DNA of 64,000 nt, taken from assembly GCA_041563955.1 (NCBI GenBank), contig JBFGQV010000001.1, positions 1,508-65,507 on the forward strand. The letters run 5' to 3'. Below, one piece after another: positions 1-64,000 of this stretch. The stretch comes from Alphaproteobacteria bacterium (GTDB taxonomy: Bacteria > Pseudomonadota > Alphaproteobacteria > UBA8366 > JADFVY01). The translations under genes were made by a program, and so were the position numbers. The notes under the pieces were generated by a model that had not been told where the DNA came from, made no database searches, and saw only the letters and a list, made by a program, of their open reading frames with translations. Position 1 is the first letter of the stretch. Each line of letters starts with the position of its first letter.

Positions 1-1628
1 GTCTCGTTGGTCGTATCGGCCTCCGCCACGGCGTTTGCGGCGATCCTGGCCGACTGCGCTACCTGGCGGCCGATCTCTGAGATCGACGCCGACAGTTCCT
101 CCGCCGTCGTCGCCACCGTCTGCACGTTCGCCGTGGCCTCGTCGGAGGCCGATGCCACCGTCGCCGACTGACGGCTGGTCTCTTCGGCCGTCGCCGACAT
201 TTGCTGCGCCGTCGCCTGCATCTCGGTTGCCGAGGACGAGACCGCCTCCAGGGAGTCCGTGGCCGTCCTGTCGAACTGTGCACAAAGACGGATTAAGCGC
301 TCCGCCTCCGCCTCCCGGGCCGAACGGTCGGACGCCTTTTCGGCCTCGAGTCGTTTGGTATCGAGCAGCGCCTTTCGGAACCCTTCGAGGGACGATCTGA
401 TCGCTTCGAATTCGCGCAAGCGGGTCGGCGGCATGGCAGCGTCCAGACGCCCCTGCTGCATGTCGTCGAGGGCCCGGCTGGCATGGCTGACAGGTTTGAG
501 CACCTGGCTACGCAGGAACAGGGCCACGACGAGCGCGAAGCCCACGAAGCCGAGGAGCATGACGATTCCGGTGGTGCGGATGGTGCCGGCGCGGCCCGCG
601 ATTGCATGTCCACCCTCGACCGTTTCACTCATTGCACGCGCGGCATCCGCCGACAGGCGATCGGTGACGGCGGACAGGATGCGCGCCGCGTCCTCGTTCA
701 ACGCCTTGATCTGCGCCTCCAGCCCCAGCTGTTCTCGGCGCATCGAGAACGCGTCCGACAGGCCCTCGAACTCCGCCACGAGTGCGGGGAGAAATTCGTT
801 GTCGCCGCCGGTTGGAAGCCGTCCGAGCAGCGGCTTCAGACGCTTGCCGAGGCCTTTGTAGCTGCGTTCCGGACCGTCGAGTCCCTCGATATCTGTAATC
901 GTCTGGGCCTTGCCCAAGTGGGCGGTCATGTCGCGCAACGTAATGAGAAGGGTCTGGATGGCGGCGCTCCGATTCGCGAGCCGCGTTATGTCCTCCTCAA
1001 GAAAATCCAGGCTCTGGGCCGAGGCGCTACCTATATCGGCAATTCCCTCAGCCAGTTCCACGGCCGATTCCTCGCTGATCGCCACAAGCGTATCGTCGAT
1101 CTGATCGATCGCCCGGCGGGCCGTGTCGACATGTTCCTGAATCCCAATGCCCAGCCCGTCTCTCTTGTCGCCGGCCTCGGCGATCGCGCGCACGATCTCC
1201 ATGACCCGCTCGAGCTCACGATCGTCGGTCCCCGCATTGCCGCCGGACAGGCTCGCGCCGAGATGTTCCACCTGATTGAGGGCTTTTGCCCGCTGGTCGA
1301 CATTATCGGCGGTCATGACGAGGATTGCGCGGTGGGCCAGGCGCTCGACCTGGAGAGCACGATCTTGCATGACCTGCGCGCGGCTGATCGTGACGGCGTT
1401 GGTCGCATCGGCCAGCGTCGCGATCCGGCTCAGATCCAAGGCAATATTGGCGCCGACACCGACCACCGCGATCAGGACGACGATGCCCATCGCTGCCAGA
1501 ACCGCGGACAGTCCGAAGGCGGCGCCGCCCGTCGTGAACACCGGGGACGTCCCGTCCGTCCCCATATCCCCTGTCGATTTGATGCTGTCGTCCATGCCTC
1601 TTGGTTCTTCGCATTCCTCTCCGGTCAT
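1..1628 (-). CDS. Methyl-accepting chemotaxis protein, paralog A (3' end runs off the window, C-terminus missing)
   Basis: Absent from the ORF track because there is no stop in the window. My reverse-strand translation from ATG 1628 (alternative ATG 1595) gives MTGEECEEPRGMDDSIK. It continues with TM1 (FGLSAVLAAMGIVVLIAVVGV), a ~300-aa helical region, TM2 (GIVMLLGFVGFALVVALFL), and a HAMP-like LKPVSHASRALDDMQQGRLD. MCP-type signalling heptads follow (SSATEMQATAQQMSATAEETS, AEELSASISEIGRQV). The + ORF 483..1793 is its antisense shadow. Confidence 0.85.
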   Translation of the reverse strand, partial: MTGEECEEPRGMDDSIKSTGDMGTDGTSPVFTTGGAAFGLSAVLAAMGIVVLIAVVGVGANIALDLSRIATLADATNAVTISRAQVMQDRALQVERLAHRAILVMTADNVDQRAKALNQVEHLGASLSGGNAGTDDRELERVMEIVRAIAEAGDKRDGLGIGIQEHVDTARRAIDQIDDTLVAISEESAVELAEGIADIGSASAQSLDFLEEDITRLANRSAAIQTLLITLRDMTAHLGKAQTITDIEGLDGPERSYKGLGKRLKPLLGRLPTGGDNEFLPALVAEFEGLSDAFSMRREQLGLEAQIKALNEDAARILSAVTDRLSADAARAMSETVEGGHAIAGRAGTIRTTGIVMLLGFVGFALVVALFLRSQVLKPVSHASRALDDMQQGRLDAAMPPTRLREFEAIRSSLEGFRKALLDTKRLEAEKASDRSAREAEAERLIRLCAQFDRTATDSLEAVSSSATEMQATAQQMSATAEETSRQSATVASASDEATANVQTVATTAEELSASISEIGRQVAQSARIAANAVAEADTTNE

Positions 1629-1680
1629 TCGCGCGGCGCCCCGATCCGGCTGTCGGCGCGCCGCGCGATGGTCCCGGAGC

Positions 1681-2559
1681 TTACGACCCCACTCTGGTGT
1701 TCAGGACGTACTTGCCCGATACGCTGTGGTCGCCGCCGGTCGTCCCATTGGCGACGGCGAACGAGATTTCGATCGTGCCGGCGGCCGGGATGACCGCATC
1801 GTCGGCATGACCGGTGTCGAGCCGGCGCGCCAGCTCCAGATACCAGCGGCCATTGCGCCACACGCCGCGCGCCTTGACATCGGCGACGCTGCCCTGCGCC
1901 GACATGTTGACCTTGTAGCGCGGCATCATCTCGTCCTGCTTGGTGTCGTATTTCATCGAGCTGTACAGCTTGTCGCCGCCGTCGCTGGACCGCTTCAGGT
2001 AGACCGTGTTGCCGTCCGGCCCGCGGAACCTCTCGCCTCTCTCGAAGGGCTGGGGCGACACGCGCCAGTTCTTGTCATGGGCGAGCCCGGCAGTGTTCGA
2101 ACGCTGCGACTTCCAGTACCAGACATCGGCGGTGAACTCGCTGCCGTCCAGCTTGTTGGCGGTGAACGGCCCGTCCATCGAAAACGACACCATGAAGCGG
2201 TCCTCGCCGATCTTCGTCTGCTTGTAGGACTGCGACGCCTCGTCCCAGCGATAGGGCTTGTGTAGCTTGCTCTCCTCCGGATCGTCCCAGACCGCGAGCA
2301 TGTAGAACATGTCGCCATGCACGGCGGTCCTGATCTCGACCGACGCGACACCGCCGCCCCTGCGGCCGACATCGCTCAACGGCACGGTCACGGACGCAAC
2401 GCCGGCCCAGTCGTCGATCTGGCCGTCCAGCGTGATCGGCGCCTTGAGCGCGGCCGCGCCGATCGTCGTCTCGGCCTGCGCCGGCAGCGACGCTGTGAAC
2501 GTCAAACCAAACGCACAGGCCAGTGCCATCGGTTTGGCAGTATTCTTTAACCGAATCAT
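1681..2559 (-). CDS. Secreted EB_dh/DOMON-like (ethylbenzene dehydrogenase gamma-type, putative haem-b-binding) protein, paralog A
   Basis: Part of ORF 1681..2574. ATG 2559 has GGAG 10 nt upstream; ATG 2574 has no SD. Signal peptide MIRLKNTAKPMALACAFGLTFTASLPAQA. Motifs: LDGQIDDW, VWDDPEESKLHKPYRW, ADVWYWKSQRS, GVWRNGRWYLELARRLDTGHADD, FAVANGTTGGDHSVS. Collinear with the paralogs at 54593 and 58003. Confidence 0.85.
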   Translation of the reverse strand: MIRLKNTAKPMALACAFGLTFTASLPAQAETTIGAAALKAPITLDGQIDDWAGVASVTVPLSDVGRRGGGVASVEIRTAVHGDMFYMLAVWDDPEESKLHKPYRWDEASQSYKQTKIGEDRFMVSFSMDGPFTANKLDGSEFTADVWYWKSQRSNTAGLAHDKNWRVSPQPFERGERFRGPDGNTVYLKRSSDGGDKLYSSMKYDTKQDEMMPRYKVNMSAQGSVADVKARGVWRNGRWYLELARRLDTGHADDAVIPAAGTIEISFAVANGTTGGDHSVSGKYVLNTRVGS

Positions 2560-2759
2560 TCGCTCATTCTCCATTGAAGGTTAAAACAAACATCACGCCC
2601 TTGCGGACACGACCGTCAGCCGTCGCGTCTATGGCTGTGATCCGAGCTGCTGGCGCGCGCCCCACGGCGAAACCGTCCGCGCAAATTTCGTGCCGAACGT
2701 CGTACGGCCGAGATGCTTTGCTCGATTTCTGCAATCTGCATGGCTGAAGATACCGTGGA

Positions 2760-2960
2760 GGTGACAAGATGCGCCCGTTTTGCCCAAAGTATTATGCAAA
2801 GATTAAGAAAGTATGAATTGAGAAGTAGACATGAGGTACTAGTTTCAATTGCATCAATATGCGGGTAATAATAGTCAGGGGTGCCAGATTTATTATTGTT
2901 AACGAGATGGTTTTTTCGTACTTTCGGGTTAATTATTTCCGTCTATTGTGCCGGTTGTAT
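2760..2960. promoter_or_regulatory. AT-rich island upstream of the minus-strand EB_dh-MCP cassette A; likely promoter/regulatory region
   Basis: Hand count of 2781-2960 gives ~36% G+C against a ~68% background. Contains TTAA-gaaagta-TGAA at 2803..2817 and a GTTAAC palindrome at 2898..2903. No credible ORF. Confidence 0.4.
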
Positions 2961-3300
2961 ATGACACAGGCCGCGCACAGACTGCCCGAATCTGCTATGC
3001 AAAGAGACAGGTCGTCCCGATCGGGGTGGCCCTTGCGTTTCACCGACATTGACCGGTGGTCGCCCGGCCCTCTGCGCGCGATCCAGCGCCGCCTTGACAT
3101 GGATCACGGCCTGCCGGCGGCAAGCTCGTTGCGTCGAGGAAATTCCCGTTGCCCTGAGCGGCCCGGCAGGGCCCGCCGGCGCCGACATCGCGCGGGGTCG
3201 CCCGCGGCGCGCCGGGCATTGCCGTGCCTTGAGGCCCGGACCTCGACGCCTGCCGGCGCTTTCGCCCAGCTTCACGCTGCTGCCCGGGAAGGCACTGCCC

Positions 3301-3768
3301 CTATTTTAGGTAGCCGTAGACGATCGCCTTGCAGGCCTTGGCGAAGGTGCGCTTCGACATGGCGCCGGCAAAGCCGCCGCCGGAAACGCGTTCCATCACA
3401 TTGGCGTGGAGGTCGGGGGCCTGTTCGACGAGGTCCGGCAGGTGCCAGGGGAACCGTGCGAACGCGCCCCTGGCGGTCGACAGCGTGTCCTCGATCACCG
3501 CCGGCCAGTCGCCGCCCTCGGTCGCATCGCGTCCCTGGCGCACCAGGATTTCAGCGATCGCGCTCAGCCCCGCCTTGGTCCAGCAGGCGCGCTGCACGTT
3601 GGCGGTATAGGTCTCGAGGAGCGCCTCGTCGTCCTCGTCCAGGGCGAAGAGAATCTCGAACTTGTCGGTCGTGCCGCCGGCATAGAGATCGAACACCCGC
3701 ACGAGAATCGGCGTGAGGCAATTGCCGGCACAGGCATCGCCGCCGGGGCAATTGTCGCAGGAACGCAT
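3301..3768 (-). CDS. Hypothetical protein with N-terminal Cys cluster (C-x2-C-x5-C-x3-C)
   Basis: Only the last 155 codons of the 726-aa track ORF 3301..5481 look coding. ATG at 3768 is preceded by GGAAGGAGG. Sequence MRSCDNCPGGDACAGNCLTPILVRVFDLY... ends YGYLK. Family not recognised. Confidence 0.65.
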   Translation of the reverse strand: MRSCDNCPGGDACAGNCLTPILVRVFDLYAGGTTDKFEILFALDEDDEALLETYTANVQRACWTKAGLSAIAEILVRQGRDATEGGDWPAVIEDTLSTARGAFARFPWHLPDLVEQAPDLHANVMERVSGGGFAGAMSKRTFAKACKAIVYGYLK

Positions 3769-4032
3769 GGGCCTCCTTCCGCCGGCGACCGTGCCGCCAT
3801 TACCAATTCGTGTCAACGACCTACCATAAAGGAGGAGGTTCTGGCCATCCCCGGGTAGAGTCCGCGGGTGCCGCCCGAAACCCGCGGAAAACCCTAACGC
3901 ATGGGGTCGTTCCGCCGGTTCGCGCCGGAGCCGAGGCGGACCACGCATCGGGGCTTCAAGGCAGGCCCCGCAGTCCGTATCATGAGCGGCGCGCGCCGGC
4001 GGTTCCACATTCGCCGCCGCCAGCCGGGGGAC

Positions 4033-5070
4033 ATGCCGATGCTCACGATCTACAGCGAGGACCACAAGCTCCAGGACGGCAAGTTCGAGCTTATCGACGG
4101 CCAGCTCCTGCCGCCCTTCGAGCGGCCGCAGCGGGCAGAGAACGTGCTCGCAAGGGTGCGCGAGGTCGGGCTCGGCGAGGTGCGCGGCCCGGACGACTTC
4201 GGTCTCGATCCCGTGCGCCGGGTGCACGACCCCGATTTCGTTGAGTTCCTGCGCACCGCGCATGACGAATGGCGCGCGGCCCACGGTGACAGCGACGCGC
4301 TGCCGCTCAACTGGCCGTGCCGCGGGTTTCGCCAGAAGATCCCGGAATCGATCGACGGCCGGCTCAGCTACTACTCGTTCGACGCCGGCACGCCGATTAC
4401 CGCCGGCACCTGGCGGGCCATCACGGCGTCGGCCAACGTCGCCCTGAGCGGCGCGAAGCAGCTCAAGGACAGCGGCGACCGCGCGGTGTTCGCGCTGTGC
4501 CGTCCACCGGGGCACCATGCGGCGCGCGACCTCTATGCCGGCTACTGCTTCTTCAACAACGTCGCGGTGGCGGCGCAGTGGTTCCGCGACCAGGGCGCCA
4601 CGCGGGTCGCCATCCTCGACGTCGACTACCATCACGGCAACGGCACGCAGATGATCTTCTACGACCGCGCCGACGTGCTGTTCGTCTCGCTGCATGGCCA
4701 TCCGGCCCAGGAATACCCGTTCTTCCTCGGCTACGAGGACGAGCGCGGCGAGGGGGCCGGGGAGGGCTTCAACGTCAACCACCCGATGCGCTGGGGCACC
4801 GGCTGGGACGCGTACGGCCGCGCGCTCGACAGCGGCATCGCCCGCATCGCCGACTACCGGCCGGACTTGCTGCTGGTCTCGCTCGGCGTCGATACCTTCA
4901 AAGACGATCCGATCTCGCAGTTCCGGCTGGACAGCGACGACTACACCGAGATCGGCCGGCGCATCGCGCATCTCGGCCTGCCGACGCTGTTCGTCATGGA
5001 GGGCGGCTACGCCATCGACGAGATCGGCGTCAACACGGTCAACCTGTTGAGCGGGTTCGAGGCGGCCTGA
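4033..5070 (+). CDS. Histone deacetylase-family amidohydrolase (acetylpolyamine amidohydrolase-like)
   Basis: Internal ATG 4033 (MPMLTIYSEDH) of ORF 3901..5070. HDAC-family motifs: RPPGHHA, DVDYHHGNGTQ, and the C-terminal EGGY. Confidence 0.85.
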   Translation: MPMLTIYSEDHKLQDGKFELIDGQLLPPFERPQRAENVLARVREVGLGEVRGPDDFGLDPVRRVHDPDFVEFLRTAHDEWRAAHGDSDALPLNWPCRGFRQKIPESIDGRLSYYSFDAGTPITAGTWRAITASANVALSGAKQLKDSGDRAVFALCRPPGHHAARDLYAGYCFFNNVAVAAQWFRDQGATRVAILDVDYHHGNGTQMIFYDRADVLFVSLHGHPAQEYPFFLGYEDERGEGAGEGFNVNHPMRWGTGWDAYGRALDSGIARIADYRPDLLLVSLGVDTFKDDPISQFRLDSDDYTEIGRRIAHLGLPTLFVMEGGYAIDEIGVNTVNLLSGFEAA

Positions 5071-5165
5071 GGCGTCTGGGACCTTGACCTTCCACCGCAA
5101 GGAAGGTTTATCCAGCGCCGCACGAAGGCTTTTGCGGAAGGGTGAGAGATGACCGGACGGGCGCC

Positions 5166-5561
5166 ATGAAATACGTCGTCGTGACCGTGCTGGCGCTCGG
5201 CATCGGCGTCGTCGCGTGGCGGCTGCTGACGCCGGGCGGGACCGGCGGCGCGCCGCGCGAAATCGCGGTGCCGCAGCTGTCGGCGGCGGCGGAGATCGGC
5301 AAGAAATCCTATGACGGCAACTGCGCCAGGTGCCACGGCGCGAACGCCGCCGGGACGGGCAGCGGCCCGCCGCTGGTGCACGATTACTACAAGCCGGATC
5401 ACCACGCCGACGGGGCGTTCCATGTCGCGGTCGTCCGGGGCGTGCGCCAGCATCACTGGAGGTTCGGCAACATGCCGGCACAGCCGCACGTCACCGAGCA
5501 GCAGACGCGCATGATCATCCGCTACGTCCGGGAACTGCAGGAGGCCAACGGCATCCGCTGA
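5166..5561 (+). CDS. Membrane-anchored monohaem c-type cytochrome
   Basis: ATG 5166 (MKYVVVTVLALGIGVVAW) supplies an N-terminal anchor. One CxxCH motif (CARCH). Distal Met candidate in FGNMPAQ. Confidence 0.8.
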   Translation: MKYVVVTVLALGIGVVAWRLLTPGGTGGAPREIAVPQLSAAAEIGKKSYDGNCARCHGANAAGTGSGPPLVHDYYKPDHHADGAFHVAVVRGVRQHHWRFGNMPAQPHVTEQQTRMIIRYVRELQEANGIR

Positions 5562-5586
5562 GCGCTCGGCGGGGACGGCGCCGCCC

Positions 5587-6714
5587 ATGGACCATTTCGA
5601 TGTCATGATCGTCGGCGCCGGGATCGCCGGCGCCTCGGCCGGGTTCTTCCTCGCCGCCACGCACCGGGTGGTTTTGCTCGAGCGCGAGGACCAGCCGGGC
5701 TACCACGCGACCGGACGCTCCGCGGCGCTGTTCACCGAGACCTACGGAAACGCCTCCATCCGGGCGCTGACGCGCGGTGCCCGCCGGTTCTTCGAGGCGC
5801 CGCCCGACGACTTCGCGGCAACGCCGCTGCTGGCGCCGCGCGGCCTGCTCTATATCGGCCGCGCCGACCAGCGCGACCCGCTCGAGCGGCGGTATCACGA
5901 GTTGTCCGACCGCGGCGCCGACATCCGCCGCATCGCGGCCGACGAGGCCCGCGATCTGTGCCCGATCCTGCGTCGCGAGCCGCTGGCCGCCGCGTTGCTG
6001 GAGCCCGACTGCATGGACATCGACGTCGCGGCGCTGCATCAGGGCTATCTGAAGGGCCTGCGGGCCCGCGGCGGGCGCGTTCTGACCGACGCTGCGGTCC
6101 GCTCGCTTCGGTTCGATGCCGGGCGGGGCTGGATCGCGGAGACGCCGCAGGGTGCCATCGCGGCACCCGTCGTGGTCAACGCGGCCGGCGCCTGGGCCGA
6201 CGAGATCGCAACGCTCGCCGGGGTGCCGCCGGTCGGGCTGACGCCGCTGCGCCGCACCGCCCTGCTGCTCGACCTGCCGGACGGCATGGACGCCGGCGGA
6301 TGGCCGATGATCGTCGACGCCGACGAGGCGTTCTACTTCAAGCCCGATGCCGGACGCCTGCTGCTGTCGCCAGCCGACGAGACGCCAAGCCCGCCCTGCG
6401 ATGCGCGGCCCGACGACATCGACGTCGCCACCGCCGTCGACCGGCTGGAGCGGGCGACGACGCTGCAGGTCCGCCGCGTCGGCCACAAATGGGCCGGCCT
6501 GCGCACCTTCGCGCCCGACCGTTCGCTGATCGCGGGGTTCGATCCGGCCGCCGCCGGCTTCTTCTGGCTCGCCGGGCAGGGCGGATACGGCATCCAGACG
6601 TCGCCCGCCATGGGGCGAATCGCTGCGGCGACGATCGCCGGCGCCGGGATGCCGGCGGACCTTGCGGAGCTTGGCGTGACGATGGCGATGCTGGACGTGC
6701 GTCGTTTGCGTTGA
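5587..6714 (+). CDS. FAD-dependent oxidoreductase (DAO / glycine-D-amino-acid oxidase family)
   Basis: N-terminal dinucleotide fold DVMIVGAGIAGASAGFFLA...LLERE. 375 aa, with the overall DAO-family layout. Confidence 0.85.
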   Translation: MDHFDVMIVGAGIAGASAGFFLAATHRVVLLEREDQPGYHATGRSAALFTETYGNASIRALTRGARRFFEAPPDDFAATPLLAPRGLLYIGRADQRDPLERRYHELSDRGADIRRIAADEARDLCPILRREPLAAALLEPDCMDIDVAALHQGYLKGLRARGGRVLTDAAVRSLRFDAGRGWIAETPQGAIAAPVVVNAAGAWADEIATLAGVPPVGLTPLRRTALLLDLPDGMDAGGWPMIVDADEAFYFKPDAGRLLLSPADETPSPPCDARPDDIDVATAVDRLERATTLQVRRVGHKWAGLRTFAPDRSLIAGFDPAAAGFFWLAGQGGYGIQTSPAMGRIAAATIAGAGMPADLAELGVTMAMLDVRRLR

Positions 6715-6925
6715 CCCGGCGGCGCGCCACGGATCCGCTCGCACCCTTGCGGGCCTCCGGCAAGGCGCGGCCAAATGCTTTGGCCGGCAACCGGATGTGG
6801 TGTAGCCTTTGCCACCCGGTCGGCGAAAGGGGGCGCCGTGCATACGTCTGCCGGTTCCCGATCGGCGACCGGTTGCCGGGCCATGGATAGGGCGTGGCGT
6901 TTGTTGGCAAAGAGGGAAGAAAAGG

Positions 6926-7135
6926 ATGCCCACAGGGACGGTCAAGTGGTTCAATACAAGGAAGGGCTATGGCTTCATCGCCCCCGACGAGGGAGACCGG
7001 GACGTGTTCGTCCACATCACGGAGGTGCAGAACTCCGGATTGCCCGGGCTGGCTGAAGGGCAGAGAATCTCGTTCGAGGTCAAGGACGAGCCGAAGGGGC
7101 TGAAGGCCGTCGGGTTGACCGCAATCGAAACTTGA
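6926..7135 (+). CDS. Cold-shock protein (CspA family)
   Basis: MPTGTVKWFNTRKGYGFIAPDEGDRDVFVHITEV carries the RNP1/RNP2 motifs. ATG 6926 sits after AGAGGGAAGAAAAGG. About 210 nt of untranslated leader lies upstream. Confidence 0.95.
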   Translation: MPTGTVKWFNTRKGYGFIAPDEGDRDVFVHITEVQNSGLPGLAEGQRISFEVKDEPKGLKAVGLTAIET

Positions 7136-7168
7136 GCCGGGCTCCTCCCGCGAGGGCCGAAGGACTCA

Positions 7169-7187
7169 CCCGCCCGCGCCGGGCGGG
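7169..7187. terminator. GC hairpin between convergent csp and kinase genes
   Basis: CCCGCCCG-cgc-CGGGCGGG is a perfect 8-bp inverted repeat. No U-tract on either strand, so terminator function is uncertain. Confidence 0.3.
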
Positions 7188-7195
7188 ATGGCGCT

Positions 7196-8968
7196 CTAGG
7201 CAGTCGTCGATTCCGGCTGGATCACGCGGGTCTTCGGGAACACCGCGGTGCCCGTGGTGCCCTTGCCGATATCACTGCTGAGGCTGAACCGGCCGCCGTG
7301 CAACTCGACCAGGGCCTTGACCAGCGGCAGGCCCAGCCCGGTGCCGTCGTGCTGGCGCACCATCGGGTTGCTGAGCCGGACGAACGGCGAGATGACGCGC
7401 TCCACGTCTTCCGGCGTCATGCCCCGCCCGTCGTCGGCCACGGTCAGCACGATGCCGCCTTCGGCATTGCGTCGTGCGCTCACCGTGACCTGGCCGCTGT
7501 CCTGCATGTAGCGGACCGCGTTGCCGGCAAGGTTGATCACGATCTGCTGGATCTTGTGCGGGTCGCCGAGTAGCAGCGGCAAACCCGCCTCGATGTCGCG
7601 AACCAGTCTGATCTTGGCGGCCTTTGCGTCGTCCTCCACGAATCGCAACGCCTTTTCGATCTCGTCGCCGATCACGACGGCCTGCTCGTCCAGTTCGAGC
7701 CGTCCGGCCTCGATCCGCGAAATGTCCAGGATATTGTTGATGACGGCAAGCAGGTGCCGGGCACTGTCGTAGATGTCGCTGGCGTAGTCGACATAGCGCT
7801 CGTCGCCGAGCGGTCCGCGGAGCTGCTGCTTCATGACCTCGGAGAAGCCGATGATCGCGTTGAGCGGCGTCCGCAGCTCATGACTCATGGTCAGCAGGAA
7901 GTCGGTCTTGGCCCGATTCGCCGAATCGGCGCGGCGCTGTTGCGTTGCCAGGTCTTCCTGGCGTTCCTTCAGCGCGGTGATATCGGTGCGGATGCTCACG
8001 CAGCCGCCGTCCGTGGTGCGGCGCTCGCTGACCCGCAGCCAACGGCCGTCCAGGTGCTTGACCTCGAAATCCTCGGTGGGGTGGCGATGCATGCGCATGC
8101 GACGCCGGATCCACTCCTCTTCGTTGCCGACCGCATCGGCGACAAGGCCTTTCGATACGTACGCCCGGACGATCTCCTCGAACGGCACGCCCGGTACCAA
8201 CAGGTCGGCGACCTGCGCATGGATCTCGCGGAACCGCTGGTTGCACTTGACCAGCCGATCGTTGCTGTCGAACAGGCTGAAGCCGTCCGAGAAACTCTCG
8301 ACCGCTTCCGACAGGCGCGACAGGGCGCTTTCTTCCGCCGCCTGCGCGCGCCGGGCTTCGCGGATTTCATGGAGCAGCAGAAGCATCAGGCAGCCGCCGC
8401 TCAGCAGGATACCCAGGGATGCCAGCAAGAGCTCCACGTAGCCGCGGTCGAGGCGCGCGCTGCGGATGGTGGCCGCACCCTCCTGCCATTGCCTGGTGTC
8501 CATCAGCGTCCGGTGCAGGGGGCCGAGAAGGCCATGCAGTTCCTCCCGGATCCTCAGGTACCGCTCGCGGTCCCCGCGCTCCAGCGCCTGGACCTCCGGC
8601 TCCATGCGTTCGAGCACGTCGATGGCGGCCCGGGCCGCCTCCTGCGTGTCGCCGATGTTGGCCAGTCTGCGGCCCTCCCGGCCCTCGAGGAACAGCGGGA
8701 GTCGGCTCCAGAAGACCTCCATGCGCTCGATGACGTCCTCGCGGCTTATCAGGTCGTCGTCGCCGTACATATAGATGTCCAGCGAATAGAGAAAGCGGGT
8801 CAGCTCGATCTCGGCCTGGTAGATGACCCAGGTGGCGTCCGAGATTTCCGCCTGCGCCAGCCTTTCGTATTTGCGCAGATTGTCGAAGCTGATGATCATG
8901 CTGACCGAGAAGGCCAGCATGGTCAGCCCCAGCAGAGTGTATACGCTGAAGATCTTCCGCAGCTTCAT
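7196..8968 (-). CDS. Sensor histidine kinase (2 TM + PAS + HisKA + HATPase_c)
   Basis: H-box SHELRTPLNAIIGFSE, N-box NLAGNAVRY, G1 DDGRGM, G2 GTGLGLPL. N-terminal TM helix and a second TM (LLLASLGILLSGGCLMLLLL). PAS-like segment before the H-box. Confidence 0.9.
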   Translation of the reverse strand: MKLRKIFSVYTLLGLTMLAFSVSMIISFDNLRKYERLAQAEISDATWVIYQAEIELTRFLYSLDIYMYGDDDLISREDVIERMEVFWSRLPLFLEGREGRRLANIGDTQEAARAAIDVLERMEPEVQALERGDRERYLRIREELHGLLGPLHRTLMDTRQWQEGAATIRSARLDRGYVELLLASLGILLSGGCLMLLLLHEIREARRAQAAEESALSRLSEAVESFSDGFSLFDSNDRLVKCNQRFREIHAQVADLLVPGVPFEEIVRAYVSKGLVADAVGNEEEWIRRRMRMHRHPTEDFEVKHLDGRWLRVSERRTTDGGCVSIRTDITALKERQEDLATQQRRADSANRAKTDFLLTMSHELRTPLNAIIGFSEVMKQQLRGPLGDERYVDYASDIYDSARHLLAVINNILDISRIEAGRLELDEQAVVIGDEIEKALRFVEDDAKAAKIRLVRDIEAGLPLLLGDPHKIQQIVINLAGNAVRYMQDSGQVTVSARRNAEGGIVLTVADDGRGMTPEDVERVISPFVRLSNPMVRQHDGTGLGLPLVKALVELHGGRFSLSSDIGKGTTGTAVFPKTRVIQPESTTA

Positions 8969-8973
8969 GTGCG

Positions 8974-9234
8974 TTACGTCGGGTCGACGAGCCGGCGTTC
9001 GGCCGGTGCCTGCCCTTGTCTGAAAACCTCCATCGAGGACACCTGGGTATCCTCCCTCAGTGGCCGTTCATGCGGGTTGCCCGGTCCCGCTCGATTCAGC
9101 ATGACCATCACCGCGGTGCGTGGAACCGCGCCCGTCCAGTACGCGTCATAACTGTAGTCCGGCGCGGCGGTCGCATCCAGCCAATTGCGCAGCCGCCGGC
9201 GGCGGCCCGGGATCCGGTCGCTGTCGCACAGCAC
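8974..9234 (-). CDS. Hypothetical ORF tightly coupled to the kinase; possibly the 3' part of a frameshifted gene
   Basis: GTG-initiated 86-codon ORF with high third-position G/C (by hand). Its TAA (8976..8974) lies 5 nt before the kinase ATG. An adjacent-frame ORF (9460..9146) overlaps its 5' end. Confidence 0.3.
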   Translation of the reverse strand: MLCDSDRIPGRRRRLRNWLDATAAPDYSYDAYWTGAVPRTAVMVMLNRAGPGNPHERPLREDTQVSSMEVFRQGQAPAERRLVDPT

Positions 9235-9580
9235 GGCCGCTGACCGGGCTGCACGTGATGATTTCCTTTTGCTTCAACAGAGTAGCTCCGAGTTGTGGTC
9301 GGACGATCGACCGGCAATTCGCGGGCTCCAGTGCGTGTCCTGCGGTCTCCGTCCGCGGCGATCGGGTGCTGATAAAGTCCTCGATCGGCATGAACGAACG
9401 ATTAACCGCGCCGCCATCGGGCAGCCGGGCGATCGCTGCGCCGCCGGCGCGGGCATGCACGGCTTTGCCGGGCCGGCTGGGAGACGGCGACGCCTGCGCA
9501 CTTGACGGGCCGGGTCGACGACCTTATGTTCCGCGCCGAACCTAGCAGGGGTTGCCCCGGGGACGGGGCGGCGGAAAGTC

Positions 9581-9706
9581 ATGAAAGTCGTTAATTCTCT
9601 GAAGTCGATGAAGCGGCGGCACAAGGAGTGCCGCATCGTGCGCCGCAAGGGGCGGCTCTACGTCATCAACAAGCGCAATCCGAGGTTCAAGGCCCGCCAG
9701 GGCTGA
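9581..9706 (+). CDS. rpmJ: 50S ribosomal protein L36, Cys-less YkgO type
   Basis: Too short for the ORF track. My translation is [41 protein letters not shown] (41 aa). This closely resembles YkgO-type L36. Confidence 0.9.
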
Positions 9707-9748
9707 AGCGCGTCGGAGCCGAGCCCGCGGCTCCGAAAGTCTGCAATG

Positions 9749-9780
9749 AACCGCGCCGGAGGGCGCGGTTTTCTAGTTTG
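9749..9780 (+). terminator. Rho-independent terminator after rpmJ
   Basis: AACCGCGCC-ggag-GGCGCGGTT is a perfect 9-bp stem followed by TTCTAGTTTG. A second hairpin (GGAGCCG...CGGCTCC) lies at ~9712-9735. Confidence 0.65.
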
Positions 9781-9854
9781 TTGCGACAGACGGTTTTCGT
9801 TTTGTCCGTTTGCTGCTATCACCGGTCCTCGGAACAGCGGGCGGATACTGACCG

Positions 9855-11345
9855 ATGAAGATGCCGGAGCCCGACGCGGCCGTCCTTGCGCGCCGTGAGG
9901 AAATTGCCGAAGCGCTGGCGGCGATGGTCCCTGGCGACGGGGGCGTCATCGTCGACCCGGATGAATTGCTTCCATACGAATCGGATGGCCTGACCGCTTA
10001 TCGGCAGCCCCCCATGCTGGCGGTGCTGCCGGAGACCACGGACCAGGTTCGCGATGTGCTGCGGTACTGCCACGAACACGGAATCAAGGTTGTTCCGCGC
10101 GGCGCCGGCACGTCGCTGTCCGGCGGGGCGCTGCCGCTGGCCGACGGCGTCCTGCTGGGAATGAGCCGATTCAACCGCATCCTCGAAATCGACTACGACA
10201 ACCGCTGCGTGGTCGCCCAGCCGGGCGTCACCAATCTCGGCATCACCAAGGCCGTCGAGCATGAGGGCTTCTACTACGCTCCCGATCCGTCGAGCCAGAT
10301 CGCCTGCTCCATCGGCGGCAACATCGCCGAGAACTCCGGCGGTGTGCACTGCCTGAAATACGGCCTGACGACGAACAACGTCCTCGGCTTGGAGCTGGTG
10401 CTGATCGACGGTGAGGTCATCCGTATCGGCGGCCGGCACCTCGATGCCGAGGGCTACGATCTGCTCGGCGTCCTGACCGGCTCGGAAGGGCTGCTCGGCG
10501 TGGTCACCGAGGTCACCGTGCGCATCCTGCGCAGCCCGGAGACAGCCCGGGCGATGCTTGCGGGGTTCCCGACGAGCGAACAGGCCGGCGATTGCGTCGG
10601 CAGGATCATCGGCGCCGGGATCATTCCGGGCGGCATGGAGATGATGGACGGGCTCGCGATCCGGGCGGCCGAGGAGTTCGCCCATGCCGGCTACCCGCTG
10701 GACGTCGAGGCGCTGCTCATCATCGAGCTCGACGGCCCGGAGCGGGAAGTGGCCGATCTGATCGGCCGGGTCACGAAGATCGCCACCGACACCGGCGCCT
10801 CGACGATCCGGATCTCCGAGAGCGATGCCGAACGCGAGGCGTTCTGGGCCGGGCGCAAGGCGGCGTTCCCGGCGGTCGGCCGCATCTCGCCGGACTATTA
10901 CTGCATGGACGGCACGATCCCGCGGCACCGCCTGCCGGAGGTGCTGCGGCGCATCACCGAGCTCTCGCGGCACTACGAGCTGCGGGTGGCCAACGTCTTC
11001 CATGCCGGCGACGGGAACCTGCATCCGTTGATCCTCTATGACGCCAACGTGCCCGGCGAGCTCGAGAGGGCCGAAGCGTTTGGCGCCGACATCCTGAAGC
11101 TGTGCGTCGAGGTCGGCGGCGTGTTGACCGGCGAGCATGGTGTCGGCGTCGAGAAGCGCGACCTGATGACGACGATGTTCTCGGAGGAGGACCTCAACCA
11201 GCAGCAGCGCTTGAAATGCGCGTTCGATCCGGCATCTCTGCTCAATCCCGGCAAGATGTTCCCGGAACTGCATCGCTGCGCCGAACTCGGCCGCATGCAT
11301 GTCCACCGCGGCAAACTGCCGTTCCCTGACATTCCGCGCTTCTGA
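9855..11345 (+). CDS. glcD: Glycolate oxidase subunit GlcD (FAD-linked oxidase)
   Basis: 496 aa. FAD-binding PCMH-type N-terminus (VVPRGAGTSLSGGALP). First gene of a D-E-F order. Confidence 0.9.
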   Translation: MKMPEPDAAVLARREEIAEALAAMVPGDGGVIVDPDELLPYESDGLTAYRQPPMLAVLPETTDQVRDVLRYCHEHGIKVVPRGAGTSLSGGALPLADGVLLGMSRFNRILEIDYDNRCVVAQPGVTNLGITKAVEHEGFYYAPDPSSQIACSIGGNIAENSGGVHCLKYGLTTNNVLGLELVLIDGEVIRIGGRHLDAEGYDLLGVLTGSEGLLGVVTEVTVRILRSPETARAMLAGFPTSEQAGDCVGRIIGAGIIPGGMEMMDGLAIRAAEEFAHAGYPLDVEALLIIELDGPEREVADLIGRVTKIATDTGASTIRISESDAEREAFWAGRKAAFPAVGRISPDYYCMDGTIPRHRLPEVLRRITELSRHYELRVANVFHAGDGNLHPLILYDANVPGELERAEAFGADILKLCVEVGGVLTGEHGVGVEKRDLMTTMFSEEDLNQQQRLKCAFDPASLLNPGKMFPELHRCAELGRMHVHRGKLPFPDIPRF

Positions 11346-11358
11346 CCGGACCACGCTC

Positions 11359-12621
11359 GTGAGCGAGACACTCCGCCCCGAATCCGCCGAGCAATTGCGC
11401 GAGCTGCTCGCCTGGGCGGCCTCCGAGTCAAAACCGCTGGAGATTGTCGGCTCGGGAAGCAAGCGCGTGCTCGGGCGCCCGGTGGCGGCGGATCATGTGG
11501 TGGAGCTGGGCGCGTTGTCCGGTATCTCGCTGTACGAGCCGGACGAGCTGGTGCTGTCCGCCGGCCCGGCAACGCCGCTGGCGGAGATCGAGGCCGCGCT
11601 TGCCGAGAAGAACCAGCGGCTCGACTTCGAGCCACCGGATTACGGCCCCCTGCTGTCGGGGCCAGGCGGTGCGTCGAACGACGGCGCGGGCCGGGCGAAT
11701 GCACCCACCGGCACGCTCGGCGGGGCGCTGGCCTGCAACCTGTCGGGGCCGCGCCGCGTCAAGAGCGGCGCGGCGCGCGACCATTTCCTGGGCTTTACCG
11801 CGGTGTCGGGACACGGGACGGTGTTCAAGTCCGGCGGCCGGGTGGTCAAGAACGTCACCGGCTACGATCTCAGCAAACTGATGGCGGGCTCCTGGGGCAC
11901 CCTCGCGGTGACGACCGACGTGACGATCAAGGTCCTCCCGGCAGCGGAAAAGACCCGAACGGTATTGCTGTTCGGCGGCGATGCCTCGGTCGGGGGGCGG
12001 GCACTGACGATGGCTCTGAACAGCCCGTATGACGTTTCGGCGGCGGCCTGGCTGCCGGCGTCGCTGGCCGCGCGGTCGGCCGTCGACCTGGTGTCCGCCG
12101 CGAAGGCATCGGTCGCCGCCGTGCGGGTCGAGGGATTCGGCCTGTCGGTCGAGTATCGCTGCAAGGTCCTGCGCGAGCAGCTCGGCACGCTGGGCCCGAC
12201 CGAGGAGCTGCACAGCGCCAACTCCGTCGGCTTCTGGCGCGAGGTCCGCGACGTGGTGCCGTTTGCCGGCCCGGGTGACGACAGGCCGGTCTGGCGGCTT
12301 TCGGTACCGCCGGCGGCGGGGCCTGGCATCGTTGCCGCCCTTGCGCAGGAGGACGGCGCCGACGCCTTCCTCGACTGGGGCGGCGGGCTGGTCTGGCTCG
12401 CGGTGCCACCGGATGCCGAAGCGCGGGAACCGGCAGTGCGGGAGATGGTCGCGCGGAGCGGCGGCCACGCGACGCTGTTCCGCGCCCCGCGGGACATGCG
12501 CGGCGCGGTCCCGGTGTTCCAGCCGCAGGAGCCGGCGAAGGCGGCGCTGACCAGCCGCATCAAGGCGGCGTTCGATCCGGCCGGCATTCTGAATCCCGGC
12601 CGCATGTATCCGGAATCCTAG
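11359..12621 (+). CDS. glcE: Glycolate oxidase FAD-binding subunit GlcE
   Basis: In-frame GTG 11359 lies just after the glcD stop; the track ORF from 11299 overlaps glcD. LEIVGSGSKRVLGRP matches an FAD_binding_4-like domain. Position between glcD and glcF. Confidence 0.8.
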   Translation: MSETLRPESAEQLRELLAWAASESKPLEIVGSGSKRVLGRPVAADHVVELGALSGISLYEPDELVLSAGPATPLAEIEAALAEKNQRLDFEPPDYGPLLSGPGGASNDGAGRANAPTGTLGGALACNLSGPRRVKSGAARDHFLGFTAVSGHGTVFKSGGRVVKNVTGYDLSKLMAGSWGTLAVTTDVTIKVLPAAEKTRTVLLFGGDASVGGRALTMALNSPYDVSAAAWLPASLAARSAVDLVSAAKASVAAVRVEGFGLSVEYRCKVLREQLGTLGPTEELHSANSVGFWREVRDVVPFAGPGDDRPVWRLSVPPAAGPGIVAALAQEDGADAFLDWGGGLVWLAVPPDAEAREPAVREMVARSGGHATLFRAPRDMRGAVPVFQPQEPAKAALTSRIKAAFDPAGILNPGRMYPES

Positions 12622-12638
12622 GCGACGGAGCGCTGACC

Positions 12639-13979
12639 ATGCAGACCCGTTTCTCCGCGGAACAGCTCGCCGACCCGGATATCAAGGTGGTCAACGATAT
12701 CCTGCGTGCCTGCGTGCATTGCGGGTTCTGCACGGCGACATGCCCCACCTACGTCCTGCTGGGCGACGAGCTCGACAGCCCGCGCGGTCGCATCTATCAG
12801 ATCAAGGACATGCTGGAGGGCGATCGACCGGCGCCTGCGGGCGTCGTCAAACACATCGACCGCTGCCTCTCGTGCCTGTCCTGCATGACGACATGCCCGT
12901 CCGGCGTGCATTACATGCATCTGGTCGATATCGGCCGGGCGCATATCGAGAACACCCACACACGGCCGCTGGCCGAGCGCTGGCTGCGCAGCCTGCTGGC
13001 GCTGGTGCTGCCGCGGCCCCTGCTGTTCCGCATTTCGCTGGCCGGGGCCTACTTCCTGCGGCCGTTCCGCCGGTTGCTGCCGCGCCGGATCGCCGCGATG
13101 ATGGCTCTGGCGCCTCAACGCCTGTTGCCGCCGTCGCCGATCGGCCGCCCGCAGGTGGTGCCGGTGTCCGGTGCGCGGCGCGGCCGCGTGGCCCTCATGA
13201 CCGGCTGCGCGCAGCAGGTGCTGAGCCCGGCGATCAACGAGGCAACGGTGCGCCTGCTGACCCGCCACCGTATCGAGGTCGTCATTCCGCGTGGGCAGGG
13301 CTGTTGCGGGGCGCTGGTCCATCACATGGGTTGGACCGAGGCCGCGCACGCCCAGGCGGCGCGCAACATCATGGCCTGGACTCGCGAGATCGAGCGCGGT
13401 GGGCTCGACGCGATCATCATCAATACCAGCGGCTGCGGAACCACCATCAAGGACTACGGGTTCATGTTCCGCACCGACAAGGAGCTGGCCGCCGATGCCG
13501 AAAAGGTGGCGCGGCTGAGCCGCGACATCACCGAGTACATGGCCGACATCGGCCTGTGCGAGACGCGCCGGCCTGGCGCCTTTCCGGTCGCCTATCATTC
13601 GCCCTGCTCGATGCAGCACGGCCAGAAGATCACGGCCGTCCCGCGGGATCTCCTGCGGCAGGCCGGGTTCGAGGTCCGCGAGATCGCCGAGGGGCATCTG
13701 TGCTGCGGGTCGGCCGGCACCTACAACATCATGCAGCCGGAGCTGGCCACCCGGCTGCGCGATCGCAAGATCGCAAACATCGACGCGACGGGCGCGCCGG
13801 TGGTCGCGACCGGCAATATCGGCTGCATGGCGCAGCTTGCCACCGGCACGGAAAAACCCGTGGTGCACACCGTCGAGCTGCTCGACTGGGCCACCGGCGG
13901 GCCGTTGCCGGCAGCACTCCAGGGGCGCGACCTCGGCCCGGTGGCCGCGCTCAGCGCGTCGACGATGGCGGCGGAGTAG
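12639..13979 (+). CDS. glcF: Glycolate oxidase iron-sulfur subunit GlcF
   Basis: Ferredoxin-type clusters CVHCGFCTATCP and CLSCLSCMTTCP. C-terminal CCG domains (GCCG, CCGSAG). Confidence 0.9.
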   Translation: MQTRFSAEQLADPDIKVVNDILRACVHCGFCTATCPTYVLLGDELDSPRGRIYQIKDMLEGDRPAPAGVVKHIDRCLSCLSCMTTCPSGVHYMHLVDIGRAHIENTHTRPLAERWLRSLLALVLPRPLLFRISLAGAYFLRPFRRLLPRRIAAMMALAPQRLLPPSPIGRPQVVPVSGARRGRVALMTGCAQQVLSPAINEATVRLLTRHRIEVVIPRGQGCCGALVHHMGWTEAAHAQAARNIMAWTREIERGGLDAIIINTSGCGTTIKDYGFMFRTDKELAADAEKVARLSRDITEYMADIGLCETRRPGAFPVAYHSPCSMQHGQKITAVPRDLLRQAGFEVREIAEGHLCCGSAGTYNIMQPELATRLRDRKIANIDATGAPVVATGNIGCMAQLATGTEKPVVHTVELLDWATGGPLPAALQGRDLGPVAALSASTMAAE

Positions 13980-14037
13980 GACGAATTCCTTCGGGCAACG
14001 CCCCGCTGCAGCCACGGGATCGCGATGGGCTCAGATC

Positions 14038-15102
14038 TTACGATCGTTTCTGAGTCGACAGAACCGTGAAGCCTTCGCCGACGATCGAGCGCCCAATCTC
14101 GCCTCTGAATCCTGCGTTACGCAGAAGAGATTCCTGCTCTTCACGTGTCGGCACGACATTGCCCCACGTAAGTTCCTCGAACCCAGTCTGGATAGGGAAC
14201 AGAAATTGCGCCTCTCGTGACTCCGCGAGCGTCGAGGGGTAGGTCTCGTCGATGATCATGAGCCATCCATCGGCGACAAGTGCCCCGTGGCAGGCGGTAA
14301 CCACATCTTGCCTGAACGCGGGTGCAATTTCATGGAGAACCTCAATCATGACTACCGCGTCGACCGATTTTTCCTTCACGGCGGTGCTGATGTCGCCCTC
14401 AATCAGGTGAACGCGATCGGATACGCCGGCGTCCTCAACTGCAGCACGGGCCGCATTCAGACCGGTCGGGTCGATGTCCACGCCCACGCAGCGAGCTTGC
14501 GGAAAGGCATCGGACAATTGAACGAGGTGGCGGCCAGTTCCGCAGCCGACCTCAAGGATCGTCCCTCCTGCATCGAGACGCTCTTTGAGGCCGGGCAGTT
14601 CCGGCAGGAGCTTCCTTGCGCTCAGCACCTGGAGGCCCGCCGTGCTTTCCGCAACCACTTCGGCGAAGGCTTCGCTCCGGCCCTGAAATGGTATGGTCGT
14701 CCCCGTCCGGAACGCTTCGAGACAATAACGATGGTCCTCGGTCGCAAACTCCGTGCCCAAGTGAACGTAGCCGCCGAGGTAGCGCGGGTGGGTCGGCTTG
14801 CCCAATATCTGATCGATGTAGGGGGCCAGATGAAACCCGCGACCCTCCTCTCCTTCGAGCAACCCAAAAGAGTATGCAGTCATGCACCAGGTCTCGACGT
14901 AGGGGGTGTGCAGGCCCAGGCTCTCTGCGATCTGGTTCGGCGTCACACCGGGAGTTGCGGCGATCGTTCTGAACAGTCCCAGGCGAACACCGAGGTCAAT
15001 CAGATGCATGGCGTTAAAGCCACGCCGCCACTCGAATATCTTCGCAACTTGGGCCTCCGCAGTCGGCCCTTCCGGTTCGCCTTTCTCATCTTCACGTGAC
15101 AT
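14038..15102 (-). CDS. Class I SAM-dependent methyltransferase with N-terminal winged-helix/dimerisation-like domain
   Basis: ATG 15102 after GGGAGG (MSREDEKG...). SAM motif I ILEVGCGTGRHL, then VGVDID and IEVLHE. Hand count of 14041-14220 gives ~56% G+C. Confidence 0.85.
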   Translation of the reverse strand: MSREDEKGEPEGPTAEAQVAKIFEWRRGFNAMHLIDLGVRLGLFRTIAATPGVTPNQIAESLGLHTPYVETWCMTAYSFGLLEGEEGRGFHLAPYIDQILGKPTHPRYLGGYVHLGTEFATEDHRYCLEAFRTGTTIPFQGRSEAFAEVVAESTAGLQVLSARKLLPELPGLKERLDAGGTILEVGCGTGRHLVQLSDAFPQARCVGVDIDPTGLNAARAAVEDAGVSDRVHLIEGDISTAVKEKSVDAVVMIEVLHEIAPAFRQDVVTACHGALVADGWLMIIDETYPSTLAESREAQFLFPIQTGFEELTWGNVVPTREEQESLLRNAGFRGEIGRSIVGEGFTVLSTQKRS

Positions 15103-15217
15103 CGTTGGCCTCCCTCTCCGAACACTGTTGATGTCGTCTTTTTGTGTGCGCAAGGTTAACAAAGTTAAGACCAAGTTCAATTCCCCCTGCTGAATTGGCG
15201 CCCGCGGCTGCCTGCGC

Positions 15218-16588
15218 TCAGCCGAGCCAGGCGAACTTTGCCGTGAAATGCCGCAGGGCAGGTGCTTCCCAGACCATCCGCATGCCTTTGAGGGCCTCGC
15301 GCCGCTCAAAAACTTCCAGGATCGTCTCGACGACGTAATCCATGTGACTCTGGGTATAGACCCGGCGCGGAATCGCGAGGCGCACCAGATCCAGCGGCGT
15401 TTCCTGCTCCGAGCCGTCGGGCTGCCGGCCGAACATCACCTGGCCGATCTCGCAGCCGCGTATGCCGCCATGCAGATAGAGCGCCACCGACAGGGACTGT
15501 CCGGGATACTGCAGCGGGGGGATATGCGGCAATGTTGCCCGCGCATCCAGATAGACAGCGTGTCCGCCTGCCGGCCGCACGGTCGGCACGCCCGCCTCGA
15601 CCAGATGCTTCGCGACGTATTGGGTCGAGACGATGCGATAGTTCAGATAGTCCTCTTGCACGACCTCCTCGAGACCGACCGCAATCGCCTCAAGATCGCG
15701 CCCGGCGAGGCCGCCATATGTCGGAAACCCTTCGGTGACGATCAGCCGGTTTCGGCATGTCGCCGCCCAGTCGTGATCGTTCATGGCGAGCCAGCCGCCG
15801 GTGTTGACCAGCCCGTCCTTCTTGGCGCTCATCGTGCAGCCATCTGCGTGGGAGAACATTTCGCGGACGATGTCCTCCACCGTCCGGTCGTGGTAACCCG
15901 GCTCGCGAAGTTTTATGAACCAGGCGTTCTCGGCAAAGCGGCAGGCATCGATGAAGAGCGGTATGCCGTGCAGTTGGCAGACCTTCCGCGTTGCGCGGAT
16001 GTTTTCCATCGAGACCGGCTGGCCGCCGCCGGAGTTGTTGGTCACCGTGAGCATGCACATCGGGATCGCATCGGCGCCCCGATCCGCGATAAGGGCCTCC
16101 AGGCGCGTGACATCCATATTGCCCTTGAATGGAAAGTCGAGTGCCGGTTGCAGCGCCTCGGAGACAACAAGATCCACCGCTTCCGCCCCCTGCGCTTCGA
16201 TGTTTGCGCGCGTTGTATCGAAGTGGTTGTTGTTGGGAACGCACTGGCCCGGTTCCAACACGACGGAAAACAGGATGTTTTCAGCGGCTCGGCCTTGATG
16301 CGTGGGAATAATGTGGTCGAAGGGCATAAGGTTGCGCACGGCCGCCTCGAAGCGCGTATAGGATGGACTGCCTGCGTAGGATTCGTCGCCAAGCATCATC
16401 GCCGCCCATTGGCGTGAACTCATCGCCGAGGTGCCGGAATCGGTCAAGAGGTCGATCAGGACCTGGTCGGCCTGCAGCCGGAACGGATTGAGATGGGCGT
16501 CCTCGATAAACTGCTGTCGTTCCTCACGGGTCGTCATCCGGATCGGTTCGACGGATTTGACGCGGTGCGGCTCGATGATTGTCTTCAT
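15218..16588 (-). CDS. tnaA: Tryptophanase-like beta-eliminating lyase (PLP-dependent; TnaA/TPL family)
   Basis: ATG 16588 (MKTIIEPHRVKSVEPI). Motifs: DLLTDSGTSAM, IPTHQGRAAE, PLP-lysine segment SAKKDGLVNTGG, RFAENAWFIK, EGFPTYGGLAGRD, LPHIPPLQYPGQ, LRHFTAKF. By eye this is closer to tryptophanase than to tyrosine phenol-lyase. Confidence 0.85.
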   Translation of the reverse strand: MKTIIEPHRVKSVEPIRMTTREERQQFIEDAHLNPFRLQADQVLIDLLTDSGTSAMSSRQWAAMMLGDESYAGSPSYTRFEAAVRNLMPFDHIIPTHQGRAAENILFSVVLEPGQCVPNNNHFDTTRANIEAQGAEAVDLVVSEALQPALDFPFKGNMDVTRLEALIADRGADAIPMCMLTVTNNSGGGQPVSMENIRATRKVCQLHGIPLFIDACRFAENAWFIKLREPGYHDRTVEDIVREMFSHADGCTMSAKKDGLVNTGGWLAMNDHDWAATCRNRLIVTEGFPTYGGLAGRDLEAIAVGLEEVVQEDYLNYRIVSTQYVAKHLVEAGVPTVRPAGGHAVYLDARATLPHIPPLQYPGQSLSVALYLHGGIRGCEIGQVMFGRQPDGSEQETPLDLVRLAIPRRVYTQSHMDYVVETILEVFERREALKGMRMVWEAPALRHFTAKFAWLG

Positions 16589-16760
16589 GACGACCTCATG
16601 GCGGCTCGGGAGGAGTAATCGATGAGTCGGCGGGCGCCGCAGTTCAACTTTACGCGATCTTTTCTCCCTGTCATCGAGTATGCATCCTATCTCATGGCAT
16701 GCCCATTGACACCGGCGCACCGCGGCGATGCGCGTTCGATGAAAGAGGAGAGCGCGAGAC

Positions 16761-17984
16761 ATGCACTCTGAAAAGGTCACGTTCCCGGGATCCCACGACG
16801 AGCCGCTGGCGGCGCGGCTGGACAGGCCCGACGGCGACATCCGCGCCTATGCGCTGTTCGCCCATTGCTTTACGTGCTCGAAGGATACCCTGGCCGCCGC
16901 CCGCATCTCCGAGGCGCTGGTCGCGCACGGCTATGCGGTCCTGCGCTTCGATTTCACCGGGCTCGGCGGCAGCGGCGGCGAGTTCGCCAACACCGATTTC
17001 TCGTCGAACGTCGGCGATTTGCTGAAAGCTGCGGATTATCTGCGCGCGAACTTCGCGGCACCGTCGCTGCTGATCGGACACAGCCTCGGCGGCGCCGCGG
17101 TGCTGGCCGCGGCTGCGGAGGTCCCGGAAGCGAGGGCCGTTGCCACAATCGGCGCCCCGGCGGAGCCCGCCCATGTGGCGCGCCATCTTGCAGCGGCGCG
17201 GCCCGAGATCGAGGCCAAGGGCGTCGCGGAGGTCACGATCGCCGGGCGCTCGTTCCATATCCGCAAGGCGTTCCTCGACGATATCGAGGGGACAAGGCTG
17301 CGGGCGAAGATCGCGGGGCTGCGCAAGGCCCTGTTGGTGTTCCACGCGCCGCGCGACGAGATCGTCGGCATCGAGAACGCCGAACAGATCTTCAAGGCGG
17401 CGAAGCACCCGAAGAGTTTCGTCTCGCTGGACGGCGCCGACCATATGCTGGGCCGCAAGGAGGACGCGCGCTGGGTCGCCGGCATCCTGTCCGGCTGGGC
17501 GGCGCGGTATCTTGGCCGGGAAGACGCGGCCGAATCGGAGGCGCAGGCCGATGACCACGGCGTGGTCCTCGTCGAGGAGACGGGGGAGGGCCGCTACGCC
17601 CAGCGCGTCGTCGCCGGCCGGCACCGGATGCGCGCGGACGAACCGGAATCGGTGGGCGGCGAGGACAGCGGCCCCGGGCCCTATGAATATCTGCTGGCCG
17701 CGCTCGGCGCCTGCACCTCGATGACCATCCGCATGTACGCCGAGCGTAAGCAGTGGCCGCTGGAGCGCGTTTCAGTCCGGCTGCGGCACAAGAAGATCCA
17801 CGCCGACGACTGCGCCGACTGCGAGACGCGCGAGGGCAAGATCGACTGGATCGACCGCGACATAACGCTGTCCGGCCCGCTCGATCAGGCGCAGCAGGAT
17901 CGCCTGCTGGAGATCGCCGACCGGTGCCCGGTGCACAGGAGCCTGCACAGCGAGACGAAAGTCGCCAGCCGGATTTCGACGTGA
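16761..17984 (+). CDS. Bifunctional alpha/beta hydrolase - OsmC family fusion protein
   Basis: N-terminal hydrolase with GHSLGG nucleophile elbow. C-terminal OsmC-like region ([19 protein letters not shown]...CPVHRSL). Confidence 0.9.
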
Positions 17985-18015
17985 CCGGGTGCCGGGCCCT
18001 GCGGCCGCGGCCTCA

Positions 18016-18948
18016 TCAACTCGAATGCAGCGCCGTCAGGGTCCGCTGCAGCAGGATGATCGCGTTGCGCCACACCGCGGTTCGCCAGGCGCCATCGCTG
18101 GGGAACAGCAGCTCCCGCGGATCCGGCACTGCCTGGCCCGCCGTTCGAATGGTCAGGCTGTCCAGCACGGACATCATCGAATAGGTGCCGAACGCGGCGG
18201 AGAACGCGGTGATCTCGGCCTCCGGCAGGCGCCGGATCAGGCCGGCCGCGAGGCTGTCGGGCTCCTGCGGGACGACGGCCTGTCCGTCGGGCGGATCGGC
18301 AAGCCCGAACCACGACCTGACCCGGCGCGCAGCGGCGCTGTCCGACGCATGGCAGGGCGTTACTTCCGCCTCGCCGTAAGGGCCCAGGCCAACCCGGATA
18401 TCGGCGATCGCGATGCGTCCGGCCGCGGCGGAGCCGAGCCACTTCACCAGCTCATCCAGCACCGCCGCGGGGTAGCCCGCGACCGCCCGTAGCTCCTCCG
18501 GTGCGAGCGGCCTGCCCAGCGAGTCGACGCCCTTGCGCCGCGCGTACTCCGCGTAGCGCTTCTCGACCTTCGCCAGCAGGTCGTCCTCCCATTCGGGCGG
18601 CGGGCCGTCCTCGGACGCCGCGTCGCCGCCGGCTGGCACCGGGCCGTGATGCACGAGGAGGATGGCGGTGTCGTGCGGCAGATGGGCGTTCGCGAACTCG
18701 TTGAGCCAACCGACCGCGATCGCCGAGCAGCACAACGCGTCAGCCTGCCGGTCGCCGCCGCAGACCACGAGCATGTGGCGTGCCGAGGGATCGCCCAGGC
18801 GAACCGAGTCGGCCAGCGGCACGTCCGGCCCGCCGGGCGCCGCGGCCGCCCGGTAAGCCTGGGGCAGCAGTCGCCGCGCCCGGCAGGCCGACAGGAATTT
18901 CCCGCGTGCGCTCCGGTAATCGTCGGTGAAATACGCTTCGGCGTCCAT
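18016..18948 (-). CDS. DUF2817-like (M14 carboxypeptidase-related) protein
   Basis: ATG 18948 ([21 protein letters not shown]) resembles the DUF2817 N-terminus as I recall it. Assignment is from memory only. Confidence 0.55.
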
Positions 18949-19046
18949 GCTCAGTCTTCTCGTGCGGCCCGGCCGAGACCCTAGCGCCGCCGGCGGGGCG
19001 ACGCGAGTCATTTGCCGATCGGCGCAAAGCGGGCCATATTTGTGGC

Positions 19047-19604
19047 ATGCGTCACCTTCGCGTCATGCTGATCGCCGCGGTGCTGAGCGCGGGCGTGATC
19101 GGACCGGCGGCCGCGGATCAGACCGATCCGCGACTGGACGACCTGTTCGCCGGCCTCAAGGCTGCCAGAACCGGCGACGAGGCGCATGGGATCGAACAGA
19201 TGATCTGGTTCATCTGGTCGCGCTCGTCGTCGGCCGGTGCCAGTCTGATGCTGCGACAGGGCACGAAGTACATGAGCGAGGGCAGGCATGAGGCCGCCGA
19301 AGCGAATTTCGACGCCGTCGTCGAGCTGGCGCCGGATTTCGCGGAGGGCTGGAACAAGCGCGCGACGGTCCGCTTTCTTCGGGGCGACTACCAGGGTTCG
19401 ATCGAGGACATCAAGCGTACGCTGGCCCTGGAGGAGCGGCATTTCGGCGCGCTGTCCGGCTTGGGGCTGATCTATGAGGAACTGAACGAGAAGAAAGCGG
19501 CGATCGAGGCGTTCCGCGCGGCGCTCGAGATCAACCCGCACTTGGACGACATCGACGGCCGGCTGAAGGAGCTGGTCAAGGACGTCGAGGGCGTCGAGCT
19601 CTGA
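19047..19604 (+). CDS. Secreted tetratricopeptide-repeat protein
   Basis: Signal peptide MRHLRVMLIAAVLSAGVIGPAAA. TPR-like repeats (AEGWNKRATVRFLRGDYQGSIEDIKRTLALE..., ALSGLGLIYEELNEKKAAIEAFRAALEINP). Confidence 0.8.
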   Translation: MRHLRVMLIAAVLSAGVIGPAAADQTDPRLDDLFAGLKAARTGDEAHGIEQMIWFIWSRSSSAGASLMLRQGTKYMSEGRHEAAEANFDAVVELAPDFAEGWNKRATVRFLRGDYQGSIEDIKRTLALEERHFGALSGLGLIYEELNEKKAAIEAFRAALEINPHLDDIDGRLKELVKDVEGVEL

Positions 19605-19688
19605 TCCGCCGGCCTTGGCGCGTTATCCGATCGTTTCGCTGCAGTCCGTTCCCCACCCGGTGCAGATTCCACTTAACTGTATGATATA

Positions 19689-21110
19689 TCAGCCCTTTTG
19701 GACGCGGGCGATCCGCAAGATGTTGGTCGTCCCCGGGATGCCGAACGGAACCCCGGCGGTGATCACGATGCGCTCTCCCGCATCGGCAAATCCATAGGTC
19801 AGCGCCGCCGCCGAGGCCTTGCGCTCCATGTCCGGGAAGCTGCGGGCATCGGCGGTGTGAATCGACCGGACGCCCCAGACCACTGCCAGTCGGCGCGCCG
19901 TCGCGAGGTTCGGCGTCAGCCCCATGATCGGCACATCCGGCCGCTCGCGGGCGATCCGCATGGTCGTCGAGCCCGACGAGGTATAGGTCACGATGCCCCT
20001 GGCCGACAGCGTGTGCGCCGCCTGGCGCGCGGCGGCGCTGATCGCATCGGCCGAGGTCGCCTCGGGGTCGACGCGCTCGGCGTCCATGATCTTCCAGTAC
20101 AGCGGGTCCTGCTCCACGCGGCCGATGATCCGGTCCATGATGGCCGCGGCCTCGACCGGATACTCGCCGCTCGCGGTCTCGGCCGACAGCATCACCGCAT
20201 CCGCCCCGTCATAGACCGCCGTCGCGACGTCGGAGGCCTCGGCCCGGGTCGGCGTCGGCGCGTGCACCATCGATTCCAGCATCTGCGTTGCGACGACCAC
20301 GGGTCGGCCGATCGTGCGGCAGGCGCGCAGGATGCGCTTCTGCATCACGGGCACGTCCTCCGGCAGCATCTCGACGCCCAGGTCGCCGCGCGCCACCATG
20401 ATGCCGTCGCAGAGCTCGACGATCTCGTTCAGCCGGTCGAGAGCGGCCGGTTTCTCGAGCTTGGCCATGATGGCGCAGCGCCCGCCGACGATCTGTTGCG
20501 CCTCGGCGATGTCCTCGGGCCGCTGGACGAAACTCAGCGCCACCCAGTCGATGCCGAGACGCAGCGCGAACCTCAGGTCGGCGCGGTCCTTCTTCGTGAT
20601 CGGCGTAAGCGGCAGCACGACGCCGGGCACGTTGACGCCCTTGCGATCGGAGAGCGTGCCGCCGGTGACGACTCGCGTGTCCGCGAAGTCCGGCCCGCAT
20701 TTCGAGACCTTCAGCCGGATGCGCCCGTCATCGAGGAGCAGCTGCGATCCCTTGCGCAGCGTCTCGAAGATCTCCTGGTGCGGCAGGCAGACGCGGCGGG
20801 TGTCGCCGGGTGTCTTGTCGAGGTCGAGACGGAAAGCCTGGCGCGGTGCAAGCTCGATCTCCCCGTCGCGGAAGGCACCGACCCGGAGCTTGGGCCCCTG
20901 CAGGTCGGCAAGCACCGCGGTTGGCCGGCCGAGACGCTTTTCCGTGTCGCGGATGATGTCATGGCGGCTGCGGTGGTCCTCGTGGCTGCCATGACTGAAA
21001 TTCAGGCGAAACACGTCGACTCCCGCCCGGAACAGCGCCTCGATGACTTTCGGCGACGAGCTGGCCGGTCCAAGGGTGGCGACGATCTTGGTGTGATGCT
21101 GGCGTACCAT
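19689..21110 (-). CDS. pyk: Pyruvate kinase
   Basis: TKIVATLGPAS, FRLNFSHG, MVARGDLGVE, ATQMLESM are canonical pyruvate kinase motifs. 473 aa. Confidence 0.95.
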   Translation of the reverse strand: MVRQHHTKIVATLGPASSSPKVIEALFRAGVDVFRLNFSHGSHEDHRSRHDIIRDTEKRLGRPTAVLADLQGPKLRVGAFRDGEIELAPRQAFRLDLDKTPGDTRRVCLPHQEIFETLRKGSQLLLDDGRIRLKVSKCGPDFADTRVVTGGTLSDRKGVNVPGVVLPLTPITKKDRADLRFALRLGIDWVALSFVQRPEDIAEAQQIVGGRCAIMAKLEKPAALDRLNEIVELCDGIMVARGDLGVEMLPEDVPVMQKRILRACRTIGRPVVVATQMLESMVHAPTPTRAEASDVATAVYDGADAVMLSAETASGEYPVEAAAIMDRIIGRVEQDPLYWKIMDAERVDPEATSADAISAAARQAAHTLSARGIVTYTSSGSTTMRIARERPDVPIMGLTPNLATARRLAVVWGVRSIHTADARSFPDMERKASAAALTYGFADAGERIVITAGVPFGIPGTTNILRIARVQKG

Positions 21111-21227
21111 GGTTCCCGGTATCTTGTGATAACCCGCACGCCGTGGCGGGCGGCGAGTCCCCGTCCGTGGGCAGGGACCGGCTAGGGTAGCAACTTCGCG
21201 CCGTCTGTCACGCGCGCATTCCGCGCT

Positions 21228-22133
21228 TCAGCGGCTGCCACGCCGCGCCAGCACGATGCCCCAGAGGATCACGGCGCCCCCGGTCGCCTGCCAGAACGTC
21301 ACCGCCTCGCCCAGCACGACCCAGGCCAGCGCGGCCGCCGCCACGGGCTCCAGCAGCAGTCCGATCGAAGAGAAGCCTGGCCGCAGATGTGCCAGCGCAT
21401 GGGCGATCAGGCCCTGGCCGGCGGCATGGGACAGCAGCGCGAGCCCCACCAGCATGGCCCAGCCGTACAGGGTGACCGCGACCAGGTCCTCGCCCATGAG
21501 CCAGGCGACCGGCAACAGGACCGCAGCGGTGCCGATCGAGCCCCAGGTCATGATCGTCGCAGCGGAGAAACCCGCGCGCAGGCGCGAGATGGCAAGGATA
21601 TAGCTGGCCAGGAACATCGCCGTCACCACGCCGAACAGATCGCCCAGCAGGTTGTCGGGTTCGACCGCAAGGCTGCCGCCGGCCAGCAGCGCGGCGCCGG
21701 CCAGGGCCAGCCCCATGCCGGCCAGGTACAGCCGCGTCACTCTGTGCGCGAACAGCAGCCACGCGCCCAGCGTGACGAAGATCGGGGCGGCATTGGCGAA
21801 CAGGGTGGCGTTGGCGACGCTGGTGTGGAGGATGGAGAGGTGCCAGAAGGCAAGATCGCCGGCAAAGAACGCGCCGGCCAGCAGCAAGTGCAAATAGTCC
21901 GCCCTGCGCACCGGGCGCCGGGCCCCGGGATCCTGCCGCCGGTCGACCGCCATCCACAGCGCGAGCACGGGAATGGCGAGAAACGGCCTGTAGAATGCCG
22001 TCGCCATCGGGCCCAGCTCGCTGAGCCGCACGAAGATCGGCGATGCGCCCACAAGCACCGCGCCCAGCAGCAGGGCGACGAGGGCCGCACGGTCGGCCGG
22101 CCGCGCCTGCGGCGGTGATGCGCCTTGCGTCAT
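21228..22133 (-). CDS. DMT-superfamily (EamA-like) transporter
   Basis: ATG 22133 (MTQGASPP...). About 10 predicted TM helices in two EamA-like halves. The upstream part of track ORF 21228..22382 is non-coding-looking. Confidence 0.85.
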   Translation of the reverse strand: MTQGASPPQARPADRAALVALLLGAVLVGASPIFVRLSELGPMATAFYRPFLAIPVLALWMAVDRRQDPGARRPVRRADYLHLLLAGAFFAGDLAFWHLSILHTSVANATLFANAAPIFVTLGAWLLFAHRVTRLYLAGMGLALAGAALLAGGSLAVEPDNLLGDLFGVVTAMFLASYILAISRLRAGFSAATIMTWGSIGTAAVLLPVAWLMGEDLVAVTLYGWAMLVGLALLSHAAGQGLIAHALAHLRPGFSSIGLLLEPVAAAALAWVVLGEAVTFWQATGGAVILWGIVLARRGSR

Positions 22134-22259
22134 GTTCGGTCGACCCCCGCCCCTCCTGGATTTCGCTCTCCGGTGTAACGCGGCCGGCGGCATCGGCGCA
22201 ACGGAGCTGCGGCGCCGCTCGTCACTTTCCGAACGATCGAATTCCGCTATATTGGGGCC

Positions 22260-23096
22260 ATGACGGGCCTCATACCGAGACAGGACAGCGGCGGCGGGGA
22301 CCTGCTGGGTCGGGACGATCTGCCGGCGGTTACCATCGTCAACGCCGATGGCGGGGCGCCGGCCGTGCTGCTGTGCGATCATGCCAGCAACCGCGTGCCG
22401 GCGGTGCTGAACGATCTCGGCCTCGACGAGGCCGCGCGGTCACGTCACATCGCCTGGGACATCGGCGCCGCCGAGGTCGCCCGGCAGCTCGCCGAGCTGC
22501 TCGACGCCCCGGCCCTGCTGTCCGGCTATTCGCGGCTGGTGGTGGACTGCAACCGCACGATCGACGATCCGACGGCGATGCGGCAGATCAGCGACGGCAC
22601 GATCGTGCCCGGTAACCGCGGTCTCGATGCCAATGCGCGCGCCCGGCGCGCCGCCGCCTGCTATTGGCCGTACCACAGCGCCGTCACCGAGACGATCGAG
22701 CGGGTCGCCGCGCGCGGCGTCGTCCCGGCGATCATCTCCATCCATACCTGCACGCCGGTGATGAAGGGGTTCGAGAGACCCTGGCATATCGGCGTCCTGT
22801 CCAACGTCGACCGCCGCATGGCCGATCTCCTGATCGCCGAGCTGGCGCGCGATTCGGCCCTGTGCATCGGCGACAACCAGCCCTATTCCGGGCTCGATCC
22901 CCACGGCTACTCGATCGAGACCCATGCCCTGCCCGCCGGTCGGCCCAACGTGTTGCTGGAGATCCGCCAGGATCTCGTCGACACCCAGCATGGCGCGCAG
23001 CACTGGGCGACGCTGGTCGGCACGGCTCTGCAGGCGGTGATGACTCATCCGGCCCTGGTCCCGGTCATCGGCAGCGAAGTGCGGGCGGCGTCATGA
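22260..23096 (+). CDS. N-formylglutamate amidohydrolase-family protein
   Basis: LLCDHASNRVP, HIAWDIGA, SRLVVDCNR, ISIHTCTP are FGase-family signatures. Confidence 0.85.
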   Translation: MTGLIPRQDSGGGDLLGRDDLPAVTIVNADGGAPAVLLCDHASNRVPAVLNDLGLDEAARSRHIAWDIGAAEVARQLAELLDAPALLSGYSRLVVDCNRTIDDPTAMRQISDGTIVPGNRGLDANARARRAAACYWPYHSAVTETIERVAARGVVPAIISIHTCTPVMKGFERPWHIGVLSNVDRRMADLLIAELARDSALCIGDNQPYSGLDPHGYSIETHALPAGRPNVLLEIRQDLVDTQHGAQHWATLVGTALQAVMTHPALVPVIGSEVRAAS

Positions 23097-24241
23097 ACCG
23101 GGACGACGCGTCGGGCTTCACAATCGGCATCGAGGAGGAGTACCTCCTCGTCGATCCGCAGACCGGTGCGCTGGCGGATGAGCCGACGGAGGACATCCTG
23201 GCCGCGTGTGCGGCCGGAATCGACGAGAGCATCGGGCTGGTGGTGCCGGAATTCCTGCGGGCGCAGGTCGAGGTCGGGACCGCCGTCTGCAGCTCGATCA
23301 CGGAGGTGCGATCGAAGCTCGCGACCCTGCGTCGCAGCGTCGCCGAGGCCGCCGCGGACCATGGCCTCGCGTCGATCGCGGCATCGACCCATCCGTTCGC
23401 CGAATGGTCCGACCTGCACCACACCGACAAGGAGCGGTACAACGTGCTGGCCGAGGACATGCAGACGGTGGCGCGGCGCCTCCTGATCTGCGGCATGCAT
23501 GTCCATGTCGGCATCGACGATGACGACCTGCGAACGGATCTCCTCAACCAGGTCGCCTATTTCCTGCCGCATCTGCTGGCGCTGAGCACGTCTTCGCCGT
23601 TCTGGCGCGGCGAGAAGACCGGGCTGATGTGCTATCGGCTGAGCGTGTTCGATGAACTGCCGCGGACCGGTCTGCCGTCGCGCTTCGAGAGCTACGGCGA
23701 ATACCTGCGGCACGTTCAGGTCCTGATCAACGCCGGCGTGCTCCAGGACGCATCGAAGATCTGGTGGGACATTCGCCCGCACACCCGGTTCCCGACCCTC
23801 GAGATGCGGCTCACCGACATCTGCACCCGGCTCGACGACGGCATCACCGTCGCCGCGCTGTATGCCTGCGTGATTTCCATGCTGATCCGGCTGCGACGCT
23901 CGAACCAGCGCTGGCGCTACTATGCCAACATGCTCGTCAACGAGAACCGCTGGCGGGCGCAGCGCTATGGCTTCGACGAGGGACTGATCGATTTCGGCCT
24001 GGGCAAGGTCGTGCCGTATCCCAACCTGCTTGAGGAGCTGCTCGAGTTACTGGGCCCCGATGCCGAACGCCTGGACTGCGTGGCGGAAATCGAACGCGCA
24101 CGCGACATCGTCAAGCGCGGCACCAGCGCCCACCGCCAGATCGCGGTCTACGACGAGGCCTTGAAGGGCGGTGCCAGCAAGGACGAGGCGCTGGCGGCAG
24201 TGGTGCACTGGCTGATCGAGGAGACCGTCCGGGATCTGTGA
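23093..24241 (+). CDS. ybdK: Carboxylate-amine ligase, YbdK / GCS2 family
   Basis: ATG 23093 overlaps the upstream TGA (ATGA). FTIGIEEEYLLVD, CGMHVHVG and WWDIRPHTRFPTLEMR are typical of glutamate-cysteine ligase family 2. Confidence 0.9.
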   Translation: MNRDDASGFTIGIEEEYLLVDPQTGALADEPTEDILAACAAGIDESIGLVVPEFLRAQVEVGTAVCSSITEVRSKLATLRRSVAEAAADHGLASIAASTHPFAEWSDLHHTDKERYNVLAEDMQTVARRLLICGMHVHVGIDDDDLRTDLLNQVAYFLPHLLALSTSSPFWRGEKTGLMCYRLSVFDELPRTGLPSRFESYGEYLRHVQVLINAGVLQDASKIWWDIRPHTRFPTLEMRLTDICTRLDDGITVAALYACVISMLIRLRRSNQRWRYYANMLVNENRWRAQRYGFDEGLIDFGLGKVVPYPNLLEELLELLGPDAERLDCVAEIERARDIVKRGTSAHRQIAVYDEALKGGASKDEALAAVVHWLIEETVRDL

Positions 24242-24367
24242 CGGGGCCGGGACGGCCGACCGCCAAACGTGTTGATTCCGCCTGAAACTCAACCGTTTAC
24301 GATAACCTTCCCTTCATCTTTCCCGTTCATTGTGGAGGCAAACATTAACGGGACAAGGATAGGTGCC

Positions 24368-25624
24368 GTGGCCGACGAGATCGGGCTCGATGCCGACTAT
24401 GCCCAGGAACTTTGCGACGTGTTGTCGAGGGAGCTTGGCTCGGTCGTCAACTTTATGGGCGAGGGCGGCGTGATCATCGCCTCCAGCGCTCGCGAGCGGA
24501 TCGGCAACGTCCATGAAATCGCCGGCCGCATCATGGCCGGCGAGATGGACGAGCGCGAAGTTACCAAGTGGGACGCGCTGCGATCGACGGGCATGCGCGA
24601 GGGGTACAACGTCGCGATCGATTTCGAAGGGCGGCGGGTCGCCAATCTCGGCGTGGCCAACCGTGTCTCGGTGGCGAAGAAGCATGCGCGGCTGGCAAAA
24701 TTCTGCGCGCTGTCACTGATGCAGGCGCGCCGCGCGGAGCAACAGCGGCAGCTGACCGAAACCGCCGAGCGCGAGCGCTGGGCCAGCGATATCCGGGAGA
24801 TCGGCGAAGAGGTCGACCGGGGGATCCGCGCCATCGCCGATGAGGTGGGCGCGGCCGGCATGCAACTGGCGGGCCTCGCCGAGCAACTGAACAGCTCCAC
24901 CGAAACCCTGAACGAACATACCAAACGGGCCCAGGGCTCGGCCGACCTGGCGCGCCAGAACATCGTCGCCGCGGAGGCATCGTCCGGTGCGCTGGAGGCC
25001 GCGGCCGAGGACATCGCCCGCCAGGTGGAACAGACGAGCGGAATCGGCGAACGCGCCGAGGCCGATATCGAAAGCGCCTCGACCACCGTGTGGGAGCTGA
25101 GCGAGGCGTCGGGCAAGATCGGCAACGTCGTCGAGCTGATCAACGACATAGCGGGTCAGACCAATCTCCTGGCGCTGAATGCGACGATCGAGGCGGCGCG
25201 CGCCGGCGAGGCCGGCAAAGGCTTCGCGGTGGTCGCCCAGGAGGTCAAGAACCTCGCCAACCAGACCGCAAAGGCGACCGAGGAGATCTCCCGACAGATC
25301 GCCGATCTGCAGGACCGTATCACCGGTGCGACCGACGCGATCCAGCGCCTGAGGTCGCCGATCTCCGCGCTCGCCAACATGACCACCGGGGTCAAGAGCG
25401 GCGTCGAACAGCAACGCGGCGCCACGGCGGATATCGCCGATGCGGTGCGGGTCGCAGCCGGCGGCGCCGGCGACGCCAATTCCGCCATCGCCGAGGCCCG
25501 CAAGGCGTCGGCCGAGCATGGCCGCACGGCGCGCAACATCGCCAAGATCGCCGAGGGTCTGTCGATCAAGGTCGGCGACCTGACCACCCATGTCGACTCG
25601 CTGGCCCAGCGGCTGCGCGGCTGA
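24368..25624 (+). CDS. Cytoplasmic methyl-accepting chemotaxis protein with CdaR-type diacid-recognition (Diacid_rec-like) sensor domain
   Basis: No TM segments. The N-terminus ([29 protein letters not shown]...[19 protein letters not shown]) parallels the E. coli CdaR N-terminal domain as I recall it. The C-terminus has the MCP hairpin ([37 protein letters not shown]). Start is uncertain: GTG 24368 follows AAGGA, and the track ORF begins at 24269. Confidence 0.85.
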
Positions 25625-25710
25625 CGATGACGGGAACAGGGCTTTTCATCGCCGCGGGGTATGCTAAATAACGTTCAACACCAAGCCGAACACCGGACGG
25701 GAAGAGAGAC

Positions 25711-26007
25711 ATGGACGACAAGACCCGCACAGAGCTGGAGGCGGCGGCCTTCCGCACCCTCGTCGATCATTTGCGCCAGCGCACCGACGTGCAGAACATC
25801 GACCTGATGAACCTCGCCGGCTTCTGCCGCAACTGCCTGTCGAAATGGTACCGCGCGGCGGCCGAGGACAAGGGCATCGAGATGACCTACGACGAGGCCC
25901 GCGAGATCGTCTACGGCATGACTTACGACGAGTGGAAGTCCCGCTACCAGAGCGAGGCCTCGGCCGAGAAGATCGACAAGTTCAACGAGGTCAACCCGGG
26001 CCATTGA
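25711..26007 (+). CDS. DUF1244-family protein
   Basis: AFRTLVDHLRQRTDVQNIDLMNLAGFCRNCLSKWY is recognised as the conserved DUF1244 core. RBS GGGAAGAGAG. Confidence 0.8.
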   Translation: MDDKTRTELEAAAFRTLVDHLRQRTDVQNIDLMNLAGFCRNCLSKWYRAAAEDKGIEMTYDEAREIVYGMTYDEWKSRYQSEASAEKIDKFNEVNPGH

Positions 26008-26096
26008 GGCTGTCGCCACGGGCCTTGCACGTCCTTCGGCGGCGGGATATCTTCGCCGGCCTTTCCTGAACATCCATGACCGGGCGGGAGAATCTC

Positions 26097-26345
26097 ATGG
26101 CCGACGTCGGAGGCATCGCGGGCAGCCAGCTGCGGTCCTATATCGAGCGGATCGAGCGCCTCGAAGAGGAAAAGGCGGCGCTCGCCGGGGACATCCGCGA
26201 AGTATATGCCGAGGCCAAGGGCAACGGCTTCGATCCCAAGACGATGCGCCAGATCGTCCGGCTGCGCAAGCTGGACAGCGCCGACCGGCAGGAACAGGAG
26301 ACGCTCCTGGAAGTCTACAAGTCGGCTTTGGGAATGGCCGGCTAA
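26097..26345 (+). CDS. DUF2312 (UPF0335) family protein
   Basis: QLRSYIERIERLEEEKAALAGDIREVYAEAKGNGFDPKTMRQIVRLRK. ATG 26097 has GGGAG 8 nt upstream; the track start is 26076. Confidence 0.8.
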   Translation: MADVGGIAGSQLRSYIERIERLEEEKAALAGDIREVYAEAKGNGFDPKTMRQIVRLRKLDSADRQEQETLLEVYKSALGMAG

Positions 26346-26380
26346 ATCGCGAACGCGCTACCCGTTTCGTCGTTTGGCGA

Positions 26381-28054
26381 TTATTGGTCGCCAAACGATG
26401 CTGCCGGTTGCTCCCTGAGGTCGAGATACCGGCTCGGGTGGATGTCGCGAACGTTGTCCTCCCAGCCGGCGACACTGGCGGCGACCAGATTTCGCGAGGC
26501 GTGGTGATAGAGGGGGATGATCGGGAACCTCTTCATCGCCAGCTGCTCGGCACGGTGCAGGGTTGTCGCACGTGCCGCCGGATCCTGTTTCGCGGCGGCC
26601 GCCAGCAGCTTCTCGAACTCCGTGTCGGCGAAGCGGCCGTAGTTGAAACGATCGGATTTCGGGTCGAACACCATCAGATACGCGGTCGGATCGTTGTAGT
26701 CGGCGACCCACCCCGCCCGCGCGATGTCGAACTCGCCGAGCCCCAGGTCACCGTAATGCACGGTGTAGTCGTTGCTGTACAGGTCGGCGCGAACACCGAC
26801 GCGCTTCCACATTTCGGCGACCGCTTCGGCGACCTTCTGGTGGATGCCGTTGGCGTTGTAGTGCAGGGTGAGGCGCAGCGTGTCCTGGACCCCGAACCCG
26901 GCGTCGGTGAGCAGCAGCTTCGCGGCGTCGCGCTTTTCCGCCGCGGACAGTGGGCGCGGCACCGGATACGGCCCCTTGCGCTGCACGGTCTCCGGCTCCC
27001 GGACCCCGGACAGGCCCTCGGGCAGGAGTCCGGTCGCGGGGATATCGGCGCCGTCGAGAACCCGGCGCACGAGGGTCGGAGAGTCTATGGCCAGGGCCAA
27101 AGCCTCGCGCACCCTCGGGTCGTTGAACGGCGGCTTTTTGGTGTTGATGACCAGATAATCGACTGTCAGAGACGGATACAGCCGCACCGTCTCCGGCGCT
27201 TCCTCCATGAGACTTGATACCGCCTCGCGCGGCACTTCGGACAAGGTGTGCAGCTCGCCGGAAAAAAAACGCTCCTTCGCGCTCTCGATGAACTCGACGA
27301 CTTCGTAGTAGACGTTGTCGATGGACACCGAAGCCGGATCGTAGAACCGCCAGTTCTTGGCCAGCTTGAGGTAGTTGCCCGGGAGCCACTCGCTGAGGAT
27401 GTAAGGGCCGTTGGTGACCATCTTGCCGGGCCGGGTCCACGACTCGTCGGCGCGTTCCACGTGATCCTTGCGCAGCGGATACGCGCTGTGATGGACGAGC
27501 TGCGCCAAAAACTCGGGGCTGCGCCGGACCAGGTTGAACACGAGGGTAGTCTCATCCATCGCCGTTACGCCGAGGGTGCGTGGATCGTCGGCGCGCCCGG
27601 TGTGCAGCACCTCGGCTCCGCGGATGTTGTAGAACATCGACGCGAACGGTGCGCCCGAGTCCGGCGCCAGCAGACGCTGGAACGCATATTCGAAGTCCCG
27701 TGCGACGAGGGGTCGGCCGTCCGACCATTTCTGCTCCGCGCGCAGCGTGAAGACCCACGTCAGGCCCCCCTCGCGGACCTCCCAGCTCTCCGCCGCGCCC
27801 GGCTGGATGGTGCCCGCGGCGTCTTCCGTCACCAGGCCGAGAAAGAGGTCTGCCAGGATCGCCCGCTCCGCCGGCAGGGTCGCGAACTGCGGGTCGAGCC
27901 TGACCGGGTTTTCCATCACGCCACGGCGGATCTCACTCTCGATCAGCTGCGCGGACACATCGCCCGATGGCATGATCGAAACCGCAAGAACCGGGATCAA
28001 AGCTGCCAGGATAGGCCGTACGATTTTTGTGTTCACCGGGTACCGCCGTGTCAC
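26381..28054 (-). CDS. ABC-transporter substrate-binding protein, family 5 (peptide/nickel, OppA/DppA-like)
   Basis: Signal peptide followed by an SBP_bac_5-like sequence (LDPQFATLPAERAILADLFLGLV, WSDGRPLVARDFEYAF). No permease or ATPase genes are adjacent. Confidence 0.9.
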   Translation of the reverse strand: MTRRYPVNTKIVRPILAALIPVLAVSIMPSGDVSAQLIESEIRRGVMENPVRLDPQFATLPAERAILADLFLGLVTEDAAGTIQPGAAESWEVREGGLTWVFTLRAEQKWSDGRPLVARDFEYAFQRLLAPDSGAPFASMFYNIRGAEVLHTGRADDPRTLGVTAMDETTLVFNLVRRSPEFLAQLVHHSAYPLRKDHVERADESWTRPGKMVTNGPYILSEWLPGNYLKLAKNWRFYDPASVSIDNVYYEVVEFIESAKERFFSGELHTLSEVPREAVSSLMEEAPETVRLYPSLTVDYLVINTKKPPFNDPRVREALALAIDSPTLVRRVLDGADIPATGLLPEGLSGVREPETVQRKGPYPVPRPLSAAEKRDAAKLLLTDAGFGVQDTLRLTLHYNANGIHQKVAEAVAEMWKRVGVRADLYSNDYTVHYGDLGLGEFDIARAGWVADYNDPTAYLMVFDPKSDRFNYGRFADTEFEKLLAAAAKQDPAARATTLHRAEQLAMKRFPIIPLYHHASRNLVAASVAGWEDNVRDIHPSRYLDLREQPAASFGDQ

Positions 28055-28220
28055 AGTTCGGTCGCGTGGGGCGGACCCTAACCGCCCGGCGGGTCGTCCG
28101 CAAGCGGGATTGAATCCGTCCGCGCGATCACGCCCGGGGTTTTATCGGTAAGGCCTATGTTAACACCCGGCACGGCATAGTCGTGCCGGTGCACGACCTA
28201 AACTGTCGAGGAGACCGGTC

Positions 28221-29366
28221 ATGGCGATAACGATCAATCTCGGCGGCCGCGGCGAACGCTGGGAGATGGACCTGTCCACGCTGCCCGTGGAGCGGGTGCA
28301 GACGGGCAGCCGAGTGTTCGGTGTGTTCATCGTGGTGTTCGCGCTGATCTGGGGCGGCGCCCCGATCCTGGGGCTGGTCTCCGAGCTGCAGGCCGGCAGA
28401 TTTGGTGCCGAGACCCTGCTGTTTCTGATCTTTCCTGTGATCGGCATCGGACTGCTTCTGTTCGGCGTGCACAGCCTGATGTGGCGCCGCCGGATCCTCT
28501 TCGACGGGCGTTCCTTCACCGTGGCGGAGCACGGCCTCAAGGGGACCCGGCAATGGAGCGAGCCGCTGTCCGCCTATCAGGGGGTGCTGCGGCATTCCCG
28601 GCACGTGCGGACCAAGAACAGGAGCTATACGCTCTACATGATCGATCTCGTGCATCCCGACGGGGAGCGCAGGATCAATCTCTACACCGGTACAAGCGAC
28701 CGGGGACTGCGCGAGAAATGGGAGGATTTCGCACGCCGCCTCGGACTGCCGGCGCTCGAGGCGGGCGAGGGCGGGATGGTGCGGCGGGATGCGGAGGATC
28801 TCGACAAGTCGGTCGGCGAGCTGATCGCCGAAGGCAAGGTCGACATCGACCGCGAGGCCCTGTCGCGACCGGCCGAAGACCTTGCCGTCTCGCAGGAGGG
28901 CGACGTCACCGTCCTGACCCGGACCGGCCCGGCCAATCCCTGGTGGGGTTCGCTGATCGCCGTTCTGTTCCCGCTGATCTTCGTCGCCGTCGCGGTGTTT
29001 GCGCCGGACATGCCGATCTATGCCAGGTATCTGTTCGGTGGCCTCGGCGCGCTGTTCGAGGTCCTCTTCCTGGCCGGCGTCGTCACGGATCTGCTGTCGC
29101 GGCAGCGGCTGCGGGTCGGCCCGGCCGGCGTGTGGGTCAATCGCGCCTACAGCCGTAGTGAGAGCAAGGGCAAGCGCATCGAGTGGGATCGCATCGAAAC
29201 CGTGACGATCGCCCGCAAGTCCGATGCGTCGCGGCCGGCCCTGGCGGTCGCCAGCGACGATCAGACCCTGACCTTCGGCGGCGGCCTGCCGCGACGGTCG
29301 CTTGAATTCGCGATGAACACCGTTCTCGCCAAGATCGCCGAAACGGGCCGCCGTCGGCGCCGCTGA
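28221..29366 (+). CDS. Hypothetical membrane protein, apparent tandem [2 TM + PH-like] repeat
   Basis: RBS GAGGAG. Two TM pairs (aa ~30-90 and ~245-300). Each pair is followed by a basic stretch (MWRRRILF, LSRQRLRV) and a ~90-aa soluble segment. This resembles bPH_2/YdbS-type architecture (tentative). Confidence 0.65.
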   Translation: MAITINLGGRGERWEMDLSTLPVERVQTGSRVFGVFIVVFALIWGGAPILGLVSELQAGRFGAETLLFLIFPVIGIGLLLFGVHSLMWRRRILFDGRSFTVAEHGLKGTRQWSEPLSAYQGVLRHSRHVRTKNRSYTLYMIDLVHPDGERRINLYTGTSDRGLREKWEDFARRLGLPALEAGEGGMVRRDAEDLDKSVGELIAEGKVDIDREALSRPAEDLAVSQEGDVTVLTRTGPANPWWGSLIAVLFPLIFVAVAVFAPDMPIYARYLFGGLGALFEVLFLAGVVTDLLSRQRLRVGPAGVWVNRAYSRSESKGKRIEWDRIETVTIARKSDASRPALAVASDDQTLTFGGGLPRRSLEFAMNTVLAKIAETGRRRRR

Positions 29367-29384
29367 CGGAGGCCCCCGCCCGAC

Positions 29385-30014
29385 TTACAGCTGCAGGAAC
29401 CGGTCGAGCTCGAGCACGAAGATCGCGAACATGAAGAGGAAGGCAACGAACTCCAGCGCCGAGATGACGACCAGGGCGAACACCACGCGGCGGCCCATCG
29501 GCGTCATCGGCAGCCAGATCCGGTCCATGTACCAGCGCCACACGGCGTAGCGCGACCAGCGGCTCCACCGGCGCAGATAGTGGCGCAGATCGTGGCCCCA
29601 CTGGACCAGGCTGCGATCGACCTCGTCGGTCCGAGCCCGGCGCTCCGCGACCGGCGTTCCTGAATAGTCGTCGGTCACGGTCAGCGTCGATCCGCCGTCG
29701 CAGTCGGCGACGCGGAACTCGGTCGAAGTTTTCAGGCCGCTGCCGTAGACGACGCGCAGACCGTCCGCCAGAGGCTCGACATGCAGATCGGTTTCCAGCA
29801 TGCGCTCGTTGCTCAGATTGCGCAGGCGCACATGGTGGTGATTCGGCCCGATCCGCCGCCATTCGTCGAACCGCAGGAGCGTGTTGATGCGGAACAGGCG
29901 CTCCACGTTCTCGCGGCAGAACTCCAGGAGCGTGCGGCGGTCCAAAGGCGTTTCCACGGCCACCCAGGCGGCGTCCCGGTCGTCCGCACGCTCTTGGGGC
30001 CGTTCCGCCATCAC
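29385..30014 (-). CDS. Hypothetical protein with C-terminal TM anchor
   Basis: 209-aa ORF, last gene of the minus-strand cluster. Soluble N-terminal ~150 aa, then RRVVFALVVISALEFVAFLFMFAIFVL. Family not recognised. Confidence 0.65.
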   Translation of the reverse strand: MMAERPQERADDRDAAWVAVETPLDRRTLLEFCRENVERLFRINTLLRFDEWRRIGPNHHHVRLRNLSNERMLETDLHVEPLADGLRVVYGSGLKTSTEFRVADCDGGSTLTVTDDYSGTPVAERRARTDEVDRSLVQWGHDLRHYLRRWSRWSRYAVWRWYMDRIWLPMTPMGRRVVFALVVISALEFVAFLFMFAIFVLELDRFLQL

Positions 30015-30025
30015 CCGAATTCCCT

Positions 30026-30490
30026 TTACCGGCCCGGATGGGGCACGACCAGAAGCGGCACCCGCAGGCCGCGGACCAGCGTCTCCAGCTTGAGGCGCGA
30101 CCGGTAGCCCGGTGTTCCTTTCGGGCGCGGCGCGCCGACGACCACCAGATCACAGGCCGACTCGGCGGCTGCCGCGAGCAGGCATTCGGCCGGTTTGCCG
30201 AGCGTTGCGACATGCTCGTAGGACAACCCCCTGGACTCGACGGCCCGGCCCAGGGCCGCAGCATGCTCCACCAGCTCGCGCTGCAACTCCGACTCGACGT
30301 AGGTGCCGAACCGGTCCTGGGTGATGGCGTTGTTGAGCCAGTCATCGCCCCGCATGCCCTTCCAGAAATCGGGCACCACCTCGAGATGGCGGATCGTGCC
30401 GCCGGTCGCGCACAGGCGGAGTGCCGCCTCCTCGGCGGCGCGCGCCCCCGCGGTGCCATGGCTGGCAAGAAGGATGACCCGAGGCGTCAT
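30026..30490 (-). CDS. Universal stress protein (UspA family)
   Basis: ATG 30490 (MTPRVILLASHGTAGA...). C-terminal DLVVVGAPRPKG...VRGLRVPLLVV matches the USP ATP-binding region. Confidence 0.85.
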   Translation of the reverse strand: MTPRVILLASHGTAGARAAEEAALRLCATGGTIRHLEVVPDFWKGMRGDDWLNNAITQDRFGTYVESELQRELVEHAAALGRAVESRGLSYEHVATLGKPAECLLAAAAESACDLVVVGAPRPKGTPGYRSRLKLETLVRGLRVPLLVVPHPGR

Positions 30491-30572
30491 GGCGTTCACC
30501 GTCCCGTCGGCGAAAGAAACGGCCCGGCGCGTCCCGAGGGAAGCACCGGGCCTTTCGGACTTGCCTGCGACG

Positions 30573-30737
30573 TTACCCGACGAAGATGTAGACGCCAAGT
30601 GCGATCAGCAGTGCGCAACACAACGCCACCAGGTCCTCGCGGCGGTCGCTCTTGAAGATCGACAGGGCGGAACCGCGGTGGAACTTCGCCTTCCCTTCGG
30701 TCTGAAGGTCGATGTTCTGGCTGTCATTCTGTGACAT
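30573..30737 (-). CDS. Small (54 aa) single-TM protein
   Basis: Hidden as the tail of shadow ORF 30573..32033. ATG 30737 is preceded by GGAGGGAACGTG, 14 nt after the yeiH-like stop. Sequence MSQNDSQNIDLQTEGKAKFHRGSALSIFKSDRREDLVALCCALLIALGVYIFVG. Confidence 0.5.
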   Translation of the reverse strand: MSQNDSQNIDLQTEGKAKFHRGSALSIFKSDRREDLVALCCALLIALGVYIFVG

Positions 30738-30751
30738 CACGTTCCCTCCAC

Positions 30752-32314
30752 TCAGATGGTTTCGCGGACGAAGAGCAGGATCACGATCAGCGACAGCACC
30801 GCCTTGACCGTGCCGACGACTCCGCCGATGACGAGAGGCTGGCCGCCGGCCTGCCGCATCGCCGCGCCGGTGATCTGCATGCCCAGGCCGGTGAGGCCGA
30901 AGGCGAACAGCCAGGTGATCCATTTGCGGAAGGAGCGGATCATCTTGGCCGTGTGGTACACCGCGCCGTGTGCCTTCTTGAGGACCTTGTTGGCGTCCGA
31001 TGAAAGTACCGCAGCGTTGGTCAGGCCCCGGATCGTCGCATCGTCGTCGATGTCCATGATCTTGCGGTTCTCGATCAGCCGCTCCAGCGCCTCGGCGCGG
31101 GCCGGGCTCTGGATCTTGTCGGCCTCGGCGCTGAGCAGGGCCGTCTCTTCGTCGGTCAGCAGCTTCGACTCCGCGATCTTGTTGTCGAAGTACTTGCCCT
31201 TGTAATGCTGCGCCGGGGCGAAGATGCCGGTCGACGACAGCGCGAACATCAGGATGAAGCCGAGCACGAACAGCGGAAACTTCTCGAACACGACCCGCCC
31301 GACATTGACCTGCGCGTCGGCCGCCACTTCCTCCCGTCGCACGTACCAGACCGCGAGCCACAGGACGATGATTGGCAGGAACAGGACGCGCGTGATGTTG
31401 AAGATCTCGGCGACCTTCAGGGTCTCGATGCCGGTCGGCTGGTACGCCAGGGCCGCGCCCGCGACCTGGGCCGAGTTGAGGATGCCGGTGCCCGCCCAGG
31501 CGCCGAACTGGATGTGCCCGAGATTGAGCAGATGGCCGATCACCGGGAACAGGAACATGCAACCCACGCCCCAGATCAGGATCGTGCCGATGGTGTAGGC
31601 GATTTCCGTCGGTCTGGCCTGCACGACCGGCGCCGCCGCCACCGTGGCGGAAACGCCGCACACGCCCATGCCCGCCGACAGCACGCCGCCCATCGAATTG
31701 GGTATCTTGCGCCGGCGGCCGAGGAACAGCACGAGGCCGACCGATCCGAGCACGAAGAAGCCGATCATGACCACCGACAGTCGGCCCAGATGCGCGAGCT
31801 CCGCCAGGCTGTACAGCGTGCCGAGCAGGATGACGCCGGTCTTGAGGCCGAGACGCGACAGGCGCACCCCGTTTTCCGCCCAGCCCGGGATGCGGAACAC
31901 GTTGACCGTGATGATGCCGGCGAGGATTCCCAGAACCACGTAGTTCAGGCCCAGCACCTGGTGGATGTACTTGTCGGCCATCACCGGCCCCAGCGACTTG
32001 CTGATGACGGCAACGAACGGGGCGACGAACCACGTGACCAGCATGGCGATGAGCAGAATGAACATCCCGCCGGCAACCGTGGACAGGTAGTAGTCCAGAT
32101 TGCCTTCCTCATGCTTGCCCCATATATGCCAGGCGCCGATGACGATGCTGATGGCGGCGAACACGTAGCTGAGATCGATGATCTCGCTCGTCTTGCTGCC
32201 GATCTTCAGGTATCCGACCACGCCATCCAGCGCGCCGTACTGCGTGGCGGCGCCGATGATCAGGAGCAGCACGCCCATGATCAGCAGGGCCGGATGTTTC
32301 TTCGTGTAAACCAT
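30752..32314 (-). CDS. YeiH/UPF0324-family putative (sulfate) exporter with ~110-aa soluble insertion
   Basis: 520 aa, more than 10 TM. GGAGG sits 8 nt before ATG 32314. The family call rests on overall TM pattern and motifs (GVCGVSATVAAAP). A hydrophilic insert spans aa ~365-470. Confidence 0.7.
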   Translation of the reverse strand: MVYTKKHPALLIMGVLLLIIGAATQYGALDGVVGYLKIGSKTSEIIDLSYVFAAISIVIGAWHIWGKHEEGNLDYYLSTVAGGMFILLIAMLVTWFVAPFVAVISKSLGPVMADKYIHQVLGLNYVVLGILAGIITVNVFRIPGWAENGVRLSRLGLKTGVILLGTLYSLAELAHLGRLSVVMIGFFVLGSVGLVLFLGRRRKIPNSMGGVLSAGMGVCGVSATVAAAPVVQARPTEIAYTIGTILIWGVGCMFLFPVIGHLLNLGHIQFGAWAGTGILNSAQVAGAALAYQPTGIETLKVAEIFNITRVLFLPIIVLWLAVWYVRREEVAADAQVNVGRVVFEKFPLFVLGFILMFALSSTGIFAPAQHYKGKYFDNKIAESKLLTDEETALLSAEADKIQSPARAEALERLIENRKIMDIDDDATIRGLTNAAVLSSDANKVLKKAHGAVYHTAKMIRSFRKWITWLFAFGLTGLGMQITGAAMRQAGGQPLVIGGVVGTVKAVLSLIVILLFVRETI

Positions 32315-32883
32315 CGCGAAAACCTCCGCTGTTGTTTCCTTCGAAATTCTCTAAGCGTGTGTGTTGCCCGCGGCGCATACGCGGCCGCGAGGAACTTCGG
32401 ACAGTCTGTCATTCCGGTCGAAGAACGGGCCCGGTTCCCGAGCCGGCATGCGTCGAACCGCCAGCCGTGCGGTTGCCGTCTCGTGCCGCCGCACGGAAAC
32501 GGTTACGCTAGAGCGCATTGCTGCGTCCAACAGCCAGTGATTCGTTGGTGGCGCCCCCGAAGTACCCTGCCATGCAGGTTCCGGCAGGTGGGGCCGCACC
32601 GATCGTTGTGATCAACCACACGATCATTCGTCTGCCCGTCCGTTATGCCGCCCGTCCCGCTTCGGGCAGTACAATTGTGAACCCCTCTTTTTTTGGGGAG
32701 GCCGCCAGCCGTTCCGCAGGTCAAGCAGCGCCGTCGCGCAGGGCACCGCGGGTGGTGGCTCCGGTCGCGGCGTTGTCCGTCGCTGTCCCGTATCCCGGAT
32801 GCGTCACCGGTCCGACAGTGGCCCCAACAGGTATCGCGTGCCGCGGTCTGCCAAGCTGGACGTATCCTCCCGATTCGCACGAA

Positions 32884-32912
32884 AGATTAAAGAAACTTGA
32901 ATATATTGTAAA
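32884..32912 (-). promoter_or_regulatory. Candidate sigma70-type promoter for the yeiH-like operon
   Basis: Minus-strand reading is TTTACA-N17-TAATCT inside an AT-rich patch (32881-32960, ~33% G+C by hand count). It would give a ~560-nt leader. Confidence 0.3.
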
Positions 32913-33019
32913 CAAACTACCGCGCGTCACCTGTTTTGGTAACAAAACTACATAATTAGGCTAAGACGCGCCTGCGTGGACCCATCGGGGACGGTCCGTG
33001 GAAGCCATAGACTCGGGCG

Positions 33020-35053
33020 TTATCTGTCTGTCGGCGATGAGGCCTCGACAGAAGCCAGGAGCAGCGCATTGTCCCATGTCGAATCGCTGGATGGCGCGTT
33101 GGTCCGGACGCGGCGAAGCGCCGGGATCGCCGCTGCCAGCAAATCGCGCGGACCATTCGCATCCCGCTCGCTCACTGTGACGCTGACCATGCCCAGCGGT
33201 CGGCGAAGGTCCTCGCGCGTCACGGTGCCGAGCCACAGCGGTTGCAACGCCTCACCCCGCGTGACTCGCACCCGGGAGTCCCAGAGCCGCAAGACGATCC
33301 GTTCGCGGTCGCCCGGGCCGGGCAACTCCAACATGATCTCGGGCGTCCGCCCGTCATGCAGTTTGGGCAGCGCCGGCAGCGCGGTGATGCCGCCGGCGGC
33401 CAGCCAGGCCATCGCGCCGATGGCATCCCAGGCGGCCGGTTGTCGCCAGCCCGAGGGGCGCAACGTATCGATCAGATGTTCGGGCGCACCGGCCAGCTGC
33501 AGGACGAACGGTTCTTCGAATTCGCCGGCGAGATCGATGCGATGGGTTGGCAGGATCGACCAACCGGCGGCACGCCATTCGTCGACCGACATGGTGACCG
33601 TCTCCAGACGCGGCTGGTAGCGGGCCAGGTCGCGCGCATGGGAGCCGGCGACATTGATCGCGCCCGCGACCGCGAGAACGGCGAGGACCAACGGCAACAG
33701 GCCCCGTGTCTGATGGCCGGCCGGGCGGTGGCGAATATAGGCGATGCCCAGGAGCCCGACCCAGGCCACGCCGAAGCCAAGCCCCGCCGCGACGTCGGAA
33801 AACCAGTGCGCACCAAGATACAGCCGCGACAGCGCGATCAGCCCGATCAGAAGGGCAAGGCCGCCGGCGATCGCAGGCCGTAGCACGGGCCCTGCCTGGC
33901 GCGCGGTCATGACCGCGAGAAATCCATAAATGACGGCATTTACGGTGGCGTGGCCGCTGGGGAAGGAAAACGCGCTCCAGCCAAGATAGAGCTCGGGAAT
34001 GGGGCGGGGCGTGTGCAGCGCGATCTTCACGGCGGCCGCAAACGCCTGGGCGAACAGGATGGCCGCAGCCATGTACGCCGCATCAACCCAGGCGCGCCGC
34101 CATGCCAGCCAGGCGATTGCAGTCGCCGCGACCGGGACCGTCACCTTGGCGTCGCCGAGTTCCGTGATCGCGACCATGATCGAGTCTCCCCATGGCGACC
34201 GCAGCGCCTGCAGCGCATGGAAGATGGAGGCGTCGGCGCGAACCAGCGGATCGCCGGTGACGACGTCCTCGAGGATGGCGAAGAAGCCCAGACCGCCGAG
34301 GACCAGCAGAATGGAGAGGACAGCGAGGGTCCGCGCTTCCCGATGCTCCGGGTCAAGCAGCGCGAGGATCTCCCGGCCGAGGACGTTGTCATGGGCGCGC
34401 GCCCACAGCAGCGCCCGGCGCGCTGCGGCGGCGCCGGCCGGAATTCCCCAAAACAGCACGAGGCGCGCGACCACGATCAGCAGGTAGCCGACCAGCAAAA
34501 TGAGCAATATCAGCGCCGCCAGCCGTGCCGTTACGGCACCGGCCAGCTGCAGGCTGGCCCCGATCAGTGCGCCGGGGACGACATGGGCCGGCGCCCAGGT
34601 CAGGGCGGCCAGCGCGGCGGCAAGCAGAAACCGGCCCCAGCCGATGCCGGTGACGCCGGCGACCGCTGGGATGAGGCCCCGCAACGGCGGCGTAAAGCGC
34701 CCCAGTAGGATACCCTTGCCGCCATGCCGGTCGAGCAGGCGCCGCGCCCGGTCGACCAATTCGGGCCGATGCGACAGTGGTCCGAACGATAGCAGGCCCG
34801 GTCCATAGTGCCGCCCGACCGCGAAGGACGCGGAATCACCCACGATCGAGCCCAGAATCGCAGCCGTCAGCAGCGGCGCCAGCGACAGCGCACCGGACGG
34901 TACCAGAATCGACGCGCCGACGATCAGCGTCGATCCAGGCACCAACAGGCCCAGCAGCGGCAGCGATTCGAGAACGGCGAATAGAAAGACCATCGCATAG
35001 GCGAGTTCGCGATGGTCGGACACCAGGCGGATGATCGACTCGAGCAGGCTCAT
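33020..35053 (-). CDS. DedA-family / PAP2 phosphatase fusion membrane protein with LssY-like C-terminal domain
   Basis: ATG 35053 (MSLLESIIRLV). DedA segment (LGRFTPPLRGLIPAVAGV). PAP2 motifs PSGH and SRLYLGAHWFSDV. C-terminal ~200-aa extracytoplasmic domain. Confidence 0.85.
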   Translation of the reverse strand: MSLLESIIRLVSDHRELAYAMVFLFAVLESLPLLGLLVPGSTLIVGASILVPSGALSLAPLLTAAILGSIVGDSASFAVGRHYGPGLLSFGPLSHRPELVDRARRLLDRHGGKGILLGRFTPPLRGLIPAVAGVTGIGWGRFLLAAALAALTWAPAHVVPGALIGASLQLAGAVTARLAALILLILLVGYLLIVVARLVLFWGIPAGAAAARRALLWARAHDNVLGREILALLDPEHREARTLAVLSILLVLGGLGFFAILEDVVTGDPLVRADASIFHALQALRSPWGDSIMVAITELGDAKVTVPVAATAIAWLAWRRAWVDAAYMAAAILFAQAFAAAVKIALHTPRPIPELYLGWSAFSFPSGHATVNAVIYGFLAVMTARQAGPVLRPAIAGGLALLIGLIALSRLYLGAHWFSDVAAGLGFGVAWVGLLGIAYIRHRPAGHQTRGLLPLVLAVLAVAGAINVAGSHARDLARYQPRLETVTMSVDEWRAAGWSILPTHRIDLAGEFEEPFVLQLAGAPEHLIDTLRPSGWRQPAAWDAIGAMAWLAAGGITALPALPKLHDGRTPEIMLELPGPGDRERIVLRLWDSRVRVTRGEALQPLWLGTVTREDLRRPLGMVSVTVSERDANGPRDLLAAAIPALRRVRTNAPSSDSTWDNALLLASVEASSPTDR

Positions 35054-35226
35054 GAAACCGATGTTAGCATTGTGACCCCGGCAATTACCGCGAATGTACC
35101 GGCGCGGTGCGCCGGACTTCCCCGGTCGACCGCCCGCTGGTGCCGGGCGCGCCTCAGCTGGCGCGTGACCCACGTCAGCATGCCGTGATATGGCTGCCCC
35201 GAAAACCGACCGGATGACGGGGCAGC

Positions 35227-36435
35227 ATGGCAGACAGGACCCGCGCGCCCGTGAAGATCAGCAGCCTGCGGCGCATTCCGGGCGGCGTCTGGGCACTCGG
35301 CGTCGTCAGCCTGCTGATGGACGTCAGCTCGGAGATGATCCACAGCCTGCTGCCCGTCTTCCTCGTCGCCGAAATCGGCGTCGGCGTGCTCGTGGTCGGT
35401 GTCATCGAGGGCATCGCCGAAGCGGCCGCCTCGATGGCCAAGGCGGTATCCGGGGCGCTGAGCGACCGACTGGGACGGCGCAAGCCGCTCGCCGTTGCCG
35501 GCTACTCGCTTGCGGCGCTGACCAAACCGCTCTTTCCGCTGGCGGCGGGCGCCGGCTGGGTGTTCGCCGCACGGTTCGCCGACCGCATCGGCAAGGGGAT
35601 TCGCGGCGCGCCGCGCGACGCGCTGGTCGCCGACCTGACGCCGGTGCATCTCCGCGGCGCGGCATACGGGCTGCGGCAGGGCCTCGACACGGTCGGCGCC
35701 CTGGCCGGGCCGGTTCTGGCCGTCGCGCTGATGGTGGTGTTGCTCGGCGACATGCGGGGCGTATTCTGGCTCGCCGTCATTCCCGCCGTCGGCGCGGTCG
35801 TGGTGCTGCTGCTCTTCGTGCGGGATTCGCCGCTCGCCGGCCGCGCCGGCCCCCCCCGAGAACCGTTCCGGCGGGCGGCCTTGCGCAGCCTCGGCCGGCC
35901 GTTCTGGACGACCGTCGCGGTGGCCGGAGTCCTGATGCTGCCGCGGTTCAGCGAGGCGTTCCTGATCCTGAGGGGCGCGGGCCAGGCGCTGAGCGCGTCG
36001 TTCGTGCCGCTGGTGCTGGTCGCCATGAATATCGGCTACGTCCTGACGGCCTATCCCGCGGGCGCTCTCTCCGACAGGGTCGGCCGGCGCGGCCTGCTGC
36101 TCGGTGGCTACGGCGTGCTGGCCGCAGCGGATCTCGTGCTGGCCGCGGCCGCGGCCGCGGCCCCGCTGCTGTCCGGCGCCGTGCTGTGGGGGGTGCATAT
36201 GGGCCTGACTCAGGGCGTCCTCGCGGCCCTCGTCGCCGACATGGCGCCCGCGCGCCGGCGCGGGACGGCGTTCGGCATCTTCCATCTCGTCACCGGCCTC
36301 GCCGTCCTGCTGGCCAGCGTTCTCGCCGGATGGCTTTGGCAGGGCCTCGGCCCGGGTTGGACGTTCGGCATCGGCGCCGCCCTCGCGGGCCTGTGCCTGC
36401 CGCTGATCGTCTTCGGCCTGCCGCGCCGTTCCTGA
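35227..36435 (+). CDS. MFS transporter
   Basis: 402 aa, 12 TM-like segments. MFS loop motif GALSDRLGRRKP between TM2 and TM3, repeated as GALSDRVGRRG in the second half. Confidence 0.85.
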   Translation: MADRTRAPVKISSLRRIPGGVWALGVVSLLMDVSSEMIHSLLPVFLVAEIGVGVLVVGVIEGIAEAAASMAKAVSGALSDRLGRRKPLAVAGYSLAALTKPLFPLAAGAGWVFAARFADRIGKGIRGAPRDALVADLTPVHLRGAAYGLRQGLDTVGALAGPVLAVALMVVLLGDMRGVFWLAVIPAVGAVVVLLLFVRDSPLAGRAGPPREPFRRAALRSLGRPFWTTVAVAGVLMLPRFSEAFLILRGAGQALSASFVPLVLVAMNIGYVLTAYPAGALSDRVGRRGLLLGGYGVLAAADLVLAAAAAAAPLLSGAVLWGVHMGLTQGVLAALVADMAPARRRGTAFGIFHLVTGLAVLLASVLAGWLWQGLGPGWTFGIGAALAGLCLPLIVFGLPRRS

Positions 36436-36447
36436 GGCGCCGTCCTC

Positions 36448-39400
36448 TCACTCGGCGGCGCTCGGGATCGGTTCTTTGGCGCGAAACGCGGCCATCAGTT
36501 CCGCCTCACGGGCCTTGCCTTCGCGGACGGCCTTGTCCTTGATATGGCCGAATCCGCGCATGCGATCGGGCAGCGCGGCGATCTCGACCGCCAGGGCGCG
36601 GTTGTCGCCGTCAAGCAACGAGATGACCTCGTCGACCGTCGCCTCGTATTCGGCGGCCAGCCTACGCTCGGCTTTACGCTCCGCAGTGTATGCGAAAATA
36701 TCGAAGACCGTGCCGCGCAGGCCCTTCAGCCGCGCCAGCACCCGGAACAGGCCGAACACCCAGGGCCCGTAGGTGCTTTTCAGCATCTGGCCGGTATGCG
36801 CGTCCCGCCGCGCGAACAGCGGCGGCGCCAGGTGTACGCTGACCTTGTAGTCCCCGGTGAATTGGGCCTGCAACGCGGCGCGGAAATCGTCGCTGCAATA
36901 GAGCCGCGCGACCTCGTATTCGTCCTTGATGGCGAGCAGCTTGAAGTAGTTGCGCGCCACCGCCTCGGCCAACTCCTCGTGGCCGGGCGTGCGCTCCGAC
37001 TCCGCCACCCGCACGCGTGCGACCAGGTCGGCGTAGCGCTGCGCATAGGCCGCGTCCTGATAGGCGGTGAGATACTCGACCCGGCGCGCGACGATGTCGT
37101 CCAGGTCGCGCGCGATGTCCGGGGCCGGCGCGGCGCCGGCGGCCGAGGCGATCGTCTCGACCGCGGGAAGATCCATCGCGGCGCTGCGGCCCCACAGGAA
37201 CGCTTGTTTGTTGGCGTCCACCGCAACGCCGTTCAGCTCGATCGACCGCATCAGGGCCGCGTGCGACAACGGAATCAGCCCCTGCTGCCAGGCGAAGCCC
37301 ACCATGAACAGGTTGGCGCCGATCGAATCGCCGACCAGCGCCAGGGCCAGCCGCGTGGCATCGACGAACCCCGATTGGCCGGCGCCCGTCGCCGCGACGA
37401 TGGCACTGCGCATGTCGTCCGCGGGCAGCGCGAAATCGCGGTTGCGCGTAAAATCGCCGGTCACGCTTTCGTGCGTGTTCACCACCGCGCTGGTCACGCC
37501 GGCCTGCATCTTGGCCAGCGAATTTGCGCCGGCGGTGACCACCAGGTCGCAGCCGATGACCAGGTTGGCGCCGCCGGCGGCGATCTGCACGGCGTGGATA
37601 TCCTGCGGCCGCGCGGCAATCCGAATGTGGCTGGTGACGGCGCCGTATTTCTGGGCGAGGCCGGCGATGTCGAGAACGCCGACGCCCTTGCTCTCCAGAT
37701 GGGCCGCCATGCCGAGCAGCTGCGCGACCGTCACCACGCCGGTGCCGCCGATCCCGGTCACCAGAATGCTGTACGGCGCCTCCAGCGACGGCAGTTCCGG
37801 CTCCGGCAGCGCTGCAGGAAACGGCGACCCGGTGTCCGCGGCGGCGCGTTGCGACTTGCGCAGCGCGCCACCCTCGACGGTCACGAAACTGGGGCAGAAC
37901 CCCTTGATGCAGGAAAAGTCCTTGTTGCAGGCGGATTGGTCGATGGCCCTCTTGCGGCCGAACTCGGTGGCGACGGGGATGACCGACAGACAGTTGGACA
38001 CAACCGAACAGTCGCCGCAGCCCTCGCAGACGGCCTCGTTGATGAAGACGCGCCGGGGCGGGTCGGGAATGCGGCCGCGCTTGCGGCGCCGCCGCTTCTC
38101 GGTGGCGCAGGTCTGGTCGTAGATGATGGCGGTGACGCCGGGGACCTTGCGCAACTCCTTCTGGAGGTGGTCCAGCTCGTCGCGATGATGAACCGTCACG
38201 TCGGGGGCCCAGCCAGCGCCGGCCGGGTACTTGTCGGGCTCGTCGGTGACGACGACGGTCCTGGCGACGCCCTCGCCGTACAGCTGGTTGGTGATCTGCG
38301 GCACTGTCATCTTGCCGTCGACCGGCTGCCCGCCGGTCATCGCGACGGCGTCGTTGAACAGGGTCTTGTAGGTGGCGTTGGCGCCGGACGCGACGGCCTG
38401 GCGGACCGCAAGCAGGCCGGAGTGGAAATACGTACCGTCGCCGATATTGACGAACACGTGTTTCTCCTCGGTGAACGGCGCCTGCCCGACCCAGGTCACG
38501 CCCTCCGCGCCCATCTGGGTGAAGGTCTGGGTGTTCCGGTCCATCCACTGGGCCATGTAGTGGCATCCGATTCCGGCCAGCGCCCGGCTCCCCTCCGGCA
38601 CCCGGGTCGAGGTGTTGTGCGGGCAGCCGGAACAGAAATAGGGCACGCGCTGCGGCGCCGGATGAAGCGAGTCGAGTGCCTTTTCCTTGGCGGCCAGAAA
38701 GGCGAGCCGGGCCTCGATCTTCGGGCTCGAGTGAAAGCGCCCGATGCGATCGGCGATGACCCGGGCGATGCGGGCCGGGGTCAGCGCGCCCGCCGACGGC
38801 AGGATCCATTCCCCCGATTCATCGAACTTGCCGACGATGCGCGGTCGCTTGGCGGCATCCCAGTTGTAGAGCTGTTCCTTAAGCTGGTTTTCGATCAGCG
38901 CCCGCTTCTCCTCGACGACGAGGATCTCATCGAGCCCTTCGGCGAACTGCCGAATCCCTTCACGCTCGAGCGGCCAGGCGAGCGCGACCTTGTAGACCGT
39001 CAGGCCGACTTCCGCGGCGAACGCCTCGTCGATCCCGAGATCTTCGAGCGCCTGGCGCAGGTCGAGGTAGGATTTGCCGGTCGTGACGATGCCGAACCGC
39101 GGCATCGGGCTTGTGACGGCGACGCGGTCGAGCCCGTTGGCGCGGGCAAAGGCGATCGCCGCATACAGCTTGTAGCGGTGCAGCCGGAATTCCTGGTCGT
39201 TCGGCGGGTCGGGCCAGCGGATGTTGAGGCCGCCCTCAGGTATCTCGAAGTCGTCGGGCATCTCGATGCGCAGGCGCAACGGGTCAATCTCGACCGACGC
39301 CGAGGTCTCGACCGTCTCGGCGACCGTCTTGAACCCGACCCAGCATCCCGAATAGCGCGACATCGCGAAGCCGAGCAGACCGAGATCGATCACCTCCTGC

Positions 39401-39927
39401 ACGCCGGCCGGATTGAGCACCGGGATGCTGGCGTCCGCGAAGGCATGATCAGACTGGTGCGGCAGCGTCGACGAGCGACAGGTGTGGTCGTCGCCGGCCA
39501 GCGCCAGCACCCCGCCGTAGCGCGACGTGCCGGCGTTGTTGGCATGTTTCAGCGCGTCGCCCGAGCGGTCCACGCCCGGCCCCTTGCCGTACCACATCGC
39601 AAAGACGCCGTCATAGCGGGCGCCGGAAAACAGGCCGACCTGCTGGCTGCCCCACACGGCGGTCGCCGCCAGGTCCTCGTTCACCCCGGGCTGGAAGCGG
39701 ATGTGGTTGCGTTCGAGAAACGGCTGCGCTTGCCACATCGCCGTATCGAGCCCGCCCAGCGGCGACCCGCGGTACCCGGAGATGAAACACGCGGTGTTGA
39801 GACCGGCCGCGACATCCCGTTGGCGCTGCAGCATCGGCAGGCGGACCAGGGCCTGCGTGCCGGTCAGGTAGACGCGGCCCGTCTCGCGCTCGTACTTGTC
39901 GTTCAGGGTTACCTCTGCCAGCGGCAT
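36448..39927 (-). CDS. Indolepyruvate ferredoxin oxidoreductase-family protein (fused alpha/beta)
   Basis: ATG 39927 (MPLAEVTLNDKYERETGRVYLTGTQALVRLPMLQ). TPP-binding region (GDGTYFHSG). 4Fe-4S cysteines (CEGCGDCSVVSNC). 1159 aa. Confidence 0.9.
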   Translation of the reverse strand: MPLAEVTLNDKYERETGRVYLTGTQALVRLPMLQRQRDVAAGLNTACFISGYRGSPLGGLDTAMWQAQPFLERNHIRFQPGVNEDLAATAVWGSQQVGLFSGARYDGVFAMWYGKGPGVDRSGDALKHANNAGTSRYGGVLALAGDDHTCRSSTLPHQSDHAFADASIPVLNPAGVQEVIDLGLLGFAMSRYSGCWVGFKTVAETVETSASVEIDPLRLRIEMPDDFEIPEGGLNIRWPDPPNDQEFRLHRYKLYAAIAFARANGLDRVAVTSPMPRFGIVTTGKSYLDLRQALEDLGIDEAFAAEVGLTVYKVALAWPLEREGIRQFAEGLDEILVVEEKRALIENQLKEQLYNWDAAKRPRIVGKFDESGEWILPSAGALTPARIARVIADRIGRFHSSPKIEARLAFLAAKEKALDSLHPAPQRVPYFCSGCPHNTSTRVPEGSRALAGIGCHYMAQWMDRNTQTFTQMGAEGVTWVGQAPFTEEKHVFVNIGDGTYFHSGLLAVRQAVASGANATYKTLFNDAVAMTGGQPVDGKMTVPQITNQLYGEGVARTVVVTDEPDKYPAGAGWAPDVTVHHRDELDHLQKELRKVPGVTAIIYDQTCATEKRRRRKRGRIPDPPRRVFINEAVCEGCGDCSVVSNCLSVIPVATEFGRKRAIDQSACNKDFSCIKGFCPSFVTVEGGALRKSQRAAADTGSPFPAALPEPELPSLEAPYSILVTGIGGTGVVTVAQLLGMAAHLESKGVGVLDIAGLAQKYGAVTSHIRIAARPQDIHAVQIAAGGANLVIGCDLVVTAGANSLAKMQAGVTSAVVNTHESVTGDFTRNRDFALPADDMRSAIVAATGAGQSGFVDATRLALALVGDSIGANLFMVGFAWQQGLIPLSHAALMRSIELNGVAVDANKQAFLWGRSAAMDLPAVETIASAAGAAPAPDIARDLDDIVARRVEYLTAYQDAAYAQRYADLVARVRVAESERTPGHEELAEAVARNYFKLLAIKDEYEVARLYCSDDFRAALQAQFTGDYKVSVHLAPPLFARRDAHTGQMLKSTYGPWVFGLFRVLARLKGLRGTVFDIFAYTAERKAERRLAAEYEATVDEVISLLDGDNRALAVEIAALPDRMRGFGHIKDKAVREGKAREAELMAAFRAKEPIPSAAE

Positions 39928-40135
39928 CGCTGCCGACCCTCCGAAAGCGTTTCCGGATCCCGCACTACAGATATCATACTCAAAGGGTAGCCAGCTTGGT
40001 GCGGAATTCAATCGCCGCCTCCGGCGCCCGGGCAAAACGACCTATTCTGCACCTGTTCGGTGCGGCGGCATGCGGGATATTTCACCGACGGCCGGTCCAA
40101 GGGCACGAATCGTGCCGCCAGGTCGCGCAGGCGTT

Positions 40136-40723
40136 TCAGCCGCTGTCCGGGGGAATCACCTTGACCCGGTCGACGATGTTGCGGACGCCCGGCACCCTGC
40201 CGACGACCTCGAGCGCGAGGTCGCGCTCGGCCAGGCTCAGCGCGCGGCCGAACATGTAGATGGTGCCGTTCACGCTGTGCCAGCGCAGATTGGCCGAGCG
40301 GACGCCGTCGGTGGCGCGCAGGTCCCTCTTGATCCTGGTCTCGATCGCAAGGTCCGCCGCGGCGTCCCGCATCTCGGCGTCCGGCACGACCTGGATCTCG
40401 TTGTAGATCGGATTCGCGCCCGTCACCGACGCGGCGAGGGCCCCGGCGGTCGCCTTGCCGCCCTGGTCGATGACCGTGCCGGTCAGCAGCACCGCGCCCT
40501 CATACACGTCAACCGTGACGTTCTTCAGCCGGCCGACCTCCTGCTCGACATACAGGGCCTGGATATCGAGCCGAATGCGCGCATCCTCACGCGCCACGAG
40601 AATCCCGCGCTCCTCGATATAGGTCCGCGGATCCTCCAGCACGACCACGGTCGGGCTCTGGCAACTCGACACCGGCAATGCGGCGGCCAGCAGTACCGGT
40701 GCGAGCCGGCGGAACGCGATCAT
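40136..40723 (-). CDS. BON-domain lipoprotein (OsmY-like)
   Basis: Lipobox LAAALPVSSC. Two BON-like repeats (VTVDVYEGAVLLTGTV and LRWHSVNGTIYMFGRA). Confidence 0.85.
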   Translation of the reverse strand: MIAFRRLAPVLLAAALPVSSCQSPTVVVLEDPRTYIEERGILVAREDARIRLDIQALYVEQEVGRLKNVTVDVYEGAVLLTGTVIDQGGKATAGALAASVTGANPIYNEIQVVPDAEMRDAAADLAIETRIKRDLRATDGVRSANLRWHSVNGTIYMFGRALSLAERDLALEVVGRVPGVRNIVDRVKVIPPDSG

Positions 40724-40774
40724 GGTGCTCTGCTGCAGCTTGTCGTCGCAGTGGGGGCGGCGCCGGGCGGGTCG

Positions 40775-42574
40775 TTACTTGCCGTAGAGCGTATCGAGTG
40801 CGGTGCCATACTTTTCCCTGATTACGTGCCTGCGGATCTTCATGCTCGGCGTCAGCATGCTGTTGTCGATGGTGAAGCTCTCCGCCGTCAGGATGAATTT
40901 CCGCACCCGCTCGATGACGGAAAGCTTCTTGTTCACCCTGTCGACGGCAGTGCCGACCGTCCTTATGAAATCGGTATCCTCGATGAGCGCTGCAAGGTCC
41001 CCCTGTCGATTGTTTTCCTTCGCCCAGGCGGAAGCGAATTCGTCGTCCGGCACGATCAACGCCACCAGATGCGGCTTGCGGTCGCCATGCACCATCGCCT
41101 GCGCGATTTCCGGTTCGACGGTCAACATCCCTTCGATACGTTGCGGCGAGACGTTGTCGCCGCCCGAATTGACGATGATGTCTTTCTTGCGATCGGTGAT
41201 CTTGATGCACCCGTCATTGTCGATCAGCCCGATATCGCCCGTGTGCAGCCAGCCGTCCTTCATGACTTCTAGGGTCGCTTCCTGGTTGTTCCAGTAGCCC
41301 GCCATCAGCAGTTCCCCGCGCACCAGGATCTCCCCGTCATCCGCGATCCTGACCTCGACATCCTTCAGGGGAGGGCCGACCGTGTCGATCTTGTTGCGGT
41401 CGTGCCTGTTGACCGAGACAACGGGGGCGGCTTCGGTCTGCCCATAGCCCTGCAGCAGCCGCACGCCCAGCGCGATGAAGAACACGCCGATCTCGTAGTT
41501 GAGGGCGGCGCCGCCCGACACGAACGCTTTCAGGCGACCGCCGAACCGGGCCGCGACCTTCCGGCGCACCAGCCTGTCGAGCAGCGCATTCTGCACCCGT
41601 TCGCCGAAGCTCAGGCTGCCAGGAGCCTCGTATCGTTTGCGGCCAAGCGCCACCGCCTTCATGAACAGGTTCTGCCGGAACGGGCTCTGGCTCTTGAGGC
41701 CGCGCAGGATCCGGCCGTAGATCGACTCGTAGAGTCGCGGCACCGCGGTCATGATCGTCGGCCGGCTTTCCGCGATGTTGGCGACCAGCTTGTCCAGCGA
41801 CTCCGCGTAGTAGATCTCCGCGCCGATCGACATCGGGAAGAACTGTCCGGCGGTGTGTTCGTAGGCGTGGGACAGCGGCAGGAAACTGAGGAAGATCTCG
41901 CCAGGCTCGTGGTAGCCGGGCAGGCGGGCGATCACATCATGCGCACCCATGCAGTTGCAGATGATCGCCCCGTGGCTCAGCATCACGCCCTTGGGCCGGC
42001 CGCCCGTGCCCGATGTGTAGATCAGGCAGCAGGTGTCGCCGCGCTCCGGCTTCGCGGCGAATTCGCGCACATCGTCCGCGAGTTCGCGACCCTTCTCCAG
42101 CGCTTCCTCCCAGGTGTAGATGCGCAAGCCTTGGCCGGGCACCGGTTCCGGCGTCTCCAGGCAGATCGCGAACTCTGTCGTTGGTGCGCGCATCGCCGCC
42201 GGCAGCGCTCGCTTTGCCAGCGCCTTGGTGGAGATGACGAGCCCCTTCGCGCCGCTGTCGTCGAGGAGGTAGTGGTGATCGTCCTCGGAATTGGTCGTAT
42301 AAGCCGGCACGGTGATGGCGCCGGCGGCCATGATCGCGACGTCGGCGATCAGCCAGGCGGGGCGGTTCTCCGACACCAGCGCCACCCGGTCACCCGGTTC
42401 CACGCCCAGCGCCCGCAGGGTCCGGGACAGCTCGCTGATCCGCGTCGCGACCTCCGCCCAGCTCTGACTGCGCCACTCCGTGTCCGGCTTCGACCAAAGA
42501 AACGGCCGATCCGCGAAACGTTCGGCCTGGTCGAAGAACATCGTCGGAAGGTTTCGGATGGACTGGTAATCCAT
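40775..42574 (-). CDS. Long-chain-fatty-acid-CoA ligase (AMP-dependent synthetase)
   Basis: AMP-binding motif IYTSGTGGRPKGV, plus GYGQTE and TGDIG. Confidence 0.9.
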   Translation of the reverse strand: MDYQSIRNLPTMFFDQAERFADRPFLWSKPDTEWRSQSWAEVATRISELSRTLRALGVEPGDRVALVSENRPAWLIADVAIMAAGAITVPAYTTNSEDDHHYLLDDSGAKGLVISTKALAKRALPAAMRAPTTEFAICLETPEPVPGQGLRIYTWEEALEKGRELADDVREFAAKPERGDTCCLIYTSGTGGRPKGVMLSHGAIICNCMGAHDVIARLPGYHEPGEIFLSFLPLSHAYEHTAGQFFPMSIGAEIYYAESLDKLVANIAESRPTIMTAVPRLYESIYGRILRGLKSQSPFRQNLFMKAVALGRKRYEAPGSLSFGERVQNALLDRLVRRKVAARFGGRLKAFVSGGAALNYEIGVFFIALGVRLLQGYGQTEAAPVVSVNRHDRNKIDTVGPPLKDVEVRIADDGEILVRGELLMAGYWNNQEATLEVMKDGWLHTGDIGLIDNDGCIKITDRKKDIIVNSGGDNVSPQRIEGMLTVEPEIAQAMVHGDRKPHLVALIVPDDEFASAWAKENNRQGDLAALIEDTDFIRTVGTAVDRVNKKLSVIERVRKFILTAESFTIDNSMLTPSMKIRRHVIREKYGTALDTLYGK

Positions 42575-42680
42575 GTACGTTCCCCCTCAGTCGGCAGCGC
42601 CCGCTGATGTTCAGGCGTCTTGCCCAAAGCGTCCGACCGACATATATCGGGCCAAGCCGGAGACAACGGGGATTATATGC

Positions 42681-44459
42681 ATGACCAGTGGTTCAGCGCT
42701 AGGCACGTTGCCCGAGTGGGATCTCAGCGATCTCTATGGCGGGCCGGACGCAGAGGAACTCTCCGCGGACCTCGATCGCGGCTCGGCGGCGGTGGAGGCA
42801 TTCGCGGCGCGCTACAAGGGCAAGCTCGCGGAGCTTGACGGCGCGGCGCTGGGCGGCGCGATCGCCGAGTACGAGCGGATCGACGAGAGCCTTTCAAAGA
42901 TCGGCAGCTTCGCGCAGCTGGTGTACGCAGGCGATCAGTCGGACCCGGCGAACGGCAAGTTCTACCAGGGCATACAGGAGCGCCTGAATGCGATCGCCAC
43001 GCAGCTCCTGTTCTTCACGCTGGAGCTCAACCGGCTGGAGGACGCCCGGCTCGAGGATCTGCTGTCGGACCCGGGGCTGGCTCGGTACCGGCCATGGCTG
43101 CGCGACGTGCGGGCGATGCGGCCGCACCAGCTGGACGACGAGATCGAACGGGTGCTGCACGAAAAGCACGTGGTCGGACGCGCCGCCTGGATACGCCTGT
43201 TCGACGAGACCATGGCCGGTCTGCGGTTCCCGTTCCGCGGCGCCGAGTTGACCGAGGCCGAGATTCTCAACCTGATGTCCGATCCCGACGGCGGAAGGCG
43301 GCGCGAGGCGGCCGAAAGCCTCGGCCGCGTTCTCGGCGCCAATATCCGCATGCTGGCGCTGATCACCAACACGCTGGCCAAGGACAAGGAGATCGAGGAT
43401 GGCTGGCGCAAATTCGCGCGCCCGGATTCGTCGCGCAATCTTTCCAATTTCGTCGAGGACGAGGTCGTCGATGCGCTGTCCACGGCGGTGCGCAACGCAT
43501 ATCCGGACCTGTCGCACCGCTATTACGCGCTCAAGGCGAAGTGGTTCGGCGCCGACCGGCTGGACTACTGGGACCGCAACGCGCCGCTCCCGGACTCCGA
43601 CGATAGGATCATTGCCTGGGACGAGGCGCGCCGCACGGTTCTCGACGCCTATGCGGCCTTCTCGCCGGACATGGCCGATGTCGGCAGGCGGTTCTTCGAC
43701 CATGCCTGGATCGATGCGCCGGTGCGGCCGGGCAAGGCGTCCGGCGCGTTCGCGCACCCCACCGTGCCCTCGGCCCACCCCTATCTGCTGCTCAACTACC
43801 AGGGCAAGACGCGCGACGTGATGACGCTGGCGCACGAGCTGGGGCACGGCGTGCACCAGGTGCTGGCGGGCAGACAGGGGCACCTGATGGCGGATACGCC
43901 GCTGACGCTGGCGGAGACGGCATCGGTGTTCGGCGAGATGTTGACCTTCCGGGCGATGCTGAAGCAGACGGAGGACCGGGTCGCACGCCGTGCCATGCTG
44001 GCCGGCAAGGTGGAGGACATGCTGAATACCGTGGTCCGCCAGATCGCCTTCTACGAGTTCGAGAAACGCGTGCACGGTGAGCGCCGCAACGGCGAACTGA
44101 TGGCCGAGCGTCTCGGCGAGATCTGGATGGACGTCCAGACCGAGAGCCTTGGCCCGGCGCTGCGCTTCGACGACAATTACCGGGTGTTCTGGAGCTATAT
44201 TCCGCACTTCGTGCATTCGCCGTTCTACGTGTACGCATACGCGTTCGGGGACTGCCTCGTGAACTCGCTGTACGCGACGTACGAGGATGCCGAGGCCGGC
44301 TTTGCCGAACGCTACCTCGATATGCTGCGTGCCGGCGGCACGCTGCGCCACAGGGAGCTGCTCGCGCCTTTCGGGCTCGATGCGAGTGCGCCGGAGTTCT
44401 GGAGCCGCGGCCTTGCGGTCGTCGGCGGCCTGATCGACGAACTCGAGGCGCTGTCTTGA
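42681..44459 (+). CDS. pepF: M3-family oligoendopeptidase (PepF-like)
   Basis: ATG 42681 (MTSGSALGTLPEWDLSDLY). Zinc motif HELGHGVH with downstream E. 592 aa. Confidence 0.9.
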   Translation: MTSGSALGTLPEWDLSDLYGGPDAEELSADLDRGSAAVEAFAARYKGKLAELDGAALGGAIAEYERIDESLSKIGSFAQLVYAGDQSDPANGKFYQGIQERLNAIATQLLFFTLELNRLEDARLEDLLSDPGLARYRPWLRDVRAMRPHQLDDEIERVLHEKHVVGRAAWIRLFDETMAGLRFPFRGAELTEAEILNLMSDPDGGRRREAAESLGRVLGANIRMLALITNTLAKDKEIEDGWRKFARPDSSRNLSNFVEDEVVDALSTAVRNAYPDLSHRYYALKAKWFGADRLDYWDRNAPLPDSDDRIIAWDEARRTVLDAYAAFSPDMADVGRRFFDHAWIDAPVRPGKASGAFAHPTVPSAHPYLLLNYQGKTRDVMTLAHELGHGVHQVLAGRQGHLMADTPLTLAETASVFGEMLTFRAMLKQTEDRVARRAMLAGKVEDMLNTVVRQIAFYEFEKRVHGERRNGELMAERLGEIWMDVQTESLGPALRFDDNYRVFWSYIPHFVHSPFYVYAYAFGDCLVNSLYATYEDAEAGFAERYLDMLRAGGTLRHRELLAPFGLDASAPEFWSRGLAVVGGLIDELEALS

Positions 44460-45274
44460 CCTTCGCCCGCCGCTACCAGCCGCAGCTGGAAGTGCTGCAC
44501 CGGCCGCCCGCAATAGAGGCCGGCCGGGAGCGCCCGCCGCTGCTGTTCATCCATGGCGGCTTCGTCGGCGCCTGGTGCTGGGACGAGACGTTCCTCGACT
44601 GGTTCGCTTCCCGCGGCTGGGACTGCCATGCGCCCAGCCTGCGCGGACACGGCGCCAGCGAAGGCGCGGCCGAGCTGCATGACTTCGGGATCGACGACTA
44701 CGTGGCGGACGTCGTCCATGTCGCCGGGAGCCTCGACGAACCACCGATCCTGGTCGGCCATTCGATGGGCGGCTTCGTCGCCCAGCGTTATCTGGAGCGC
44801 CACCCGGCGATGGCTGCGGTGTTGCTGGCGCCGGTGCCGGCGACCGGCATGTGCGGCGCCGGTTTCGCGATGGCTGCCACCAATCCCGGGTTGTTCGTCG
44901 ATGTCGGGCTGGCGTATGAGCTGGGGCGGCGTGCGCCGACGCCGGCGGTCCTGTTCGAGGCCGTGTTCGGCCACGAGGCGGATAACGGCTTCGAGGTCTG
45001 CGGGCAGCGGCTGGGCGATGAATCGCACCGCGCCTGGACGGACATGTGCCTGCCCACCTTCATCGACACGGCTCGCATCCCGGACCTGCCGCTGCTGGTC
45101 GTCGGCGGCGGCGCCGACCGCATCATCCCGCCCGCATTCATCCGGTCGGCGGCGCGCATGCTCGGCACCAGCGCGAAGATCCTGCCCGGGCTTGGCCATG
45201 CGCTGATGCTGGAGGCCGGCTGGGAGGAGGTCGCCGGACAGGTCGACGGATGGCTGCGCGCGCAGGGGTTCTGA
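44456..45274 (+). CDS. Alpha/beta hydrolase
   Basis: LLFIHGG, nucleophile elbow GHSMGG, C-terminal LPGLGHA. The track start is a TTG overlapping the pepF stop, so the true start is uncertain. Confidence 0.8.
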   Translation: MTFARRYQPQLEVLHRPPAIEAGRERPPLLFIHGGFVGAWCWDETFLDWFASRGWDCHAPSLRGHGASEGAAELHDFGIDDYVADVVHVAGSLDEPPILVGHSMGGFVAQRYLERHPAMAAVLLAPVPATGMCGAGFAMAATNPGLFVDVGLAYELGRRAPTPAVLFEAVFGHEADNGFEVCGQRLGDESHRAWTDMCLPTFIDTARIPDLPLLVVGGGADRIIPPAFIRSAARMLGTSAKILPGLGHALMLEAGWEEVAGQVDGWLRAQGF

Positions 45275-45382
45275 AGTTACGGATTTATTCACTTCTCGGT
45301 GCTTTCATCTCCGAAGGCGGCAGCGGCACAATCGGCAGGGCGGCCGTCGTGCATGGGATGGTAGCGCGGGGGGCGAGCGATC

Positions 45383-46018
45383 GTGACCGACAGAGCTGAA
45401 CTGGGCAATGCGGCGGCGGCGGCCGCGATCATCGCGCACATCCGCGCGCATATCGGCCCGGTCGATTCGGTGTTCCACCAATTCGATGCGGCTGGCGTCG
45501 GCGTCGATGTCCATCATGTGCCGCCCACGAAGAAGCGCAAGGTGCACACGCTGGTCACCACCGGCATGAGCGACAAGCCGATGCCGAAAGGTTCGGGTGC
45601 GAAGTTCGGGGAGTTGGTCATGCGCCTGCCGTCCGACTGGCCGATGAGCGACGATGCGCTCGATGCCGACAGCGCTGCCTGGCCGATCGTCCTCTTGCAG
45701 GCGTTGGGTCGCTTGCCGCACGAGAACGCCGTCGCCTATGACTTCGGCCTGTGCATCGATGGCGACGGGCTGCCATTCGACCTCGCCGCCGCGACAGGCT
45801 TTGCCGGTGTCCTGCTGGCGCCGCCGGTGACGGTTCCCGACGCGTTCTGGTGTCTCGATGCAGGGGACGGCAAGATCGTCGATTTCTTCGGCGTGGTGAT
45901 GCTGTATCCCGACGAGGTGGCGCTGGCCAAGAGCGAGGGTGTCGTCGCGCTGGCGCACGGGCTCGATGCGCTGAAGGTCACCGAGCTCGTGAAACCCGGT
46001 CGCAAATCCGCAGCATAG
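45383..46018 (+). CDS. Suppressor-of-fused (SUFU)-like domain protein
   Basis: GTG start. HTLVTTGMSDKPMP...ELVMRLPSDWP...WPIVLLQALGRLPHE...FFGVVMLYPDEV matches my recollection of bacterial SUFU-like proteins. Confidence 0.65.
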   Translation: MTDRAELGNAAAAAAIIAHIRAHIGPVDSVFHQFDAAGVGVDVHHVPPTKKRKVHTLVTTGMSDKPMPKGSGAKFGELVMRLPSDWPMSDDALDADSAAWPIVLLQALGRLPHENAVAYDFGLCIDGDGLPFDLAAATGFAGVLLAPPVTVPDAFWCLDAGDGKIVDFFGVVMLYPDEVALAKSEGVVALAHGLDALKVTELVKPGRKSAA

Positions 46019-46137
46019 GCCGTTCGCCGGCCGATACCGGTGCGCCGCTTGTCGCCGCCGCGCGGCGCGGCTGTGATCCGGCCGCCGTTTCGAGTCGTAA
46101 CCTTGTAAACGGATCGCGCGACCCCATTCTTGATGCC

Positions 46138-47481
46138 ATGGCAGAATCGGAAAACAGTCTGACCGGCCGAATGCGCCGCTATGCCCGCGTCGGCGGGGCG
46201 GTGGGGGGCGTCGCGGCGCGTTTCGCCGGCTCACGCCTGTTCGGGATCGAGCTCGACCGCGATCGCCACGCCGCCGAGCTGACGCGCGCCCTCGGCGGCC
46301 TGAAGGGGCCGCTGATGAAGGTGGCGCAGCTGCTGGCGACGATTCCCGATGCGCTGCCCGCCGAATACGCGGCCGAGCTCGCGCAGCTGCAGTCGGACGC
46401 CCCGTCGATGGGCTGGCCGTTCGTGCGGCGGCGCATGGCCAGCGAGCTGGGGTCGGACTGGCGCGCCCGGTTCGAGGAGTTCGACCGCGATGCCGCGCAC
46501 GCCGCTTCGCTCGGTCAGGTGCATCGCGCGATCGGGCTGGACGGGCGCGAGCTCGCCTGCAAGCTGCAATATCCGGACATGGCCTCGGCGGTGGAGGCGG
46601 ACCTGCGGCAGCTCAAGCTCGTGTTTTCCATCTACGAACGCTACGACAACGCGATTTCGACGCAGCAGATCCACGCGGAGATCTCCGAGCGTTTGCGCGA
46701 GGAGCTGGACTACGACCGCGAAGCGCGCCACATGCGGCTCTATGCCGAGATGCTGGCGGACGAGACGGGCGTCTTCTTGCCGGAGACGATCGCCGAGCTT
46801 TCCACCGACCGGCTGCTGACCATGACCTGGCTCGATGGACACCCGCTGACCCGGTTCGGCGAATCCGAGCTCGAATTCCGCAACACCGTGGCCCACAACA
46901 TGTTCCGCGCCTGGTACGTGCCGTTCTATTACTACGGGGTGATCCACGGCGATCCCCATCTCGGCAACTACAGTGCCCGCCCGGACGGTTCGATCAACCT
47001 TTTGGATTTCGGCTGCATCCGGGTGTTCCCACCGTCCTTCGTGCGCGGCGTGATCGATCTCTACCATGCCCTGCAGGACGGTGACCGGGACCTCGCGGTC
47101 CATGCCTACGAAACCTGGGGATTTACCGGGCTCAGCGACGAGATGATCGATACCCTGAACATCTGGGCAGAATTCGTCTACTCGCCGCTGATGGAGGATC
47201 GCGTCCAGCCGATCCAGGAAACCGACAGCGGCCTCTACGGCGCGCGGGTGGCGAGTCGCGTGCACGCCGAGCTGCGCCGTCTCGGCGGCGTGATGCCGCC
47301 GCGCGAGTTTGTCCTCATGGATCGCGCCGCGATTGGCCTCGGCTCGGTGTTCCTGCGGCTTAAAGCGGAAATTAACTGGCACAACCTGTTCCACGGTCTG
47401 ATCGGCGATTTCGACGAGGCGGTCCTCGAACGCCGTCAGCGAGAGACCCTTGCGGCCGCGGGGCTCGACGCGACGTCGTGA
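46138..47481 (+). CDS. ABC1/UbiB-family atypical kinase
   Basis: ATG 46138 (MAESENSLTG). LKGPLMKVAQLLAT, AASLGQVHRA, HGDPHLGN are ABC1 signatures. The track ORF starts 387 nt too early. Confidence 0.9.
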   Translation: MAESENSLTGRMRRYARVGGAVGGVAARFAGSRLFGIELDRDRHAAELTRALGGLKGPLMKVAQLLATIPDALPAEYAAELAQLQSDAPSMGWPFVRRRMASELGSDWRARFEEFDRDAAHAASLGQVHRAIGLDGRELACKLQYPDMASAVEADLRQLKLVFSIYERYDNAISTQQIHAEISERLREELDYDREARHMRLYAEMLADETGVFLPETIAELSTDRLLTMTWLDGHPLTRFGESELEFRNTVAHNMFRAWYVPFYYYGVIHGDPHLGNYSARPDGSINLLDFGCIRVFPPSFVRGVIDLYHALQDGDRDLAVHAYETWGFTGLSDEMIDTLNIWAEFVYSPLMEDRVQPIQETDSGLYGARVASRVHAELRRLGGVMPPREFVLMDRAAIGLGSVFLRLKAEINWHNLFHGLIGDFDEAVLERRQRETLAAAGLDATS

Positions 47482-47568
47482 CCGCATGCGATCGCTCCGG
47501 CTGCATTTGCATGTTCTTAAGCAATTCGCCGGTATTCTGCCTGCACACGTGCGAATCGCGGTGCGCGT

Positions 47569-48093
47569 ATGAGCCACGACTACTGGAATCATATCGAGCC
47601 ATTCTGGGATTCCGTCAGCATCTATGATGGGCCGGAGGAGTTCCTGCTGGGGTTCACGGAAACGCCGGAACATGCGGCCCATCTGCTGGCGCTGCACTGG
47701 TGCGCCTCGGAGGTCTGCAACGGCGGATTCCACCAGTTCTTCTTCAACTCGACCGGCGTCCTCGCGCCGGAGGCCGTGGCCGGATTCAAGGCCATCGGCA
47801 TGCCGCGCACCGCCGCCGTGGTGGCCGCCGCCATGGCAAGCTTCGGCGAGCCGTACCCGCGCGACCGCGAGGAACGCCAGGACGCCCTCGATGCGCTCAC
47901 CACACAATCCCCGGCGAACGGGCAATTGCACAGCCCCTTCCAGGATCTCGACGGCCGCTTCTATGACCTTCTCGGTTGCGAGAACGGCGGCATGGAGCGG
48001 GCGGCCGAAGACTATGCCGCGCGATTCCCGGTACCCGACGGGCCGCTGCATGGGGAACGTCTGCTGAACCGGCTGCTGGCGGCCCTCAGATAG
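47569..48093 (+). CDS. DUF4375 / DMP19-like domain protein
   Basis: HWCASEVCNGGFHQFFFNSTG matches the characteristic NGGFhQFFfNS core of DUF4375 (DMP19 DNA-mimic family) as I recall it. Confidence 0.7.
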   Translation: MSHDYWNHIEPFWDSVSIYDGPEEFLLGFTETPEHAAHLLALHWCASEVCNGGFHQFFFNSTGVLAPEAVAGFKAIGMPRTAAVVAAAMASFGEPYPRDREERQDALDALTTQSPANGQLHSPFQDLDGRFYDLLGCENGGMERAAEDYAARFPVPDGPLHGERLLNRLLAALR

Positions 48094-48106
48094 GACGTTG
48101 CGGCGT

Positions 48107-48136
48107 CATGCAAAATGGCCCGCCACCGGTCTCCCG
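48107..48136. terminator. Hairpin between convergent genes (candidate bidirectional terminator)
   Basis: GGCCCGCCACCGG-tctc-CCGGTGACGGGCC forms a 13-bp stem with one mismatch. Only a weak U-run (ATTTTG) follows on the minus strand. Confidence 0.45.
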
Positions 48137-48176
48137 GTGACGGGCCACCCCGCCGGGGCCTCCCCGCCCCTGCCGC

Positions 48177-48836
48177 TCAACTCGGCATCAACTCGTCCAG
48201 ATTGTCCAGATTGTTGATGACCTGCCACTCGCCGCCGCCCTTTTCGACGCGTGCCTGCCACTGGTCAAGCCGCTTCAGGTAGATTCGCGGATCGACATTG
48301 TCGGTGCGCAGCTTGGTCACGTTCAGCGCCACGACGCGGAAGCCGTCGAGCTCGAAATTCAGACCCTTGCGCACGAAGCCCTTCTTCAACTCCTCCTGCA
48401 GGTCGGAATAGATCACGATGGTCTTGCGGCCAACGCGTTTCTCGGTCAGGAACTCGCTGCCCTGCAGGATGCCGCCGGTGATGTCGGTGTACTGGGCCGG
48501 CTTCACCGATTTGATGAAATTCGCGACCTCGGCCTGAAACAGCCGCTTCTGCTGGTTGGCCACGCTCGGCCGGTCGTCCAGCGTCACCTTGGCAATGATG
48601 TCCTTTTCGCTGAAGCTGCCGGTATCGATGCGGGCTATGGCGAAGCTGTCGCCGGGCTCGAGCCGGGTGAGGATCGCCAGGATGATCTTCTGCGCCTGCT
48701 GCAGTTCCCTCGCGTAGGTGCCCGAGGTGTCCAGTAACATGTAGTACCCCTGCGCACCCGTATTGGTGTCACCGCAGCCGGCGAGGCCGACCGCCATGGC
48801 CAGCGCGACGGCCATTCTGGACAACGGTTTCAACAT
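48177..48836 (-). CDS. vWA-like lipoprotein
   Basis: ATG 48836 sits 7 nt after AAGGAGG and overlaps the upstream TGA (TGATG). Lipobox LAGC. MIDAS-like LLDTSGT, then TDITGG and IVIYSDLQEE in vWA order. About 60% G+C by hand count of 48181-48360. Confidence 0.7.
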   Translation of the reverse strand: MLKPLSRMAVALAMAVGLAGCGDTNTGAQGYYMLLDTSGTYARELQQAQKIILAILTRLEPGDSFAIARIDTGSFSEKDIIAKVTLDDRPSVANQQKRLFQAEVANFIKSVKPAQYTDITGGILQGSEFLTEKRVGRKTIVIYSDLQEELKKGFVRKGLNFELDGFRVVALNVTKLRTDNVDPRIYLKRLDQWQARVEKGGGEWQVINNLDNLDELMPS

Positions 48837-50302
48837 CACAGCACCTCCTTGCTGAGGGTCGGCCGCGGCTCGCGGCGGCGGGTGTTGCCGTCGGACGAGC
48901 CGGATCTGCGGGCCATCCTGACCAACCCATCGAATGCGACACCGACGACGGCGAGGACGTCATACAGATGGACCAGCATCAGGCCGAGATGCCGCACCAC
49001 GCTGCCGATCACGCGCAGAAGGGCCGCCATGCCGCGCATGCCGGCTGCCGTCGCGGTCCCGAACACGCTGCGCCCGGTGTGGAAGAAGGTCTCCAGCGGG
49101 ATCGCGACCACCGCCAGCACGAAGGGCAGGAAGAAGCCCAGGCCCATTTGCGCCGCCGTGGTGATCCACCGGAACGAGGCGCTGGCTGCGGCGGTCGTTG
49201 CCTCGTCGCCGCGCAGGAAGGCGTTGGTCGCCTGCTCGTCCTGCACCAGAATCTCGCGCATCAGGGCGAGACCCGATTCGATGGACGCCAGGACGGTCAG
49301 CAGGAACAACAGGAACCAGGCCATTTTGATCCGGGTGGAATCCTTCAACGCGCCGATTACCGGGAACAGGTTGGTGATGCGCAGCGATTCCATCAGGAAC
49401 ACGCCGGTGAACACCTCCAGCAGGATGATGACCAAGGCGCCGACTTCCGACACCCGGAGCCCGCCGACGATGGCATTGCCGCCGACCATCTCGGCCATCG
49501 GCCGGGCGATCAGGCGGAAATTGATGCCGGCGCCGAACGCGGCGATGGTCAGCACCAGCGCCGAGATCATGAAATAGGTGAAGGCCGAGGTCGATAGCGC
49601 GCGTTGCGCCTGGTCGGTCTTCTTCAGAATCCCTTCGTACTCGGTCATGTGGCGGTCGATGACCTTGGACTTCTCGAGCAGCGCGGTGACGTTCTTGTCG
49701 CTCAGGCCCAGCGTCGTCTCAAGCTTGCGGACATGCGGCATCATGGATGTGAGGAATTTGTGCCGCGTCTGGGTCGCCTTGCGGTATTCGTCGGTGGCCG
49801 CGGCGTGCGCCTTGACCAGCGAGGAGTGGATGACCTCGAGGATCTTGGCCACCATCGGGTCGCCCTTGGAGTTGATGTTGGCGACCGCCTTGACCGCGTC
49901 GACCCAGCCCGGCGGCGACGGCGGCACGTCGGTGCTCTCCTGGTGGTCTTCCTCGATCTTGGTGATGCGCTCGCTGATCCGGCGGTACAGCGCCGGGGTA
50001 TCGGCAAGATCGCGCCGCACCGCGTTCTCGATGCGCTCGAACTCACGCTCGATGACGCGTTCCTTTTGTTCGCGGCCATGCGACAGCAGGACCTCGCGAT
50101 TGCGCAGTGCGAAGTTCTGCTCGGCGCGGCGGATCGACTGGGCGGCGATCCGGAAGCCGCGATAGATGGCCCGGGTCAGCGACAGGATCGCCATGTGCGC
50201 CGGCTGCCGCGCGAGATAGAGCAGCGCCGACAGCAGCACGAACCACAGGATGCCGGAAAGCAGCGGGTTCGGCAGGATTAGAAAGGCTTTTTCGAACGGC
50301 AT
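48836..50302 (-). CDS. Hypothetical membrane protein (N-terminal TM, ~200-aa coiled-coil-like region, C-terminal multi-TM block)
   Basis: ATG 50302 after AGGAG. 488 aa. Charged helical region (REQKERVIEREFERIENAVRRD...). At least 5 C-terminal TM helices. Family not recognised. Confidence 0.7.
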   Translation of the reverse strand: MPFEKAFLILPNPLLSGILWFVLLSALLYLARQPAHMAILSLTRAIYRGFRIAAQSIRRAEQNFALRNREVLLSHGREQKERVIEREFERIENAVRRDLADTPALYRRISERITKIEEDHQESTDVPPSPPGWVDAVKAVANINSKGDPMVAKILEVIHSSLVKAHAAATDEYRKATQTRHKFLTSMMPHVRKLETTLGLSDKNVTALLEKSKVIDRHMTEYEGILKKTDQAQRALSTSAFTYFMISALVLTIAAFGAGINFRLIARPMAEMVGGNAIVGGLRVSEVGALVIILLEVFTGVFLMESLRITNLFPVIGALKDSTRIKMAWFLLFLLTVLASIESGLALMREILVQDEQATNAFLRGDEATTAAASASFRWITTAAQMGLGFFLPFVLAVVAIPLETFFHTGRSVFGTATAAGMRGMAALLRVIGSVVRHLGLMLVHLYDVLAVVGVAFDGLVRMARRSGSSDGNTRRREPRPTLSKEVL

Positions 50303-50360
50303 GGATTTCTCCTTTCATGGCTCTAACCCGATCAGGGGGAGGCCAATTTGGGCAGTATCT

Positions 50361-50520
50361 TACAATTTTACCAAAATATTGTTCAAGTTAATGAAAAGTT
50401 AATTCACAAAAAATCACAATTCAGAAACTTTTCGTTAACCATAAAATCATATGTCTGTTAATAATAATTATTTATTCTCATGATGTGATCATTTCTTATA
50501 CTTAAAAAATTCTGTAGGAT
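50361..50520. promoter_or_regulatory. Extreme AT-rich divergent promoter island
   Basis: Hand count gives 35 G+C in 160 nt (~22%). Contains TTAA-tgaaaag-TTAA (50388..50402) and TCACAA repeated at 50404 and 50414. Also an ATGAT-gtg-ATCAT palindrome at 50480..50492. Confidence 0.5.
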
Positions 50521-50573
50521 TGCTTAACGCCATGCCCGAATTTTCCATTGTGTGCCGCTGGCGGCGGGTGGTC

Positions 50574-50601
50574 TTGCGCATGCCGTAGCGGCACCTATAA
50601 T
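50574..50601 (+). promoter_or_regulatory. Candidate sigma70-type promoter of purEK
   Basis: TTGCGC-N16-TATAAT, with the -10 element ending ~48 nt before the purE ATG. Confidence 0.4.
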
Positions 50602-50648
50602 GCGCGGCCTCTGTATCAGTGCTTCGCGTCAAAAATGAGGCCGGACAC

Positions 50649-51140
50649 ATGGCTGAGTCACCGCTCGTCGGCATCATCATGGGCAGCCAATCCGACTGGG
50701 AGACCATGCGCCACGCCGCGGAGACGCTGGCCGCGCTCGGCATCGCCCACGAAACGCGGATCGTCTCGGCCCACCGCACGCCGAAGCGCATGAGCGAATA
50801 TGCCGAAGGGGCCGCGGCGCGCGGCCTCAAGGTGATCATCGCCGGGGCCGGCGGCGCCGCGCATCTGCCGGGCATGGTGGCCTCGATGACGGCGCTGCCG
50901 GTGTTCGGCGTGCCGATCGAGAGCAAGGCGCTGAAAGGCCTGGACAGCTTGCTGTCGATCGTGCAGATGCCGGGCGGCGTGCCGGTCGGCACACTGGCGA
51001 TCGGCAAGGCCGGCGCCATCAACGCGGCGCTGCTGGCGGCCGCCGTCGTGGCGCTGCAGGACGAGGCCGCTTCGGCCGCGCTGGCGGAATGGCGGCGCAA
51101 CCAGACGGACTCCGTGGCTCAAGAGCCAAAGGATGAGTAA
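50649..51140 (+). CDS. purE: 5-(carboxyamino)imidazole ribonucleotide mutase
   Basis: ATG 50649 ([20 protein letters not shown]). [16 protein letters not shown] and VPVGTLAIG are canonical PurE motifs. Confidence 0.95.
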
Positions 51141-52218
51141 GCGACTGCCGCCCAACTCGGTGATCGGCATCTTCGGCGGCGGCCAGCTCGGCCGTATGAC
51201 GGCGCTGGCGGCGGCGCGGCTGGGCTACCGGTGCCACATCTTCGCGCCCGAGGTCGATCTCCCGGCCGCCCAGGTGTCCGCCGCGATGACCCGCGCGCCC
51301 TACGACGATGCCGCGGCGCTCGAGGCGTTCGCCCGCGCCGTCGGTGTGGTGACGCTCGAGTTCGAGAACATCCCGGTCGAGGCCGTGCGGCGGGTGAACG
51401 AGATCACGGCGGTGCACCCGGGCGCCGAGGTGCTCGAGATCTGTCAGGACCGGCTGCGCGAGAAGGCGTTTCTGGAGCGCATTGGCGTCGCCACCGCGCC
51501 CTGGGCGGAGGTCTCGGATCCCGCCGGGTTCGGCGCGGCCGACGCGGCGATCGGTAGGCCCGCAATTCTCAAGAGCGCGCGCTTCGGCTACGACGGAAAG
51601 GGCCAGGCGGCGCTGGGCGACGGCGACGACCTGGCGACGGCGCTGAAGGCGGCGGGCGCAAGGCGCTGCATCCTCGAGGGTTTCATCGATTTCCGCTGCG
51701 AGATCTCGGTCATCGTGGCGCGCGGCGCGGATGGCGCCATGGCCAGCTGGCCCGCGGTCGAGAACCGGCACGTCCGCCACATCCTCGATACCACGATCGC
51801 CCCGGCGCCGGTGGCGCCGGCGGTGGCGGCGCGGGCGGAGGAGATCGCCCGCCATATCGCCGCCGAGATCGGCCTCATCGGGGTGATGGGCGTCGAGATG
51901 TTCGTCACCCGGCAAGACGATGTCCTGGTCAATGAATTGGCGTCGCGGCCCCACAATTCGGGCCACTGGACCATCGATGCGTGCGATACCAGCCAGTTCG
52001 AGCAACTGGTCCGTATCGTCTGCGGGCTGCCGCTGGGCGCGACCACGCATCATTCCGACGCGGTGATGAAGAACCTGGTCGGCGACGAGGTCGACGCCTG
52101 GCCGCAGATCCTGGCGGAGCCGGGTGCCCGGCTGCACCTCTACGGCAAGGCCGAGACCCGGCCCGGCCGCAAGATGGGCCACGTGACGCGCCTCAAGCCG
52201 CGCAGTGGCCTCGAATAG
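51133..52218 (+). CDS. purK: 5-(carboxyamino)imidazole ribonucleotide synthase (N5-CAIR synthetase)
   Basis: Overlaps the purE stop by 8 nt. [15 protein letters not shown]-grasp core, [10 protein letters not shown]. Confidence 0.95.
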
Positions 52219-52233
52219 GACGTGATCAGCCGG

Positions 52234-52869
52234 TCAGCGCCGGTACAGACGATAAGGTCGCGGGAACCCCTTGAAGCGCTCCTTCAGCTTGCCGGTCGCC
52301 TTGCCGATCCGGCCGACGTCGGCCAACCGGCGGTCGAGGAACTCCCAGGTTTCCGCGCGCCCCTCCGAGGTATCGTTGAGCCAGCACAGCACCGTCGCGC
52401 CGAGCACGCCGGCCAGCAGGCCGCGCTTGCTGTACCAGTTCCAGTCGGTGGCGGTGTCGCCCGCGGCATGCCAGATCGCATCGACGGTCCGGTGCATGAG
52501 CCTGGCCCCGAGCAACGCGTTCTGGGGCATGGCAAGAAAGGCAAGCGTGCGCCGGATCGCCTCGCGGTGCGGTTCCGCCTGTTCGAGGCGCAGGCGCACG
52601 GCGCTGCGCACCCGCGCGGTCACGCCCATCGACTCGAGGTCCATGCGCTCCAGCGCCGCGAGCATGCGGCGGTCAGACATCGCGCTGAATTGCGCCACCA
52701 TGTCGTGACCGCCGCCGGGGAACGCTCGCATGGCATCGGCCATGTCGACGCCGATATCCGCCGCGCCGTGGCGCAGCGCCGTCGTCGTCCAGCCGTCGAA
52801 CGACACGTGCGGCAGCGCGGCCTCGATCAGGGCGTCGCGCAGCTTGGCCATTGCCTCGGCGTCTGTCAT
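52234..52869 (-). CDS. COQ9-family protein (the rpsU-divergently-transcribed protein of alphaproteobacteria)
   Basis: ATG 52869 overlaps the def TGA (ATGA). 211 aa (MTDAEAMAKLRDALIEAALPHVSFDGWT...). The rest of track ORF 52234..53610 is out-of-frame shadow over def. Confidence 0.75.
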   Translation of the reverse strand: MTDAEAMAKLRDALIEAALPHVSFDGWTTTALRHGAADIGVDMADAMRAFPGGGHDMVAQFSAMSDRRMLAALERMDLESMGVTARVRSAVRLRLEQAEPHREAIRRTLAFLAMPQNALLGARLMHRTVDAIWHAAGDTATDWNWYSKRGLLAGVLGATVLCWLNDTSEGRAETWEFLDRRLADVGRIGKATGKLKERFKGFPRPYRLYRR

Positions 52870-53435
52870 ACCGCCTCCACGTCCGGCTCCGCCGACCCGC
52901 GCATCGCCTCGGGGACGCCGTGCCGCAGTTCCTCCTGGAACAGCAACAGCGAGAGATCCGTCATGCGCTGCGGATAGAGGAGTCCGTCCAGATGGTCGCA
53001 CTCGTGCTGGACGACGCGGGCGTGGAATCCCTCCGCCTCGCGCTCGATCCGGCCGCCATCCGGCCCGAAGCCGGCGTAGCGGATCTTCGTGAAGCGCGGG
53101 ACCGCCCCCACCAGCCCCGGCACCGAGAGGCACCCCTCCCAGCCCAGCGCGGTCTCCTCGGTCAGCGGTTCGATTTCGGGGTTGATCAGCACGGTCAGTG
53201 GCTGCGGCGCGGCTGCGCCCTCGTCGGCGGCACGGTCTTCCGGCACGTGGAAGATCACCACGCGGAGCGGCACATGCACTTGCGGCGCGGCCAGCCCGGC
53301 GCCGTTGGCGTCGTGCATGGTCTCGACCATATTGCGGATCAACGCCCGGATCTGGGGCGCGGCGGGATCGTCGACCGGTTTCGCCGCCTGCCGCAGCACC
53401 GGATGCCCCATGCGGGCGATCTTCAGAATTGCCAT
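52866..53435 (-). CDS. def: Peptide deformylase
   Basis: GAGLAAPQV, EGCLSVPG and HECDHLDG are the three Def motifs. ATG 53435 (MAILKIARMGHPVL) is preferred over TTG 53444. Confidence 0.9.
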   Translation of the reverse strand: MAILKIARMGHPVLRQAAKPVDDPAAPQIRALIRNMVETMHDANGAGLAAPQVHVPLRVVIFHVPEDRAADEGAAAPQPLTVLINPEIEPLTEETALGWEGCLSVPGLVGAVPRFTKIRYAGFGPDGGRIEREAEGFHARVVQHECDHLDGLLYPQRMTDLSLLLFQEELRHGVPEAMRGSAEPDVEAV

Positions 53436-53525
53436 GGACGGCAATATGGGTCGTGGGGCTGGCCGCGTAAAGCCTCAAACCCGGGGCGAAACGACCGGAT
53501 TCTTGCCGTTTCGACGTTTCCCGCC

Positions 53526-53553
53526 CTTCACAAGCCTGATGTGCTATGATATA
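53526..53553 (+). promoter_or_regulatory. Candidate promoter of rpsU
   Basis: CTTCAC-N16-GATATA resembles the alphaproteobacterial CTTGAC-N17-CTATAT consensus. It lies ~80 nt before the GTG start. Confidence 0.3.
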
Positions 53554-53630
53554 CACCGCTGCCCGCTGGTCCGGACCGCCGGATTGGCGTGGCTGGTATG
53601 TGCCGTGCAACTGTGAAAGGTAAGCTGAAC

Positions 53631-53834
53631 GTGCAGGTCACCGTACGCGACAACAACGTCGAACAAGCCTTGAGGGCGCTCAAGAAGAAGATGCAGCGCG
53701 AGGGCATCTTCCGTGAGATGAAGCTGCGCCGGGCCTATGAGAAGCCCTCCGAGCGCAAGGCGCGCGAAAAGGCGGAGGCGATCCGCCGGCACCGGAAACT
53801 GCTGCGCAAGCGCAAACAGCGCGAAGGTTATTAG
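53631..53834 (+). CDS. rpsU: 30S ribosomal protein S21
   Basis: GTG 53631 after [47 protein letters not shown] is near-canonical S21. The track ORF starts 42 nt early. Confidence 0.95.
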
Positions 53835-53871
53835 GACCGACGTGACGTCACCACCGCACGGCCGATCATAA

Positions 53872-53906
53872 GCGCCCCCGACGAAGGTCCGGCGGGCGTT
53901 TTTGTT
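53872..53906 (+). terminator. Rho-independent terminator after rpsU
   Basis: CGCCC(CCG)-loop-(CGG)cGGGCG stem with a 1-nt bulge, followed by TTTTTGTTT. Confidence 0.5.
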
Positions 53907-53929
53907 TGGACGGGCAGAGGAGGTTCGAG

Positions 53930-54364
53930 ATGGCCACCAGGCGGGTCGGCACGCCATGGATGCCGGCCGATGCGTTCGGCCGCTCGCTGCGGGGTTTCGG
54001 CGTCAACCTGCTGGTCCGGGATATCGATGCCGCCGTCGCCTTCGCAGCCCGCGTGCTCGGCGCCGCCGTTGTTTACAGCGATGCGGATTTCGCGTTGCTG
54101 CGTCAGGGCGGTGCCGAGTGGCTGCTGCACGCCGACCATACCTACGAAGACAATCCGCTGCACGGCTTCGTGGCGGGCGATTCCGGGCGCGGCACCGGCG
54201 TCGAGCTGCGGCTCTACGACTGCGACCCCGATGCGGCCGAGGCAGCGGCCCGCGCCGAGGGCCATATCGTGCTGGCCGGCGCCGCCGACAAACCGCACGG
54301 CCTGCGCGAGGCCTATCTGCTGGACCCCGACGGATACTGCTGGGTTCCGAGCCGGCGCCTGTAG
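53930..54364 (+). CDS. VOC-family (glyoxalase/bleomycin-resistance fold) protein
   Basis: ATG 53930 after GAGGAGG. FGVNLLVRDIDAAVAFAARVLGA...GLREAYLLDPDGYCWV is typical of VOC beta-alpha-beta modules. Confidence 0.75.
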   Translation: MATRRVGTPWMPADAFGRSLRGFGVNLLVRDIDAAVAFAARVLGAAVVYSDADFALLRQGGAEWLLHADHTYEDNPLHGFVAGDSGRGTGVELRLYDCDPDAAEAAARAEGHIVLAGAADKPHGLREAYLLDPDGYCWVPSRRL

Positions 54365-54380
54365 CCGAACAAAGCGGCAT

Positions 54381-54396
54381 TTAACGCATTGTTAAA
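54381..54396. promoter_or_regulatory. CtrA-type box (TTAA-N7-TTAA) upstream of cassette B
   Basis: TTAAcgcattgTTAAa, 212 nt upstream of ATG 54593. Matches 8 of the 9 specified positions of TTAA-N7-TTAAC. Confidence 0.4.
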
Positions 54397-54592
54397 TCAA
54401 CTTCCCCAGAATTCACCGAATAAACAAGGCAAATCGGGGACCAATCTGGCCAGGTTTTGCTGTTCCCGGCCCATGAGGTGAACTGGAGGGTTGCCGATCG
54501 GCACGTTCTGCCGAGCCGGTGGCATGCGAATTGCTTGACCGGCGTTAGAGACCGTCCGACCGACCGACCGGCCCAACATAGAGGGAATAGAG

Positions 54593-55462
54593 ATGCATAC
54601 GCTTTTTGGACAAAAACACTTGGTTTCAGCTGCCGTAATCCTCGGCTTCACGACCTTTACGGCAATTCCGGCCGCAGCGCAGACGAGCGTCCGGGCCACC
54701 AGCCTCGGCGCTGCGGTGCAGGTTGATGGCGATCCGTCCGACTGGGATGGCGTTCCTTCCTACAACATCGGTCTGACCGGGCGCGGTGGCGTCGATTCGG
54801 TCGAGATGCGTTTCGGCATCCGTGGCGATACCGTCTACGTGCTCGCAATTTGGGACGACCCCACCGAAAGCCGGTTGCACAAGCCGTATGAGTGGCGCGA
54901 GGAGTCGCAATCATACCGGCGCACCAATCGGCTCGAGGATCGTTTTGCAATGAATTTCCTGATGTCCGGCGAGTTCTCCAACAGCAAGCTGTCCGGCAAT
55001 GAATTCACCGCCGACGTCTGGCACTGGAAGGCCTCGCGTTCGGATCCGGCGGGTATTGCCCACGACAAGAGCTGGCGCGTCTCGCGCAGTGAGTTCCCGG
55101 GCGCCAAACCGTTCCAGACGGCAGACGGACAGACCGTCTATCTCGCCCGGCCCAGCGACGCCGGCGACCGCCTGTACCGGCCGATCAAGCATACCGAAAA
55201 GCAGGACGACGTGATGCCGCGCTACGAGGTCAACCTGTCGCCATCCGGCAGCGTCGCCGACATCCGCGCGAAGGGCGTCTGGCGCGACGGGCGCTGGTAT
55301 CTGGAGATGGCGCGCCGTCTCGACACCGGCCATGCGGACGACGTGGTGATCCCCGCCTCCGGCCGGATCCCGTTCGCGGTGGCCGCGTTCAACGACGTCG
55401 ACAGCGGGGACCACAGCGTCTCCGAGGTCCTTTACCTGCAGACCGGAAACTACGCCAATTGA
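54593..55462 (+). CDS. Secreted EB_dh/DOMON-like putative haem-b-binding protein, paralog B
   Basis: GAGGGA 8 nt upstream. Signal peptide ...FTAIPAAAQ. VDGDPSDW, IWDDPTESRLHKPYEW, ADVWHWKASRSDPAGIAHDKSWRVS, GVWRDGRWYLEMARRLDTGHADD, FAVAAFNDVDSGDHSVS. 289 aa, collinear with paralog C. Confidence 0.85.
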   Translation: MHTLFGQKHLVSAAVILGFTTFTAIPAAAQTSVRATSLGAAVQVDGDPSDWDGVPSYNIGLTGRGGVDSVEMRFGIRGDTVYVLAIWDDPTESRLHKPYEWREESQSYRRTNRLEDRFAMNFLMSGEFSNSKLSGNEFTADVWHWKASRSDPAGIAHDKSWRVSRSEFPGAKPFQTADGQTVYLARPSDAGDRLYRPIKHTEKQDDVMPRYEVNLSPSGSVADIRAKGVWRDGRWYLEMARRLDTGHADDVVIPASGRIPFAVAAFNDVDSGDHSVSEVLYLQTGNYAN

Positions 55463-55532
55463 CGCGGGACACGGCGCCGTGGCGGCCGTTGCATCGGGCG
55501 GCCGCCGCGGCAACGTGCGCCGGAGCACTGCG

Positions 55533-57677
55533 ATGACCGGAAAATCACCGACCGACACGACACCCGAACGGCTGCGAGAGGCTAAAACACTCAGTCTCAG
55601 CCGCACGCTGACGGTGTCTGCCAGCCTGCTGGTCGCCACCCTGGTCGTTGTCGGCATCATCGTCAGCAAGGAGCTGTTTTCCATCCGGGACGGTGCCGAG
55701 CTGACCCGCACAGTGACAATTCCCGAATCCGTCGAGCAGAATCGTCACGCGCTGATCGCCGAGCGGATGGGCCATCACGCCGACCAGGTGCGATATGCCC
55801 CCGAAGGGACCACGCGTATGCGCGCCCTGGAATCGGCGTTGGCGTTGAGCAACGAGCTGGCCGCCGGGCTGCACGACTACCAGCGTGCTTCGGTCCGGCG
55901 CGCGGCGTCGCTGATCCGCGAGGCGGCCGAGGCGGCAGAGGCCGCACAGACCGCCGGTGAACAGATTGCCAGCCTGCTGGTTGAGGCCGACAACCTGATC
56001 TCGGAAATCGACGAGACCGTGTCGGCGATCGTCGAGGACAGCGGATACCGTGCGGCGGAAATCATGGACGAGGCGTCACAGCAGCTGGAGGACGCCGAGG
56101 CGAGCCAGGTGCGCGCCAATATCGGGCGGATATTCGCCGACGTGCAGGACACGATGGAATTCAACACCTCGAGCCGCCAGCTGCTCGACGCATTGCGTGC
56201 GTTGCGCAATGTGCTGATCGAAGCCCGCAATATCGACAGCACGGTGGGCCTGGAGGCCGCAGAGACCCGGTTCAACGCGCTTTATCGCCGGCTGGAGGCG
56301 ATGATCAACAGCCTCCCGCAGGCGGGCGCCGGATCCAGTGACTTCGAGTACCTGCCGGACCAAATTGCCCAGTTCGACAAGTTCCGGTCGGTATTTGTCG
56401 TGCGCAGGGAGGCCATCGAGGCGCGCGGCAGGACCGACGCGAAGGCTGGCGACGCGCTCGCGATACTGACGGAACTGCAGGAGAACCTCTCGGCCGATGC
56501 GGCGGACAAGGCGATTTCCAGCGTCGGCGAAATCACCGCGAACACCGATCGCGTCATCGCCGTCAGCATCGCCATGATGGCGATCTTCGTGATCATCGCC
56601 ATCCTGTCCGGGTCGATCGGCCGCAAACAGGTGCTCAAACCGCTTGTGCTGGCGAGCGGCGCCCTGGACGGGTTGAGTCGCGGGGATCTGGATGTCGACA
56701 TCCCAGAGTCGCGGTTCGAGGAGTTCGCGTCGATCCGCGCATCGCTGCAGAGTTTCCGGGACGCGCTGGCGGACCGGGCGCGTCTCGAGAGCGAGCGTGC
56801 GACGCAGGAGCAGCGGGCCGAGGCGGAGAAGCGTCGGGTGCTGCTGGAGCTTGCGGAAGGGCTGGAGGGCAGTGTGCAGGCGGTGACCGCCGGGCTGTCG
56901 TCGGCGGCGACCGACATGGAGTCGGCGGCGGGACGGATGTCGACAACGGCCTCGCAGACCCGGGACCAGGCGTCGTCGGCGGCGGCGGCATCGACCCAGG
57001 CCAGCAACAGCGTGGAGGAGATGGCGGCGGCGGCGGAAGAGCTGTCGGCGTCGATCGAGGAGATTCTGCGCCAGGTGGGGCGGTCGACACAGATTGCCAA
57101 CCGGGCGGCGGACGAGGCGGGGCGGACCAACAGCACGGTTGCGGGCCTGGTGGACGCGGCGCAGGAGATCGGCGAGGTGGTTGATCTGATCAACGACATC
57201 GCCGGGCAGACGAACCTCCTTGCGCTGAACGCGACGATCGAGGCGGCGCGCGCCGGCGAGGCGGGCAAGGGTTTTGCGGTGGTGGCGCAGGAGGTCAAGA
57301 ACCTGGCCAACCAGACCGCCAAGGCGACCGAGGAGATCGGCCGGCGCATTGCCGCGATGCGCGAGATCACCGACGCGGCGGCGGGGACGATCCGCCAGAT
57401 CGGCGACACCATCGTGGAGATCAACGAGATCTCGACGACGGTGGCGTCGGCGATGGAAGAGCAGGGGGCGGCGACCAAGGAGATCGCGGGCACGGCTCTG
57501 GCGGTGACCGGCAGCGCCCGGTCCTCGACCGAGAGCATCGGGTCGGTGGCCAACGCCGCCGACGACGCCGGCGCCGCAGCCGGCCAGGTGCAGGGCGCGG
57601 CCAAGGCGCTGACCCGGCAGTCGCGCGAGCTTACGGCCGCTGTCGAGAGCTTCCTCGAGCGTATCCGCGCCGCCTGA
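55533..57677 (+). CDS. Methyl-accepting chemotaxis protein, paralog B
   Basis: ATG 55533 (GGAG 9 nt upstream; alternative GTG 55479). TM1 (LTVSASLLVATLVVVGIIV), ~300-aa helical periplasmic region, TM2 (VIAVSIAMMAIFVIIAILSG). HAMP (KPLVLASGALDGLSRGDLDVDIP) and MCP hairpin ([37 protein letters not shown]). Confidence 0.9.
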   Translation: MTGKSPTDTTPERLREAKTLSLSRTLTVSASLLVATLVVVGIIVSKELFSIRDGAELTRTVTIPESVEQNRHALIAERMGHHADQVRYAPEGTTRMRALESALALSNELAAGLHDYQRASVRRAASLIREAAEAAEAAQTAGEQIASLLVEADNLISEIDETVSAIVEDSGYRAAEIMDEASQQLEDAEASQVRANIGRIFADVQDTMEFNTSSRQLLDALRALRNVLIEARNIDSTVGLEAAETRFNALYRRLEAMINSLPQAGAGSSDFEYLPDQIAQFDKFRSVFVVRREAIEARGRTDAKAGDALAILTELQENLSADAADKAISSVGEITANTDRVIAVSIAMMAIFVIIAILSGSIGRKQVLKPLVLASGALDGLSRGDLDVDIPESRFEEFASIRASLQSFRDALADRARLESERATQEQRAEAEKRRVLLELAEGLEGSVQAVTAGLSSAATDMESAAGRMSTTASQTRDQASSAAAASTQASNSVEEMAAAAEELSASIEEILRQVGRSTQIANRAADEAGRTNSTVAGLVDAAQEIGEVVDLINDIAGQTNLLALNATIEAARAGEAGKGFAVVAQEVKNLANQTAKATEEIGRRIAAMREITDAAAGTIRQIGDTIVEINEISTTVASAMEEQGAATKEIAGTALAVTGSARSSTESIGSVANAADDAGAAAGQVQGAAKALTRQSRELTAAVESFLERIRAA
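56637..57677 (+). repeat. 1041-bp HAMP-to-stop segment, near-identical copy 1 (partner 59991..61031)
   Basis: Same length and no indels. About 5-7% mismatches in the stretches I compared by eye (for example 56701-56880 vs 60055-60234). Confidence 0.85.
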
Positions 57678-57798
57678 CATCCCAACAAACGCACGACCGT
57701 GACGGCAAAGGCGATGCCGGCGCTCCCGGCGAGGCCGCCTCTCCGGGCCGGTCTTTCCGGCGGTCGCCGGGCGGCGGCCGGTTCCTGCAATGCCGGGC

Positions 57799-57814
57799 TT
57801 AACAGCCTCTTAAC
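57799..57814. promoter_or_regulatory. Perfect CtrA-type box TTAA-N7-TTAAC upstream of cassette C
   Basis: TTAAcagcctcTTAAC, 204 nt upstream of ATG 58003. It is immediately followed by TTATCCACA (57816..57824), the DnaA-box consensus. Confidence 0.45.
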
Positions 57815-58002
57815 CTTATCCACATAGCATGCTCCCCGGGTAATGCGTGTAAGAGGGGATGATGCGTCGAGCGGCCGCCGTCGCGTTCCCTTGCGCCTGC
57901 GGTCGGCGTGGCGGGATTTCAAACCAATTCGCCGATTGGCTCTGTCCCTTCGTATCGTCCCCGCCCGTACACGGCCCGTGAATCTTTGGGAAAGGGGACG
58001 CC

Positions 58003-58872
58003 ATGTTCGATCATACCCTTTGCAGGCACGTTCTCACGACATCCGTCACCCTGGCGTTGTCCGCCGGGTCGGTGTTTCCTGCCGCGGCGCAGTCCGTGGT
58101 CGAGGCAGTCATGCTTCCGGCGCCGATCCAGGTGGACGGCGACCTCGGCGACTGGGCCGGGACCCCGTCACAGCGCATTGCGCTCACCGGCCGCGGCGGG
58201 GTCGATTTCGTGGAGGTGACGTTCGGAATCCACGACGATACGATCTACCTGCGGGCGGTCTGGGACGACGCGACCGAAAGCCGCTTGCACAAGCCGTATC
58301 GATGGGACGAGCAGACCCTGTCCTATCGCCGCACCCGCCAGCTGGAAGACCGTTTTGCGATTTCATTCGCAATGTCCGGCGAGTTCTCCAACAGCAAGCT
58401 GTCCGGCAATGAATTCACCGCCGACGTCTGGCATTGGAAGGCCTCGCGTTCGGACCCGGCGGGCATCGCTCACGACAAAAGCTGGCGCGTCTCGCGTAGC
58501 GAATTCCCGGGGGCGAAGAAGTTCACCAACCCCGAAGGTCAGGTCATCTACCTGGCCCGGCCGAGCGATGCCGGCGACCGCCTGTACCGGGCGGTCAAGC
58601 ACGAAACCCGGCACGAGGACCTGATGCCGCGCTACGAGGTCAACCTGTCGCCGAAAGGCAGCGTTGCAGACGTCCGCGCGAAGGGGGTCTGGCGCGACGG
58701 GCGCTGGTACCTCGAGATGGCGCGCAAGCTGGATACCGGCCACGAGGATGACGCCGTGATTCCCGCCGTCGGACGAATTCTCTTCGCGATTGCCGGCCAT
58801 AACGACGTCGACAACGAACGACACAGCGTGTCGGAAACGTTCGTCCTGCAGACCGGCGGGTACGGGAACTGA
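58003..58872 (+). CDS. Secreted EB_dh/DOMON-like putative haem-b-binding protein, paralog C
   Basis: AAGGGGA upstream. Signal peptide ...SAGSVFPAAAQ. 289 aa with no indels relative to paralog B (constant offset 3410 nt). A 49-aa block is identical (MSGEFSNSKLSGNEFTADVWHWKASRSDPAGIAHDKSWRVSRSEFPGAK). Confidence 0.85.
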   Translation: MFDHTLCRHVLTTSVTLALSAGSVFPAAAQSVVEAVMLPAPIQVDGDLGDWAGTPSQRIALTGRGGVDFVEVTFGIHDDTIYLRAVWDDATESRLHKPYRWDEQTLSYRRTRQLEDRFAISFAMSGEFSNSKLSGNEFTADVWHWKASRSDPAGIAHDKSWRVSRSEFPGAKKFTNPEGQVIYLARPSDAGDRLYRAVKHETRHEDLMPRYEVNLSPKGSVADVRAKGVWRDGRWYLEMARKLDTGHEDDAVIPAVGRILFAIAGHNDVDNERHSVSETFVLQTGGYGN

Positions 58873-58919
58873 CCCGAGGCGCGACGCGATGGCGGCGGAA
58901 ATGATAGGCGCCCGTCGGC

Positions 58920-61031
58920 GTGTCACGAAAAACCGATATGGGTGACCCATCGGTGCAGTCGCGGGCGCGGCGCGCGAGCCTGCGACGCACGCTCGTCGCG
59001 CTCGCCCTCGCCGTTTTTGCGGTCATGGGCGTCGTCGCCTTCATGATCGGCGCACGGCTCTTCGACATCGAGCAACTGGCGCGGGAGACGCAGACCGCGA
59101 CGATTCCGGATTCGGTCAGGCAGAACCGCCATGCGCTCGAGGCAGAGCAGCTGGCCCGGTACGCGGAACTCGTGCTGCGCGAGATAGATGACTCGGCGCG
59201 GGCCGAGGCCGCAGATGAAGCGCGGCGCCTCGCGGCCGGACTCGCGAATGATGTTGACGGCCCGCTCAGGATATCGGTCAAGGAAGCTGCGCGACTGATC
59301 GCGGAAACCGCGGCGGCCGCCGATGCGGCCAGCAAACGGTCGCAAGCGATCATGGCGCGGCTCGCCGATGCGGACAATATCATCGCGGAGATCGACGACA
59401 ACCTCGCGGTCATCGTCGACGACAGCAGCTACTGGATGCGCGAAACCCTTGGCGAATCCACGAACGGCGGCATCGACGAAAACGTGCGGCGTGAGATCGT
59501 CGACGCCTTGCGGATCAACACGGTCAGCCGCGAGCTTCTCACCAGCCTGCGGTCCGGCCGCGGCATCCTGATCACCGCTGCGACTATTGACAACGAAGCG
59601 GCGCTGGACGCCGCGGCGGAGCGGTTCAAGCTCATGAGCGACCGGCTGGTGATCCTGACGCAGCAACTGCCCCTCGCCGGCCTCGGCGCCAGTGACTACG
59701 AGTTCCTTCCGGACCTGATGGCCAGTTTCGCGGAATATGCGGACATCCTCGACTTGCGCCGCACCGTCATCGTCGAACACCGCCGTGCCGTCGAGGCCAA
59801 GGGGCGGGCGACCGCCGTGCTGGCCGACATTCGCGAGAGTCTGTCCGCCGACGCGGCGGCCAAGGCAAGCAGCAGCATCGGCATGATCGCCGAGGAGGCG
59901 GGCGCGATCATGTTTGTCGGAACCGCCATGCTGCTGTTCCTCGCGTGTCTGATGATGCTCGCCGGGGTGATCGGCCAGCGCGAGGCCGTGAAGCCCCTGG
60001 TCCTGGCGAGCGGCGCTTTGGACGGACTGAGTCGGGGCGATCTGAGTGTCGACATCCCGGAGTCGCGGTTCGAAGAGTTCGCGTCGATCCGGGCATCGCT
60101 GCAGAGTTTCCGGGACGCGCTGGCGGACCGGGCGCGTCTCGAGGGGGAGCGGGCGACACAGGAGCAGCGGGCCGAGGCGGAGAAGCGTCGGGTGCTGCTG
60201 GAGCTTGCGGAAGGGCTGGAGGGCAGCGTCCGGTCAGTGGCGTCGGGTCTGTCGTCGGCGGCGTCGGAGATGGAAGGGGCGGCGGAGCGGATGTCGGCGA
60301 CGGCGGCGCAGACCCGGGGCCAGGCGTCGGCAGCGGCGGCGGCATCGACCCAGGCCAGCAACAGTGTCGAGGAGATGGCGGCGGCGGCAGAGGAGCTGTC
60401 GGCGTCGATCGAGGAGATCCTGGGCCAGGTGGGGCGGTCGACGCAGATCGCCAACCGGGCGGCGGAAGAGGCGGGGCGGACCAACAGCACGGTCGCGGGC
60501 CTGGTGGACGCGGCGCAGGAGATCGGCGAGGTGGTCGAGCTGATTTCGGACATCGCCGGCCAGACCAACCTGCTGGCGCTGAACGCGACCATCGAGGCGG
60601 CGCGCGCCGGCGAGGCCGGCAAAGGCTTCGCGGTGGTTGCCCAGGAGGTCAAGAACCTCGCCAATCAGACGGCGAAGGCGACGGAGCAGATCGGCCGGCG
60701 CATTGCCGCGATGCGGGAGATCACGGACGCGGCGGCGGCGACGATCCGCCAGATCGGCGACACGATCGTCGAGATCAACGAGATTTCCACGACGGTGGCG
60801 TCGGCGATGGAGGAGCAGGGGGCGGCGACCAAGGAGATCGCCGGCACGGCGATGGCGGTGACCGGCAGCGCGCAGTCGGCGGCCGAGAGCATCGAGCTGG
60901 TGGCGAGCGCTGCCGACGACGCCGGCGCCGCGGCCGGCCAGGTGCAGGGCGCGGCCGAGGGGCTGACCCGGCAGTCGCTTGAGCTCAGGCAGGCGATCGA
61001 ACGCTTCCTCGAACGCATCCGCGCCGCCTGA
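58920..61031 (+). CDS. Methyl-accepting chemotaxis protein, paralog C
   Basis: GTG 58920 (alternative ATG 58938). Same TM1 / helical periplasmic domain / TM2 / HAMP / signalling layout as paralog B. The sensor region is divergent and the C-terminal 347 aa are nearly identical. Confidence 0.9.
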   Translation: MSRKTDMGDPSVQSRARRASLRRTLVALALAVFAVMGVVAFMIGARLFDIEQLARETQTATIPDSVRQNRHALEAEQLARYAELVLREIDDSARAEAADEARRLAAGLANDVDGPLRISVKEAARLIAETAAAADAASKRSQAIMARLADADNIIAEIDDNLAVIVDDSSYWMRETLGESTNGGIDENVRREIVDALRINTVSRELLTSLRSGRGILITAATIDNEAALDAAAERFKLMSDRLVILTQQLPLAGLGASDYEFLPDLMASFAEYADILDLRRTVIVEHRRAVEAKGRATAVLADIRESLSADAAAKASSSIGMIAEEAGAIMFVGTAMLLFLACLMMLAGVIGQREAVKPLVLASGALDGLSRGDLSVDIPESRFEEFASIRASLQSFRDALADRARLEGERATQEQRAEAEKRRVLLELAEGLEGSVRSVASGLSSAASEMEGAAERMSATAAQTRGQASAAAAASTQASNSVEEMAAAAEELSASIEEILGQVGRSTQIANRAAEEAGRTNSTVAGLVDAAQEIGEVVELISDIAGQTNLLALNATIEAARAGEAGKGFAVVAQEVKNLANQTAKATEQIGRRIAAMREITDAAAATIRQIGDTIVEINEISTTVASAMEEQGAATKEIAGTAMAVTGSAQSAAESIELVASAADDAGAAAGQVQGAAEGLTRQSLELRQAIERFLERIRAA
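59991..61031 (+). repeat. 1041-bp HAMP-to-stop segment, near-identical copy 2 (partner 56637..57677)
   Basis: See partner entry. Both end ...FLERIRAA-TGA. Confidence 0.85.
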
Positions 61032-61114
61032 TTACCCGCGATTCTGCAAGTCCGTGACCGACCGGGCCGGGCTGTGATATGACCGGCATCGGCTCGGATG
61101 CGGGAGGCGGGCGC

Positions 61115-63439
61115 ATGGCGACGGAATCACGGACACCGTTCAGGGGATCGGCGACCCATTGGGGCGCCTTCTCGCCTGAGGTGCGGGACAACCGGGTGGT
61201 CGGCGTGCGGCCGTTCGCCGGCGATGCCGACCCGTCGCCCATCCTGCGCTCGATACCGGACGCCCTGTACGATGCGAGCCGCATCGACCGGCCCTATGTG
61301 CGTGCGGGGTATCTCAAGAACGGCCCCGCCGGCGATCGGGACGGGCGTGGCGCGGAGCCATTCGTGCCGGTCGACTGGGAGGCCGCCCTCGATCTCGTGG
61401 CGGCGGAGGTGGCGCGGGTCCGCGACAGCCATGGCAACGCGGCCATCTTCGGCGGCTCCTATGGCTGGGCCAGTGCCGGCCGGCTGCATCACGCGCGCAC
61501 CCTGCTGCACCGCTTCCTCAACTGCGCCGGCGGCTTCACCGGGCAGGTGACGAATTATTCTTACGCCGCGGGCATGATCGTGATGCCGCACGTGGTCGGC
61601 ACGGTGCAGCCGGTCAGCGGGCCGGGCACCAGCTGGCCGAGCATCGTAGAGGCGACGCGCCTGATGGTCATGTTCGGCGGCGTGCCGCTGAAGAATACCC
61701 AGGTCGAATCCGGCGGCACGGGCGAACACACGGCGGCGGGCTGGCTGCGGCGCGCCCGCGAGGCCGGGGTCCGGTTCGTCTCGATCAGCCCGCTGCGCAG
61801 CGATGCGGCGGCGTTCCTGGACGCCGAATGGCTGGCGCCGCGGCCGGGGAGCGATACTGCAATCATGCTGGGCCTTGCCCATACGCTGGTCGCCGAGGGG
61901 CTGCCCGACGCGGCGTTCCTTAAGGGGTACACAACCGGATTCGACAGGTTCCGGGCGTATCTTCTGGGCGAAGCCGACGGCCAGCCCAAGGATGCGGAGT
62001 GGGGCGCCCGGCTGTCCGGCCTGGCGGCCGATGCGATCCGCGACCTTGCCCGGCGTATGGCCGCGACCCGCACCTTCATCACCTCGAGCTGGTCGTTGCA
62101 GCGCGCCGATCACGGCGAGCAGTCGTACTGGATGACCGTGGTGCTGGGCGCGCTGCTCGGCCAGATCGGCTTGCCGGGCGGCGGCTTCGGCTTCGGCTAC
62201 GGCGCGGTCAACGGCATGGGCAACCCGCGCCGCAACGCGCCGGTGCCCCGCATGCCGGCGGGGCCCAAGCCGGCCGGCATCGACATTCCGGTGGCGCGCA
62301 TCGCCGACATGCTGCTGCAGCCGGGCGCGACCATCGACTTCAACGGGCGGCGGGTCACCTATCCCGACATCCGGCTGGTCTACTGGGCCGGCGGCAATCC
62401 GTTCCACCACCACCAGGACCTCAACCGCCTGGTCGCGGCCTGGCGGCGGCCGGAGACGATCGTCGTGCACGAACCCTGGTGGACGGCGACGGCGCGCCAC
62501 GCCGATATCGTGCTGCCGGCGACCACGCCGCTGGAGCGCAACGACATCGCCGCCTCCTCGCTCGACCGCTTCGTGATCGCCATGCGTCGCGCCATCGACC
62601 CGGTCGCGGGGGCGCGCGACGATTTCCGCATCTTCGCAGATCTCGCGCAGCGCCTCGGGTTCGGCGCCGCATTCACCGAGGGGCGCGACGAAATGGGCTG
62701 GCTGCGGCACATCTACGACGTGGCGCGGCAACAGGCGGCCCATTTCGAACTCGACATGCCCGACTTCGACGCGTTCTGGGAGATCGGGTGGCATGAGTTC
62801 CCCGCCCCGGACCGTCCCTACGTGCTATTCGAGAAGTTCCGCCACGACCCGGCCGAGTCGCCGCTGCGGACGCCGTCCGGGCGCATCGAAATCTTCTCCC
62901 GGGCGATCGACTCGTTCGGCTACGACGACTGCCCGGGCCACCCGGTATGGCGCGCACCGGCGGAGTGGCTGGGCGCCGTCACGGCGCGGGACTATCCGCT
63001 GCACCTGATCTCCAACCAGCCAACAACGCGGCTGCACGGGCAGATGGACAACGGCCGCGTCAGCAGGGAGCAGAAGGTCTGCGGCCGCGAGCCGGTGTGG
63101 ATTCATCCCGACGACGCCGCCGCGCGGGGCATCGCGAACGGCGACGTCGTTCGCCTGTTCAATGAGCGGGGCGCTTGTCTCGCCGGCGCGAAAATCAGCG
63201 ATTCGGTCCGCCCGCGAGTCGTCGCCATTGCGACGGGCGCCTGGTACGACCCCGTCGAGCCCGGCCGCATCGGCACGCTCGACCGGCACGGCAATCCCAA
63301 CGTCCTGACGCGGGACGCCGGCACGTCGCGCCTGGCCCAGGGTCCGGTGGCCGGCAGCGCGCTCGTCGAGATCGAGCGCTGGGACGGCGCGGTGCCGGAC
63401 ATCACCGTCGGCGATGCGCCTGCGATAACGGATGCGTGA
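61115..63439 (+). CDS. bisC: Molybdopterin oxidoreductase, BisC/TorZ-type (biotin / methionine-S-sulfoxide reductase family), cytoplasmic
   Basis: ATG 61115 after GGGAGG. HWGAF, IFGGSYGWASAGRLHHARTLLHRF, VYWAGGNPFHHHQDLNRL, ADIVLPATTPLERNDI and SGRIEIFS parallel E. coli BisC along the whole length as I recall it. No twin-arginine signal. Confidence 0.9.
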   Translation: MATESRTPFRGSATHWGAFSPEVRDNRVVGVRPFAGDADPSPILRSIPDALYDASRIDRPYVRAGYLKNGPAGDRDGRGAEPFVPVDWEAALDLVAAEVARVRDSHGNAAIFGGSYGWASAGRLHHARTLLHRFLNCAGGFTGQVTNYSYAAGMIVMPHVVGTVQPVSGPGTSWPSIVEATRLMVMFGGVPLKNTQVESGGTGEHTAAGWLRRAREAGVRFVSISPLRSDAAAFLDAEWLAPRPGSDTAIMLGLAHTLVAEGLPDAAFLKGYTTGFDRFRAYLLGEADGQPKDAEWGARLSGLAADAIRDLARRMAATRTFITSSWSLQRADHGEQSYWMTVVLGALLGQIGLPGGGFGFGYGAVNGMGNPRRNAPVPRMPAGPKPAGIDIPVARIADMLLQPGATIDFNGRRVTYPDIRLVYWAGGNPFHHHQDLNRLVAAWRRPETIVVHEPWWTATARHADIVLPATTPLERNDIAASSLDRFVIAMRRAIDPVAGARDDFRIFADLAQRLGFGAAFTEGRDEMGWLRHIYDVARQQAAHFELDMPDFDAFWEIGWHEFPAPDRPYVLFEKFRHDPAESPLRTPSGRIEIFSRAIDSFGYDDCPGHPVWRAPAEWLGAVTARDYPLHLISNQPTTRLHGQMDNGRVSREQKVCGREPVWIHPDDAAARGIANGDVVRLFNERGACLAGAKISDSVRPRVVAIATGAWYDPVEPGRIGTLDRHGNPNVLTRDAGTSRLAQGPVAGSALVEIERWDGAVPDITVGDAPAITDA

Positions 63440-63492
63440 GGACACGCAGGCGTGAGTTGCCCGTGAAGGGCGCCGCGGGCGACACTGCTGCC

Positions 63493-64000
<508 letters not shown>

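Follow-up and report, generated by a model that had tools for sequence, protein, structure and literature searches.

A third EB_dh/DOMON protein-MCP cassette in an alphaproteobacterial genome as the probable third paralog of a two-protein periplasmic sensing module

For the majority of bacterial chemoreceptors and sensor kinases a signal has yet to be assigned, and the periplasmic part of these proteins frequently falls into no family. Two routes of signal input are represented by TorS, which senses only via its periplasmic partner TorT, and by McpS, whose HBM domain binds its ligand directly. A further arrangement is that of H-NOX and NosP, small stand-alone haem sensors encoded beside MCPs, histidine kinases and c-di-GMP enzymes across phyla, both of which are cytoplasmic and have folds unrelated to that of the small EB_dh protein described here. 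The present analysis concerns a stretch of 64,000 nucleotides of alphaproteobacterial DNA (the window), at whose left edge an earlier note had placed, on the minus strand, a third copy of a cassette composed of such a small protein and an MCP. This copy (cassette A) was found to be real and intact, with every element where it had been placed, and the reading that we consider fairly probable is that it constitutes the third, functional paralog of a two-protein sensing module, whereby the small protein serves as periplasmic co-sensor on its cognate MCP. Its features are as follows:

1681..2559, minus strand: gene of small protein A, 292 aa, a secreted protein of EB_dh/DOMON fold, assigned as ORF and by PF09459
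2473..2559, minus strand: predicted Sec signal peptide of small protein A, MIRLKNTAKPMALACAFGLTFTASLPAQA, with cleavage before ETTIG
1596..1680, minus strand: intergenic spacer between the small protein A gene and MCP-A, 85 nt
1..1595, minus strand: MCP-A, codons 1-531 of 711, an open frame cut by the window edge
1455..1511, minus strand: MCP-A transmembrane helix 1, residues 29-47, from a hydropathy scan
570..1454, minus strand: MCP-A periplasmic sensor domain, residues 48-342, predicted to be all-helical with TorS-like stacked helical bundles
513..569, minus strand: MCP-A transmembrane helix 2, residues 343-361, from a hydropathy scan
3..512, minus strand: MCP-A HAMP-like segment and N-terminal signalling part, residues 362-531, from the alignment to MCP-B and MCP-C

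On the minus strand, the frame of small protein A opens with the ATG at 2559 and closes with a TAA at 1683-1681; a second in-frame ATG at 2574 would yield a form of 297 aa. The ATG at 2559 was preferred because a GGAG is placed 9-14 nt 5' of it and because the gene caller chose the same start on two public NCBI MAG contigs, on which exactly this protein is present; in the AF2 model of the 297-aa form, residues 8-31 are at pLDDT < 50. As read from the sequence, the N-terminus combines a basic n-region, a hydrophobic core and an AQA motif, with neither a twin-arginine motif nor a lipobox; the predicted mature form comprises residues 30-292. The gap to MCP-A, given earlier as about 50-85 nt, amounts to 85 nt from the ATG at 1595, which is preceded at a distance of 5 nt by AAGAGG, and to 52 nt when the alternative ATG at 1628 is used. 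No terminator-like sites were seen on scanning the 85-nt spacer, and the two genes almost certainly form one operon. Cassette A is flanked by genes for a 155-aa protein without assignment and, on the opposite strand, for an HDAC-like protein, a cytochrome c and a DAO family protein, and an Rfam search of the whole window gave zero matches.

MCP-A indeed runs off the window, its frame being open over 531 codons to the edge, and the portion inside the window has no Pfam match. The leftward extension was provided by contig JBFGKG010000016.1 (L082), which is 99.94 % identical to window positions 1..6910, reaches 586 nt beyond them and completes MCP-A to 711 aa with PF00015 present; by this intact copy MCP-A is an MCP and not a pseudogene. 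Hydropathy revealed a layout of transmembrane helix 1, a periplasmic domain of ~295 aa and transmembrane helix 2 in MCP-A, with equivalent transmembrane positions in the two further MCPs of this type in the window (MCP-B and MCP-C). The Pfam HAMP family (PF00672) is unmatched in all three, yet a segment of ~55 residues occupies the HAMP position, and HAMP was detected in the transducers of 23 relatives. The two other cassettes are these:

54593..55462, plus strand: small protein B, 289 aa, PF09459
55479..57677, plus strand: MCP-B, 732 aa, PF00015, with a sensor of the same long class as MCP-A
58003..58872, plus strand: small protein C, 289 aa, PF09459
58920..61031, plus strand: MCP-C, 703 aa, PF00015, with a sensor of the same long class as MCP-A

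All three small proteins score well above the Pfam gathering cut-off of 33.3 bits for PF09459 (A 73.3, B 75.3 and C 75.4 bits), and PF00015 is matched by MCP-B with 98 and by MCP-C with 96 bits. The blocks HKPYRW, ADVWYWK, GVWRNGRWYLELARRLDTGHADD and GDHSVS, which had been claimed as common to the three small proteins, were all found in A and in near-identical form in B and C, and in a three-way alignment A is 53 % identical to B and 51 % to C. That A is the more distant member is borne out by the trimmed columns, in which A-B identity is 52.6 % and A-C identity 49.5 % as compared to 69 % for B-C. The MCPs follow the same order: sensor identity is 28-29 % between A and B or C and 39-40 % between B and C, and the HAMP-like part, the next helix and the signalling core of MCP-A are 44-53 %, 41 % and 68-72 % identical to those of MCP-B and MCP-C, whereas these parts are 80-96 % identical between B and C, so that the difference in HAMP and signalling sequence noted before was recovered. 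The cytoplasmic likeness of B and C is the outcome of gene conversion (concerted evolution), because their cytoplasmic halves cluster by genome (L005_0 with L005_1, bootstrap 100 %) and because DNA identity between B and C steps from 37-65 % up to 79-96 % at 56682/60036. Gene conversion was likewise sought between MCP-A and MCP-B or MCP-C; with DNA identity at no more than 70-73 % and exact matches not exceeding 54 nt, there has been no recent exchange. Within the window, each of the three MCPs with the long sensor type has a small-protein gene upstream, and the long sensor was found in no other ORF.

Of the duplication history proposed earlier, an older duplication of the pair followed by a recent tandem one, only a part could be retained. 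The tandem duplication of B and C is not recent: their sensors are no more than 39-40 % alike, and B and C each have their own ortholog in other MAGs (L004, L005, L013 and L018), L005 having the same tandem order as the window. The duplication of the pair as a unit did stand. As a test of tree congruence on three taxa is uninformative, orthologs from 23 other loci were added to the trees of the small protein and of the periplasmic sensor. Clade A (bootstrap 100/100 for the small-protein and the sensor tree, respectively), clade B (99/100), clade C (100/73) and the grouping of B with C (100/54) occur in both trees, which are congruent at supported nodes and have 10 of 21 splits in common (label permutation: mean 0.27, maximum 3), in line with the congruence that had been expected. 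As clades A, B and C are present in both, the pair was duplicated as a unit. The distance matrices of small protein and sensor correlate with a Mantel r of 0.74, and the partial r is 0.66 when the cytoplasmic domain is controlled for. These data support the view that small protein and MCP behave as one evolutionary and functional unit, and we infer that the two interact physically.

The same pairing was followed beyond the window by a genome scan, in which at least 445 relatives were confirmed, and by a census of 79 downstream genes from 80 related genome loci. In species-representative genomes, at least 445 loci of the small-protein family were counted, and clustering at 50 % identity gave 247 clusters at E <= 1e-30. 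Two-transmembrane transducers on the same strand, mostly -59 to +90 nt from the small-protein gene, are encoded by 66 of these 79 genes and divide into 40 MCPs, 11 GGDEF(-EAL) proteins, 11 histidine kinases and four others, namely one HAMP-GAF protein, two with an A-like sensor without identified output and one truncated protein with a sensor of the short class. Among the carriers of the histidine kinase or GGDEF-EAL versions are the cultured strains Thiothrix fructosivorans ATCC 49748 (L041), Thiothrix caldifontis DSM 21228 (L043) and Motiliproteus sediminis HS6 (L055). The remaining 13 genes encode non-transducers, mainly in the most distant relatives, and were counted against the co-sensor model. 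Adjacency of the small protein to transducers spans many bacterial phyla, and two further MAGs (L001 and L002) keep the arrangement of cassette A itself, with proteins that are 92-94 % identical. That the adjacency is fortuitous, or that copy A is a decaying remnant, is hardly credible: nothing beyond the truncation of MCP-A at the window edge speaks for it, both genes of the cassette are intact, and the arrangement is conserved in these two MAGs as well as across phyla. This explanation was rejected, the intact copy on L082 and the 66 of 79 transducer neighbours refuting it.

One periplasmic domain of ~180 aa is common to 32 transducers with MCP, histidine kinase, GGDEF-EAL or GAF outputs; whatever the output, it is the sensor domain that the small protein accompanies. 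At E <= 1, Pfam offers no family for either the long (~290 aa) or the short (~180 aa) sensor, and no homology between the long alphaproteobacterial and the short sensor was detected by hmmsearch in both directions or by hhalign (probability 4 %). This lack of homology was counted against the co-sensor model, in which a docking mode common to both sensors is putative at most. The distant relatives of the small protein include fusions to the lectin-like PF06439, to PKD and to long unassigned N-terminal regions, from which, on inspection, no functional clue was gained. In all, the cross-phylum pairing suggests a periplasmic sensing module of two proteins that has not been described so far; a link of EB_dh/DOMON proteins to chemoreceptors, kinases or diguanylate cyclases was not found in the literature covered, the 2007 DOMON survey of Iyer, Anantharaman and Aravind lying outside its scope.

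How the two partners could cooperate was approached via predicted structures. The AF2 model of the MCP-A sensor (pLDDT 82.9), built from only 5 sequences, has as its best Foldseek matches the TorS sensor in the TorS-TorT complexes 3o1i, 3o1j and 3o1h (E 2e-6, TM 0.65-0.71); for 3o1i_A an E of 2.4e-6, TMq 0.65, TMt 0.71 and an rmsd of 4.1 Å over 273 columns were obtained at a sequence identity to TorS of 12-14 %. The HBM domain of McpS, with TM 0.33-0.40, falls far below TorS. On this basis it is suggested that the small protein would be the signal binder and would dock on its own MCP at the TorS-like sensor domain, in the manner of TorT with TorS, LuxP with LuxQ and maltose-binding protein with Tar. 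The ligand or redox state of the small protein would set the receptor conformation and, via CheA activity, the swimming direction. Cassettes A, B and C would probably be insulated by co-diverged interfaces and thus constitute three input channels, of which B and C would feed one homogenised output module.

Synteny and co-evolution are fitted equally well by assuming that the small protein, though it partners the MCP, does not bind the signal and instead sets receptor activity as a periplasmic inhibitor, stabiliser or assembly factor, with the helical domain of the MCP sensing the signal itself. Precedents for such partners are CpxP for CpxA, YfiR for YfiN and ExoR for ExoS, and direct ligand binding is possible for helical bimodular domains such as those of McpS and PilJ, both of them weaker fold matches of the sensor. 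We regard this assumption as rather unlikely, as a large group of nearly invariant polar and aromatic residues, of the kind that lines cofactor or ligand pockets, is present in the small protein, and as the sensor is structurally much nearer to the partner-dependent TorS than to the direct-binding McpS. Among 76 members, 49 columns of the small protein are at least 85 % conserved, including H105, K106, W152, W154, K155, R158, K168 and H283; individual values are 95 % for H105, 87 % for H283 and 79 % for M133.

What the co-sensor might bind is indicated by its fold. The AF2 model of small protein A (pLDDT 89.3) has EbdC (2ivf_C) as its best PDB match in Foldseek, with E 6.9e-10 and TMt 0.77, and NxrC (7b04) is matched with E ~7e-9; the next-best matches are CBM9 modules (7nwo, 1i82; E ~4e-4). 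In type-II gamma subunits, Met and Lys are the axial ligands of haem b (PMC8840923). The Met-ligand column, which in EbdC and NxrC lies 7 residues before V-N-x-W-x-W-K, is occupied by K141 in small proteins A, B and C and, over the 76 members, by W in 34, K in 28 and M in 10, whereby Trp is found in most gammaproteobacterial members and Met only in ~10 distant ones. The Lys-ligand column corresponds to H283 in small protein A and holds H in 66 and K in 4 of the 76 members. In the gamma subunits, the Met and Lys ligands carry the residue numbers 108 and 201. Since the canonical Met/Lys pair is replaced, haem binding by the small protein is plausible but no more than a candidate property. More speculatively, with haem b bound and His283 as proximal ligand, the small protein may be a periplasmic redox or gas sensor. 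Extending this to the widespread family as a whole, as dedicated periplasmic haem-based redox/gas sensors derived from EbdC/NxrC and thus the periplasmic counterpart of H-NOX/NosP, is a tentative proposal of rather low probability. It would imply that six-coordinate Met/Lys ligation was swapped for a His283-ligated haem with an open or weakly held distal site, and that the family plugs into chemotaxis, two-component and c-di-GMP outputs via two uncatalogued helical sensor-domain families.

The kinship to EbdC and NxrC, the top fold matches, together with membership of Pfam EB_dh, could also mean that the small protein is a haem-b electron carrier for a respiratory enzyme and merely co-transcribed with an MCP that reads something else, e.g., proton-motive force or another ligand. 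A bisC-family S/N-oxide reductase gene does follow cassette C, and follows the MCP in L013, L014 and L018; this reductase, however, is of the cytoplasmic, single-subunit BisC type that works without a gamma subunit, and its alignment to the TorA profile leaves out the part for the Tat leader. Moreover, no molybdoenzyme alpha or beta subunit genes adjoin cassette A, the canonical Met/Lys ligands are unconserved, and small protein A stays far below the cut-offs both of TIGR03477, the model of type-II gamma subunits (27.5 bits vs 169.85), and of the EbdC equivalog NF042980 (19.2 bits vs 400). Tight coupling to three kinds of transducers across phyla would be unexpected for a respiratory subunit. 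The electron-carrier explanation is thus quite improbable, and a respiratory gamma-subunit role was rejected on the neighbours, the TIGR03477 score, the ligand columns and the transducer coupling.

A co-sensor could also be haem-free and bind, in a CBM9-like manner, a carbohydrate or another small organic ligand, as the rank of the CBM9 modules, the fusions to PF06439 or PKD in some family members and the absence of the canonical haem ligands would allow. This is unlikely in our assessment: in fold and in sequence the haem subunits are clearly closer than the CBM9 modules (TMq 0.52-0.56 vs 0.38, E 1e-9 vs 0.3), and the Lys-ligand column holds H283, in place of which four members have Lys.

The co-sensor reading has consequences for a small-protein family whose current annotation goes no further than 'ethylbenzene dehydrogenase-related' or hypothetical. 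Secreted, rare and yet of wide phylogenetic spread, this family is now linked to three classes of signal transducers, two uncatalogued periplasmic sensor domains are defined, and a concrete model is offered in which the partner protein would be the sensor and the receptor TorS-like. The three co-resident, diverged pairs constitute a natural system for partner specificity after duplication. If haem is bound, gradient-dwelling marine and sediment bacteria would have a new periplasmic route to redox or gas sensing.

Of the known systems, TorT-TorS, a complex of 2:2 stoichiometry which senses TMAO in E. coli and Vibrio, resembles the cassettes in that a stand-alone periplasmic protein is encoded beside a two-transmembrane receptor, in that the periplasmic domain of the receptor is a stack of helical bundles (here taken from a predicted model) and in the proposed logic of a signal-binding partner to which the receptor responds. 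It differs in that TorT has a periplasmic-binding-protein fold, whereas the partner here is an EB_dh/DOMON beta-sandwich, in that the output here is an MCP (a histidine kinase or GGDEF-EAL protein in relatives) and not solely a hybrid kinase, and in that a sequence relation of the sensor to TorS is absent, as judged by Pfam and by the low identity. With the haem-b gamma subunits EbdC, NxrC, DdhC and SerC of the type-II DMSO-reductase family, the small protein has in common PF09459 and the best fold match, the W-x-W-K block and the C-terminal R-x-L-x-T-G-D block, as well as Sec-type export, which is predicted for the small protein. Unlike these subunits, it lacks adjoining alpha/beta subunit genes, stays below the equivalog cut-offs, has Lys or Trp in the Met column and His in the Lys column, is ~40-80 residues longer and is tied to signalling proteins. 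H-NOX and NosP have the same genomic signature as emerged from the downstream-gene census; they bind haem, whereas haem in the small protein is a candidate only. Finally, the pairs Tar-MBP, Tsr-LsrB and Trg-RBP/GBP are alike in that a chemoreceptor receives its input via a separate periplasmic protein; their partner, however, is a transport PBP whose gene lies elsewhere and which also serves an ABC transporter, whereas the partner described here is dedicated, co-transcribed and co-duplicated with its receptor and has another fold.

A third, inverted and divergent copy of a cassette in which the gene of a small secreted EB_dh/DOMON protein is followed by that of an MCP had been claimed for the left window edge in an earlier, sequence-only note. 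This copy (cassette A) was confirmed in every detail by ORFs, Pfam searches, motifs and alignments, and is listed here with its neighbours, the tandem paralogous cassettes B and C and the gene following them.

2559 to 1681, minus strand: gene of small protein A, ATG at 2559, stop codon 1683-1681, ORF of 292 aa
1595 to the window edge, minus strand: MCP-A, beginning with ATG, open frame of 531 codons
3301-3768, minus strand: ORF of 155 aa upstream of cassette A on the same strand, called as a gene on the related contigs L081 and L082
54593-55462 and 55479-57677, plus strand: small protein B and MCP-B
58003-58872 and 58920-61031, plus strand: small protein C and MCP-C
61079-63439, plus strand: bisC-family molybdopterin S/N-oxide reductase gene, 47 nt after MCP-C (TIGR00509, 1035 bits, cut-off 1017.55)

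All three small proteins score 73-75 bits with the Pfam model PF09459 (EB_dh), whose cut-off is 33.3, the conserved blocks named in the note are present in A and, in near-identical form, in B and C, and PF00015 is present in MCP-B and MCP-C. Start 2559 of small gene A lies behind a GGAG 9-14 nt upstream and was also chosen by gene callers on two public contigs, while with the alternative in-frame ATG at 2574 the protein would be five residues longer. The N-terminus of the protein, MIRLKNTAKPMALACAFGLTFTASLPAQA, is followed by ETTIG and reads as a predicted Sec signal peptide; the region possesses neither a twin-arginine motif nor a lipobox, and the disorder in the AF2 model of the protein coincides exactly with it. 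MCP-A follows after a spacer of 85 nt, with AAGAGG located 5 nt 5' of its start. Upstream of small gene A, 726 gene-free and partly AT-rich nucleotides (2575-3300) hold one sigma-70-like promoter match (2961-2932, minus strand) and a terminator-like hairpin (2592-2613, minus strand) ending 33 nt before ATG 2559; Rfam gave no match to this stretch, and the signals, whose counts are within shuffled expectation, may represent a leader or regulatory element or chance. The adjoining 155-aa ORF matched nothing in Pfam or NCBIfam. The greater distance of small protein A from the B-C pair and the differing HAMP and signalling sequence of MCP-A, both claimed before, are borne out by the identities.

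Percent identity among cassettes A, B and C (three-way alignment, trimmed columns; the sensor is the MCP periplasmic domain between TM1 and TM2)
Region; A versus B/C; B versus C
Small protein; 50-53; 69
Periplasmic sensor; 28-29; 39
HAMP-like segment; 44-53; 88
Signalling core; 68-72; 96

Within small genes B and C a 100-nt block (54982-55081 versus 58392-58491) encoding the invariant NSKLSGNEFTADVWHWKASRSDPAGIAHDKSWRVS segment is 94 % identical, its flanks being 50-79 % identical, which may be due to strong constraint or to a micro-conversion tract.

The possibility that the left-edge MCP is a pseudogene, raised together with the original claim, was countered by public contigs. Two NCBI MAG contigs encode the exact 292-aa small protein A. 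One of these, JBFGKG010000016.1 (L082), is 99.94 % identical to window positions 1-6910, reaches 586 nt further and completes MCP-A to 711 aa with an MCPsignal domain. Its cytoplasmic part is collinear with those of B and C, a single one-residue indel being the sole difference in layout. Contigs of further related MAGs (L001, L002, L004, L005, L081) break off within MCP genes, probably due to similar signalling-domain DNA. The 57,116-nt contig CAYFYY010000023.1 spans from a cut MCP-A' to a cut MCP-C', hence the inverted layout of A towards B/C at about 50 kb is conserved.

As three sequences allow only one unrooted tree, orthologs were added, and neighbour-joining trees with 200 bootstraps were calculated for the small proteins and the sensors of 26 pairs. 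The congruence proposed earlier as a check was thereby found: the same clades are recovered in both trees.

Bootstrap values of clades in the two trees
Clade; small-protein tree; sensor tree
A (window A, L001, L002); 100; 100
B (window B, L004, second L005 cassette); 99; 100
C (window C, first L005 cassette); 100; 73
B + C; 100; 54

Both trees have 10 of 21 splits in common (label permutation: mean 0.27, maximum 3), and their distance matrices correlate with r = 0.74 (partial r 0.66 when controlling for the cytoplasmic domain); deep nodes, such as the nearest relative of clade A, are without resolution. Single copies in other lineages (L014, L022) are nearer to B + C than A is, so the split of A from B/C is ancient, on which small-protein and sensor genes agree, and goes back to an old paralogy or else to an acquisition. 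Other MAGs contain separate orthologs of B and of C, with the same tandem order in L005, and the B/C duplication therefore predates those lineages. Thus, of the idea that the pair was maintained through an older and a recent duplication, the co-duplication stands, whereas the recent date of B/C had to be corrected. Cytoplasmic halves group by genome (both L005 cassettes, bootstrap 100 %), and B-C DNA identity jumps from 37-65 % in the sensor halves to 79-96 % in the cytoplasmic halves at 56682/60036, the homogenised stretches being 56682-57677 (MCP-B) and 60036-61031 (MCP-C). This indicates that gene conversion hit the output module of B and C only, and B/C look recent solely in these modules because they were homogenised; between MCP-A and MCP-B/C no recent exchange of this kind was seen.

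At least 445 small-protein relatives were confirmed among candidate stretches in a scan covering a single genome of each species. Eighty loci were fetched (Alpha- and Gammaproteobacteria, Desulfobacterota, Magnetococcales, SAR324, Nitrospirota, Planctomycetota and others), from which 79 genes located directly 3' on the same strand were extracted and classified. Transducers make up 66 of the 79: 37 with MCPsignal, three more contig-cut MCPs with a homologous sensor, 11 GGDEF(-EAL) proteins, 11 histidine kinases (eight of them hybrids with a receiver domain), one HAMP-GAF protein, two proteins with an MCP-A-like sensor and no recognisable output, and one truncated protein with a short-class sensor (L040). 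The 13 non-transducers locate mainly beside the most distant relatives. Distances between both genes mostly range from -59 to +90 nt, and every transducer shows the layout TM1, periplasmic domain, TM2. Most of these domains belong to one of two classes. The long class, of about 280-300 aa, occurs for the most part in alphaproteobacterial MCPs, among them MCP-A, MCP-B and MCP-C; the short class, of about 180 aa, has 32 members in one phmmer cluster spanning MCP, histidine kinase, GGDEF-EAL and GAF outputs. Six more short sensors lie apart from it in two small clusters. Neither class matched a Pfam family, and no homology between the two was detected. As one short sensor class occurs with different outputs, the small protein travels with the sensor domain, whatever the output, a pattern characteristic of a partner dedicated to the receptor's sensing end.

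Several loci deviate in arrangement. In L020 (Geminicoccaceae bacterium, 3428-5134) and L021 (6849-8567) the gene of the protein of about 570 aa without recognisable output has a HAMP-PAS-GGDEF-EAL gene behind it at +18 or +54 nt (L020:5152-7710; L021:8621-10807), and both genes may constitute a split receptor. L008 carries two tandem EB_dh-family genes (4892-5602, 5896-6795) before one MCP, the upstream copy (236 aa) being devoid of the C-terminal HSVS/His283 region, and L047 two tandem hybrid histidine kinases (1004-3232, 3275-5614) after a single small-protein gene, both matching the short sensor profile. The small-protein family comprises 247 clusters at E <= 1e-30 and 1118 at E <= 1e-10 (1.84 billion cluster representatives searched), named 'hypothetical' or 'ethylbenzene dehydrogenase-related' in public records. 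In some members (P0101, P0103, P0096, P0134, P0150 and others) the EB_dh-like domain is fused to PF06439 lectin-like domains or to N-terminal regions of 200-700 aa without family, and in P0096 several EB_dh repeats stand in tandem ahead of PKD domains.

The AF2 model of small protein A is a beta-sandwich (pLDDT 89.3, pTM 0.83) with EbdC as best PDB match (2ivf_C, E 6.9e-10, TMt 0.77), followed by NxrC (7b04) and, more distantly, CBM9 modules, an order unchanged in a profile-to-PDB sequence search. The haem b ligands of EbdC are Met and Lys (PMC8840923). In EbdC and NxrC the Met ligand precedes V-N-x-W-x-W-K by seven residues. Presumably the EbdC ligands are residues 108 and 201. In protein A the Met column falls on position 141, where A, B and C have Lys, most gammaproteobacterial members Trp and only about 10 distant ones Met; the Lys column falls on H283 by the end-points of the EbdC profile alignment, with His in 66 and Lys in four of the 76 members. 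Since these columns are replaced, TIGR03477 is not reached (27.5 bits, cut-off 169.85) and the neighbourhood of cassette A holds no alpha or beta subunit genes, a canonical gamma subunit was ruled out. M133 is Met in 79 % of members. Positions 133, 141 and 283 are occupied by H, M and K in the distant members and by M, K/W and H in the main family; this linked switch suggests one shared pocket. The family may still bind haem through His283 with a possibly exchangeable distal ligand; binding of a non-haem ligand, as in CBM9, is a possible alternative.

The MCP-A periplasmic domain was modelled from only five sequences (pLDDT 82.9, pTM 0.71) as three long and four short helices, with the TorS sensor domain as best match, first in the TorS-TorT complexes 3o1i, 3o1j and 3o1h (E 2e-6, TM 0.65-0.71, rmsd ~4.1 Å); PilJ and the McpS HBM domain match much more weakly (TM 0.33-0.43). 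TorS itself does not bind TMAO and reads periplasmic TorT, hence the closest structural analogue of the MCP-A sensor is partner-dependent. The bisC-family reductase, which lacks the Tat-leader part of the TorA profile, is also encoded behind the MCP in three further lineages belonging to the B/C clade (L013:9183-11507, L014:5439-7757, L018:9123-11462), at +71 to +117 nt, and is not found at cassette A; together with the TorS-like fold it hints at S-/N-oxide taxis for B/C.

Based on two intact, tightly linked genes, the Sec export signal, receptor topology, co-duplication and transducer coupling across phyla, a mechanism can be suggested in which physical interaction, cofactor and signal are putative. 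The secreted small protein would bind a signal or change its redox state and would dock on its own MCP at the TorS-like domain, and from there the MCP would signal to CheA by way of TM2 and the HAMP-like segment. The interfaces of the three pairs would have co-diverged, as would fit the identities of A towards B/C, and would thus hold three input channels apart, with B and C feeding one identical, homogenised output.

The core idea of the note holds and cassette A is real, yet the conserved module of small protein and sensor, whose outputs are interchangeable and whose receptor domain is TorS-like, is of more interest than a third copy. A full-text literature search found no description of small EB_dh/DOMON proteins paired with transducers. 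The pair shares its proposed logic with TorT-TorS, LuxP-LuxQ and MBP-Tar and its genomic signature with H-NOX and NosP, but differs from these systems by its own partner fold (EB_dh/DOMON), by dedication to one receptor and by two uncatalogued sensor domains.

Follow-up and report, generated by a model that had tools for sequence, protein, structure and literature searches.

A tandem pair of EB_dh-MCP cassettes with old sensor halves and a probably gene-converted signalling module in an alphaproteobacterium

The tandem cassettes and their neighbourhood

Two cassettes, each consisting of an EB_dh gene and a chemoreceptor (MCP) gene, stand in tandem in the window, by which we mean the whole stretch of 64,000 nucleotides analysed here, and are followed directly by a reductase gene. 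A third and distant cassette of the same composition is found at the start of the window on the opposite strand. The features of the locus are as follows.

54593..55462, + strand: EB_dh gene 1, open reading frame of 289 aa (PF09459, 75 bits against a cutoff of 33.3)
54962..55023, + strand: 62-nt run with perfect identity to 58372-58433, in the best-conserved part of EB_dh (MSGEFSNSKLSGNEFTADVWH)
55533..57677, + strand: MCP1, open reading frame of 714 aa from ATG 55533 (PF00015, 98.0 bits against the Pfam gathering cutoff of 34.6)
55533..56636, + strand: input part of MCP1 (TM1, all-helical periplasmic sensor predicted to be TorS-like, TM2; sensor type 1)
56637..57677, + strand: 3' module copy 1 (HAMP-like segment and MCPsignal), 1041 nt, the tract that probably evolves in concert
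57678..58002, no strand: spacer between the cassettes; cassette homology stops at the stop codons
58003..58872, + strand: EB_dh gene 2, open reading frame of 289 aa (PF09459, 75 bits)
58920..61031, + strand: MCP2, open reading frame of 703 aa from GTG 58920 (PF00015, 96.1 bits)
59991..61031, + strand: 3' module copy 2, 1041 nt
61079..63439, + strand: BisC-family molybdopterin S/N-oxide reductase (TIGR00509, 1035 bits against a cutoff of 1017.55)
1..2574, - strand: third, distant EB_dh and MCP cassette (EB3 open reading frame 2574..1681; MCP3 from about 1574, running off the window start)

The open frame of MCP1 reaches upstream to GTG 55479, MCP2 has an alternative start at ATG 58938, and a database protein of 714 aa (P0001) is 100% identical to MCP1. 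Two hydrophobic stretches, read from the sequence as LLVATLVVVGIIV and VIAVSIAMMAIFVIIAILSG, flank the periplasmic sensor. The start of the 3' module had earlier been assigned to a HAMP lysine, and a Pfam HAMP match does begin at this junction and spans profile positions 4-52 of 53, but PF00672 and PF18947 both remain below threshold (E=0.02-0.03, 15 bits against cutoffs of 24-25 bits) and the segment is therefore termed HAMP-like here. The sensor itself matched no Pfam family at E up to 10, and a phmmer search of PDB sequences gave none to TorS. Its AF2 model (pLDDT 83), in which long terminal helices occupy residues 11-88 and 274-382, was matched by Foldseek to TorS-TorT (3o1i, E=3e-7, TM(target) 0.76; E=3e-7 to 1e-6 across 3o1i, 3o1h and 3o1j), and a TorS-like fold of stacked helical bundles is thus predicted.

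The product of EB_dh gene 1 begins with a signal-peptide-like segment ending in PAAAQ and is the putative periplasmic partner of MCP1. Its AF2 model (pLDDT 80.7) had EbdC as the best fold match (2ivf_C, E=8.5e-9), with NxrC at 1e-7 (7b04_C). Against TIGR03477, the model of the gamma-subunit (heme-b) subfamily of type II DMSO-reductase-family enzymes, the EB_dh proteins score only 22-25 bits where 169.85 is the cutoff, and the neighbour is an MCP rather than the type II alpha and beta subunits. M124, K146, M208 and H274 are invariant or near-invariant in the family, the alignments to EbdC and NxrC being too short to map the Met/Lys axial heme ligands. Downstream, the reductase has TorA as its next-best model, and a BisC-family reductase directly follows the cassette or cassettes also in L003, L005, L009, L082, L110, L111, L114, L117 and L118.

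A scan of the region between the two cassettes for promoters and terminators gave nothing convincing, and an Rfam scan of the whole window gave zero matches. A GC dip at 50200-50650 was considered and found to be an ordinary AT-rich divergent intergenic region. The third cassette is not homogenised with the tandem pair and serves as an internal control; by tblastn its EB protein is 51-54% identical to the pair at the amino acid level and the first 165 aa of its signalling module 44% identical.

Divergence along the paired genes

The two 3' modules are of equal length and align with zero indels from the K of KPLVLASG to the stop codon, as the first-pass annotation of this DNA had described. They differ at 115 of 1041 nt (11.0%; 89.0% identity) and at 34 of 346 aa (90.2% identity). 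The few percent of mismatches estimated by eye is too low for the module as a whole and applies only to three sub-patches, at 56706-56872, 56979-57181 and 57334-57517, which differ by 3.6-6%. The sensor halves align loosely and with indels at 38% amino acid identity, close to the one third estimated before. Between the paralogs dS is 0.34 in the 3' module (dN 0.054, omega 0.16) and 1.07 or more, that is saturated, in the sensor half, all by the Nei-Gojobori method rather than a likelihood codon model. Synonymous divergence in the module thus amounts to about one third of the 5' value, and the proposed mosaic is real, divergence along the genes being strongly non-uniform after alignment. At 4-fold sites in identical-prefix codons, 47 of 85 (55%) were mismatched in the 5' part versus 47 of 194 (24%) in the 3' part (Fisher p=1e-6), a contrast far beyond chance. 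Outside the genes the cassette unit alignment shows about 20-36% identity, and the sequences 3' of the two MCP stop codons are unrelated.

Base composition differs along the same genes, with a GC3 of 0.90-0.91 in the 3' module versus 0.80-0.84 in EB and sensor, the genome background being 0.89 for Moly and 0.91 for purK. GC-biased conversion was considered and rejected: the GC3 of the module equals the background, and the low GC3 of EB and sensor is no conversion signature because single-copy lineages show the same.

Divergence is uneven also within the module, where three stretches are set apart by low synonymous divergence.

56706..56872, + strand: youngest-looking tract, 3.6% mismatches, dS 0.11
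56979-57181 and 57334-57517, + strand: similar tracts, dS 0.17 and dS 0.22

Between these patches dS is 0.35-1.1. In the first 69 nt past the junction dS is saturated (1.1) with a dN of 0.04, and the amino acid identity of this stretch is therefore attributed to constraint and not to conversion. Synonymous differences are clustered along the module (dispersion test, p=0.003-0.02), and the longest concordant run of polymorphic sites in a Sawyer-type test falls at 56806-56870 (p=0.0034). The longest run of nucleotide-identical codons in the module, 22 codons, was non-significant in a shuffling test (p=0.09). The modules in the window are not freshly homogenised; the conversion events that the patches point to would be old and patchy, with dS ranging from 0.11 to 1.1. 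The earlier description of the modules as homogenised is overstated for the window, where tracts are old and patchy and the first 69 nt reflect constraint.

The EB_dh proteins are intermediate, as noted before, with an amino acid identity of 70.7%, which corrects the previous figure of about 75%. The 62-nt identical run in their genes was confirmed; its 20 identical codons exceed the shuffled synonymous identity among codons for identical amino acids (p=0.002).

A related lineage and the origin of the mosaic

In the related MAG L002 the tandem pair recurs with both cassettes in the same order, and each of its sensors and EB_dh genes has a single ortholog in the window. Sites supporting grouping by genome, by ortholog or across (in this order) number 11:233:11 in the sensors, 9:44:6 and 8:32:5 in the EB flanks, 2:39:3 upstream and 56:0:0 in the 3' module, where the pattern stems from the L002 copies being identical and alone is no proof of conversion in the window lineage. 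In neighbour-joining trees the sensors form two old clades, and the signalling modules form sister pairs, (W1,W2) from the window and (A1,A2) from L002. The sensor of MCP1 is 73% identical to its L002 ortholog with an omega of 0.17, and the protein of EB_dh gene 2 is 83% identical to its own; omega between orthologs is 0.17-0.21 for sensors and 0.13 for EB_dh. The two sensor types predate the sampled speciation events, each is under purifying selection between orthologs, and a diversification of input surfaces, as first proposed, is not taking place currently.

The two 3' modules of L002 are 100% identical over 686 nt, and copy 2 is truncated by the contig end. This identity sets in at the window equivalent of 56633, which is 4 nt from the junction named in the first-pass annotation. 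For conversion in the window lineage the margin is modest. The modules W1 and W2 have a dS of 0.34 versus 0.45-0.50 between window and L002 and are sisters in 962 of 1000 bootstrap replicates, while the bootstrap 95% interval for the difference in dS just includes 0. Rooted quartets with five outgroups (W1W2|A,O) gave 22-32 sites in favour of the window pair, each alternative having 8-14; for the three outgroups tested (L005, L003 and L082) the binomial p was 5e-5 to 0.01. Between species dS is also lower in the 3' module (0.45-0.50) than in the orthologous sensors and EB genes (0.68-0.97), and some of the 3' to 5' contrast is therefore due to a lower synonymous rate or a plateau in the GC3-rich module. 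A runs test of which window copy matches L002 at sites variable between W1 and W2 was non-significant (z=-0.79). One patch departs from the grouping by genome.

57141..57332, + strand: patch grouping copy 1 with the L002 module, copy 2 being the outlier (dS 0.52 for W1-W2, 0.26 for W1-A, 0.60 for W2-A)

Within it the quartets favour W1 with the L002 module for four of the five outgroups and give a tie with L005, and the patch has either stayed unconverted since the split or is of other origin. The 62-nt run in the EB_dh genes has 6 sites grouping by genome and 0 by ortholog in the four-way alignment, and the site patterns at 54941-55080 are 7:5:0 as opposed to 17:76:11 in the EB flanks. The run is probably a short conversion tract.

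We hold it likely that an old tandem duplication, whose inputs evolve as orthologs, has had its 3' output module evolve concertedly by gene conversion. The EB_dh-MCP duplication is older than the split between the window and L002 lineages. The input part (secreted EB_dh protein, TM1, TorS-like sensor and TM2) has since formed two independent orthologous lineages under purifying selection, and the output part, the last 1041 nt with the HAMP-like segment and MCP signalling domain, would occasionally have been overwritten in one copy by the other through non-reciprocal homologous recombination, a mechanism that we infer. Tracts would be limited to regions of sufficient nucleotide homology, with the TM2/HAMP junction as the 5' limit and the stop codon as the 3' limit; such tracts are confined to the remaining homology and the boundary would therefore be self-reinforcing. 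In L002 coordinates the 5' boundary falls at 56633-56637; by the synonymous sites of the window it falls near 56706, and the 3' end is the stop codon. In the L002 lineage the latest event would be very recent (at least 686 nt identical), and in the window lineage the patchwork would consist of older tracts (dS 0.11-0.22 in the three patches). Purifying selection (omega 0.16) would add amino acid similarity and be the sole cause in the first 69 nt. The original proposal had left the choice between gene conversion and strong constraint on the output and had called for comparison with related loci. This comparison reveals that the 3' module has evolved in concert in both lineages and favours conversion, purifying selection being a contributor.

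Could the modules instead be as old as the sensors and be held alike by strong purifying and codon selection with zero recombination? The omega of 0.16, the first 69 nt with their saturated dS and conserved amino acids, and the lower between-species dS and higher GC3 of the module than of the sensors all agree with such an account. However, selection at the protein level cannot yield 686 nt identical at every synonymous site, as in L002, and this identity largely refutes constraint as the only cause. Nor does constraint explain the grouping by genome in the quartets or why patches at a dS of 0.11 adjoin patches at 0.55-1.1, and by itself it does not enforce 90% identity, for the third cassette has a signalling module whose start is just 44% identical although it lies in the same genome. 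We regard constraint as sole cause as very unlikely. Replacement of one or both modules, or of parts, from another MCP paralog in the genome or from another strain is an unlikely source of the similarity, although such exchange has its precedents: in a single-cassette lineage, comparison of L111 with L082 reveals that about 800 nt of signalling domain were independently exchanged for a distant version, in 57141-57332 W2 stands apart from W1 and L002 alike, and two strains differ by a cluster of 10 SNPs within 177 nt of the adjacent reductase gene, evidence of recombination imports at the locus. Against a third donor, the 64-kb window holds zero third near-identical modules, its other MCPs being 37-44% identical, and the exact shared boundaries at junction and stop codon are the homology limits of the tandem copies.

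All comparators are MAGs or metagenome contigs, and assemblers might have collapsed or cross-threaded the copies to produce an apparent similarity. Three independent assemblies (L002, L081 and L123) end at or inside the 3' module repeat, and L081, which both starts and ends inside it and resembles one collapsed repeat period, was rejected as an independent full copy 2. Assemblers collapse only truly near-identical sequences, however, and that three assemblies break here speaks for a real repeat in the L002 lineage. The window copies differ at 115 sites, of which 105 are reproduced in L110, an independent assembly of the same species that is 99.72% identical over 11.7 kb, and the differences between the window paralogs are therefore no assembly artefact. 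We regard such an artefact as extremely improbable. Between the window and L110, 3 of 10 module SNPs switch a copy to the state of its paralog, a weak hint that conversion may be ongoing at strain level. A metagenome scan together with eight contigs gave, in search of further independent tandem pairs, only single-cassette relatives, L110 and the L002 lineage.

Known systems and a possible sensory role

Gene conversion of MCP signalling halves at this locus is well supported and constitutes an ordinary case of known gene-family evolution. The duplicated bacterial genes tufA and tufB evolve concertedly by RecA-dependent gene conversion, and as in that pair the paralogs here predate speciation, resemble each other in one genome more than they do their orthologs in another and carry discrete tracts of low synonymous divergence. 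In the window, unlike in tufA and tufB, a single module of a multidomain gene would be converted, and the rest of the gene and its upstream partner would escape, which gives a chimeric history within a single ORF. Neighbouring MCP paralogs with conserved cytoplasmic and diverged periplasmic domains are familiar from tar-tap of E. coli and pctABC of Pseudomonas, for which differential constraint is the usual account; here, in contrast, the output module groups by genome in two lineages, which speaks for recombination. In group A Tlps of Campylobacter jejuni and C. coli (Tlp2, Tlp3, Tlp4 and relatives) the C-terminal signalling halves are identical or near-identical and the periplasmic sensors about 30% identical, the sensor and signalling trees conflict, and homologous recombination of the 3' DNA, including Tlp-bounded invertible elements, has been documented or inferred (PMC9769880, PMC6433261). 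The window paralogs likewise pair diverged sensors with conserved signalling halves, but they are tandem, have helical TorS-like sensors as predicted and modules that are 11% diverged in patches, whereas the Campylobacter receptors are dispersed, have dCache sensors, have no EB_dh partner and share essentially identical modules. In the literature that we searched, concerted evolution of MCP signalling domains was nowhere described explicitly, nor was a link between EB_dh and chemotaxis.

The locus provides a clean natural case of concerted evolution in one receptor module alongside divergence in the other and in the partner gene; the orthologous tandem pair serves as control, and the tract boundary is placed to a few nucleotides. 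Such a locus illustrates a route by which inputs may be added to a chemotaxis array without the risk of output incompatibility. Near-identical 3' modules cause metagenome assemblies to break where one would expect, as in the three contigs that end there, and trees built from whole MCP genes will blend two histories.

The predicted TorS-like sensor comes with a secreted EB_dh protein and adjoins a BisC-family S/N-oxide reductase. This arrangement recalls TorT-TorS-TorA in its predicted sensor fold, its adjacent gene for a secreted partner and its adjacent reductase of the DMSO-reductase family. It differs in having an MCP output in place of a histidine kinase and a beta-sandwich partner of the EB_dh or heme-b-subunit-like type in place of a periplasmic binding protein of the TorT type, and by sequence the sensor is unlike TorS, with no family match at that level, the likeness being one of predicted fold. 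Gene content and model together suggest indirect sensing through the partner protein. By analogy to TorT-TorS, we tentatively propose an undescribed indirect chemoreceptor in which a secreted and possibly heme-binding protein of the EB_dh fold might dock on a TorS-like MCP and report a cue, S/N-oxide or redox-related, that is connected with the reductase. Partner and sensor would co-diverge in such a system, and conversion might keep the HAMP and signalling outputs interchangeable so that both inputs feed one array. EB and sensor do co-diverge as one unit, and it is a reasonable inference, as first suggested, that the two cassettes sense different things via the same pathway; from their alike outputs both receptors would feed one signalling array. 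EB_dh and MCP genes were adjacent at 24 of 25 alphaproteobacterial loci, the 25th being cut by a contig end, and this conserved association of EB_dh with an MCP whose sensor is predicted to be TorS-like offers a testable lead to an unstudied sensory cassette of marine and sediment Alphaproteobacteria.

Layout and uneven similarity of the tandem cassettes

Two tandem two-gene cassettes, each an EB_dh gene followed by an MCP gene, occupy the plus strand at 54.6-61.0 kb of the window.

Features of the locus
54593..55462, +, EB_dh gene 1 of cassette 1, 289 aa (Pfam EB_dh, 75 bits against 33.3)
55533..57677, +, MCP1, 714 aa, frame open from GTG 55479 (MCPsignal, 98 bits against 34.6)
Between cassettes 1 and 2, spacer of 325 nt
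58003..58872, +, EB_dh gene 2 of cassette 2, 289 aa (Pfam EB_dh, 75 bits against 33.3)
58920..61031, +, MCP2, 703 aa (MCPsignal, 96 bits against 34.6)
61079..63439, directly 3' of the cassettes, BisC-family molybdopterin S/N-oxide reductase (TIGR00509, 1035 bits against a cutoff of 1017.55)
1-2574, -, third EB_dh and MCP cassette (EB3 ORF 2574..1681; MCP3 from about 1574, running off the window start)

The 3' modules of MCP1 and MCP2 (W1 and W2) run from the lysine of KPLVLASG to the stop codon (56637..57677 and 59991..61031) and align over 1041 nt each without indels, as the first-pass annotation had described; the HAMP label for their start is plausible, though its Pfam match stays below threshold (E=0.02-0.03). 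The mosaic reported there is real, but the modules differ by more than the few percent estimated by eye, at 89.0% identity in nucleotides (115 mismatches) and 90.2% in amino acids (34 of 346 residues changed). The sensor halves are indeed only loosely alike (38% amino-acid identity, with indels), and the EB_dh proteins are intermediate, at 70.7% rather than about 75% identity. The 62-nt perfect run in the EB genes was borne out by alignment (p=0.002 for its length with the amino-acid pattern fixed). L110, a separate assembly of this species with 99.72% identity across 11.7 kb, shows 105 of the 115 paralog differences again, and the window copies are therefore correctly resolved. The window and L110 are separated by 33 SNPs, ten of them packed into 177 nt within the reductase gene (61797-61973), a pattern suggestive of a short recombination import or of mixed strains in one MAG.

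The genome harbours at least three EB_dh-MCP cassettes, of which the tandem two alone remain similar. The third is 51-54% identical to the pair in EB and only 44% identical at the signalling start, and family-level constraint alone therefore does not yield 90% identity. By Nei-Gojobori estimates, the sensor halves have dS 1.07 (saturated) and dN 0.64, the EB_dh genes 0.91 and 0.21, and the 3' modules 0.34 and 0.054, so that synonymous divergence in the 3' part is not comparable to that in the 5' part. Among 4-fold sites, counted only in codons with the first two bases identical, 47 of 85 mismatch in the 5' part against 47 of 194 in the 3' part (Fisher p=1e-6). GC3 is 0.89-0.91 in the 3' modules and 0.77-0.85 in the EB_dh genes and sensor halves (54593-56636, 58003-59990). 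The genome background, like the 3' modules, lies above the latter, and the contrast is also present in single-copy relatives; the low values may reflect relaxed codon selection or a separate origin. A sharp GC dip at 50200-50650 (0.39-0.41 against about 0.70) is an AT-rich divergent intergenic region between a gene for a 488-aa membrane protein (minus strand) and purE, an ordinary arrangement kept in relatives.

Grouping by genome and by ortholog

Scanning the EB alignment against species-representative genomes gave 25 alphaproteobacterial loci, in 24 of which an MCP with a homologous sensor lies 3' of the EB_dh gene, the 25th being cut by a contig end. The tandem pair is found, in unchanged order, also in the related MAG L002 (CAYFYY010000023.1). 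This contig is labelled 'uncultured Flavobacteriales', probably a binning or labelling error, and is syntenic with, and 70-88% amino-acid identical to, alphaproteobacterial (Rhodospirillales-like) MAGs.

Four-taxon sites, window and L002 (genome:ortholog:cross)
Upstream spacer, 2:39:3
EB flanks, 9:44:6 and 8:32:5
Sensor, 11:233:11
3' module, 56:0:0

The duplication is thus older than the split of the two lineages, with inputs orthologous and outputs grouped by genome. The 56:0:0 count results from the L002 copies being identical, and the window lineage was tested separately. The two L002 modules are 100% identical across the 686 nt available, from the equivalent of window position 56633, 4 nt off the junction first proposed. 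Three separate assemblies of this lineage terminate in or at the module: L002 stops inside copy 2, L081 is exactly one repeat period, and L123 is the unique segment between modules, with 29-nt and 27-nt overlaps. These breaks match the effect of an exact repeat on a de Bruijn assembler, which argues that the repeat is real and limited by the TM2/HAMP junction and the stop codon. The further metagenome contigs L001 (end 12417), L004 (11852) and L119 (3772) likewise end within or tens of nt from the 3' module start, which would fit repeated signalling modules breaking those assemblies too.

Between the window and L002, dS is 0.45-0.50 in the 3' module and 0.68-0.97 in orthologous sensors and EB genes, so the module has an intrinsically lower synonymous rate or a plateau, with GC3 of 0.90 in it against 0.80-0.84; the fair test is therefore a comparison within it. 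There, dS(W1,W2) is 0.34, below the 0.45 of either module against L002 (962 of 1000 codon bootstraps). In quartets rooted with five single-cassette outgroups (L005, L003, L082, L114 and L117/L118), 22-32 sites support (W1,W2) and 8-14 each alternative (binomial p between 5e-5 and 0.01 with L005, L003 and L082, the three for which it was computed). The neighbour-joining signalling tree agrees, with W1 and W2 as sisters and the two L002 copies as sisters, while the sensor tree consists of two old clades, type 1 (W1, L002-1, L001, L003, L114) and type 2 (W2, L002-2, L005, L082, L111).

Most relatives have one cassette, of type 1 or type 2, at this syntenic position (purEK - COQ9 - def - rpsU - small ORF - EB - MCP - reductase - DUF3179), which would fit either loss by recombination across repeats or lateral addition. 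Output-module replacement occurs independently in such lineages too, as L111 and L082 are 85-95% identical in nucleotides over EB, sensor and reductase and only 56-74% identical over roughly 800 nt within the signalling domain (L082:5400-6200, L111:6861-7661), beginning about 190 nt past the TM2/HAMP junction.

Patchwork within the module and its proposed origin

Divergence between W1 and W2
56637-56705, dS 1.11, dN 0.04
56706-56872, dS 0.11
56873-56978, dS 0.55, dN 0.19
56979-57181, dS 0.17
57182-57333, dS 0.75
57334-57517, dS 0.22
57518-57677, dS 0.35, dN 0.14

Synonymous differences are overdispersed on a 10-20 codon scale (p=0.003-0.02), and 32 concordant polymorphic sites form a run at 56806-56870 (p=0.0034). 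Amino-acid identity at 56637-56705 is kept by selection alone. At 57141-57332, W1 clusters with L002 to the exclusion of W2, this patch being either unconverted since the split or of outside origin. The patchwork and this odd grouping indicate that the window lineage underwent conversion only now and then, incompletely and for the most part long ago; the term 'homogenised' from the first-pass annotation suits L002 instead. The 62-nt EB run, with six sites by genome and none by ortholog in the four-way alignment, is probably one short tract like those of the 3' module.

Gene conversion and constraint on the output had been offered as alternatives. Grouping by genome supports conversion, and constraint also acts. 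Non-reciprocal recombination of RecA type between the tandem 3' modules is the best-supported mechanism; its tracts would stop on the 5' side where nucleotide homology is lost in the sensor (35-65% identity) and on the 3' side at the stop codon, where the duplicated unit ends, with purifying selection superimposed (omega 0.16). The inputs, thought to be diversifying, are conserved between orthologs (omega 0.17-0.21 for sensors, 0.13 for EB genes), so that both are functional and their differentiation took place long ago. The two cassettes may, as first proposed, detect different cues through one pathway.

Related systems and possible function

Bacterial paralogs are known to evolve in concert by gene conversion. 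Campylobacter group A Tlps have identical signalling halves and sensors about 30% identical, their domain trees conflict, and their conserved 3' DNA recombines (PMC9769880, PMC6433261). The window pair shows the same pattern of alike signalling halves and diverged sensors and, given textbook gene conversion, is a well-documented further case of a known kind. What is added is a tandem layout in which an orthologous pair serves as control, a tract boundary placed at nucleotide level, and EB_dh coupled to a TorS-like MCP, a combination not known to have been described.

A Pfam search with the MCP1 periplasmic domain gave no matches. In the AF2 model (pLDDT 83) it folds as a stacked bundle made up of helices only, best matched in the PDB by the TorS sensor domain solved with TorT (3o1i, E=3e-7, TM 0.76), followed by PilJ and McpS. 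For EB1, the model (pLDDT 81) has the heme-b subunits EbdC and NxrC as matches; against the curated gamma-subunit model the EB proteins reach 22-25 bits, below the cutoff of 169.85. In the close clade, the BisC-family reductase lies 3' of the cassette. The proximity of a TorS-like sensor to a secreted partner and an S/N-oxide reductase suggests partner-mediated sensing by analogy with TorT-TorS-TorA, with interaction, heme binding and ligand all putative, and EB_dh with its MCP may constitute an undescribed chemoreceptor of this type.
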